A DNA stretch of 64,000 nt. Source: Amoebidium appalachense (taxonomy: Eukaryota > Protista > Ichthyosporea). The position numbers and the translations under genes were made by a program. Under the pieces are notes generated by a model, which made no database searches, had not been told where the DNA came from, and was given only the letters and a program-made list of their open reading frames with translations. The stretch is from contig CAVNZM010000005.1 in the NCBI GenBank assembly GCA_963693365.1, positions 8,006,710 through 8,070,709 of the forward strand, given 5' to 3'. Numbering within the stretch: the first letter of the stretch is position 1; each line of letters starts with the position of its first letter. Positions 1 through 64,000 of this stretch are shown here, piece by piece.

Positions 1-474
1 CATCTGTGGTGGGATTCCGGGGCAACATCCCACATGTCACCAGTGCGAGAATGGTTCACGAACTTCCGTATGGTGGAGCCAATGCCTGTCACCCATCAGC
101 ACGTGGGAGGGCAAGGGGGACATCACCTTTGATGCCAAGCCTTTTGACGGACGTGTCAACCGACTGCGGCTCAACTTGAAGGACGTTCTCTATGTGCCCG
201 CACTCGACAAGACTTTGGTGTCTGCATCAAAATGTCACGCGAAGGGCATCAGCGGCATCACCGCATGGCAAGTTGCTGATTGTCGATCGGGATTGGTCGG
301 GATTAGCCAATGGCATTCTCGATGGGGGTCTCTACCGCATAGTTGGGCACGTGACGACAGGAATGAATCGGTGGCAGCAGTTGAGAAGAACAGCCGCGGC
401 AGTGGGGGCAACGTCGACGGTGGCAGCATCGCGTCCAGTGCCCCAGAGGCCAGTATTCCGGTGGCACAGGATAA
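1..474 (+). pseudogene. Ty1/Copia pol remnant (protease to GAG-pre-integrase region), frameshifted and truncated
   Basis: LKDVLYVPALDKTLVSASK (Copia protease-adjacent motif), then in another frame GILDGGLYRI...FRWHR, breaking off at 475. Confidence 0.75.
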
Positions 475-1398
475 GGTGAGCACACGTGGGAAGGTTCGCT
501 ATGAGGGCCCGCCCGGCCGGTTCGCCGCGGATACAAGCGGTTCAGGGCGGATCCGGGCCAAAGTTCGCCGAGAGCCGCGAAAGATCTGCAGCCAATTACA
601 CAAGCCATTCGAAGCGATTTGTGGAATGCGAATCCCCAGCTCACGGCAGAGACACTCCTGACAGGCACCCAATCGATCGGAGCGCGGCGAAAGCATGAAA
701 CGGGATATAGCAATAAACGATAACCAATAGATTTCAAGTATGCAAAAGGCTTTAAAGATTATTAAAACAGTAAGAAAATGCACAATAAAGGGTGTAAAAT
801 ATATTTAATCTGTTGTACTATCCGTTTTATTATGTGGGTAATCAATCGTTGTAGAGCATTTTTGGTATACCTGCATGTCAGAGAGTCAATGACCACACAT
901 TCGGCGAAATGATGCATGCTTGTGCAGTGGCCACCTAAATACACCTGCTTCCGTATGCATGAACTTTTTTACATGGCACAACACAGAGTTTTATATATAG
1001 CAAAGAGCACACAATTGGGAAGGCGCACTTGGCTCATATGGCAGCCTGGGAGGATGCGTGATCAGCATTCAACCCGCAATGAATATAGTGCTAATTGTCT
1101 GCTGCAATTGGCGCGTTCCGGCTCGCGGGAATTCACCCACTAACCGAACCCTGACGGGACCTAGAATAAAGGTGAGCTGCTTTTACCTAGGTGGCAGGTC
1201 TCCAAATCGAGCTTTGTGGCCTTTTCATCGCACAATTTATATATACCTGAATTCATTTTCACAATTGAAAAAGGGTTTGTTTGGTTTAGAACTGTTGTGA
1301 TTTTTTCCCGTATGGTTTCCTTTTTCTCCGCAAGGGGGGGTGGGGCGGGGGGCCGCGGGTTTGGGGCGAGGGGGAAGTACGTTTGCATGATTTATGCC

Positions 1399-1562
1399 GA
1401 ATTGCAGATCAAAAGAAGTATATTGTCACCTGCTGCCCAATTGCAGATCCAAAGAAATATGTTGCCATCTGCCATTTGATTTCAGTTCAGTTTCAGTTTA
1501 TCAGTTTTCATTGCATAAGTACCGCGAATTGCAGATCACAAATAAGTATATTGCCTTCTGCC
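1399..1562. repeat. Three imperfect copies of a ~35-bp motif
   Basis: AATTGCAGATC(A/C)AAA..AAGTATATTG-like motif at about 1400, 1439 and 1528. Confidence 0.6.
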
Positions 1563-1903
1563 ATTAGTTTAATATCAGTTTTAGGCGCAAACAAAAAGGT
1601 ATAGGAGAACGAAGGTTGAAATGCACGCACTAGTAGATGGACCTCACACTTGTTGTAAAACGGTGGACATTACATATGTCCCCCATATTGCTTGCGTTTG
1701 AGGCAACGCGCTTTGCTTCCACATCATGTTGCCTGATCGATTATATAGAAAGCATGCCGACCACTCAAACCACGCTTGAGCGTTGCAAAATTCCTTTTTC
1801 ATGATCACGGTGCCACTCCTACTTGCCCATTCCTATTCAGTATTTAAGCTGTATTAAATAGTAATATATTGATTTTTATCATTTATTTATACATTAGTAT
1901 TCA

Positions 1904-2691
1904 TTCTTATGCCAACGTCGTCTTTACCAGCCCCAGCAAGGGGATACATGAGCCGGTGCCTGTGGATCAATCTCACAAGCAGGCACAGGTGTGCTCCACA
2001 GGAGCAATGAAAAGAATGACAAATGTCATACAGAAACATGCTCAAAAAACGTAGCCTAGTGCCTAAATAGGCAAAGGGTGTGGTGGGTGGGCAAAAACTT
2101 AGCTATAAAAATGGGGCCTAAAGAGACCTAAACGCGCTCAGTAGCGCCGCAACTGACCTCCCTGGGGCTGCGCAAGCTCATCATAGAGCGCGGCCCACAT
2201 TTTTGCCTATGGAAACATGAAGAAATGACTTAGAACCTATCAAATCCATGAAATCTACCAAAATGGAATTTTTGCTGCACATCAACCAATGAAAATTTTT
2301 CACAAGTGGCTAAAACCCCTAGATCATAAAGACCAAATCGATTGCCGCCCAATTCGGACTAGATATAACTCAAACTCATCAATATATCCATATGGCATAT
2401 CCCACAGAACATAAAAACAGCTGAAGCTCCCTAAATAAAAATGCTAGCAGCCTGAAACTTTGCACGCACATCAACCACACCATGGCCTACAGCATTATAC
2501 TACCACGAAGTTTACAGCACACTCGCAACACACAATTTCACTCCAACGGGGCTATCTAATTCTCCTGCAAAGAAAACACGTTTACAAACTTAATATTCTT
2601 ATGCCAACGTCATCTTTACCAGCCCCAGCAAGGGGATACATGAGCCGGTGCCTGTGGATCAATCTCACAAGCAGGCACAGGTGTGCTCCAC
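1904..2691 (-). repeat. 3' split-direct-repeat block (B1-A2-spacer-B2) of the YR retrotransposon
   Basis: The 96-bp B repeat TTCTTATGCCAACGTC...GTGCTCCAC occurs at 1904 and 2596. The ~505-bp A repeat 2091-2597 is near-identical to 7072-7164 + 16095-16507. B contains a GTGCCTG...CAGGCAC hairpin. Confidence 0.92.
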
Positions 2692-2697
2692 CACTCC

Positions 2698-3718
2698 CTA
2701 CCTGGCACGGGAAGGAACGAACCATGCCGTGGGTGACTGATGCAGCGCTGCAGCCCGGGCAAGGAGCGACGCAGGCACTCGAATAGAAAGAACAAGAGAC
2801 TGGCCGGCCTGCACATACATACCGGCGGAGGGAGGCATGCGATCTCCATCGACCACGCAGAGCAATCTTCTCTACTGAAACACCCCTGACATAGTCTCTC
2901 GAGGCACCGCCATGGCGAAGACTGTGAAGATGGAACCCATACTCGTTGAGGCCGAGAGAGTCACATGCCGCTTGGAACTTGGCACGCAGAACATCATACG
3001 AGAAAGGAAACAGCCGCGCAGAAGGGGGGCGCCACGGAACCAGAAAGACAGGATGGCCAACAGGGAGGGATCGGTGATGGGGACAAACTGATTTGGACCG
3101 GTCTTGGTGTCGGCCAGGCGGATGCCGCCTGTACCGGGTGGCATGTCGTGGGGAACGGGGTCGTCGGGCAAAATAAGATCCGCACGGGTGAGCATAAGCA
3201 GCTCACTGACACGAAAATAACACTCAAATCCAAGCAAAACAGCAATACCAAACAAGGGGTCAATTTTGGAATACAAATGATTGCCAATGACGAGGACCAA
3301 TGAAAACGGAAGCGGGGGCGTGGTCTTTGCTGGAACAAGCCGGTTCCAGCCCTGCAGGCTCCGTTGGGCGGCCTGCAGGTGTGGACCCAGGCGTGGCATG
3401 AAATGCTTGATGCCGGCAGCTGTGTTGACACAGCGCTGACGCTGGCCACGCGATGGATCAATGGCATAACACTCCTCAAAATACTCCACCAGGAGGTCGT
3501 CCAGTTCGGCGGGGGACTTGGCAACCAATCCAGGAACTCAACAACAGCATCCCGGTAGGCCTTGAGGGTTGGGGGCTTTATGGCCTGGTCAGCCAGAAAA
3601 CCGCGAGGGACCATGTACCAGGGGGCAACCAATCCAGGAACTCAACAACAGCATCCCGGTAGGCCTTGAGGGTTGGGGGCTTTATGGCCTGGTCAGCCAG
3701 AAAACCGCGAGGGACCAT
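2698..3718 (-). pseudogene. Tyrosine recombinase of the Ngaro-type element (frameshifted)
   Basis: Catalytic motifs FECYFRVSELL (R), TKTG (K), HSLRHGGA (HxxR) and GRW..ASLRRY (Y) are spread over several frames; 95-bp tandem duplication at 3520-3614/3624-3718. Confidence 0.9.
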
Positions 3719-5746
3719 CTGCAGGATTGTGGGCTGACGGCAGCCACACACAATACAAACGAATGTCGAGAGCAAGCGTGTAGGCAGCCACCTGGCGGCA
3801 TACACGGTTCAGGCGTCGGGATGCTGAACGACCCTTAGCAACAGCCCCAAGCAGCGCCGTCGAATCAAGGCCCCAAAGGTAGCGGGAGCCCCAGGCAGCC
3901 GTAGACCGACCTAATCGACGAAGCCCCAGGAGCAAGGCTTCTCCCTCCAGAATGTTGATGTGGTTGGAGTGGCGCCAACGATGACTGATGTTGGTGGTCC
4001 ACCGGCTACCAACAGCTGCCAGGATAGGTGCCGGGGGGGCGGACAGGCTTGGCTCGTGCACAGGACCAGACAGCTGGCTGTAGTGGCCACGCCGGTTGCA
4101 GTGAGGCAGCACTTCGCGGAGAAGCGTTGCTGGAAGCACCCAGGGTACCACTCCACCACCCAACAAGGAAGCATCAGTGCAGAACATGGTGCTAGCAAAC
4201 CCAGAACGCAAATCACAACGCATCAAAGGGGCCAAAGCACACATCGCCTGAAGCTCCCACACCACGGGCGGGGGAAGGGGCTGTTCCCGTCCCCCCAGCT
4301 GCTCCACAAAACTGTAGACGGCACTCAGAACCGACAAAAGCGGCCGCTGCAGCAGTGCCGCCCACACCCAACCACCAAGGAACTCCTGCAAACGGAGCTG
4401 CGTGACGACACCACGACGCAACACGGCCTGGGTTTCCGCCACCAGACGGCACAAGGAAGCGCCAGACGGGCGCAATATCCCAGAGCGATGCATTTCCAGG
4501 CCTAGCAGCACCATAGAGGACGACGAACCAGCAGCCACATCCTTCTTGACATTGGAGGGAAGACCAGCCGGGCCGGTGACGCCATGATACGATTCACGCT
4601 GACAATTGATGGCGGTGGCATCTGTGCCGACCCAGCCACAGTCGTCCACATACAGGGCATGCTGCGTGGCCTCCACAGGCCGCGGCACTATCGCACAGAG
4701 GCGCTCAATGCGGGGCATGCCGGCTCGGTTAGCCAACTGCCCATGGACGTCTTGAGCCACAAGCACAGAATGCACCCAGCCCATGGGCACGGTCATGAGG
4801 GCCGGGTACACAAGCCGGTCGGGCCCAGAAATGCCAACAGCCTCCGAAGACACAAGCGGCAATCCGAAGTACCGCCACAGCCACTCGGGGGCAAGAAGAC
4901 GATGGAACTGATTGTCCATGTCCGACTTGCCAAAATAGAGGCAATCCTCAGGCCCCAGCAACAGATCGGCAAAATCGGCAAGGTTGGGCAGGTGCACCTG
5001 GAGGGCAGGATGATCACGGGCAAAGAACAGGTTGCCACGGCGGCCGTCAAAAATGACGCGGGCTCTGGTGTCTTTGGGGACCCCAAACAGCCCATTGATG
5101 GCCAGTGGCTTTTCCTGCGCCTCGAAATAGTGCACCATGCCGCAGTCTTGAAGCCGAAGAAGAGGGGACCGTATTCCCCACTGGGAACGTGATGCGCCGG
5201 TCGGATGCGGAGCAGCTCTGCAAGCGTCGGCGGAACAGGCTTGAGAAGGCCGCCGTCGCAGTTGGCCAAAAACGGCTGCAGTGTAGGAGACAAAAACTGC
5301 AACACGTCCACTGTGGCTCCAACCCCAGGGGGTGGCAAAGCGGCATTTGCCGCCGTGAGAGGTAGCCATCCTGTCAATACAGGGTAGGCCGCGGGGAACG
5401 CAGCCAAGACACTACTCGCGGGCTGAGCGTCATAGACACCCGCGCGTATAGCATCGTAGCTGGCCCTAAGGACAAAGGTCCACAGGGCATGGTGGTGACT
5501 GTTCAACAACCCGGTCGGGAATGGGCAAGGGCCGCCTGCCCACAGCTCGTTGAGGGCACCAAGACAACGGTTAGCCAAGGTAACCCCCTTCAGGCGGTGA
5601 GACAGACGTTGCCGACGGCGTTGACTCCGTAGACGGGCTTGTCCAGAACGGTCCGGCATAGGAATGGCCGGAACAGGAAACAAATCAGAGGCGGCAAAGA
5701 CATGACGTGGCATAGCTGTGGAATCCTTAGAAAAATTAGGGGGCAT
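3693..5746 (-). pseudogene. Reverse transcriptase-RNase H of the YR retrotransposon (one frameshift near 5150-5200)
   Basis: RVIFDGRRGN, KSDMDNQF, VPMGW, LYVDD (RT); FCTDAS, HINILE, LDS, HNPADGPSR (DIRS/Ngaro-type RNase H). Confidence 0.92.
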
Positions 5747-5823
5747 ATTTAATCAAGGGCACGTGGCAGGAAGCCACAACAAAATAATATACAGAACCGC
5801 GTGCCGAACCCCCAAAGGGCCGT

Positions 5824-6843
5824 TTAGGCCCTGTGCCCACCGGTCCCCGGAGGGGTCGATGGACCGGCTCCGGATGGGCCACTGCCGGGACCGCGCCGAG
5901 CCCGGGTGACTTCGGCGAGGGTCTTGGCTTGACGAACAGCCCGGTAGGCCAAGGCAGGGGGCAGGGGCAGGCTGCGCGCAGGGAGCTCCTCAAACTGCTC
6001 TGCAACAGCCCAGTCCCCGTTGGACTGATCAGCAGTCTGCACAGCCAGCAGACGGCGCACACCAACTTCCACAGCAGGTGACTCCTTGCGGGCCTTAGGG
6101 TCGGCGGCCAGCAGCAGATCCAGCATACGGGCAAGCGTCAGAGCCTTGACTGAGCAGTGACCGAGGCCTGGTCAGCCAAGGTGCTCTTGAGGTAGGAAGG
6201 GGGCCAGACGTTCTTTGACGCGCAGGTTGACTTTGGCGCCGCTGGAGAGCAGATAACGGCTGGGGTTGGGTTTGGAACGGCCAGAGGAACGACGGCTGCG
6301 AGAGGAACGACCGTAGCCACTGCTGCTGGAATCAGAATCCTCACGCGACGATGGGGTGTCTTCACTGCCGGTGGCGTACGCATAGACAGGCTCCTTGCCC
6401 TTTGCCCGCGCAGACAGCGTGCTCAGCAGGCCGCCGGCAGAGGGCTTCTTGGGGCGACCAGACTGGGCAACAGAGAGGGCTTGCACTTGGGCAGAAAGCG
6501 CCTGCAGCTGCTCTTGGACGTCTACACCGTCAGAACGCCGCTGGGGAGAGGGCGACCCAGGTGGGGGGGAGGCACGGCCGCTGCGAGGAATGCGACAGAG
6601 CAAGTGCAGCTGGTCGGTGACTTTCCAACCGACCATCTCAGGGTCATCAAAAGCCACCGAGCGCGCCTTGAGGGCTGAAACCACACTGTTGACGGTTTCT
6701 GCCGGCAGGCTGTTCCAGGGGAGGGCGTTGGACTGCAAAACGGCCAGACTTTTGAGGCTTGCGTCGTCCGCATCGGTAGAGATCTCCAAAAGCTTTTCGA
6801 GGAGAGCGGCCCCCTTGGCGACCAGAGCAGGAGGAGGGGCCAT
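5824..6843 (-). pseudogene. gag-like ORF1 of the YR retrotransposon (disrupted)
   Basis: ORF MAPPPAL... upstream of RT, continuing after a frameshift and stop into ...VRRLLAVQTADQSNGDWAVAEQFEE; position expected for ORF1. Confidence 0.65.
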
Positions 6844-7815
6844 TGCAATGCTCACAAACCAGACTAGAGCACGAAAACGTGAAAACGAAGACAGGAAAAT
6901 GCAAAAACGTGGGAAAACCGACACCGCAAAAAACGTCCGAAAACCAGCTAAAACGCAACGGCGCGCACGCAAAGCTCTTACCAGATGCTGCCGAAGCTAA
7001 GCGCGCGCTCCTGGGCAAAAAAAAAACTAAAGAAAAAACGAACAAGAGCGCGAAAAACGGGGACTAGAGTTGCAAAAACTTAGCTAAAAAATTGGGCCTA
7101 AAGAGACCTAAACGCGCTCAGTAGCGCCGCAACTGACCTCCCTGGGGCCGCGCAAGCTCATTATCCCCCATGTTTTAGATTAATCTTCAAGATTAAACAA
7201 TCTTGTATCCCGGGAATTCTGGAAAATCGGTCAATTAGAGTGATTAATCTTCAACATTAATCTCAACTCCCCCTCAAAAAACGGAGTTTTTTCCCGTAAA
7301 AATGGTCCGACGGGGCTGAAACTTTCCATGAGCGAAGCAAACATATATAGGTTTGAAAGCCCAGCGGCTGGGTGTGTGTTGCATATGGACTTTTCGGCAC
7401 AGCGAGAGCGTGACGGTAGGTGAATATGGATATCGAGGATCATTAATCAAGGAGCCACAGTGACTGCTGCAAGCTTGAATGATTGATTTGAGTGTGCTGT
7501 ATTGCATTATGATGTGGGGGGGGAAACGCTGCGTTTCAACAAAGAAATAGGAGAGCAATGCTTTTACACCCCTCGAGTGCAGTATACTATTGGTTGCTGT
7601 TCGAACAAGACCCATTTATGGTGTGACGTATAGCCTTTTTTAGCTGTTGTAAACAAACAACACAGGCCGTGGCTACTTTTGAGGACCCTGCTTGTAGATT
7701 ATCATCTCACACCCAACTTGAACCCGTAGCGTTGCTCTGGATACACCCTGTCGTTTTCACTTTCTTTTTGTTTTCTTGTTTTCTTTTTTTTTGTTTTTGG
7801 TGATGGACGCAAAGA

Positions 7816-9519
7816 ATGGAAGGGGACTTTGAAATAATATTTGATGATAGTGGTGGGTTTGAAGCCGGGGCAGTAGACTCAGACATCTTTAACGATTTCT
7901 TTGCTGACGAAAGCACAAGTGATACAGAAGATTCTGTTGACAACGGTGATACCACACTCACAGGAAAATGGCGTATTTATGACGCCAAGCAAGTAGAGTT
8001 AACACTCAAAGCAGACGATGTTGAAAACAGGCTTTTAGATACGTTCAGGAAGGAGACCTCGGAGATCCAGAAACGTTTGCTAACCCACTTTTCTGGAGAG
8101 CCAACCATTAGTAACGTCCTCGACCTCTTCTTTTCACCACTCATTCTCCAGACACTGCTTGAGACTATCAATATTGGACTCCGTGCACGCAAGAAGAGGA
8201 CTGCCACACTACACGATCTACACGGTTTCCTGAAAGTGATATGCTATTTGTCATTCTACGGTGTGTCCCCCTCCGTGTTCTATGATGTTAAACTGAGCCA
8301 CGCATTCCCAACCGCAAACACCTGCCTGCCCCAAGACCGGTTCATGGACATCCTGGGCGCACTCTCCCACAGTAACAGCACCCCTCACGATGGTGCAACT
8401 GACCGTACTTGGAATTTGCCAATCCGTCAAACTAATACCCGTCTTTTGCAATTCGAGCAACTGGCATCACAGCGCATGGCCGAAATGTGCTTTGTGCCTA
8501 ATATTTCCGTGCTCATTGAAGATGACGACCATCTGCGGCTAAGGTCCAAGGTAGTTGAAGAAACGGATTTTATCCGTGTCAACAACCCTATCAAAGCAAA
8601 CGGGCCCGTAAACCATCTTCTCGGCTCTCTGTTGACCGGGTGCCCCATATCGGCACATGTGGGCCAGCGCGGGCAATCGGTGGACGACATTTTCGGTGTG
8701 CTTTGGTCTCGGGTGACCACGGTTCACCCAAGTATGAATGGTTTTCGAAACCCTTTTGGGGTTGATCGGGGGTACAACTCGAAGGAACTCACAAGTGCTG
8801 CGCTTGGCATGAACCTCCTACTCCATGGGACCCACAAACGTGGTCCCAATTTTCCATTTACGTTTGGGGTCCCACCGGAGAAGGTGAAGGGCAATGTTCG
8901 ACTAGTGAGCACTGTCGGGGCTAAGGCAGCATACTGGGCTGAGAGGAAAGCGGAGAGTAAGTTCAGACCTCCCCCCCCCCCCCCCCCTTCCCCCCCCCCC
9001 CCCCCTCCCAACACACACAAACATACCGACATACCAACGATCACTGAAGGAGTGCCTCCGCCCCCCCCCCCCCCTCCCCCCCCCTCCCCCCCCCCCCCCC
9101 CCCCCCCCTTCCCCTCTCCCCACCGCAAAAAAAAAAAGGAGGAATGGCAGGTTCACAGCCCCCTCCCCCCACCCCCCCCCCCCCCCTCATCCCTCCCTCC
9201 CTCCATTACCCCCCCCCCCCCCCCCCCCCTCCCCCCCCCCCTCCCCCCCCCCCCCCCCCCCCCCCCAAAGACACACAGAAACATTCGCAAACACACCGTC
9301 ATGTACATACCAACAAGCGCACACCACACACACATGCACACACACACCCACAACGGAACCCCCCACCCCCCCACCCCCTTCCCTTCTTACCCCCCCGCCC
9401 GACCTCAAAATTCTCTTTTTTAAAAAAAAAAAAATATGTGAACAAATGTTTAGCAAATCGTACACCTCCTCCTCTCTCCTCCCCCCTCCTCCCCCCCCGA
9501 ACACACAGACACAGACACA

Positions 9520-9582
<63 letters not shown>

Positions 9583-10543
9583 CGGCAGGGTGCCCCCCTC
9601 CCCCCCCCCCCCAAAAAAAAAAATTATCTAGATAAATTAAAAATAAAAAATAAAACCAAATGAAAACAAACCCCCCGAAAAAACGGAATGAATAATATGC
9701 AATTGAAAATTTAGGGAGGGAAAAAAAAACACCCCCAGCCGACACTATATATTAGGGCAGTACTGACAAAGTCACAGTGGGTATGCACATGTGCGCACAC
9801 CCTGGCTCTCTCGCGCACATGTAGCATGTGAGACACTGACAGGGTCTATGCTTTATCAGTCTTTTTCTCAATAACTCTTTCCCAGCTCCCTCTGATTTTC
9901 TTTTATCTCATCGGCATCATGATTGCACAGGTGCCCGTGGGGGGCCGGAGGTGAAGTTAACTGCGGTTGCATACCATGCGGGGTTTGGTTCTGTCGGTTT
10001 ACTGCAAACCTCCGACCCAGCAGCTGGCAGAGGGATGTGGACTTATAGGCTTGCAAATAAGAGGTGTGTGCTTATAGCTTGCCTACGACGTATGGTGTGC
10101 AGTGTGTGTTTTTGTGTGCATGTGCGTGTGTGTGTGCGCACGCACGTGTGTGTTTGGGATATTTTGAGTTGTCCTGCCAAGTTTATGTCACGTGCGCGTG
10201 CGCACGTGTGTGTGTGTGTTTGTGTTGTACTGTGTTTGTGTTGTGTGTGTGTGTGTGTGTGTCTGCGTGTGTGTGTGCCAGTGTGTGTGTGTGTGTGGGT
10301 GTTGTGTGTGGGTGTTGTGTGTGGTTTGTGTGTTGTGTGTGTGTGTGTGTGTGTGTTTTCGTTGTGCCTTACACCATGACTGGCTGTGAGTGAGTGTGCG
10401 GATGCGAGTGTGAGTGTGTGTGTGTGTCTGCCATGGATGTGTGCCGTGGGTGTGGGTCTACGTATGGTTATGTGTGTACAGGTATCTGTGTGTGTGTGTG
10501 TGGAAGCACGACTTTTATTTTTTGTGCTTTGTGTTTATACCGT

Positions 10544-10590
<47 letters not shown>

Positions 10591-13500
10591 GTTTTTGCTG
10601 GTTTTGTGTTGTGTATGCTGTTCTGTTCAGCATTTTTTGGTGTGTTTTTTCCTGGGCTGGTTTGCATTGTTGTTACTCCCGGTTTCTTGGGCTAGGAGAC
10701 AGTATTATGCATATGCTTGTGCCGGGTGTTGGCACAGTGTGTGCGTGGCTGTGCTTGTGGGTTATGCAAAAGGATCGTGTTTGTGCGTATGTCAGTGGGT
10801 GTCTGTGGCTGTCTACCGGTGTGCTCATATGTGCTCATGTGCGTGTATGTATTTGGGGGGGGGGGGGGGGGGGGGGGGGTGGGGGGGGGGGAAAGGGGGT
10901 GGCAGAGAGGTGGAAAAGAGGGGAGGGGGAAAGTGGAGGGGGAAGGAGGGGGAGTGGGGGGGATAGGGGAAGGGGGTGGCAGAGGGGTGGAAAAGAGGGA
11001 GGGAGGGAAAGGATGGAGGGGAGGGAGGGGGGAGGAGGGGAACGAGGGGGGAGGGAGGGAACTTCCCGGGGGAGGGGGTGAGGGGTGGGGGGGGGTTGTG
11101 CATGCATGTGCTGTTGCGTGGTGTGCTCGGATCGCGCATATAAGTTTATGTTCAATCCGCACCGTCGGTGACATGCAAAATCATATCGGCATAATATGTT
11201 ATTTGTTTATAATGAACCAACAAGTGCGCACAGGGAGAAGTTGGATCTTGTGGTCACTTCCTCAATGCCCGCCTGGCTATGTATGGAGGGCACGTTGTGG
11301 GCCCGCAACATCCCTCAGCCCCACACCAACGCTATTCCCACCGCCCGTCATGATTTCCCGTCACAGCCAACCACACCCTCCGAGGCTCCTCCCCCAAGCC
11401 CAGTGGGCCAAGGGGACGATGCACAGGATAAACGAGTGGTTACCCTTACCACAGGCCAGGCATCACCTGAATGGTTTGTCTACCGTCAGTTTATGATTAC
11501 GTCCACTGGGGCTGGAGAGGTGTTACGACAATTGCGGGAAGAGGATGTCCCAAATGACGGCCAATTGGATGTTCTCCGCAACAAAATTGGCTTCCGCATT
11601 GGCAGTGTACGAGACGCAGATGTCGACGAAGTGGGAGATGCAGTCCGATCGTACAGCGAAGAAGAGCTCAACGGCATGAAGTTGCCCGAACTCAAGATTC
11701 TCGCTAGCAAAAACGGGCTGGTGATGGGGGGAAGGAAGGTTGAATTGGTTGCGAGGCTCAAAGAGCATTTTGCCGCCAGAGACGGTGCATCCGCGCAGGA
11801 CAATGCCGGCACTCGCCCACCGCCCCCTCCCACACAGGCTTCCAACCCACCGCCCCACCCGCCGTTTGCATTCACCACAACACAAGTGGCCTCTCAATTG
11901 AGCCCCTCCCTCCCCTTGCGACCGCCCCCCGCCAGGCAAGGAGGCCCCTTTGTTCCACCCAATAATCCTGCTGCACCTCAAGTGGGAGTGACTAGTGGCC
12001 CTTTTGGTGCATTTCCCTCTTTTCATCATTCCTATGTGCCCGTGCCGCCAGCGGGGTTTTCCGTGCCTGCACGTCACGTTCAACACCAGCCACCGACCCA
12101 GGCCCAATACCACTGGCCATTTGCACCTGCACCTACACACCAGCCAGCAGAGGCACCCTCACAAAACGGGCCGCGCCAAGTCGACAACTCGGTGCCCAAT
12201 AGTGTGAGTGCATCGGCGGCAGCAGCAGCAGAGGCAGCCCGTGCCCGTGCAGTTGATGTTGCCCTGCTACGTGCGTGGTTTATGAAGCCTCTGTCTACTG
12301 ACGGCATGGCGACTGGGTCACACAACGAGCCTTACGTGCGCCGGGCGTTCCCTTTGTTCCTGCAAGACCACAGTGGTTGGGAGGTAGATGGCGCTATATC
12401 CGAGCCTGGCCTTGTGTGTGTTCGCGAGCAACCGTACATGGGAGCGTCTGTGGATGGCACCTTGCGTTTGTTGAACACGTCGGATAACACAACACACAAA
12501 GCCATTCTGGAAATTAAAACAATGACGTCAGATACGACTATATCGGAGGCGACTGAGCGAGCAGCCAGATACGGCAAATTCGGCGAATGCAAATTTGGGG
12601 ATGACACCTGCCGTATTATGGTTCACAGCTCCTCCTATCGGTGCCAACTGCTGCATCATGCTGCAGTGTACGGAGTGAACCGTGCCATTTTTGCGGTGGG
12701 GGCCACACACGAGATAATATACGCTGTCGTCGTCAAGTTCCCACAGCACTTATTGGACGACTACTGCGCTGTGCTTGAAACGATCGCACGGCGGCACCTG
12801 CGGTGGGTGTACCGGAACAACCAACCCCCTTGTTTCACACCGGACGAGCTGAAGGGGTTGTCGGCAGTTGACAACGACACAGTTGTGGGTGGCTTACACC
12901 TGTGGCGTGCCCTGCACAATCTCCGCGTCAAACACGGGGGGCCCCTTCCGACTGCGGCTGCCATCCTGCTTACCGCGGTGGCCTGGTGGAACGCCACCAA
13001 GGGTGCTGTGGACATAGTTTCACATTACCTCGCCAACACCAAGCTGGACATCAAGGGCTTATCACCGGCAGCGGCGATTTACCTGCGAACAATTCAGCTT
13101 CTTTTACTTTGCTCATTCCAATGTCACCGTATCATGGTGTTGGGAGACCAATTGCAGAATGTGCAAACCTATGCCCAGGGGCGTGACTTGCTGAACCACG
13201 AAAGTTCGTTTCGAGTGTTTGTCGCCACTGTACCGGTCGATTGGAAACTGCAGCACATGCAGCACATGTCGCAATTAACAGCACAGCTGTTGTCCACGCC
13301 AAGCAGAGCCCCTGCCCCCCCCCCTGCGCCATTCCCCCAGGTTTGCACACGCATGCGCGCCACCCGAGCCACAGACACTGCCCATCGCCGTCAGTCACCA
13401 CGGATAGCGAAACGTAGCCGGTCTGCTGCACAGCAGGATGACACAGACTTGGAGGCTTCGCGGCCAGCCAAATTTCCGCGCTTGACGCAATCGCGTCGGC

Positions 13501-13796
13501 AGTATTGGGGCACCGGTGAGGGCAGAAGGTTTCGGCTATCCAAGGACAATGGGCACGTCATTGTGCAAAACGACACCAAAGGCAAATGTGCCCTGTGTGG
13601 TTTTTACGCTGGCGGCCAGCAGCAGCGAAACGTCAGGAGACACCAAGGCGGCACCACACAAGCTAGTTGTGAAGCGTGCAAAGTTCGTTTGTGCTCTAAG
13701 CGCAAGCGCAATGACCAAAAATTAAAAAACTGCTTCGAAATATGGCACACACACAAGGATATCAGAACTAGTGCTCACTGGGCTAACAACTATTAG
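7816..13796 (+). CDS. piggyBac-family DDD transposase with inserted YqaJ-like exonuclease and SAP domain and a C-terminal Cys-rich domain; exons 7816-8956, 9931-10063, 11234-13796 (1278 aa)
   Basis: GT-AG introns in compatible phases (1, 2) give one open frame. piggyBac motifs LDLFF, DRF..IL, IEDDD, VDRGY, GTHKR, WNATKGAVD. YqaJ motifs QASPEW..R..ITST, GSHNE, GASVDG, LEIKT, Y..QL. SAP MKLPELK...NGL...GRKVELVARL. C-terminal CALC..CEAC...LC...CF..WH. Confidence 0.88.
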
Positions 13797-13899
13797 ACAC
13801 GGTGGAGAGTGGAAATAACATACAGGAACATTTTCAATATCTCCGTTTTTGCCTCATTTTGAGTTGTCTTAGTATTCTTCTTATTTTTTTATTTATTTT

Positions 13900-15760
<1,861 letters not shown>

Positions 15761-17197
15761 ACACATGACACCGGGAGCCCGCTGTGCGCGCACAATTAAC
15801 ACGGTAGCTTCGTGAGCCGCGGCCGGCCGTGGCGCGGGATCCAGCCGCTGTGATTAATCTAATTCTCGGATTGATTAATCTTCTTTTACGCTCGCACCTC
15901 TTCTCGAAGGTGTATAATAAACATGGATATTATAGACATAAACACCCAAAAAAAATTACATAGGCGTTTTCTTGACTATCAAAACCAACTTTTTGCCTAC
16001 TTAACATGTATTTTTGGGCTGCTGGGTAAGTCGGTGGAAGCGCCGCAAATGTGATTAACGTTGAAGATTAATCATTTGATTACAGTGGGGTTATAGAGCG
16101 CGGCCCACATTTTTGCCTATGGAAATATGAAGAAATGACTTAGAACCTATCAAATCCATGAAATCTACCAAAATGGAATTTTTGCTGCACATCAACCAAT
16201 GAAAAATTTTCACAAGTGGCTAAAACCCCTAGATCATAAAGACCAAATCGATTGCCGCCCAATTCGGACTAGATATAACTCAAACTCATCAATATATCCA
16301 TATGGCATATCCCACAGAACATAAAAACAGCTACAGCTCCCTAAATAAAAATGCTAGCAGCCTGAAACTTTGCACGCACATCAAACACACCATGGCCTAC
16401 AGCATTATACTACCACGAAGTTTACAGCACACTCGCAACACACAATTTCACTCCAACGGGGCTATCTAATTCTCCTGCAAAGAAAACACGTTTACAAACT
16501 TAATATTATTTGTACATTATATGTACAATGTTGACCGTAACTATATGCTCCTTAGCGTCCTTTGCTTTGTCACCAATATGCCGAACCGAAAATTCCCATT
16601 TACCCGCATATTTCTTAGTTCTCATCTATGATTGGTTCACCTAAACAATTTCCTATCGCTCTGGCACCATCTTGCCACCCGCCGCACTGATCAGTTTCAG
16701 ATAACGAGTGGCTCCCACGCTGTGCAGTACAGCGGCCAACGCAGTTTGTTGCCGTTTTACACTTTTTTACTGCTGAAAACCGGCAAAAGCGTGTCCTTCC
16801 TGTGTCGCATAAAGATAGACAACCATTGGTCAATTTTTGCACATAAGCTTGTAAGCCAATGTCCTTGGGGTCTACCAAGTTTCAACTTGATCTGACATTG
16901 GGTTGTCACGCTACAGTGTCACCAATATTCGGGTCGCACCTCAAACAAAGAAAAGGTACCATCGCTTTTGTGAGCTTTGCCAATAAACCAATGTCAGAAA
17001 TGATTGAAAAATTTACAGAATAAGAGTTTACATATATATATTTAGTACGTAGGAAATTTTGGTGGAAAACTATTTCGAACTTCTCTCTCCACAATTTCTC
17101 AAATTATATGCAAAATGTTTGGATCGGGGACTTTTGGCCCGATTTGCCGGCCCGGCCGGGCGGGCCATCATAGCGAACCGGCCGATGTGTGCGCACC

Positions 17198-18628
17198 AAG
17201 AGCGGCAAGGCCAGTGGGGGTTGACAAGGGGGTCTACTTCTACAGTGGCACCAGCGACTAGGCCACGTGGCAGCATCTACCGTCATCAGGATGGCTAAGC
17301 AGGGACTGGTCGATGGAATGGACAATGTCGAAAATGCATCACCAGACGACATGCCGCCAATGTGCGAGGCATGTGCAAAGGGCAAGCAACACCGTGAGCC
17401 CTTTCCCAAGGACGGTCGGAACCGTGCTACGGAGGCTTTGGGCATCGTGCATTCTGATGTTAGTGGGAAAATTGCCACCATGTCAATTGGCGGGTGCTAC
17501 TACTACGTCACGTTCACCGACGACAAAACTGGCTTCATCGAAGTTTTCTTCATGAAGAAGAAGGAAGAAGTACTGGCTAAACTCAAGGAGTACCAGGCAC
17601 GCAATGAGAATGGTTTCCGTACCAAAATTCAAATCTTGCGCACAGATAACGGGGGGAGACAACTTCGTCCGGCATCAGGCACGAATTCACAGTCCCCCAC
17701 GCACCGGAGCAGAACGGCAAGGCAGAGCGTGAGAACCGCTCTCTGATGGAGATGGCACGGTGTATGCTGCAGGATGCAGGCCTGGGAAACCGTTTCTGGG
17801 CAGAGGCCGTCAACACAGCTGCATACATTCGCAACATCACACCTACCAATGCGCTGAATGGCATGACGCCATATGAGGCATGGTGGGGGGTGAAACCCAA
17901 AGTTAGCCATCTGCATGTATTTGGCTCGACATGCTGGGCACACATTCCGAATGCCAAGCGAACCAAGTTGGATGCCAAGAGCCACAAATGTATCTTCGTG
18001 GGGTATACATCACCGACAGCAAGGGTTATCGGCTGTGGGATCACATGCGGCGCGAGGTGATCATCCGCCGCGACGTCCGATTCAACGAGCCAGCACCCAT
18101 TGGAATGCAGATTGGAATGACCGAAGGAATTTCCAGGGCTCCAATCGGCAATCAGGAAGATTCGCCAATCGGAAATCAGGTGCCAACAGCCCGGGACACT
18201 GATGGTGACAACAGCGACGATGACGACCAACCGGCGCTTGACGAGGCAGACAGCGAGTCTGAGGACGACGGGGAGGACTGGAGGTCAGCTGCAGACGTGA
18301 TTCCTGACAGCCCCACGACCTCCATACCTGCCCGGCAGCCATCCAAGTATCCACCCAGCCTAACGCGCCGCGGTACGCGTTATCACAGCGCAGCACAGTT
18401 GAGAGTGCCAAAGACTTGGCATTGTCATCTCCCACCATCCTTACAACTATGAAGCAGGCCTTTGGAGGGCCAGATGCTGCACTGTGGAAGGCAGCAGCGG
18501 ATGAGGAGTATAAATCTCTAGTCGACAACAACACCTGGGAGCTTGTACCATCGCCTGCAGGACGGTGGGCAGTGGGCTTTCGGTGGGTCTTTGACGCCAA
18601 GCGGGGCACCGACGGAGAGATAACACGA
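17198..18628 (+). pseudogene. Ty1/Copia pol remnant (GAG-pre-integrase, integrase, start of RT)
   Basis: WHQRLGH, CEAC, VHSDVSG, FTDD, LRTDNGG, EQNGKAER, FWAEAVNTA, HVFGSTCW, WKAAADEEYKSLVDNNTWELV; frameshifts; truncated at 18628. Confidence 0.92.
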
Positions 18629-19051
18629 TTTAGCCACTTGTGAAAATTTTTCATTGGTTGATGTGCAGCAAAAATTCCATTTTGGTAGATTTCATGGATT
18701 TGATAGGTTCTAAGTCATTTCTTCATATTTCCTTAGGCAAAAATGTGGGCCGCGCTATATAATGAGCTTGCGCGGCCCCAGGGAGGTCAGTTGCGGCGCT
18801 ACTGAGCGCGTTTCAAACTTGAACTTAGGTCTCTTTAGGCCCAATTTTTTAGCTAAGTTTTTGCCCACCCACCACACCCTTTGCCTATTTAGGCACTAGG
18901 CTACGTTTTTTGAGCATGTTTCTGTATGACATTTGTCATTCTTTTCATTGCTCCTGTGGAGCACACCTGTGCCTGCTTGTGAGATTGATCCACAGGCACC
19001 GGCTCATGTATCCCCTTGCTGGGGCTGGTAAAGACGATGTTGGCATAGGAA
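18629..19051 (+). mobile_element. Truncated, inverted copy of the Ngaro A-spacer-B end
   Basis: Reverse complement of about 1904-2315, ending ...TTGGCATAGGAA at the B terminus. Confidence 0.9.
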
Positions 19052-20900
19052 CGAATAAACGAAGCATGCACACAATTAACCTGAGCCCCTCCATCGAGTA
19101 AAGCAACAGCCTTCAACTTACCATCGGCTAACCATACGTCTATGTAATGCCGGCTAAAACCAACTAAATCCTCCTCCAATTCGTGCAACACATCATCACT
19201 CACACCCAGACCCTGCCCACGAAGACTCACACCCTCGACACCTACTTGAAGCATACCTACCTGTGGTGCCTGCACGGGTGGGGTGGGGTGTGTGTGTGAC
19301 TTGGGTGGTGGTGGAATGTGTGTGGGTGCGTGTGTGGGTGTAGGTGTGTCTGCAACCTTCGTGTGCTGTGGTGGTGGTGTGTTTCTACGTGCCGTGCCTT
19401 CCCCCCCCCTTCCCCCCTTACTCGTGTGTGCCCCCCCCCCCTTCCGGAAACAATGGCACAGAAACCCCTCCCGGTGTGGTTAGAACAAACACCGGGTTGG
19501 GACAAGAAACACCGAGACCATCCACCTGTGGCTGGGGAACCTCCCCCAACCACAAAACATTCACACCTTTCATACCTTTTGGAGAATCAACCCACAAACA
19601 TTCATGCCATACCACCTCGACGCTGTCTTGAGTACCCACGACGATGCCCGGCTCCCACACGTATCGGGGCGGTGAGGGGGCAAAGGGAAGCTCAACCTGG
19701 GGTGGGGGAGGGTGAAGGTCCTCTGCAACCCTGGGGGGGACCGATACTATCCCCCCCCCTCCCTCCTTGACCCCAGCTTCCCCCTCCCCCGAAACTCAAT
19801 AGCCTTGGTAGCTACGGCAATATGCAGTAGAGTGCCCTTGCCGACCACAAAAATAACATGAACCAAAGAAAGGGCCAGGGGGAACTTCATAACCTTGGCG
19901 CAAAGCATAACCGGGAGCCCGGTCGTGCTGGGGGGGCCCACCGTGTGCACCACGGCCCCCCCTTCCCCCCTGCCCCCCTTGGCCTCTCTCACCATCAGCA
20001 CCAAACCCACCACGGCCTCCATGTCCACCCCTACCACCATTCTCTCCTCCAAACCCACCTCTATGACCACCATGCTCACCACCATTTCCACCCCCTCCCT
20101 CTACCCTGCCCACCACCACGAGCAGGATAAGGGGAAAACCTCTCGTCGAACTGCTGCTGCTGTCCTCCACGTCCACCACGCCCACGACCGCCGTGTCCAC
20201 CCCGGCCGCCGCCGCGGCCCCCTCGGAAGTCGAAGCCCCCTCGACCAGAGAGCTGGCCGACGGCCTGGGAGAGCTCAGCAACCTGCTTGACCAACACAAT
20301 GAGTGCATCTGGCTGTTCACCCTCTTTTCTTCCTCCTTTTCCCCTTTCTTTCCACTGGCTCTCTTCTTCTTATCCACCTCCATCACCTCCTTTCTATCCC
20401 TCTTGTTAAACTTCACCTCATGCATAGCAAGCAAGTGACGTTTAACATGCAGCACCACCTCATCAACATCATCATGCTCACCAAATATACGTGCAGTGTC
20501 TGTGTTCACAGAGAGAGCCTTACGTGCAAACTCAAACTTTTCTCTAGCACTCACGTCACCAGCCAACTCACAAAGATCTTCAAAGACCCTATACTCCCTC
20601 TCAAAGAATGCACGAGCTTCAACAGGGGACATGTCTAAAGTGGGAAAGGTATACTTCCATTCACGGAGCTGGGCGCGGAACGTGCGTCGCCGGTCGGCCG
20701 TCAAGTATCGGTTGACGAGCCTGGTCGTGTTATCGAGCTCGTTCTCGGGCCGGTTAAAGGCCTCGAGCTCACCATCGACGTCGTCGGTCTTGGTCTCGTC
20801 CTCTTCCTCGGGAATGAACCGTGCTGCCAGACGTTTCTGGCCTAGCGTACGGGTCACCATCTTGTCGCGCTTCTCGTCGTACTGCTGCTCGTATATATGA
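19052..20900 (-). pseudogene. Ty3/Gypsy gag and aspartic protease (disrupted)
   Basis: Gag ORF with Gly/Arg-rich tract and CCHC knuckle CYFCGRQGHSTAYC; protease ALLDGGAQVN at about 19080-19110. Confidence 0.8.
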
Positions 20901-20944
20901 GCAGTCACCTGTGGTGCCTGCTCGGCCCTGTAAGGGTGCTCATT

Positions 20945-22900
20945 ATTAGCTAAGTTATTTGATAGGACTCGTTTTGCATTTCTTGCCGATGATAACGAAG
21001 TCGGCTTCGTTAAAGGGTTTGAAATGCAGGTCGGCACAGGTGATAATAGGCCGGTAGTTATGCCTAGCTATAGAATAGAGCAGTATAAATTGTCCGATGC
21101 GCTAATTATAGTGAATTATATTTTTAAAATGGGTCATGTGGAGCATAGTTCGAGTCCGTGGAGAAGTCCGGAGCTATTGGTTAAGAAGCCCGACAGGTCT
21201 TGGCGTCTAGTGAACGATTACTTCTTATGCCAACGTCGTCTTTACCAGCCCCAGCAAGGGGATACATGAGCCGGTGCCTGTGGATCAATCTCACAAGCAG
21301 GCACAGGTGTGCTCCACAGGAGCAATGAAAAGAATGACAAATGTCATACAGAAACATGCTCAGAAAACGTAGCCTAGTGCCTAAATAGGCAAAGGGTGTG
21401 GTGGGTGGGCAAAAACTTAGCTAAAAAATTGGGCCTAAAGAGACCTAAACGCGCTCAGTAGCGCAGCAACTGACCTCCCTGGGGCCGCGCAAGCTCATTA
21501 TATAGCGCGGCCCACATTTTTGCCTATGGAAATATGAAGAAATGACTTAGAACCTATCAAATCCATGAAATCTACCAACATGGAATTTTTGCTGCACATC
21601 AACCAATGAAAAGTTTTCACAAGTGGCTAAAACCCCTAGATCATAAAGACCAAATCAATTGCCGCCCATTTCGGACTAGATATAACTCAAACTCATCAAT
21701 ATATCCATATGGCATATCTCACAGAACATAAAAACAGCTACAGCTCCCTAAATAAAAATGCTAGCAGCCTGAAACCTTGCACACACATCAAACACACCAA
21801 GGCCTACAACATGTTACTACTACGAATTTTACAGCACACTCGCAACACACAATTTCACTCCAACGGGGCTATCTAATTCTCCTGCAAAGAAAACACGTTT
21901 ACAAACTTAATATTGGCTCTGAACCGGGTCACAAAGGCAGACCAATGGCCTCTCCCTAACATAGACAAGCAGCTTTCACAGCTGCACGGCTATACTCACT
22001 TTGCTAAACTTGATTTAAAAGCAGCTTTTTGGCAGATAAGGCTGGAGGAGAGCAGCAATGAGGAGACTGCCTTTGCACTGGGTGACCAGCTTAGCTGTTC
22101 CAGTACAAGGTGGTGATGATGGGTTTGCTCTCCTCTCCAGCTATGTTGTGCCCGGTAATGTATAAAATCCTCCACCCTCATTTGGATGCATGCCACCCTT
22201 ATTTGGATGATGTTTTAATTAAAGGTAGGTCGTTTGAAGAGTTGGTTGAAATTGTGAAAAGGTATTTTTCGCTTTGGGTGAATCTGGTCTTCGTATTAAT
22301 GGTAGCAAGACTGTGATTGGTGTGCAGGAGGTTAAGTTTTTAGGTCATATCGTTTCTAGTAATGGTCTTGCCCCTGATCCGGAGAAAATCCGGGCCATAG
22401 TTGAGCGGCCGGCACGTCCTCAGACTGTCACTCAACTAAGGCAGTTTTTAGGTTTAACTAATTATCTTCGTCGTTATATTAAAGATTATAGTATGATTGC
22501 TTTGCCGTTAACTAGTCAGACAGGGGGGGAGAAAAAGAATAGAATAGATTAGAATGATGATGCTGTTTCTGCTTTCGAAAAGCTTAAGTTAGCTTTGCAG
22601 TCTTCAAGTATGCCTAGGCGTTCATCCTGATTTTTCGGCCGCGGGGGGGGGGGGGGGGGGGGGATGTTTAAAGTTCGATGTGATGCAAGTAAGGTTGCTG
22701 AGGGGGCAGCGTTATATCAAGTGCAGGGGGGGGGGGGGGGGCAGGATCGAGTGATTGCTTATGCTAGTCGTTCGTTTAGTGAAGTGATCGTAGATATAGC
22801 AATCCAGAGAGAGAGTCCCATGCGACCTTTTGGGCAGTCTCACAGGTATGGAGGTATATTCTCGCAGGCAGGACGTTCGAGGTCTACAACAACCCGTGTG
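20945..22900 (+). pseudogene. Ty3/Gypsy RT-RNase H remnant, interrupted by the solo Ngaro unit
   Basis: SSPWRSP, LVNDY|LALNRVT, KLDLKAAFWQI, YLDDVLI, FLGHIVS, RCDAS, VIAYASR; frameshifts and stops. Confidence 0.9.
21222..21914 (-). mobile_element. Solo A-spacer-B unit of the Ngaro element (693 bp, no ORFs)
   Basis: Near-identical to 1904-2597; sits precisely in Gypsy RT at GATTAC-TT-GGCT (D-Y-L-A). Confidence 0.92.
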
Positions 22901-22987
22901 ACAAGCCCTGCCTAGCCATGGCTGGCACCTATCGTCTCGTCATCGAGAGGATGCAGAAGTGGGCCGCGGCTCTCGGTGAGTTCTCCT

Positions 22988-23118
22988 ATATTTAGTTTGT
23001 AAACGTGTTTTCTTTGCAGGAGAATTAGATAGCCCCGTTGGAGTGAAATTGTGTGTTGCGAGTGTGCTGTAAAATTCGTAGTAGTAGCATGGTGTAGGCC
23101 TTGGTGTGTTTGATGTGT
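22988..23118 (+). repeat. 5'-terminal fragment of the Ngaro A repeat
   Basis: Reverse complement of about 21782-21914. Confidence 0.85.
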
Positions 23119-23437
23119 ACAGCACTACAACACGTACACACCTTTACTCACAATACATATAAGCATACACACACGCGAGCAGGCAACATGGGTCTCGCCA
23201 AGCACACAGCAAGAAGCAATATAACATATCACATGAAGAATACGCAGAGGCATGGAGCATGCACGCGAGCACCAAACAATCAGCCGCCGCTGCATCAGAT
23301 TCTCCCCCATACCACTGAACGATCTCCCCATACTCCACTTAGACCCCGGAATCACTATGCAAGAAAACCCCCGAAACTCACTCACCAAAACACAAAATAT
23401 AGAAGCAGACTAATAAGAATCAGCTCAGCACATGACA
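23119..23437 (-). repeat. Partial LTR of the non-autonomous LTR family
   Basis: Matches 52111-52430, ending ...CAGCACATGACA. Confidence 0.85.
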
Positions 23438-23550
23438 GTGACATCGAGGTGCAGTACGTCAACACCAACGACAACGCTGCAGACATTTGCACCAAGCCCC
23501 TGACCAAGGACAAGACCCAGCATTTCCTCAAGGCTAGTGGGATGGCCTAA
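23438..23550 (+). pseudogene. Copia RNase H C-terminal remnant
   Basis: DIEVQYVNTNDNAADICTKPL...stop. Confidence 0.8.
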
Positions 23551-24772
23551 CCAGTGATAAACGTCGATTTTCGGTTTCTATGGACATTTTGTTTTTCCGG
23601 AAATTTCGTATAATCTTTTAGGTATTTTAGTTTTATTATTTAGGGGGTCACGTCGATAGGAGCAGTAGGGTAGCCTAGCAACTTGCATTCGTTTACATGG
23701 ATGTGCAAGAAGTGGGGTTGTGTGTGTTATTGCACATGATGGTATGTTAAATGAGTGGGGGTGTTGGAATAGTAACATATTCATACCTTAGCGTTTCAAC
23801 ATAACATAACACACACACACACGCGCGCGCGCGCGCGCGCGCGCACGGGATATTCCCTGTGGTACACAAACACGTAGGAACGTTTTGTCGTACATTCCCA
23901 TACTTCAGAAGGCAGATCTGAATGCTGATTGGATCCCTGTGTCTGGGATTGTTTATATCTCAGCCAATTAGATAAGTACTTGGCACTGCATATCTGTACA
24001 TCTGATTGGTCCTAGCGGCTGTCCTTGGAGGCAGCGCGAGTATATAAAGACGGGACACGGCAGTGTCCTATCATCGGCTTCAAGATTATCCCTGCTGACC
24101 ATCACCAGTAACACACATACAATTGGGTAGGTAGTGTACGAATCACAACAAAAACGCTATAACTTTTAAACGGTTCATTGGTCTAACTTTTCTAAATCTT
24201 TCTAAATAACTCAAGTTTAGGACTCCGCTTCACAACAAAAGTCACGTGCTTCACAGGTCCACACTAAGGGAGGGCCAACAGACTTAGAATTTTCCCTCGA
24301 GAGGGATTTTGATCGTTCGCCGCATGGAACCAATAACGTCAGCAAGATTATGCGACAGATGACGAAAAAACTGCGACAAACTGCGACCCAATGATTACCC
24401 CTGGAATTACGTATTAAATAGAATATGTTTGATTGGCTCTCTGCGTATCGGCATTCAATTTTAATTGATATGTAGCCAATCGCAAGGCGCATCGCGATCC
24501 TATACCAACCAGCTTTAGCCGAAGTTCAAAGAAGGGGGATTTGCTAAGCAACGATTCGATGTTCGAGTTTGGAGGCTGCTGTACAGAGCCAACTCAAACT
24601 ACAACACGACTGAACCCGAAAGGCTCACACGCCGCCTAAGTCATCACAGCCAGGCCCCTTGAAAAATTATATAAGTATTCAGGGCAAGGACAGGGAAGCA
24701 GAGACACAGTGGTGCAGTGTAAAATCACCACAAACACACGGGAACAAGGAACAAGGGAAACAGGAACGATCG

Positions 24773-27472
24773 TGTCATGTGCTGAGCTGATTCGTATTAG
24801 TTTGCTTCTATATTTTGTGTTTTGGTGAGTGAATTTCGGGGGTTTTCTTGCATAGTGATGCCGGGGTCTAAGTGGGGTATGAGAAGATTAATCAGTGGTA
24901 TGGGGAGAACCTGATGCGGCGGCGGCTGATTGTTAAAGCTGCGCGCGTGCATGCTCCACGCCTCTGAGTACTCTCCATGTTAAATGTTGTATTGCTTCTT
25001 GCTGTGTGCTTGGCGAGACCCATGTTGCCTGCTCGCGTGTGTGTATGCTTATATGTATTGTGAGTAAGGTGTGTACGTGTTGTAGTGCTGTAGGGGTGTC
25101 TGAGATGGCGGTAGCCAATGGTGTGGAGTGCGTGTAGCCTGTGGGGGAGGGAGTGTTGTGATTGGCTGAATGTCACTGTGGTATTTGTCTGGCCAGTGGG
25201 CCGCGTGTCTGTGAAGTGTCTCGCGGGGTCGCGGGCTTTTGGAAGTTCTTCTAAGAACACGAAAAACTCGCTTCCCACCCAACTCAAAGAAAAGTTTATA
25301 CGTATACACGGTTTCAAGCCCCTTTAAGCGTGCAGATAGTTAGAGTAGTTTGTATACACTCTGTATATAGCCACGACAAGCTACACCCCCTTTCTCTGCA
25401 GTTTTTTGCAGGGAGGGGACACACGCACTGTTAGTCCTTCTGGGCTGTTGCCTTCACCCCTAGTTTTTTTCTTTTTCACGCCTAGCGGTTATGAGTGGTT
25501 TTGACTTAGGCCTTTTTCGACGGTTAGAGGTAGAAGAAACATACGCACACACAGACCTACAGCTAGCAACAGTTGGCATAGGCAACATGAGCAGTAGGAC
25601 TAGTATCACAGGGGACTTAGTCCTCGCTAAGGACCTTGACCTCCCTAGGTGACGTAGCAAGCTCAGGGCCGTTTGCCCAGCAGAGGCCTCAGAGGGGACC
25701 GGCGACGGTCACCCTCCCCACGGCGCTACCAGCCCTACCAGCCACGGCCACAACGGGATAACAGATGGGCCAGGCTGGCGTCTTTGGGCGGGACCGCAAG
25801 AGCCGGCGCCAGGCTCTTTCCCAGGCACCTGTGACAACTGCAAGGAGCGGGGGCAACGCGTGGTGTAAACAGCCCCGTCGTGGGGGGCAGGGACGTCGGT
25901 GACCGTGTTGCTGGTATGAAGGTTTTATTAGGGGGTAGGCCATCTCTTGGGTTGTTGTTGTTGCCGTGTAATACTATGGGAGTAACTGTTGTGTGGTGTT
26001 ATTTTTCGGCGAGTTTTCTACAGTTACTGGTGCCTGGCGTTTTCGACGTGTGTATGAGTCCTGTGTTGGCGACGTGTTTGGTTAGGGTCAGTGGAATAGA
26101 AAGTCCTGCTGCTGTCTGGGAGCTCGGCCCTCTGACGAGGGGGCTGGGGGGGGGGGTCGAAGTGTAGTCATGGCAGTGGCAGGCCCCCACTGTTGTGAAC
26201 CCCCGTCGTCAAAGGGCCTGGTGCTGAGGCCCCTTGGAGTGGCTGCCCTGGGCCTGGTGTTGAGGCCCTTTGGAGTGGCTGCCCGTAGTGTTGTTGAGTA
26301 GTGTTGTGGTGCCCAGTGCAGCAGTAGGCCTTAGACACACCGCTGGGTAGAGCACGGTTGGGGCGGAGGCATTCCCAAACCACCGGGACCTACGTAGTAG
26401 GAGTCTTTGTCAGGTAGAGGAATGGCCAGCAAGAGAGTCTGGAGGTGTACGCCACATGAGTCTGGAGGTGTTCGTCAGTGGCATGTTAGGTTTTGCTAGG
26501 AATTCTTTGTGGATGGGGCATGCTGGGTGTGGTTGTATGGATGGTGTCTGTTATCATGTCTGTTGCTATGTTCCACTCGATATAACATTGTGCCAGGGGC
26601 ATGGGGTTTTGGGTGCAGGTTGTGGACGGGGGCAGAGGCGCATCTACAGGGCAACGTCAGTGGCGGTTCATATGATCCTTGTTTTGGGTTGGGTACTAAC
26701 CATGCTGGGGTGGTTCGTGGATGCATGTATATGTTTTATGTTATATGTTATATGTTGCTTCCTGCATGGTTAGCGGTAGTTGTAGTCGCTCAGCACATAA
26801 CTTTATTTTGTTTTTAGGTAGTTTTTACTGAGGTGGAACTCAGTTATTTTCTGTGCGAGGGGGAGTTGTCATGTGCTGAGCTGATTCGTATTAGTTTGCT
26901 TCTATATTTTGTGTTTTGGTGAGTGAATTTCGGGGGTTTTCTTGCATAGTGATGCCGGGGTCTAAGTGGGGTATGAGGAGATTAATCAGTGGTATGGGGA
27001 GAACCTGATGCGGCGGCGGCTGATTGTTAAAGCTGCGCGCGTGCATGCTCCACGCCTCTGCGTACTCTCCATATTAAATGTTGTATTGCTTCTTGCTGTG
27101 TGCTTGGCGAGACCCATGTTGCCTGCTCGCGTGTGTGTATGCTTATATGTATTGTGAGTAAGGTGTGTACGTGTTGTAGTGCTGTAGGGGTGTCTGAGAT
27201 GGCGGTAGCCAATGGTGTGGAGTGCGTGTAGCCTGTGGGGGAGGGAGTGTTGTGATTGGCTGAATGTCACTGTGGTATTTGTCTGGCCAGTGGGCCGCAT
27301 GTCTGTGAAGTGTCTCGCGGGGTCGCGGGCTTTTGGAAGTTCTTCTAAGAACACGAAAAACTCGCTTCCCACCCAACTCAAAGAAAAGTTTATACGTATA
27401 CACGGTTTCAAGCCCCTTTAAGCGTGCAGATAGTTAGAGTAGTTCGTATACACGCAAGGGCGTAATACGACA
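24773..27472 (+). mobile_element. Non-autonomous LTR retroelement (606-bp LTRs, degenerate gag-like interior)
   Basis: LTRs 24773-25378 and 26867-27472 (TGTC...GACA), 5-bp TSD GATCG, PPT GAGGGGGAG before the 3' LTR, knuckle remnant CDNCKERG; no pol. Confidence 0.93.
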
Positions 27473-28425
27473 GATCGGAGCAGTGTACACAATGATGTTT
27501 GGACAGAACTGAACTGAATTTATTTCGATCTCGTACATATACTCGAAATTCCCTTAAGTCAAACCTATCCGTGATTTCCGACCAGTCGGAAATCAGATCT
27601 GTCTCTAACGATAAAGTCCCCACTGATGTTGAAGAAAAAGAAATCAATTCACAATGTCGGGCACACACAGTTGGTCACGGTGACGGACATGAGTCGGGCC
27701 GGCAGGGGCTTTGTGAGGATGTCAGCCAGGTTGTGAGCTGACTCAACGTAGTGGAGAACGACGTCCCCACTGGCAATGTAATCCTTGGTGTTGTGGTACC
27801 GTACAGCAATATGTTTGGTACGGTGTTTGATGCCGGTGGAGTTGACGATGGCAATTGTAGCCTGGTTGTCACAATACACCGGGGTGGGGGCAAGCATGGG
27901 ACAGCCGAGCTCCTTGAGCAGGTCACGGACCCAAACAACCTCCTGGGTGCCAGCATTGAGAGCTATAAGATCGGCCTCAGTGGTGCTGGTGGCCGTGATG
28001 GGCTGGAGCTTGGAGTACCAGACGATGGGCATTCCGGCAAATTCGATGACGTAACCGGTGGCAGACTTCTTGCTGTCAGCACAACCAGCAAAGTCAGCAT
28101 CCGTGTAGCACTCGAGGATGGGAGCCTTGGTGGCAGAGTGCTTGTAGTCAATGCCAAGGTGGAGGGTGCCGAGTAGGTAACGGCCCGGCCACACGACGGA
28201 GGAGGTCCCAGTGGGTTTTGCCGGGGTTGCTGCTGAAACGACCGAGGAAGCGGATGGCATAAGCAATGTCGGGACGTGTGCACCGGGCAACCCAGAGGAG
28301 ACGACCAAGTAATTCACGGTAGGGCACCGTGAACGGCTGGGGGGGGGGCAGTCGGCCAGTGAGGCAGTGGTGCCTGCAGGGATGGGGGTAGACTTGGACT
28401 TGGCATCGGTGAGGTTGAAGTCGTG

Positions 28426-29140
28426 TGACATATACTAATCCGTCTCAGCAGATCAGCCTAAGTCTACGATCGAGATCGGGGGGGGGGGGGGGGGGGGGGG
28501 GGGGTGGCCCGGGTCCACAGATCATCAAGATCAAGTCCGGGGCCTCAAGATAGCTGTACAGCTGCGTGCATCTTGCCTCTGCCGGCGCAGGGAGGGACCA
28601 CGTCAGCTGGAGCAGCCGACCAATAGAATTCTAATTAGTGTGTAGGATAGATCGTAGGAGGACTTAGGAATTGATTGTTCGGGCAGAAGCCCTTTTGTAA
28701 GTATTGGCAAGTCTTGATAGTATATGTTGCCAAACGTATTTATATATTTAGATGTAGAGGAAAGGGGGGAGGGAGGGGGGGGGAGCATAGTATGAAATGT
28801 AGATTTAGACTCTGCGGTGCCACTAGGGGGAGGGTGAGGGGTGAGGCATGGATAAATATATTAGTTGAGTAGATCGACTTAGCTCGTGCAGGCGCACGAT
28901 AAAGTAGATCGGAATGTTTGGAATGTGGCATCGTAGGGGGGCCAGGTGATGATGATCTTTGAGGGCACGGCCTTGATGGCCTCAGTTGTAACTTAGCCTC
29001 ATTCCGTACGGATCTAAGTTTGCCCGTCGGAGCCTGGTCTGAATAAACTTTACCGTTTTCAGTTACACGTTCGTTCCTTTCCGTGTGTGTACACTTAGTA
29101 GAGTGCCGCGTCTCTAGTACATACACAATAGGATACGACA
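28426..29140. mobile_element. Solo LTR (715 bp) inserted in the Copia RT
   Basis: TG...CA ends flanked by 5-bp TSD TCGTG (28421-28425, 29141-29145); the RT reading continues on both sides. Confidence 0.9.
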
Positions 29141-32105
29141 TCGTGGATGATGTCCATGATGTAGGACCTCTGGTGCATGTGGAGGTGGTGGGGGTCGGAG
29201 TGGTTGAAGTCGACACCGAGCCTCTGAGCATACGGTCGAAGGGGCTCATACGACAGCTGGCCATCTTGCCGATTCGGAGCAGCTAGGTCACGGGCAGACC
29301 CAGAGCCCGGGGAGTTGGTGATGGTCGAGTCATCCACATAGTTGCCAGCACAGACCACGTCGTTGTTAGGGAAGAACCGAAGGTAGATGCACGGGCCAGT
29401 CTTCGTACGAGTGAGGCCGTGGGCAAGGAGGATGCCGTCAAGGAAGTCGTACTAAGCTTTGGAGGCTTGCTTGAGGCCGTACAGAGCCTTCTTCAATCTC
29501 CAGACCTTGCCGAGGGTGGCCATGGTGATGAAGCTGAGCCCGGGGGTTGTTTCATGTAGATGGTCTCGGTGAGTGGGCTGTTGAGGATATGGAGCCACCA
29601 TAAGAAGTTGTGGGAGCTTCAAAGAAGTCCCAGTGCCACTCGTAGCCGGGAATGTCGGAATGAAGACGTTCGCCCTTGAAAGGGGCCTTGGTGGTCTTGC
29701 CCATCATGCAGCCGTGGCAATCAGGGGTGTCACAGTCAAGGATGGAAGGGGGAGGCCAATGACGAGGTCTTTCTTCACCATCTCCATGATGCTGGACATG
29801 GCACGGTGGCCTAAACGATGATGCCAGACGGACGGGTGAACACCAGCAGTGGCAGTGAGAGCCATGGCCCGGGGGGGTGGTTGTATGACATAGTCCTTGA
29901 AGTAGTAAAGATCATTGTGAAGACGGAGGTTGACCAGGTGACGACCAGTGTTGATGTTGAAGAGAAATGACGGAGTGGATGCCTTATTCAAATCACCCTT
30001 GATGTTCTCTTTGGCAGCCTGAGACGTGGAGAGGAGGAAGGCCTCACCGGACGGAGTGTAGTATGCCTCAATAGTAAGAGAGGCAGGGCCGTGGATGGTG
30101 GTAGTGTGGTAGTGTGAATGATGATATGGCCAACGTGAGTGGCCACGATGGGGGCAGACAGTCATGTTGCAGCCAGAGTTCCAGGCAGGGTCGGAGGACA
30201 CAGGAACCGTGCTGGCATTGTATGCCGAGAAGGCAAAAGAGACGGACTTGTCGTTGCCTTGGCGATTACGGTTGGGCTTGGAGGCACGGCAGTCAGGTTC
30301 AGGGCAGTGAGCAATCTTGTGGCCGGGTTCATGACAGTAGAAGCACTCATTGTTTGAGGGAACACGGGGTCGAGCCGGGGAATCAGAATGACGGGGACCT
30401 GAGAAACGGTTACGACTGGGGGAACGGGATGTGGACCGGTAGGGAGGCTGGTAGGGAGACCGGGAACGGTTGGGCTGACGGGAGAGTCGGGAACGGAGAT
30501 CATCACCGGAGGTACGATCGAGGCGGGAGCGCAGGTCACGACGGGGAGGATCACGGGGGATGGCACTGGCAGTTAAAGCCATGCTGGACTTGGGTTGGCG
30601 GTTGTCACGGTGGTTGCGGAGTTGCATCTTGAGTTGTTGACGTAACTCAATGCCCTTGACGTGGTTGTGCAGAGACTCGAAGTCTGGGAAAGCCTTGTCA
30701 CCGAAGTGGTAGTCTTCGAGGAGACGGCTGAATTCACGGCCCGGGGTGAGATCGTCACGTGTGGTGAGCTCATTGAAGAACTTCTCCGACAGACGTACGA
30801 AGGTGATGGACTGGTCTTGCAGGGACTGAAGCTGGTTCACAATCGTCTGTAGACGACCCAGGTAGATGGTGAATGATACACCATCCTGAAGGGCGCAGGC
30901 ATCCCACTTGCGCTGGAGAAGACGAATCTGATCGGGCCGGCCTTGAAGGTAATGCTCTGACGGAATTTCCACATGGCACGGTCTGGATCCATGCCAATAC
31001 GGTACTGGGCCACGGTGGTCATCTCAGAAGGCTCGATGTTCTGCATCATATGAAGGAGAAAGCAGTTGCGGGCTTCCTTGAGTTCGACAGCAGTACCGTA
31101 GCCGTAGAAGGGGGCACACCATCGACAGGCACGGTGGTGGGGGGGACGTAGTTGTCAGCCAGAACAACGTCCACATGCTTGGCGCCCTTGGTGCCGGTCA
31201 TCATACCGAGGAATATGATTTCCCACTGGAAGTAGGTGGTACAGTCGGGGCCAGTTTTGCCTTCACCTTTCCACATGGTGATCTTGTTAAAGCCAGACTT
31301 GTTGGGATCCATGGTCGCGATGGACAGGAACTATCGCTAGATCTAGGTGTGTGTAGGGAGCTTGCACAAAGGTCGTTAACCTGAAAAATTATATAAGTAT
31401 TCGGGGCAAGGACAGGGAAGCAGAGACACAGTGGTGCAGTGTAAAAACACCACAAACACACAGGAACAAGGAACAAGGGAAACAGGAACGATCGAAGCAG
31501 TGTACACAATGATGTTTGGACACAACTTGAACTGAACTGAATTTATTTCGATCTCGTATATATGCTCAAAATTCCTTTAAGTCAAACATCATATCCGTGA
31601 TTTCCGACCAGTCGGAAATCAGATCTGTCTCTAAAAGAAACCAATCACTAAGAACTAATTGCTTTCAGAGAGATCCGGTACGCAGATATGTACACGATAG
31701 GGCACAGACACTAGCGAAGATCAACTCGTGTCATTATCGAGGAAGTGAGGGAAAGTTCTAACCCATGACACACTGCAAAGACTCAGACATACCCCACTTT
31801 ACCTTGATGATTGGTTAAAGCACGGCAACACATGAAAACTAAAGTAAATTAATGAAGTCTGATCACACATGTCAACCCAAGTGTAGCCTAAGTGTGTTAC
31901 CGTCCAATCAACACATATTAAGTAACACAAATCTACCTATTAGTAACATATATTAGTAGAAAAGAAATACGATTATACACCAAAAACAAGGAGAGGTAGA
32001 AAAGAAGATAAAGAAAGAGAAAGAGAAAGGAGAAGAGAGCATAGATCAACAAACAAGATAATAATAGTATAACTATAACTAAAGATATTTATGTACACAC
32101 GAACA

Positions 32106-32855
32106 TGTTACAGTCACGTCTCTCCCTGAGTGGGTGGATTCGTGTACACACATAAATATTCTAATCGATATTACAACACACGATTAAAGCCGGTACAACA
32201 CGATTACAAGTATACAAGCCGCTCGGAGATTGATGCCACACTTTTCGTACAAGGACTCGTGTAGCTATTACACTAAGTACATGAACTAAAACATAACACA
32301 AACTGAAAAGATCTTACCTAATGTAGATACTACGTACTACAACACCCGTATACGGCACCACATATCAATCTACATTCCGATCTACCGGCCAGCCGTGCGC
32401 CTGCACGAGCTAAAGTCTATCGATCCGAAGCTACTCAACATATCTGTCCTCCACCTCACCTACCCCTATGATTGTGGCGCCGTGGAGTTTAAGTCTATTT
32501 ACTAACTTGAATATCTCTGGTCCCCCCCCCCCCCCCTACATACATACATATGTGATATATACATACTGACAGATGGCACTATCTCAAGGACATAAGGGCT
32601 CTGCCCACTCTATTGCATTCCACATTTCTAAGATCTATCTTACCCGAAACCTCTAATTCTATATGCTGGCTGGATGAGGTTGACGTGGCTCCGCCCTGTG
32701 CCTGCAGAGATGTAGCACGCGCCGATGTACAGCTCCGTATTGATGCCTCGAGGCTTGATCTTGATGATCTCCGGACTCGCCCCCCCCCCCCCCCCCCCCT
32801 CCCCCTCCCCCCTTTGATCTCGACTTAGCCTGCTGAGACAGATTAGCATATATCA
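32106..32855 (+). repeat. LTR related to 28426-29140, in inverted orientation, followed by a possible PBS (TGGTCCGCCCC)
   Basis: Shared segments GCGCCTGCACGAGCTAA and CTGAGACAGATTAGCATATATCA; left boundary uncertain. Confidence 0.65.
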
Positions 32856-33489
32856 TGGTCCGCCCCATGTCATGTGGCTGTGACCACCTGGACGTATGTC
32901 CGTTACCACCCTATAGTCAATGATGTATGTGGGTGCTCACTGTATGATAGTTCGGTTAAACTCCGACAATACCACTGGATGAACCCATGACCCCGGCAGT
33001 GACAAAATTAACGGTAGCCAACATTTAATTCAATACCATTTTCTTCAAGCTTGTTTATTGTCTCCCCTTTGGGCCCCAGTGCAATGCTTGCAGTGTTCAT
33101 CCTTCCACTCCCACCCCTGCATTTCGTGCAGCATTCCACTCCCATCCCCTCTAAATATTCAACTGGCAACTAATAATCTATCGTATGATCATTCAGTAAT
33201 ACTAGCAAAAGAGACAGTTTACATGCCGACATTTCTTGCATGGCAATGCCCACACGCATGCTTCCAGTGGTGAGCCTGAAGCTGCTTTCCTCAAACCTAG
33301 AATAAAAGTAGAGCCACAAACCTAACTAGGGAGCGTCCGCCAACTAAGGACGAGGTGAGAAAGGGTGGGGGGGTCCCCCTCGGGAGGAGCTACAGATGCC
33401 AGGAGGCTGGGAGGACATCAGGAGAGGCAGGAGAGGGGGGGGGGGGGGGGGGGGTTTGAATGCGGAACACAGTACGAAGTACGCCACAC

Positions 33490-33526
<37 letters not shown>

Positions 33527-34398
33527 ACACACCCACACACACCCACCCCCATCCCAACCCCCACCCCCACCCCCCACCCCACCCCCACCCCCACCCCCGC
33601 ACCCGTGCCCGCCCACCCACCCACCAACCCACACACAATCCCTTCCCCGAGCCTTACCCCCTCTCCCCCCATCCCCCCCTCCCGCTTGCCAAAAAGAAAG
33701 CACAAAAAACATGTTGCTGTCTTAGAAAGCCTGGGGCAGGGCGCCCGTACAGGTGCTTAGCTTCCTACGTTCCCCATCACAGGCCACACCACAGGAGGCC
33801 ATGGCAGAACATTTAATTCATGATAGTCAAGATACTGCTGCCAGCATAACCACGGACAAATACTGCTGCTGCCAACTGCCCTGTGAGTTCTTGCGTGCCG
33901 AGGTTTGTGTCCTCTTACCCCGGCCATGATTACATTAAACACATATTGCCTTTTGCTACCAGCAAGCGCTGGCCCACACACACCAAAAACCGACTGGAAC
34001 TAGACGGCAACATTCCATTAGGGGATTTTCTAGCTGTTGCATGGTGCTCTTGTGTACATAGTCCAACTAACTGGGCCTATGACCCCCCCACTACGCATCC
34101 TCCTTGGCCGGATATGCCTCGGGGCCCCTTCTCAATGGGCCGCCAGTCACTCAGGTCCCGGCACGGTGGCAAGCAAGGGGGTATGGGAGTTGCGGTTGGC
34201 CCAGGCCGCGAGGAGCAGCTGGAGGGCAGGCAGGGGGTCGTGACGGCCTGCCCCACTGTGTCCTTGCTGGGGGGGTGGCCGACTTGTGCAGGGCCGTGTG
34301 CTCCGCCTGCGGTTGCTCTTTGTGGGCTCTTGTGGGTCGGGGCCAGCCCCATGGGCCCGCCAGTCCCCGCCTTGGTGCCCCCGCGGCCACACAGCCCG

Positions 34399-35004
34399 TC
34401 AGTGCTGCGGGGTTGTGTCTGTGGTCGAGCCACAATCTGGCGCCGGGCTGCCACAGCTGGCGGGGGTGTCTGCGTCGGGCATGGGTGTGTCTGGGCCTGC
34501 CCGTGCAGGCGTGGGGGAGGCCAAGCCCGAGCGGGGCGAGCCAAAGCCCACCAGGCGCACGGACGAGAGCCGGGACGAGCCGCGGCGCAGGCCGTTTGCC
34601 GGAGAGGCCGGGCTGACCAGGTTGTTGCTGTAGGCGTGGCCGCGGGGCCGCGGAGGCGACGGCTGGTCGGTGGTGTCGTCGTCCAGGCGGCGGCGCTTGG
34701 GGCCGGCCAGCAGCAGCGTGTCCTCCAGCTGGCGCTTGAGCTCCAGCTGCGCCGTCACCTTGCCCTCGCCCGGCGCCTCAGCCGTGGCCGCACTGCCCTC
34801 GGCCTGCAGCTGCCGCACCCGCTGGCCCTTGGGCCCCGGGCTGGCCACCGGTGACCCGCGCTCGCCTGGGTCAGAGTCGGCGCACTCGCTCCAGCGCCGC
34901 ACCCGCTGCGCCATGCGTGCCTGCCCACGGGCCCGCCACCACACAGGTTTGTGCCGCGCGGCTAGCAGCCACTGCTGTGCTCTCCCTGCGCAGGAGAAGG
35001 ACAC
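34399..35004 (-). CDS. Hypothetical protein exon(s), low complexity, with NLS-like PKRRR; likely continues downstream
   Basis: GC-rich coding-like ORF (LELKRQLEDTLLLAGPKRRRLDDD) divergent from the next gene; no domain recognised. Confidence 0.35.
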   Translation of the reverse strand: MSFSCAGRAQQWLLAARHKPVWWRARGQARMAQRVRRWSECADSDPGERGSPVASPGPKGQRVRQLQAEGSAATAEAPGEGKVTAQLELKRQLEDTLLLAGPKRRRLDDDTTDQPSPPRPRGHAYSNNLVSPASPANGLRRGSSRLSSVRLVGFGSPRSGLASPTPARAGPDTPMPDADTPASCGSPAPDCGSTTDTTPQH

Positions 35005-35284
35005 ACGCTGTCACAGCCCCTGCCCGCCGGGCTCGAGATTGCTACCGGCTAAACGTTTGAGCTGGTGCACAGCTCTGCGACGTCTCAAACACTGCGGAAA
35101 GAGAACCTCCCTTGGCGCACACACGGCGTAGCTGCTGCTGTTGCTCGGTGGCTGTAGCTGTGCGCCTGCAGCGCCCAGGGTATCATGCGTGCAGCCGTGG
35201 CAGGTCGGTATGACAGAATAATATATCAAGGGCGATCACAATGAATGCCGTGTCGCCTCATCGTGTCTCTTTCTGCCTTCAGCA

Positions 35285-36871
35285 ATGGCCCTACCGCGGT
35301 AGGTACGGCCCCAGCTGCGGCGCGTCTGCTTTGGCCCAGCCAGGCTCTAACGGTGGCGTAGCGCCAGCCCGCCGGACGTCCTCACAGAGCCAGCCGGCTG
35401 CGTGCCCGCCCTTGGCGTGGGGGAGGCCGAGGTTGCACGGTTGGTGGGGCAGCGGGCGGGGCTGCGGGCTGCGGGCAACTATGCCGCAGCCGACGGGCTG
35501 CGCAGGCAGCTGCAGACCTGGGGCGTGGTGGTGGAGGACGGGCCGGCCGGCAGCAGCTGGCACTGGGCGCCAGCAAGCCGGCAGGGCGGGCCAGCAGGCA
35601 GGGCCGGGGCTGAGGGCTCGGTGTGTGTGCGCAAACACAAGAAGAAGAACGAGGCCCGCACGGCAAAGCGCCACCGTGCCCGGCTGCTGGCCGACTGGCT
35701 GGTGGCCACATACGGCCACGATCACCTGCGCACACGGTAGCACCCTCTCCCCCGTGCTGCGGGGCAGCTGGGCATGACAGGGGGGACAGGGGGTGTTGAC
35801 AGGGCAACAGGGGGGTGCTGGATGTGGCGGGGGGGAACGGCAAGCTGGCCTACGAGCTGTGTGTCGTGCGCGGCATACCGTGCACTGTGGTCGACCCCCG
35901 CCCCCTGCAGCTGTCGGCACACACCACCAGCCTGCTGCTGCAGAGGGCACGGGCCTGGGCCCCTGGCCAGGTGGGGCCCCTGCCTTTGTGGGGCCTGTGT
36001 GTGCTGTGCCTTTCTCTCTCTCTATCCCTCTGTGTGTGTGTGTGTGTGTGTGTATGTCTGACATCTTTGCTAATTCAGTTTTTCTTTATTTGAGCAAGGG
36101 TGGGGGGTTTGGGGACTGAACGGGAGGCAAGGCAGGGGTTAGGTGGGCTGTGCTGATGGGCCGGGCCAGGGGCTGGAGGGCTGCAGCTGTCTGGCGGCTG
36201 GCTGTGGGCAGGACACAGAGGGGACGGTGGCCGGCACGGGGGTTGAGGGGGGCATAGCGCTGGATGCCGGGCGGCTGCAGGGCCTGTGCGCAGGGCTGCG
36301 GCAGGCGCTCGGGGCATATCTGCAGCACATAGGGCTGCAGCACGTGCAGGCAGAGTTCACCGACCACTTTGGGCAGGTCACGGCCACGGCGGCCCTGCTG
36401 GCCAGGGCGGGGGTGCTGGTGGGGCTGCACCCAGACGAGGCCACAGACCCGCTTGTCCACGTGGCCCTGGCCCACAGGCACGACTATCCCCCCCCCCTTC
36501 CCTTCCCCCAAAACACACACACCCCACTCCACATCGCACACACCACGTGCCATGTCACACCACTTACACTACACCACACCACCCACCACACCCTATCCAA
36601 CCACACAACCCACCCCACGACTCTGTGGTGCTGACTGTGCTGGGCCCACAGCAAGCCGTTTGCGGTGGTGCCGTGCTGCGTGTTTCCGCGGCTGTTTGCA
36701 CATCGCAGGCACTGCGGGCAGGCCGTGGGCAGCTACGAGCAGCTGCTGGGATACCTGCAGGGCCTGCACCCGGCCATCCAGCGCACCGTGCTGCATGGCC
36801 TGCCGGGCCGCAATGTGCTGCTCTACCGCACACAGTGCGGCTTTACAAGGGCCGATGGGGGCCTTTCTTAG
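35285..36871 (+). CDS. Putative SAM-dependent (tRNA?) methyltransferase with N-terminal CysRS-C-terminal-like helical domain; multi-exon
   Basis: LVGQRAGLRAAGNYAAADGLRRQLQTWGVVVEDGPAGSSW (CysRS C-terminal pattern); VLDVAGGNGKL, VVDPR, VGLHPDEATD, FAVVPCCVF, PGRNVLLY; GT-AG introns. Confidence 0.75.
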
Positions 36872-37270
36872 CTGCACGCGTGGTGCTCGCCTTATAGCCC
36901 TACCCAAAGCTGGTTATCCCTTTAGAGGAGGAAAGCAGTCAGTGCACTTCATTAGATCGGCAGTCGTCTGCAAGATTTTGTCATCTCCACTTCAACATAA
37001 AGTTACACCAAGAAAGGCCGACATAGCCCCCAAACCTACGGTATGCACATAGCATTACAATTGGGCAAATTGAAGTTGGCTGAGAACCTGCGTGTATGCC
37101 CTCTAGCACCCCTCTAGCGTCTCTGCCCCCACCACGGCAGGCACGTGGGCTTGCTGGAAGTCCTCTGTGGCTGTGCCGGTAGTTGACTCGCGCACGGAGA
37201 GGTTGCCGTGGCTGCACACCCACTGCCAGCAATAAACACCCACCCCCGCCGTTGTACGGCCGGGCCCGGG

Positions 37271-37424
37271 CTATGTGAAAGCCAGCACGGCCAGCAGGGC
37301 AAAGTGGTCGGACGGGTAGCCGGCACACGGCAGCAGGGTGGCCGGCAGCTGCTGCAGCGGCGGTATCTGCCCCCCGGGAGACCGTCAGCATCCAGGCGGC
37401 CGGGAGAGGGGTGGGTGGGTGGGT

Positions 37425-37463
<39 letters not shown>

Positions 37464-39199
37464 AGAAAACAATACCTCCAGCAGCTGAGTGGGGGCCAGG
37501 CCACGGCCATACCAAATATAGTCAATGGTGCGCACACTGGTCACTGGCGGCCGTATCTTGCACGTGGTGTACGGTGGCTCCTGCGGGGGAGTGCTGTGGG
37601 TGTGTCAGGGTGTACACGTGTGTGTGTACCTCCTGCCAGAAAGTGGGTGTGTCAGGGTGTGTGTGTGCCTGCTACAAGTGTGTGTGTCAGGGTGTGTGTG
37701 TGTGCCTGCTATAGATGGGTAGTCAGGGGGGGGGGGTCTGGGTGGGGGGGGGTGGGGGTGGGGGGGGGGGGGGGGGGGGGTGAGCCACGGACCAAGCCTG
37801 GGCATAAGCACTGGCTAGGCCACAGGGCGCCGCCGCCAGCAGGGCATAGACGGGGCCCGTGGGTTCGCTGTTGAGGTCGCCCCCCAGCAGCACCTGCCCG
37901 TGCAGACGTCAGCACGGCCTGCACACACTGCCCCGCAGCCAGGCCCGGGCAGGGCCTACCGGCAGGCCCGGGTGGGCAAAGGCCTCGAGGCGCTGCAGCA
38001 GCACCCGGGCCTCCAGCAGTCGCAGGGCCTCGCCCTCCGGCTTGGCCTTGAGGTGCGTGCAGCCCACCACAAGCTCCTGCTGCCCCCTCAGCCCCCCAGC
38101 CTGCCCAGCCCCCCCGTGCCCGTGCAGCCCCCACACACCTGACCGGTGGCTGTGGCAAAGTGGCCCAGCAGGTACACCTGGTTGGCCGGCCCCTCCACAT
38201 AGGCCCTGCCCAACCCCGTCAGTGGCCGCCAGGCCCACTGCCCACCACCAGTGTGGCCCATACTCGTAGGGGCCAGCCTCGTGCCGCACACACCGCAACC
38301 TGCAGGGGCCCCACCCAGTCAGCCTGCAGCCAGGCCTAGCCCCAGCCGGGCCTGGGGCTGCACCTGGTGGGCCGGTAGAACAGCGCACAGCCGTCGCTAC
38401 CGCGTGGCTTCTGCACGTACAGGCCCTCGTAGCCGTGCACGGCCAGGGCTGCGGCCAGCTCGTCATAGCGGTCCACCTCCTGCCCGCCCTGTTGGTGCGT
38501 GCCTGGCGGCCAGGCAGGGGGCACCCACCTGCAGCGTCAGCAGGTCGGGCCTGTGCCGGGTCAGCTCCTCAACCAGCTGCGGGTAGCGCTGCCCCCACTG
38601 CCACGATTCCATCAACGGAGTTCGAGGGTGTGTGTGTGTGTGTTGAAGTTCTGTATTTTTGGTGGTGGTGGTGGGGGGGGGGGGAGGGGGGAGAGGGGGG
38701 GGGGGGAGGGGGTGGGGAGGAGACCTCCAGGCACTTTGGGTCGACGAGGGGAAAGGCTGCAGCCAGGCCGTCTGCCAGCATGTTCCACTGCAGCAGCGAC
38801 ACGCTGGCGCCTGCGCCAAAGGTCACCACTGGCACCCAAGACACCACCCACCCGTGGGCCGTGCCTGCCTACCTGTGGCATGGCCGGCCCGTGGAAGGGC
38901 CTTGAACACACGTGGTAGCAACATGGAGCCGAGCTGCAAGGGTGGCCGTAGCACAGGCTGGGGTGCTGACGGCCAGGGCTGTGGCTGGGCCCCAACAGCT
39001 GGCACTTGCTGGCAGTTGGCGTGAGGCGCGGGCCTGGGCCGCCTGATGCTGCGCTGCTTGGTCCTGCTTGGCCGTGCAGCGTTGTGCAGGTGGGTGTGCC
39101 GTGGGCTGGGGGGGCCTGCAGAGCAGCCGCCACCTTGTCGGGGTAGACTTTGTTTCTAGAAACAGGGGGTGGGCTTGCGGGTGTGTTCAAGGCTGCCAA
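37271..39199 (-). CDS. Nocturnin/CCR4-like endonuclease-exonuclease-phosphatase (EEP) protein; multi-exon; start uncertain
   Basis: LLQWNMLA, LLTLQ|EVD, DGCALFY, THLKA, GGDLNSEP, TIDYIWY, YPSDHF. Confidence 0.88.
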
Positions 39200-39702
39200 A
39201 GGTACTGATGATCACACCGAGGTTAGAGCAAGTGGAGACTGATGTGGTCAAAGAAAATGGGTGGGTGGGTGGGTCAGGTTGGGGGGAGGGAGGGAGAGGG
39301 AGGGGGCTAGAATGTTTATAAAACTTATTACAGAGTACAACGTCTCCGACCGCGGCTCAGGCCCAGTCACACATAGAGTTACGGTTGTTGGCTTTATGTT
39401 TTTATTTTGGTGAAACGGTTATCTGTTTCTTTGACACTGGCAGTTTATGTAAGCGACCCTCCCTATACCTAGCGGGGGTTGCTCTGTGACGTCATACTAG
39501 CCTCTGCGCACTCCCATTGGCTACGCAATCAGAAGACATCTGATTGGATGCATGCAGAGTTTTGGCGCCAAAGACTGCTGCGCTCACAACACCAAACGTG
39601 GCAGAACAAATCATTCACTGATCGTGCAGACTCCAGGCCGGACACCCCGTACGTCAGTAGAGTACGTGGCCAAGAAAGGTCGAAGCTCGTGCTGTATGCG
39701 GC
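39200..39702. promoter_or_regulatory. Probable bidirectional promoter region
   Basis: Short interval between divergent genes; TGACGTCA palindrome at about 39487 and ATTGG (CCAAT-box) motifs at about 39516 and 39543. Confidence 0.35.
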
Positions 39703-41828
39703 ATGTTGACACACGTGGCTCTGCTGGTGGTTGGCCTGGCCGCCCCCCTGGCTTGGGCCACTGGCCCGCTCGGGGGGCTGCGCTGGACCTCGTGGGATGG
39801 CCAACAGGTGCGGCCTGCTGCGTGCTGGGAGGGGGCCCTGGCACGCTGAGATTGACGCTTGCCACAGACCTGCCGGCCGCTGAGCTACCAGCTGCCTGAG
39901 ACGGAGGACGACGTGGTTGCGCTGGTGACCAGCGCATATGAGCGCGGGGAGCAGGTCAAGGTGTGTGCAGCGGTCTGGGCGCCAGGGGTGACTCTCAGGA
40001 CTGACGGGGCAGCAGGTGGTGGGGGCCGGGCACTCGTTCTCGGGCATAGCGCTGGGGAGCGGCCACGTGGTCAGCCTGGACCGCCTGGCCGCGATACTGC
40101 ACGTGGACCGCACGCAGCCGGACACCCCCCTGGTCACCGTGCAGGTCCGCCCTCGACCTTGGGCCAGGCTGGCGTGTGCTGGGGGGGGGGGGGGAGGAGG
40201 ATTGCACTGATCATGAGGGCTGGGCACGCAGGCGGGTATACGGCTGCACGTGCTGAACGTGGAGCTGGAGCGGCTGGGCCTGGCGCTGGAGAACCTGGGG
40301 GCCACGGCCGAGCAGAGCATAGCCGGCGCCACAGCCACGGGCACACACGGCACGGGCCTGGACCTGGGCAGGTGCGTGCCTGGCCGAACGCAGGTTCAAA
40401 AAGAAAAAGGGCACTGAGGGGTGCGGGGCTGCAGCCTGAGCACGCACATAGTGTGGTTCCGCATGGTCACGGGCACAGGTAAGGTGCTGGAGGCGTCACC
40501 AACCCTCAACCCAGACCTGTTCAACGCCAGCCGTGTGGGTCTGGGTGCTCTCGGTATGCTTCCACCCTTCCCCCCTGCGCCTGTGCCGGTGGGCCCTGAC
40601 CCGCTGCTGCTCCCCAGGCATCATCACGGCTGTCCAGCTGCACTGTGTGCCGCTGTTCCGCCTTAAGTTGGAGGTGGGTGGGCCCGGCCGGGCCTGGCCC
40701 CACGTGGCGCGGGCTGACCCTGTGGGGCCCAGCTGATACCCATGGACCTCGACGCCCTGCTGGCCCAGCTGCCCCGCCTGCTGGCGTCCCACCCGCGGCT
40801 GCAGTGGTGGTGGGACCCGTACACGGCCAACGCCACGCTGCTGCTGCGCACCCCCACCACCGCAAACATCACGGGCTGCTGGGACCGCAAGCTGGACCCC
40901 CGGCCGGGGGGGGGCACGTGGTGTGTGGACGTCAGCTATAAGGCGCTGAGCGACAGCAGGGCAGCCTATGCGCGCCGCACCATCTACACCGAGATAGAGA
41001 TGTTTGTGCCCCTGCACCACGCCGCAGCCGCCGTGGCCGAGTTCCGGGCGCTTCAGGACCAGCTGCAGCCCCGGCACAATCCCTCCGTGGCTCTATTCAC
41101 GGGGGTGCGCTACGTGGCCGCGGTATGCCTCAGCCGGCTCCCATCGCCTGCCACCGGGGGCCAGTACTGACCAGCAGAGAGTGGGCAGGATGACATTTGG
41201 CTGTCGCCACAGGCCGGGCGGGCCAACGCTGTGCTGAGCATGATTGTGCACGGCACGGCCACCAGCCCGGCCAGCCCGGCCGAGTTTGACATGTACGCCC
41301 GCACCCTGCACGACCTGTGTGCCACAAATCATAGCGGCAGCCCCACTGGGGTAGGTGCCCGCCTGCCATGCTGCCTGGTGGTTTGTGTTGTTGGGGGGAT
41401 GTGCATGGCCCAGCCGTGCGCCTGGGGGCCAGTCACCCACTGGGCCCTGCAGGCAAGGCCAACTATGCCGACCACCAGCTGCTGGCCAGCCTCTACCCAA
41501 AGCTGCAGGCCTTTGCCGCCCTGCGCTGCCAGCTGGATCCAAAGGTAGCACGTGATCCATAGTGGCCCCCAATGCAAGCAACCCTACCCACCATGGCCAT
41601 GACTGCTTTGTGCCTGTGGGCCTGGTCGTGGTCGGTGCTTGTGGCTGCAGGGTTGGGGTGGCAGGGCCTAGGCATGCGGTGTCGCATGGGCTCACTTCTG
41701 TCCTCGTCGCGTCATGGTGCGTGAGGCCATGACTGGCATGCAGGTGGCCTGGCTGCTGACCTTGGGGCCTACAGGGTGTCTTTGACAACGACTATCTGGC
41801 CAGCCGCCTGGGCCCCATTGAGCCGTAG
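39703..41828 (+). CDS. FAD-linked aldonolactone oxidase (L-gulonolactone oxidase/ALO family) with predicted signal peptide; multi-exon
   Basis: MLTHVALLVVGLAAPLAWA; VVGAGHSFSGIA (covalent-FAD His); QSIAGATATGTHGTG; TEIEMFVP; PHWG|K; QLDP..GVFDNDYL. Confidence 0.88.
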
Positions 41829-42870
41829 GGAGCCTGCAAATGCGGCAATATAACCACACTATCAAACGTGATATGAAACATCAGATTTCGCATGTATGGC
41901 TATTAGAATAAGTAACATACAGACGATCTACCAACCTGGTAGTTCGTTTGGAGGATGCAAAGTTGCACTGATTAGGTAACAGATCCCTGCTTTGTGAAGT
42001 AGTCCTTGGCGGTAGTAGTGACGTAGTCAACGGTGTGGTCTGTGGCTGAACCTCATAAATATTGGCTCGGGTGCCCCGTTATGGCCGTAGGTGGCAGGCC
42101 CGCCTCGGAGCAGTCGAGGCAGACCATGCGGCAGCAAATGCAGACTCCAGGCTCCTGGGCATAGACAAAGAAACCGCTGCCTGGGCGGTGCTGTGGTGGC
42201 CCCCACACGGCCGTGGGTGCGTTGCAGACCGGCAGGATGGCTGGTGGCTGTTGTATGTGGGGCTGGCTCTGCCTCTGGCAGCTCGCTTGCCAACCAACCC
42301 AGTGGCCTACAACGGTCGTGGTTGCTTGCACCTGCAGTGATTTACATGCTGCTGCCGGCGTCAACTGCTGCACAGGTGTTTGCGCCAGCCTGCCTGCCTA
42401 GTTCGCCTGCTCCATCAATAAAGCCAGAGCACCCATTGATACCCGCCAAAGCCATGAATCCCCGTGCATGTCCTCGACAAGGACACATGTGTGCGCAGCC
42501 ACGGTTTCCAGGCACTTCTAATCAAACCGATTGCTGATTGGACTTCTCGAAGCAGACCACTCGATCTCCCGGGCACACTGGCTCTGAATATGTCGTCGGA
42601 ATAGGTCTGGGTGCACACCCACGTCCGCTCATAATTGCTTGCTCAGAAACATCAACACTTGCAATTATTTTCATAGATCTGCTGTAAGTTACTATGTTTC
42701 AGTCCTGACATGTCAAAACACACAGTCTTAGTGAAAGGCTGCACCAAATCAAAATTGACTTGAGACTCGTAACGGTCCTTTTTTGGCAGGTAGGCAACCA
42801 TGTATGGTTAGTTTTTCCGAGTTCCTACCTCCGACAAATGTGCCACTAATCAAATCTACCTCACTGTTGC

Positions 42871-43309
42871 ATGTTCCATCAACCAAGATAAAAGCCTTCA
42901 AATGTTCCGCCAACCAAAAATAAAGCTTTGAAATGTTCCGCAAACCAAAATAAAAGCCTTGAAATGTTCTGCCAACCAAAATAAAAGCCTTGAAATGTTC
43001 CACCAACCAAAATAAAAGCCTTGAAATGTTCCGCCAACCAAAATAAAAGCCTTGAAATGTTCCGTCAACCAAAATAGAAGCCTTGAAATGTTCCATCAGC
43101 CAAAATAAGAGCCTTGAAATGTTCCGCCGACCAAAGTAAAAGCCTTGAAATGTTTCGCCAACAAAAATAAGACCCTTTAAATGTTCCGCCAACCAAAAAA
43201 AAAGCCTTGAAATGTTCCATCAACCAAAATAAAAGCCTTGAAATGTTCCGCCAATCAAAGTAAAAGTCTTGAAATGATCCGCCAACCAAAATAAAAGCCT
43301 AAATGTTCC
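42871..43309. repeat. 31-bp minisatellite, about 14 units
   Basis: Consensus TTGAAATGTTCCGCCAACCAAAATAAAAGCC, head-to-tail with no spacers. Confidence 0.92.
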
Positions 43310-43693
43310 ATATATGAAATTGCCCAACTCTAGCATTGCCGTTTGACGTGCCGGTGTGTTATTTGGAATCCCAACAAAAATGGTGCCGACATTAGAAATC
43401 AAAGTGCTCAACCAATCAGGTTGCCGATTCCAGGTTGCCACTATGCTCACACACACAGGGCTAGGTTTCCCACACTCACCACCGGCATTCCTGCCACACT
43501 GTGGGAGCCCAGCCCAAGCTTTGCATGTGTCACGTCACACACAGCCTTAAGGCTGTGGGCATGCAGCGCAGAACAGGAGCCCAATGGCTCCCGCTGACAT
43601 GTCTCACACCAGATGCTTCCAGGAATGTAGGGCTGTGGTGCTCGTGTGAACCCTTCACGGCCATGCATGCCAGCAGTGCTGTTCCCTCGCGTA

Positions 43694-43789
43694 GTGGTGT
43701 CCGTGCATGACACTCAGTCTGGCATATGTGATATCATGTTAATTGTGGTGTCCGTGCATGACACTCAGTCTGGCATATGTGATATCATG
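43694..43789. repeat. Tandem duplication of about 45 bp
   Basis: GTGGTGTCCGTGCATGACACTCAGTCTGGCATATGTGATATCATG present twice. Confidence 0.85.
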
Positions 43790-44289
43790 ATGTCGAGCAT
43801 GTTCATCACAGTGGCAGGCACGGCATGGCCTTAGGTACGTGTAGTGCTGGCCGGCAGGCGGGCGGGTGGGCGGGCGGGCGGGTGGGCGGGTGGGCGGGGA
43901 GGCATATAGGGCCCAGTTATGCGATTGGGTGAATGTGGTTTTGAATGTGGGTGGGGAGAGGGGGCGGTGGGGGGAGGGGGAGGAGGGGGGGATGCCTGGG
44001 CTGAGTGAGTGTGTGTGTTTGCACGTGTTTGCGACGTGCATGTGAGTGGGCTGGGGAGGGGGAGGGGGGAGGGGAGAGGGGGGGGGAGGTTAAGATGTGT
44101 GGGTGTAGTCGTAGGTATGGCTATTGGGCATCGTTGTGCATGTCACGTGGGTGTGTGGGTGGGGGGTGGAGGTATAGGGTGACTGAGTAGGTATGTGGAT
44201 GTCAGTGTGGGTGAGTGTGTGTGTGTTTGTTTGTGGTCAAGTTGTGCGGGAGTGTGCACCTTCATCAGCAATCTTGCCGAAACATCCGG

Positions 44290-44680
44290 AACCCATAAAA
44301 GATACATTGAAGATATCCATATACTCAAACCCATCCTGAACATAACCCTACATCCAGTTCATGGGTTTAAGATATGTAAATATAAATGGATATTAATCTT
44401 GGATATCTACGGCTAATATGTATATAGATATCTGTTAAAACCCTGATATCCATTGGATAACTACTGTTAGGGATCCACTAGATATCCACGGGAAACGTGA
44501 TATCCAGTGGATATCGAACACTAGATATGCAAATACACATGCACAACATATATACTGGATATGCAACGAAGGTATCCAGTGACTGGAAACCTGCCGAAAA
44601 CCCTATCCATTATGATACGTAATATATATATATATATAACATGCATAAAAGGTGCACAATCGAGATCCAATTGATATGCT
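44290..44680. repeat. Cluster of GGATAT/ATATCC/GATATC motifs in both orientations
   Basis: About a dozen GATATC-like words in about 400 bp of AT-rich DNA. Confidence 0.5.
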
Positions 44681-45790
44681 GCGTTGAGGACGGCGGTCTG
44701 TTACACACTAAGTATGGCAATTTATGAATACTTGGACGTTTATTGATGCTCATAAGCTGTGGCAACCTGGCCGTAATGTAGATGTGACGAGGGAACTGTA
44801 CGTGACTGTATCAATACGATGGCCTACAGGCAATAGTGATGACCATAGACAAGCAATGCCTATTCGCTATGCGTGTTATTTCCCTTAGTTGTGACCATGT
44901 ACTAAGAAGGGGAAAGACCCTGTCTAACTAACGAATTCTAACTACCTTTTATACTTTCTAGCGCTCTTGGCTACACTAAATATTATGTTAAAAGAGTTCC
45001 GACATCTATGTACAAAGTGCGCGGCTACAGATCTAACCAATCAATCTATTCGATCTATTCTTTGCTCACTATGATGTCATCCTATAAGACCTTATGAGTG
45101 GATCCGGCTCACAGCTACTTATCATATAGAGACAGCACGTACAGGGCATATTTACATTACAAGTTACTACATATTTCTCTAGAATGACAGATATATATCA
45201 GCCTTATATCATTGTTAATTATTTACACACTTCTGTTAATTGATTTCATCTCTCTGTAAGAATATAAGTACAAGCCTCATGGCAATCTTTCGCCGGCGGC
45301 TCGTGGCTCTTGGCTCATGGCTTTTCGCCATATACAGCTAAGTCTATTGATTGTTCATTCGCTCACACTCATTCACAACATTCCATAATTAGATTGCCTT
45401 TCGCGTACAGGTACACTCGTATACATGTGTTCATTGTTTAAGACATAATATGTTAGCAAATATGTGTTACACTAATAACGGGAATAAACCTTCGTAATCT
45501 TTTACATGCCTCTGGTAAGATAGATGGCTCATGGGAGCTTCCCATGGTCTCCAGACACGTGGTTATAAGACATGATCAGGGTACATTGCACGGACATACG
45601 GCCGTGTTTATTTCAATTTATTGATCTAGGATCTGGCCAATCAAATCAGTGTACAAGGATGCCTTCCTTTCGACCCCCTGCTGAGGTATGACGTCCCCGT
45701 CATACTTGGTGGTCCGATTGGTGCATCTCAAACATGGTATTTTGCCGGTTGAGTGATTGGTAGACCTAAATTTTGGGTAATCCAATCGTT

Positions 45791-48700
45791 TCAGTTTTTC
45801 GCGGGGTGACGGAAAGCATAGTCGAACGTAGGTATCGGAACCATGGAAGCAGTAGTAGTAAGTTTAGCTATATCGGATAGTGATTCACCTAAATTGTGTT
45901 CTAACTCCCAATTCTCTCTGCCATCAGACCATTTTATACGCCAGAACCTACCATCTTTCGTTGTCACTTGTCCAGTAACTTCGATGGGTGTTGCATCACG
46001 TGGAGGTGGCAGGTCGGAATCGATAGCATCTGTGATTGGCATAGGGATTTTATCAGTGGGCCGTACGTTGGGATTGTGATAGGGCTTGAGCCGGGTGACG
46101 TGCACAGGGGCTTTCACTTTCCATCCTCGTGCATTCACTAAGTAGTAAGTGGAGTTTGTAGCCTTTTTACGTATGGTGTATGGCCCATGCCAGCAGTGCA
46201 AAAGCTTTGTCGACACACCCTTTTTCTTTTGCGGTGTGTACAGCCATACCTTGTCACCTGTGTCCCAACTGCGTGTTTTTGCACGTTCGTTACGTTTAGC
46301 TACTTGTTTTTGTCTTTCAGTACGTGACAAATCAGAGGCAGTTGCATGTGCGAAACGCAGTTTATCTAATAGCTCCAAATAATACTCATTTTGGGAGGCA
46401 GGGACGGTGTCGGGTGTATTAATCAAACGATTATAAGGCAGTTGCAGCATTCTTCCATACAATAGCTCTGCCGGTGTGTATCCTGTGCTGGAGCACACAG
46501 TGGTTCGGCATGCCAGAAGAAAATAAGGTACAAATAAATCCCAAGAACGTAGATAATCAAGTGTGAACATAGACAGATTGTTTCGTAGATCTCTATTTAA
46601 TCGTTCACACAATCCATTCGCATCGTGATAGTGTGCAGGTGTGAGCTTGGGGTCGGAGCCTAGGGCTTTGCATATAGAAGTAAAAAGAATGCTCTTAAAG
46701 TAACCTGCTCTATCCATTCGAAACACTTTTGGTGTGCCATGCCTACATATTAGTTCTTCCACTAATATTTTTGCAACGATTTCTGAAGTGGGCTCGGGTA
46801 TAGGCCAGGCTTCGGGCCACCGGGTGAATTCATCTATAGCTACTAATATGTGTGTGTTTTTGTTTCAGGTTTCGGGTGTGAAAGGGCCCACAACATCAAG
46901 AGCAACAATAGAAAAGGGTGCTTCGGGCTCTCTCACAGACTTAGGTACGTTCATACGCGGGTACGGCTTCCGTGTTGCGCAAATTTTACATGCTCTGCAC
47001 CATGCAAGTATGTCAGCATACATGTCGGGCCAAAAATACTGCGTGCGCGCTTTTAGATATGTTTTGCTAAATCCGTAGTGACCTGCAGAGAGGTCTTCGT
47101 GGCAAGCAGTAAATGTTTGAAATTTCAGGCCGTAGGGAACATACAGTGCATGTCTGAGTGTGTCTTTGGGGTCTTTTCGGCTTTGTGGTATGTACACTTT
47201 ATATAGAATACCATCGTACACTGTGTATGCGTCTTTGCAAAGTAATATCTCTCTGTAGTATTTATCATTCGAAGGTATAATTTTACATAACACATAGTCA
47301 ATTATTGCTTTACACCGTTCATCAGAATTCTGATAAGCTCTTACCTCCTCAGGTGTTATTTGTCGGAACCGTGGTTCTACCCATGTGAGTTTGTCTGTGG
47401 TGGGGGCCGGTAACTGAGGTTCTGTGGCTTGTGGCTCGGTCACAGTGACTGTGTGTGGCAGTGGTGGCTGCGCGTGCGTATCGCTGACTGCGCTGCCGGT
47501 GTCTGTTGCTGCCGTTTCGTCTTGCTGTGTGGCCGTGATGGTAGGTGTATCTTTCGTGTGTGACTCTGTTGTACTTGTTGTGTCTGTGTGTGGTGTGTTT
47601 TGTGTGAGTGAGGTTGTGTCTGTGTCTAGTTTTTGTCGTTTTGTTTTGTGTCGTGTGTGTGTGTAGGCTGTAGGTGTTGTGTTTATATCTGTTATCATTC
47701 GAGCTTCCGTCCTTCCCTTTGTTGAACGACTACGCAATCCCTCCCTAGCCATCAACGCCACTTGCGGGGCTAGATCGGGGGCCGGGGCTAGTGTTCTCAT
47801 GCTGGGCGCAACAGGCATGCTGTTAACTTGTGGAGTATTCTGACGTGTTTCCCCCTCTAGGAAAAACGGCTCCTGACGTTTTATGGTGGCCACGTGCAAG
47901 TTAACAGTGTTAAAGCCATCCTCTACCGCACTCGCCTTGGGGGTAGAGATAGCTGGAAGGCGGGAAAGAGCATCTGCATTCGTGTGCTGGACGCCGGGGC
48001 GAGGTATAATTGTAAAATCCATCGCCTGTAATTTCAGTGCCCATCTTTGTAACCTTGGGTTAGGTAGTTCTTTTGTGAGTAGTGCTTTCAAGGCAGTGTG
48101 GTCGCATATAACTTTAAAATGTGAACCGTAAAGATAGGGGCGAAAGTGTTCTGTGGCCCAAACGAGAGCAAGACATTCGAGCTCTGTGACTGCATAATTT
48201 TTCTCGGCTGCATGCAAACTTCTGCTTGCATATGCAATCACATGTAGCAACCCTTCATCTCCTTCTTGTTCCAAAACTGCACCTAATCCTGCGTAGCTCG
48301 CGTCTGTGTGTAAGATAAATTCTCTATCAAAGCGGGGGTGTGCGCATATGGGTGCAGACACCAGTTTACCTTTTAACTCTTCAAATGCTTGTTGCTGTAC
48401 TTCTCCCCACTGCCACTCTGCATCTCCTTGTTGTAGTTTCCGGAGGGGGGCAGTGATAGCACTAAACTGGGGGACAAAACGACGGTAGTATGAGCACAAG
48501 CCAAGAAAAGAGCGTAATTCGCTAATATTTCGCGGTATAGGCCAGGTCTGGACTTTCTCTATTTTTGATTGGTCGACTGAAATGCCGTCAACCGAGACTA
48601 TGTGGCCTAGGTAAGTTGCACTGTGTGTGGCAAATGTACACTTAGTTAGATTCACACATGCACCTGCCTGGTTTAGTCTGCGTAAAACGTCGTCTACATG

Positions 48701-51638
48701 CTCTAGATGCTCCTCCCATGTTTTTGAAAAAATAGCTATGTCGTCTAGATAAGCACGTGCGTATGCATGTGTGCCGTTCAAAATCTGATTTACGACTTTT
48801 TGAAACGTTGCTGGGCTGTTACTTAAACCAAAGGGCATTATTTTAAATTGATACAAACCTTGGTGTGTGATGAAGGCGGTGATTTCCTTTGACTCTTCGG
48901 CCATTTTAATTAACCAAAAGCCATGCGCTAAGTCGAGAAAAGAATAATATTGGCAACCAGCAAACGAATCAAGTGCATCAGAAATAGAGGGGAGGGGGTA
49001 CGCATCTTTTTTAGACACGGCATATATACGTCTGTAATCTACGCAGAAACGCAACTTGGTTGTTCCCTTCTTTGGTACAATAACCACTGGGCTCGCCCAC
49101 GGGCTCTTACTCACCTCTATTGCATCTATGCGTAGCATTTCTTCTATCTCTTTTCGAATCACTTCTCTTTCTGCGTGCGAAGTGCGATAGTTTTTGCTTG
49201 CAATGGGTGGATGCCTACCAACATCAACATAATGCCTTATACCCAGTTTGTCCATACTTGCAACACGTACGGTGAACACATCGGGATAGCGGGCAATAAT
49301 GGTTTGTATTTGATTTACCTGGCTTTTATTTAGTTTCTCACCGAACCGGGCCTGTACAGGTGGGGAGGCCACTGCGGTGTTGGGTGGTGGCAACGTGCCT
49401 GCTTCACCATGGGTGTCAGAGTCACTATCATCACTGAGAAAGGCACTAGAGAGGCCTATGAATGCTGAATTTAACAAAGGAGAGGTATGTATACCTGTTG
49501 CTGCGCGATCTATGTACATTTTTTGTACACTACTATCGCTATCTGGGCTATGGTCGGTGCATTTAAGCATAATAGTATCATCATCCCTTGCGTGAGAAGG
49601 AGAGGAGGGAGATGTATCTACCGACATATAATTACTGGCAGAAGCAGCGTTATCATATAATAAGTTAGGGCTAATCATTGGGCTATTAGTATTATTTAAG
49701 GTGGTGCCGTCAGATGTAAGTGTAGAAGCATCTGGTCGGAGCTCGGGTGGGGCGGGTGGAAACTGACTTGTTGTTGTGCAGGTGGGTGCTGATAGGTCCA
49801 GGCGCTCGTTCACTTGCTGTGTCAGCTCCGGGGTCCAGTACACAAGCTGGTTACTCCCCTGGGGTGAACCACCGAGTGTTAGTCCCATGGACGCGGGGAA
49901 AATAGAGCCTAGCATGCCCTGAGTGAGTGTTTGTAAGTTTTCTTCCTTTGTGTCTAGCAGCGTTACATGTGCAACAACAAAATCCCGGGGGAGTGTGTGT
50001 GTGTGTGTAGTTGTACACAGCAATGGAAGTGGGGTGGGGTGTTGCATGTGTGAGGATAGGACAGACAAAGCTTCGGTATGTGTGGGAGAGGTCATGTGAT
50101 GTGGTGTATGTGGCAGCAAAAGGGCCGGGGGGAGGGGGTAGAACAATTAGTATGTCTATCATGTTCAAACCAGGTGCGAGGTGTTGTTGGTGCACGCATT
50201 TTGCAAGGAAGGGAGTGTGTGGGAGTGGTTGGGGTGGGTTGTGTGAATGCAGTGGTGTGGGCGGTGGGTGTGTGGTTGTGGGTGCGGTTGTGTGTGTGTA
50301 TGCACGTGTGTGTCTGTGGGTGTGTGCTGGGGTGGGTGGGTGGGTGTGGTGCCACTGGGTGGTTTTAAACTCTGACCTTCGTTTTTGTCCTCCTTTGTAG
50401 GGGCATCGGTCATCTCTGAGTCCACACTGTTGTGCTGGAGCAGGCATCGAATGGGGATGCCGTACTCGACTACACCCTCGGGTTCCAGCACCATGAAGGC
50501 CACGGTGTCAAAGTAGCTGTAGTTGGTGGCGTGTTTGCGCTCGGGCCTGGGGGAGGCAGGTAGGACAGTGGCTGCGCCGTTGTGGAGGTTGTATTGTGCG
50601 ATGAGTGTGGCCATGCGGTCCTTATCGGTGGCCGGGCACACAAGCTTCGCGGACTGGCGGCCTATAGAGTGCCAGGCGGTGGTAAATTCGTCCAGAGTTG
50701 TGCACACGGGGCGCGAGCCAGGGGTGGAGTTGCGATAGATGGACTTCATAGACCTTTAGAGCTCGTATAATTCCTCCTCGGATGTGGGCTCCTGTTTGAT
50801 TTCGTCCGCCCTCAGTAGTGTATCCCCGTTTTCTCCCAATTCGCGGCCAATATCCGCGAGGGTGGTGGTCTCGTATGGCTCTTCATCGCTGTCGTATGCG
50901 ATATCGAGGCCGGGGATGCGGGTAAAGTTGGTGGTGGCTGTGTTGAGGGGATGTGAGTGAGGGTCTGTAAAAGTGGGGATGTCCACAACAAAGCCATTTG
51001 GAAATATGAGGGTGAGTGTATCCCAATTATATGAGATATTCCCTAGGCGAGATAGTGTGATCCAAAATTCGTTTCCAAGTAAAATGGGAGTTTTAAGTGC
51101 TAGGTGAGAGCTAGCAGAATCGATCACACGGAATGGATGGGTGACAGCAACTTCATTTCCGTTTTTGCCTCTCAAAGTGATTTGCACGCTTGCTTTTTCT
51201 GTTACTTTTACAGCTTGGCTCCCTATACCGTACACATCCACAGGGGTATTTAAAGCTTCTATGGTTAAACCTAATTTAAGGGCAAGTGAACGTGGGATGA
51301 GGGCGGGGCCAGCACCAGTATCTATGCATGCAATAGTAGGCTGTGAATTTATATAACACGAAAGCATAGATGCAGCCGCACGTGTGTATGGAATATGGTG
51401 ATGCGTGTGTTCACCTGCGTAGTACGCTGCGACGGTGGGGCTCATGTACGCCAGATCATCGGTCTTGTTGTACTTGGCGATGGGCGAATAGGATCCCCAG
51501 AATGGAGATGATGTGCGCTTCTGGTAGTGGGTGGAGTCCGTGGAGATGGGACTGTCACTCAGGCGACTGTATTTGGCGGAGCTACCAGAGTCTAGGGAGG
51601 ACGGTGGGGACTCGGTGTCACTGAAGTGAAGGATGCGG
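45791..51638 (-). mobile_element. Ty3/Gypsy chromovirus-like pol (PR, RT, RNase H, integrase, chromodomain), with a few frameshifts; gag mostly lost
   Basis: CIDTGAG (PR); SPWASP, FCVDY, LDLAHGFW, MPFGL, YLDD (RT); TDAS, ELECLA, NADALSR (RH); H..H/C..C, ALDVVGP, DRAGYF, NGLCER, HGPY (IN); FWRIKW..GRENWELEHNL (chromodomain-like). Confidence 0.93.
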
Positions 51639-51823
51639 TGTAACTTAGAGGTTTCTCTGTGAGACTTTATTATTTGCTGACTTCCATTGACTGGCCCGCC
51701 GGGACCTTTATATACTTGTGGTCTGGCTCACTGGAATGTTACATACTATTCCCGATTGGTCTACCCGCCGCTATGGATCTAGTCGCTACCAATCAAAGCA
51801 CTCCAATAGAATCTTCTAGACTC
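51639..51823 (-). repeat. Partial LTR of another element, interrupted at 51824
   Basis: TGTAAC terminus; TATATAAAG and AATAAA on the minus strand. Confidence 0.45.
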
Positions 51824-54235
51824 TGTCGTAGCAACAAACAGAGTGTATGTGAACTACTCTAACTATCTGCACGCTTAAAGGGGCTCGAAACCGTGTATAC
51901 GTATAAACTTTTCTTTGAGTTGGGTGGGAAGCGAGTTTTTCGTGTTCTCAGAAGAACTTCCAAAAGCCCGCGACCCCGCGAGACACTTCACAGACACGCG
52001 GCCCACTGGCCAGACAAATACCACAGTGACATTCAGCCAATCACAACACTCCCTCCCCCACAGACTACACGCACTCCACACCATTGGCTACCGCCACCTC
52101 AGACACCCCTACAGCACTACAACACGTACACACGTTTACTCACAATACATATAAGCATACACACACGCGAGCAGGCAACATGGGTCTCGCCAAGCACACA
52201 GCAAGAAGCAATACAACATTTAACATGGAGAGTACGCAGAGGCATGGTGCATGCACGCGCGCACCTTTAACAATCAGCCGCCGCCGCATCAGGTTCTCCC
52301 CATACCACTGATTAATCTCCTCATACCCCACTTAGACCCCGGCATCACTATGCAAGAAAACCCCCGAAATTCACTCACCAAAACACGAATTATAGAAGCA
52401 AACTAATACGAATCAGCTCAGCACATGACAACTCCCCCCTCGCACAGAAAATAACTGAGTTCCACCTCAGTAAAAACTACCTAAAAACAAAATAAAGTTA
52501 TGTGCTGAGCGACTACAACTACCGCTAACCATGCAGGAAGCAACATATAACATATAACATAAAACATATACATGCATCCACGCACCACCCCAGCATGGTT
52601 AGTACCCAACCCAACCCCAAAACAAGGATAATATGAACCGCCACTGACGTTGCCCTGTAGATGCACCTCTGCCCCCGTCCACAACCTGCACCCAAAACCC
52701 CATGCCCCTGGCACAATGTTATATCGAGTGGAACATAGCAACAGACATGATAACAGACACCATCCATACAACCACACTCAGCATGCCCCATCCCCAAAGA
52801 ATTCCTAACACAACCAAACATGCCGTGACGAACACCTCCAGACTCATGTGACGTACACCTCCAGACTCTCTTGCTGGCCATTCCTCTACCCGACAAAGAC
52901 TCCTACTACGTAGGTCCCGGTGGTTTGGGAATGCCTCCGCCCCAACCGTGCCCTACCCAGCGGTGTGTCTAAGGCCTACTGCTGCACTGGGCACCACAAC
53001 ACTACTCAACAACACTACGGGCAGCCACTCCAAAGGGCCTCAACACCAGGCCCAGGGCAGCCACTCCAAGGGGCCTCAGCACCAGGCCCTTTGACGACGG
53101 GGGTTCACAACAGTGGGGGCCTGCCACTGCCATGACTACACTTCGACCCCCCCCCCAGCCCCCTCGTCAGAGGGCCGAGCTCCCAGACAGCAGCAGGACT
53201 TTCTATTCCACTGACCCTAACCACACACGTCGCCAACACAGGACTCATACACACGTCGAAAACGCCAGGCACCAGTAGAAAACTCGCCGAAAAATAACAC
53301 CACACAACAGTTACTCCCATAGTATTACAACAACAACAACCCAAGAGATGGCCTACCCCCTAATAAAACCTTCATACCAGCAACACGGTCACCGACGTCC
53401 CTGCCCCCCACGACGGGGCTGTTTACACCACGCGTTGCCCCCGCTCCTTGCAGTTGTCACAGGTGCCTGGGAAAGAGCCTGGCGCCGGCTCTTGCTGTCC
53501 CGCCCCAAAGACGCCAGCCTGGCCCATCTGTTATCCCGTTGTGGCCGTGGCTGGTAGGGCTGGTAGCGCCGTGGGGAGGGTGACTGCCGCCGGTCCCCTC
53601 TGAGGCCTCTGCTGGGCAAACGGCCCTGAGCTTGCTAAGTCACCTAGGGAGGTCAAGGTCCTTAGCGAGGACTAAGTCCCCTGTGATACTAGTCCTACTG
53701 CTCAAGTTGCCTATGCCAACTGTTGCTAGCTGTAGGCCTGTGTGTGCGTATGTTTCTTCTACCTCTAACTGTCGAAAAAGTCCTAAGTCAAAGCCACTCA
53801 TAACCGCTAGGCGTGAAAGAAAAAAAAAACTAGGGGTGAAAGCAACAGCCCAGAAGGACTAACAGTGCGTGTGCCCCCTCCCTGCAAAAAACTGCAGAGA
53901 AAGGGGGTGTAGCTTGTCGTGGCAACAAACAGAGTGTATATGAACTACTCTAACTATCTGCACGCTTAAAGGGGCTCGAAACCGTGTATACGTATAAACT
54001 TTTCTTTGAGTTGGGTGGGAAGCGAGTTTTTCGTGTTCTCAGAAGAACTTCCAAAAGCCCGCGACCCCGCGAGACACTTCACAGACACGCGGCCCACTGG
54101 CCAGACAAATACCACAGTGACATTCAGCCAATCACAACACTCCCTCCCCCACAGACTACACGCACTCCACACCATTGGCTACCGCCACCTCAGACACCCC
54201 TACAGCACTACAACACGTACACACGTTTACTCACA
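51824..54235 (-). mobile_element. Second copy of the non-autonomous LTR element (5' LTR truncated)
   Basis: Reverse complement of 24773-27472: 3' LTR 51824-52430, partial 5' LTR 53915-54235, same PBS-position sequence at 53903-53914. Confidence 0.92.
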
Positions 54236-55094
54236 AGGAGGGTACTTAGGACTTTTGAGATTTGGGTGTTTTCTATGGAAATGCTCGGTTATCCCTTGTA
54301 TATTTTGTAAAAATGTATATTGTATCTCTATTAGGCACACTAGGACCCAAACTAGGATGTGCATGGAATGCGACCCAAACATCTTTGGAAGCATCCAATT
54401 ATATATTTATCAACGTTTTAACTGTTGGGTGTCCGTTTGCAAACAGCGATATAAGTTCCTTCGACCACATAGCAAGCCACGATAGCACATTATCTTTCAG
54501 GTGAAGTATCACAGTTCTTGAGGGGTAGCAAACAAGCGACATGCTGGTTAATGAACGGAGCTGGGTACGGTAGTTCCACAACAGCAATTTGGAGTTTTGC
54601 AATTGTATGGGCATTGTTTAATGCACATTGTGAATAAAACATGAGATAAGTCTTACACAATACATCCTTAAACAGGGTGCTTTACAAATTCCAGCTAACT
54701 GACCGACATGATGTTCACAACTATTACAGGCAAAGAAGCCCAATGTAACATAATAGAGCTGAAGAACGCTCTCAATCAGGCAGGCCATCCTGTGACTTTG
54801 GAAAGAGTTCAAAGGAGAAGTGGTATGAGCATCAGTCTACACGTGAAACATCACATACAATATACAAAGTAAAGGGTTATACAATACAACCTATCTAACT
54901 TACTATCACATCAATCACAACTTACCATCACATTCCAACGCTAACCCATGAAGACAAACAAGGAAAGATTGCCTCCTCCACTTCGCTACCCATTCATTAA
55001 TTCAAACAGTATGGTTCAAAAAAGTATATAGTGTGGTAGAGCATGCCTAAGGATCGGATTGAGGTTAAAGCTTTAAGATGTTGTGGTCACCGTG

Positions 55095-63475
<8,381 letters not shown>

Positions 63476-63574
63476 CTGTGAAGGGGTATTATTTGTCATT
63501 CAGTGGATGCACTCAAACTTGAAAGGAGGAAGCAGGGTAATGGTGGGTGTAGCTGTGTGTGTTTATCGGATGTT

Positions 63575-63629
<55 letters not shown>

Positions 63630-64000
63630 TTGGTGGAGAATATTCCATGAGAGTTCAATGGAGTGGAACCAAGTAATGGGGAAGGGGGAGGATGATCTGA
63701 GTGGGATGAACCGGGGGGGGGGGGGGGGGGGGGGGGATAGGACGTGTTACACGGTACACAGTTATGGTGCGAAAACTATGGAACACACGCAACACAGAAG
63801 GTCGCACGAAGTAACAAAGGGGCCGAAGCAGCCCCCCCCCAGCCCCCCCTCCCCCCCCCCCTTCTTCCCCTCCCCCCTCCCCCTTCCCTCCCCCCCCCCC
63901 CCCCCCCCCCAATAAAAAAAAAGAAGGAAAGAAAGAAAGAAAGAAAGGAAGAAAGAAAGAAGGAAAGAAAGAGAGAGAGAGAGAAAGAAAGAGAGAAAGA

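What the first reader, a model, noticed from the sequence alone, without database searches (positions are those of the whole stretch)
7816..13796. piggyBac-like transposase with a YqaJ/lambda-exonuclease and a SAP domain inserted inside its catalytic DDD core
Seen: splicing three exons gives one 1278-aa frame. The first two putative catalytic Asp motifs (IEDDD, VDRGY) are in exon 1. The third (WNATKGAVD, matching the piggyBac YN..MGGVD pattern) comes only after a roughly 580-aa insert. The insert holds a PD-(D/E)XK YqaJ-type nuclease (QASPEW..R..ITST; GSHNE; GASVDG; LEIKT; YRCQL) that is itself split by a SAP domain and a Pro-rich linker. The piggyBac Cys-rich C-terminus follows. Established: canonical piggyBac transposases are about 600 aa with no such nuclease; YqaJ-type nucleases are known from other DNA transposon groups (ISL2EU, some Kolobok) and phage recombination systems. 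Inference: a two-nuclease transposase that may resect or process donor or target ends. I cannot tell whether this architecture is already catalogued among divergent piggyBac groups.
Basis: partly seen in the sequence, partly recalled or inferred. Interest (0 to 1): 0.88.

Follow-up and report, generated by a model that had tools for sequence, protein, structure and literature searches.

The report
piggyBac-type transposon with built-in exonuclease
This is an 8.9-kb jumping gene whose predicted cut-and-paste enzyme has a second, phage-lambda-type DNA-end nuclease domain nested inside its catalytic core; the layout is shared by a large, apparently undescribed eukaryotic family, and the nuclease likely chews back the break left behind so that repair would restore the element.

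Summary
Observation confirmed and extended. Three GT-AG exons give a stop-free 1278-aa frame; a profile built from homologs alone tiles all three exons in order. The gene lies in a complete element, 7165-16090, with CCCC/GGGG ends and a TTAT duplication; the joined flanks match three empty copies of the host repeat. A search with exon 3 finds 740 clusters; 38 of 46 long homologs carry all seven catalytic residues of both enzymes in one chain. An AlphaFold model of a homolog rebuilds a piggyBac core around the insert (Z 25.9) and a whole lambda-exonuclease fold within it (Z 15.2). It works like piggyBac but is not canonical (TTAT, weak TIR, 600 extra residues). ISL2EU and KolobokE carry such nucleases outside the core. 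Nine paper searches found no description; Repbase could not be searched. This scan noted the family on at least six other DNA stretches. Caveats: no RNA test of splicing; contigs of two runs have one C fewer at 13315, which would truncate this copy; the nuclease's role is inferred.

The parts
7161..7164 (+). left target-site duplication, TTAT
7165..7265 (+). left end: CCCC terminus, short imperfect TIR (7 of the first 9 bases match the right end) and subterminal GATTAATCTTCAA repeats at 7178 and 7242
7816..8956 (+). exon 1 (aa 1-380): acidic N-terminus, piggyBac-type helical DNA-binding part, catalytic D236 (8521-8523) and D317 (8764-8766)
8957..9930 (+). predicted intron 1, 974 nt, rich in poly-C and CA repeats
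   Evidence: a diverged paralog's match ends at 8955-8959
9931..10063 (+). exon 2 (aa 381-425): beta strands matching the homologs just before the nuclease
10064..11233 (+). predicted intron 2, 1170 nt, rich in GT repeats and poly-G
11234..13796 (+). exon 3 (aa 425-1278) with stop codon
11430..11549 (+). N-terminal part of the lambda-exonuclease/YqaJ domain (Q500, W505, R509, T514-T516)
11667..11771 (+). SAP motif (aa 570-604) inside the nuclease
11775..12239 (+). Pro-rich linker, predicted disordered (pLDDT under 50)
12267..12914 (+). catalytic part of the lambda-exonuclease/YqaJ domain (E790, D832, E851, K853, Q896)
12957..13229 (+). return to the piggyBac core: W1010-N1011, third catalytic D1018 (13011-13013) and following helices
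13315..13324 (+). C10 run; one C fewer in contigs of runs X1 and X2 (frameshift if real)
13545..13748 (+). C-terminal Cys-rich zinc finger of piggyBac type
15852..16090 (-). right end: inverted subterminal GATTAATC repeats (15859, 15880, 16073) and GGGG terminus
16091..16094 (+). right target-site duplication, TTAT

Best explanation
This is an 8.9-kb piggyBac-type DNA transposon whose predicted three-exon transposase carries a lambda-exonuclease-type domain inside its catalytic core; the DDD core likely cuts and pastes the element as piggyBac does, and the nuclease likely resects the 5' strands of the donor-site break so that repair would copy the element back from the sister chromatid. Shown: element ends, 4-bp duplication, empty site, domain order, conservation of both active sites across a large family. 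Predicted: that the three aspartates meet in one RNase H core with the nuclease as an outgrowth of piggyBac's insertion domain, the part that lines the channel for flanking and target DNA. Inferred: canonical piggyBac leaves donor ends that religate seamlessly, so excision loses the donor copy; a tethered 5'-to-3' exonuclease, steadied by SAP, would destroy those overhangs, force homology-directed repair and turn cut-and-paste into net gain, with aborted repair yielding internally deleted copies. About 0.9 for the identity and architecture, about 0.45 for this role of the nuclease.
For: TTAT|CCCC...GGGG|TTAT, and flanks joined over one TTAT match three empty repeat copies at 2, 3 and 2 mismatches per 100 nt, against 31-41 for seven other boundaries; empty-site loose ends in reads at 7164 and 16091. 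All seven catalytic residues in 38 of 46 long homologs; N-terminal nuclease motif Q500/W505/R509 in 45, 45, 44 of 46. Family profile matches piggyBat 38-372, then 401-461, then its Cys-rich end, with 3syy exonuclease, Mimivirus R354 and SAP in between. Model of homolog P0004 (pLDDT 84.9, pTM 0.79): piggyBac 6x67 Z 25.9, rmsd 3.4, 372 residues over model 62-881; lambda exonuclease 1avq Z 15.2, rmsd 3.3, 208 residues over 416-762. Model of the window's exon 3: lambda exonuclease is the top Foldseek hit (E 9.7e-5). Both element ends are far deeper in contigs than the coding middle (X2: about 1400-2200 against 144; X8: about 145 against 27), a hint of many deleted copies. Insertion domain position and seamless excision: PMC7351741 passages. 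That lambda-type nucleases make 3' tails for recombination is established knowledge, recalled.
Against: No assay and no transcript was seen. Deleted copies arise in most cut-and-paste families, so they do not single out resection; contig depth is not a copy number. The full-length model is of a homolog, and its coordinates could not be read, so convergence of the three Asp rests on the rigid structural alignment. Lambda exonuclease is a trimeric ring (PDB title 1avq; details recalled), hard to square with a transposase dimer. The opened hairpin flap would also be a substrate (rival 1). This copy may be frameshifted at 13315 in the strains of runs X1 and X2. SAP was found in only 23 of 46 homologs.
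Confidence: 0.45

Rival explanations
1. Same element, but the nuclease works on the transposon's own ends: it trims the 4-nt 5' flap left after hairpin opening, or cuts the non-transferred strand in place of the hairpin step (as the PD-(D/E)XK protein TnsA does for Tn7, recalled), which would free the family from strict TTAA targets.
For: Target here is TTAT; another left end in run X1 reads TAA|CCCC; an earlier scan note reports CTAT (unchecked). With mixed targets the flap would often mismatch the new gap. The nuclease sits in the insertion domain, next to flank and target DNA.
Against: The hairpin-contacting YN motif of piggyBac (Y439, N440) is kept as W/Y-N in 45 and 44 of 46 homologs. Canonical piggyBac with non-TTAA flanks integrates efficiently without such a domain, and the flap is dispensable in vitro. 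A processive exonuclease on the element's own end would risk the TIR.
Confidence: 0.3
2. The nuclease acts away from the transpososome, for example degrading competing or signalling DNA ends or opening target DNA, and its nesting is a historical accident.
For: Several unrelated transposon groups carry accessory nucleases of unknown role.
Against: The nesting site is fixed across the family: K853-D3 spacing 159-219 aa in 46 of 46, which suits action in cis.
Confidence: 0.12
3. The single chain is an artefact here: exon 1 and exon 3 are separate genes or a nested insertion, or this is a domesticated or dead gene rather than a transposon.
For: No RNA run could test the junctions; the C-run gap in X1 and X2 may inactivate this copy; Pfam support for the DDE part is below cut-off.
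Against: Homologs have the same order in one predicted chain; exons tile the homolog profile; ends, duplication and empty site show a real insertion.
Confidence: 0.06

Closest known systems
piggyBac superfamily (T. ni piggyBac, PDB 6x67/6x68; piggyBat, PDB 9c0f; Pfam DDE_Tnp_1_7, zf-Tnp_2)
   Same: DDD triad, helical DNA-binding domain, Cys-rich C-terminus, C-rich ends, 4-bp duplication, subterminal repeats, fold (Z 25.9)
   Different: About 600 extra residues with a whole nuclease between D2 and D3; TTAT rather than TTAA; short imperfect TIR with C at position 4; 10-14% identity in the structural alignments; the survey PMC5381638 has no 'nuclease' in its main text
KolobokE
   Same: [quoted passage not shown]
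   Different: Nuclease lies downstream of the transposase domain; Kolobok ends are 5'-RR..YY-3' with TTAA; different transposase lineage
ISL2EU (PHIS superfamily)
   Same: YqaJ exonuclease encoded by the element (PMC4482050 passages)
   Different: Nuclease is in a second ORF; GG ends, AT target, THAP-containing DDE transposase
Lambda exonuclease / YqaJ family (1avq, LHK-Exo 3syy, Mimivirus R354, herpes alkaline nuclease)
   Same: Fold and catalytic E-D-ExK-Q motifs
   Different: Nested in a transposase and itself split by a variable spacer (42-385 aa) that often holds SAP; no annealing partner gene was seen in the element

Membership tests
canonical piggyBac | DDD catalytic triad in an RNase H fold | tested here: met
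   D236, D317, D1018 conserved in 40, 45, 46 of 46; aligned to piggyBat motifs; fold Z 25.9 on a homolog model
canonical piggyBac | C-terminal Cys-rich domain | tested here: met
   six Cys and His in 41-45 of 46; match to piggyBat 514-576
canonical piggyBac | 4-bp target duplication | tested here: met
   TTAT on both sides with empty sites
canonical piggyBac | duplication is TTAA | tested here: not met
   TTAT here; PMC5381638 lists TTAT only as a rare exception; one other left end reads TAA|CCCC
canonical piggyBac | TIR of 12-19 bp starting C[CAT][CAT][TGA][TAG][TGA] (PMC5381638) | tested here: not met
   ends start CCCC; only 7 of the first 9 bases match each other
canonical piggyBac | short three-stranded insertion domain, about 100 aa from D2 to D3 | tested here: not met
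   701 aa here, 458-834 in 46 homologs; 101 in T. ni
canonical piggyBac | hairpin intermediate and seamless excision | not testable with these tools
   needs a biochemical assay
KolobokE | [quoted passage not shown] | tested here: not met
   nuclease is between D2 and D3; ends CCCC..GGGG
ISL2EU | YqaJ in a second ORF; GG ends; AT target | tested here: not met
   one chain in homologs, CCCC ends, TTAT
lambda exonuclease / YqaJ | fold and PD-(D/E)XK catalytic residues with the N-terminal Q..W...R motif | tested here: met
   Pfam YqaJ above cut-off; E790/D832/E851/K853/Q896 in 45-46 of 46; Z 15.2 over 208 residues; Foldseek E 9.7e-5 on the window's exon 3
lambda exonuclease / YqaJ | ring-shaped trimer, processive 5'-to-3' activity (recalled) | not tested
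   no complex was modelled; activity needs an assay

The most novel reading that the evidence does not exclude
A widespread, unnamed eukaryotic transposon lineage in which a piggyBac transposase has swallowed a recombination exonuclease into its catalytic core and uses it to steer repair of its own donor break into homologous recombination: a cut-and-paste enzyme that makes itself replicative, and a natural one-chain 'cut, resect and insert' tool with non-TTAA targets.
Probability: 0.4. Interest if true: 0.85.

Novelty: new variant of a known kind. Interest (0 to 1): 0.68.

Why it matters
piggyBac is a main genome-engineering tool, defined by a compact core, TTAA targets and seamless excision. 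Here a second, conserved active site sits in the very domain that holds flanking and target DNA, in hundreds of divergent protein clusters with named members in Plasmodiophora, Chromosphaera and Hondaea. The role of YqaJ nucleases in transposons is stated as unknown (PMC4482050); this element, with both ends, a duplication and an empty site in hand, makes it testable with two sets of point mutants in one protein.

Tried and rejected
No whole genome is held for the window, so copies could not be counted directly. No RNA holder listed; the one guessed RNA run laid (X14) was laid only on 15690-16300, so it says nothing on splicing. Locus scans found no DNA of relatives: P0043 in metagenome contigs and an exon-3 stretch in viral contigs; the broad alignment was too diverse for that tool. 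Word-based protein searches were nearly blind (1, 1 and 4 hits); single-sequence search of P0002 against PDB gave nothing relevant. Pfam mostly misses the family: among 37 long members YqaJ passed its cut-off in 1 and DDE_Tnp_1_7 in 2. The quick tree (careful search unfinished) gives the window no supported sister group; no tree with canonical piggyBacs was built. The 11 exon-3 differences shown for X8 (4 synonymous, 7 not) are a partial list and were not used. The second-look structural alignment for the window's own exon-3 model was not obtained. Rejected: two separate genes, skipping of exon 2, KolobokE and ISL2EU membership. Paper searches without a description of this layout.
Full report
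Observation. The region holds two long + strand frames, 7804-9423 and 11172-13796, separated by repeat-rich DNA. Pfam gives YqaJ above its cut-off (E 2.7e-5), SAP just under (E 4.4e-5), and DDE_Tnp_1_7 and zf-Tnp_2 weakly, below cut-off. The splice model was tested with a profile made from 46 homologs and no window sequence: on six-frame pieces of the element it hits exon 1 at profile 21-366, exon 2 at 368-403 (iE 1.3e-4) and exon 3 at 426-1003; the next best piece has iE 0.046; leaving out exon 2 gives a stop at codon 468. No RNA evidence was available.

The element. The gene lies in an 8926-bp insertion, 7165-16090, that begins CCCC, ends GGGG and is flanked by TTAT on both sides. It interrupts a repeat of which the window holds three uninterrupted copies (ends at 2184, 18759, 21501). 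The flanks joined over one TTAT differ from them at 3, 2 and 2 of 100 bases; seven other boundaries give 31-41. Contigs of public runs show the same empty site as loose ends at 7164 (X1, X2, X9) and 16091 (X2, X4, X8); X1 and X2 may be the source of the window and are not independent. The TIR is short and imperfect (7 of the first 9 bases), backed by inverted subterminal GATTAATCTTCAA repeats at 7178, 7242 and 16073. Two contigs of X1 give another left end, TAA|CCCCAATGTAAT, which matches the window's right end at 11 of 12 bases. Contigs over both ends are much deeper than over exon 3 (X2: 2206 and 1605 left, 1394 and 1471 right, 144 on exon 3; X8: 144-146, 149, 27; X1: 427 left, 50 on exon 3). 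The tool warns that depth is no copy number, so this is a hint of many internally deleted copies. A second subfamily, about 87% identical, matches 8451-8955/8959 and in X2 stops matching at the exon 1 donor.

A caveat on this copy. The contigs of X1 (2902 nt, no other difference) and X2 lack one C of the C10 run at 13315; X8 shows no gap there. Nine C would stop the frame at codon 1149, before the Cys-rich domain. Whether the window's copy is intact in the cell is therefore open.

The family. Exon 3 alone finds 740 clusters (50% identity) at E up to 0.001 and 263 at 1e-10; 150 were listed. Of the 151 proteins then in hand (these plus P0001), the 46 of 850 aa or more were aligned with the spliced protein; the 105 shorter ones were left out. 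Because the query lacked exon 1, finding the first two aspartates upstream is an independent test: D236 is D in 40 of 46 (5 gaps, 1 other), D317 in 45, D1018 in 46; nuclease E790 in 45, D832, E851, K853 and Q896 in 46; Q500, W505, R509 in 45, 45, 44; the C-terminal Cys/His in 41-45. All seven catalytic residues lie in one chain in 38 of 46; D2-D3 spacing is 458-834 aa; median identity to the window is 22-28%. SAP is in the spacer between the two nuclease parts in 23 of 46 by a family profile, and in 13 of 13 with a Pfam SAP hit it lies between them. These are predicted proteins; their DNA was not seen. Of 30 clusters looked up, four representatives name an organism (Plasmodiophora brassicae, Chromosphaera perkinsii twice, Hondaea fermentalgiana), and no name says transposase or nuclease. 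The atlas has one matching cluster, 56 members, 'hypothetical protein', eukaryotic.

Structure. The family profile matches piggyBat (9c0f, E 1.5e-16) at chain 38-372, 401-461 and 514-576 with profile 15-359, 789-849 and 934-999, and between these matches LHK exonuclease, SAP domains and Mimivirus R354. The insert thus lies in piggyBac's insertion domain (372-433 in T. ni), which lines the channel for hairpin and target DNA (PMC7351741 passages). The spliced window protein could not be folded whole, so homolog P0004 was: pLDDT 84.9, pTM 0.79. It aligns to piggyBac 6x67 at Z 25.9, rmsd 3.4 over 372 residues from model 62 to 881, so the halves before and after the insert form one core, and to the whole of lambda exonuclease at Z 15.2, rmsd 3.3 over 208 residues, model 416-762, which maps to window aa 491-984. 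A model of the window's exon 3 (pLDDT 72, linker disordered) has lambda exonuclease as top Foldseek hit (E 9.7e-5). Distances between the aspartates could not be read.

Mechanism. Shown: a mobile element with piggyBac-type ends and two conserved active sites. Inferred: the DDD core excises and integrates with a 4-bp stagger. In piggyBac the donor ends carry complementary overhangs and religate without DNA synthesis, so the donor copy is lost. A lambda-type nuclease loads on 5'-phosphorylated ends and leaves 3' tails for recombination (recalled). Held beside the flank, it would most likely resect the donor break and force copy-back repair from the sister chromatid (0.45). The main rival (0.3) is trimming of the transposon's 5' flap or cutting of the non-transferred strand, which would suit non-TTAA targets; against it, the hairpin-contacting YN motif is kept as W/Y-N and piggyBac tolerates mismatched flanks without such a domain.

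Comparison and novelty. It works like piggyBac but fails three canonical features tested (TTAA, TIR pattern, short insertion domain), so it is filed as a divergent piggyBac-related lineage, not a canonical member. ISL2EU keeps YqaJ in a second ORF of unknown role (PMC4482050, passages); KolobokE has the nuclease downstream of the transposase (PMC9587614, passages). The piggyBac survey PMC5381638 has no 'nuclease' in its main text (passages); its supplement could not be read and may list such elements. Passages of 10.1101/2021.09.26.461848, PMC5718144 and PMC4455052 mention no such layout; other papers were seen only as search listings. Nine of the ten searches sought this combination and showed no description; the tenth, for a Repbase subgroup name that I recall (piggyBacX), found no paper, and a review that I recall covering it is not held. 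Repbase itself could not be searched, so prior cataloguing is not excluded. Earlier notes of this scan describe the same layout on at least six other DNA stretches; they are unchecked AI notes and were not counted as evidence.

Verdict. Real, well supported as an architecture and as a transposon; new variant of a known kind; interest 0.68. The nuclease's role is the open, directly testable question.

Noticed in passing
window 2107-7164 and 16091-16510: The host of the insertion is a very high-depth repeat that flanks, as a direct repeat, minus-strand ORFs at 3693-5411 (YVDD and RNase H-like motifs), 4793-5752 and 6172-6996; it looks like a DIRS/Ngaro-type retroelement (label recalled; Pfam gave no clear hit). 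Further copies of the repeat at 18629-19057 and 21217-21914.
   Followed up: partly
window 8261-8273: High-depth contigs carry 8-bp and 6-bp insertions here and depth falls after about 8479, which fits a non-autonomous derivative keeping about 1.3 kb of the left end.
   Followed up: no
window 16085 and 16040: Contigs of X8 (16085, 16040) and X2 (16040) run on with other sequence, one with a further GATTAAT motif, suggesting subfamilies with different right ends.
   Followed up: no
window 7282 to 13960: One X2 contig joins these two places with one letter between; may be a deletion derivative or chance in T-rich DNA.
   Followed up: no
window 45791-51727 (-): Gypsy-type pol pieces: protease, RT, RNase H, integrase, with an in-frame stop before the integrase core.
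   Followed up: no
window 17225-18060 (+) and 29704-31023 (-): Copia-type fragments (gag_pre-integrs, rve, SH3).
   Followed up: no
window 55095-55841 (-): ORF with a partial N6_N4 DNA methylase match (E 1.5e-5, under cut-off), unusual in a eukaryotic repeat-rich region.
   Followed up: no
P0121 (2180 aa): Family member annotated 'Cytochrome c peroxidase, mitochondrial' in Hondaea fermentalgiana, probably a merged gene model or a fusion.
   Followed up: no
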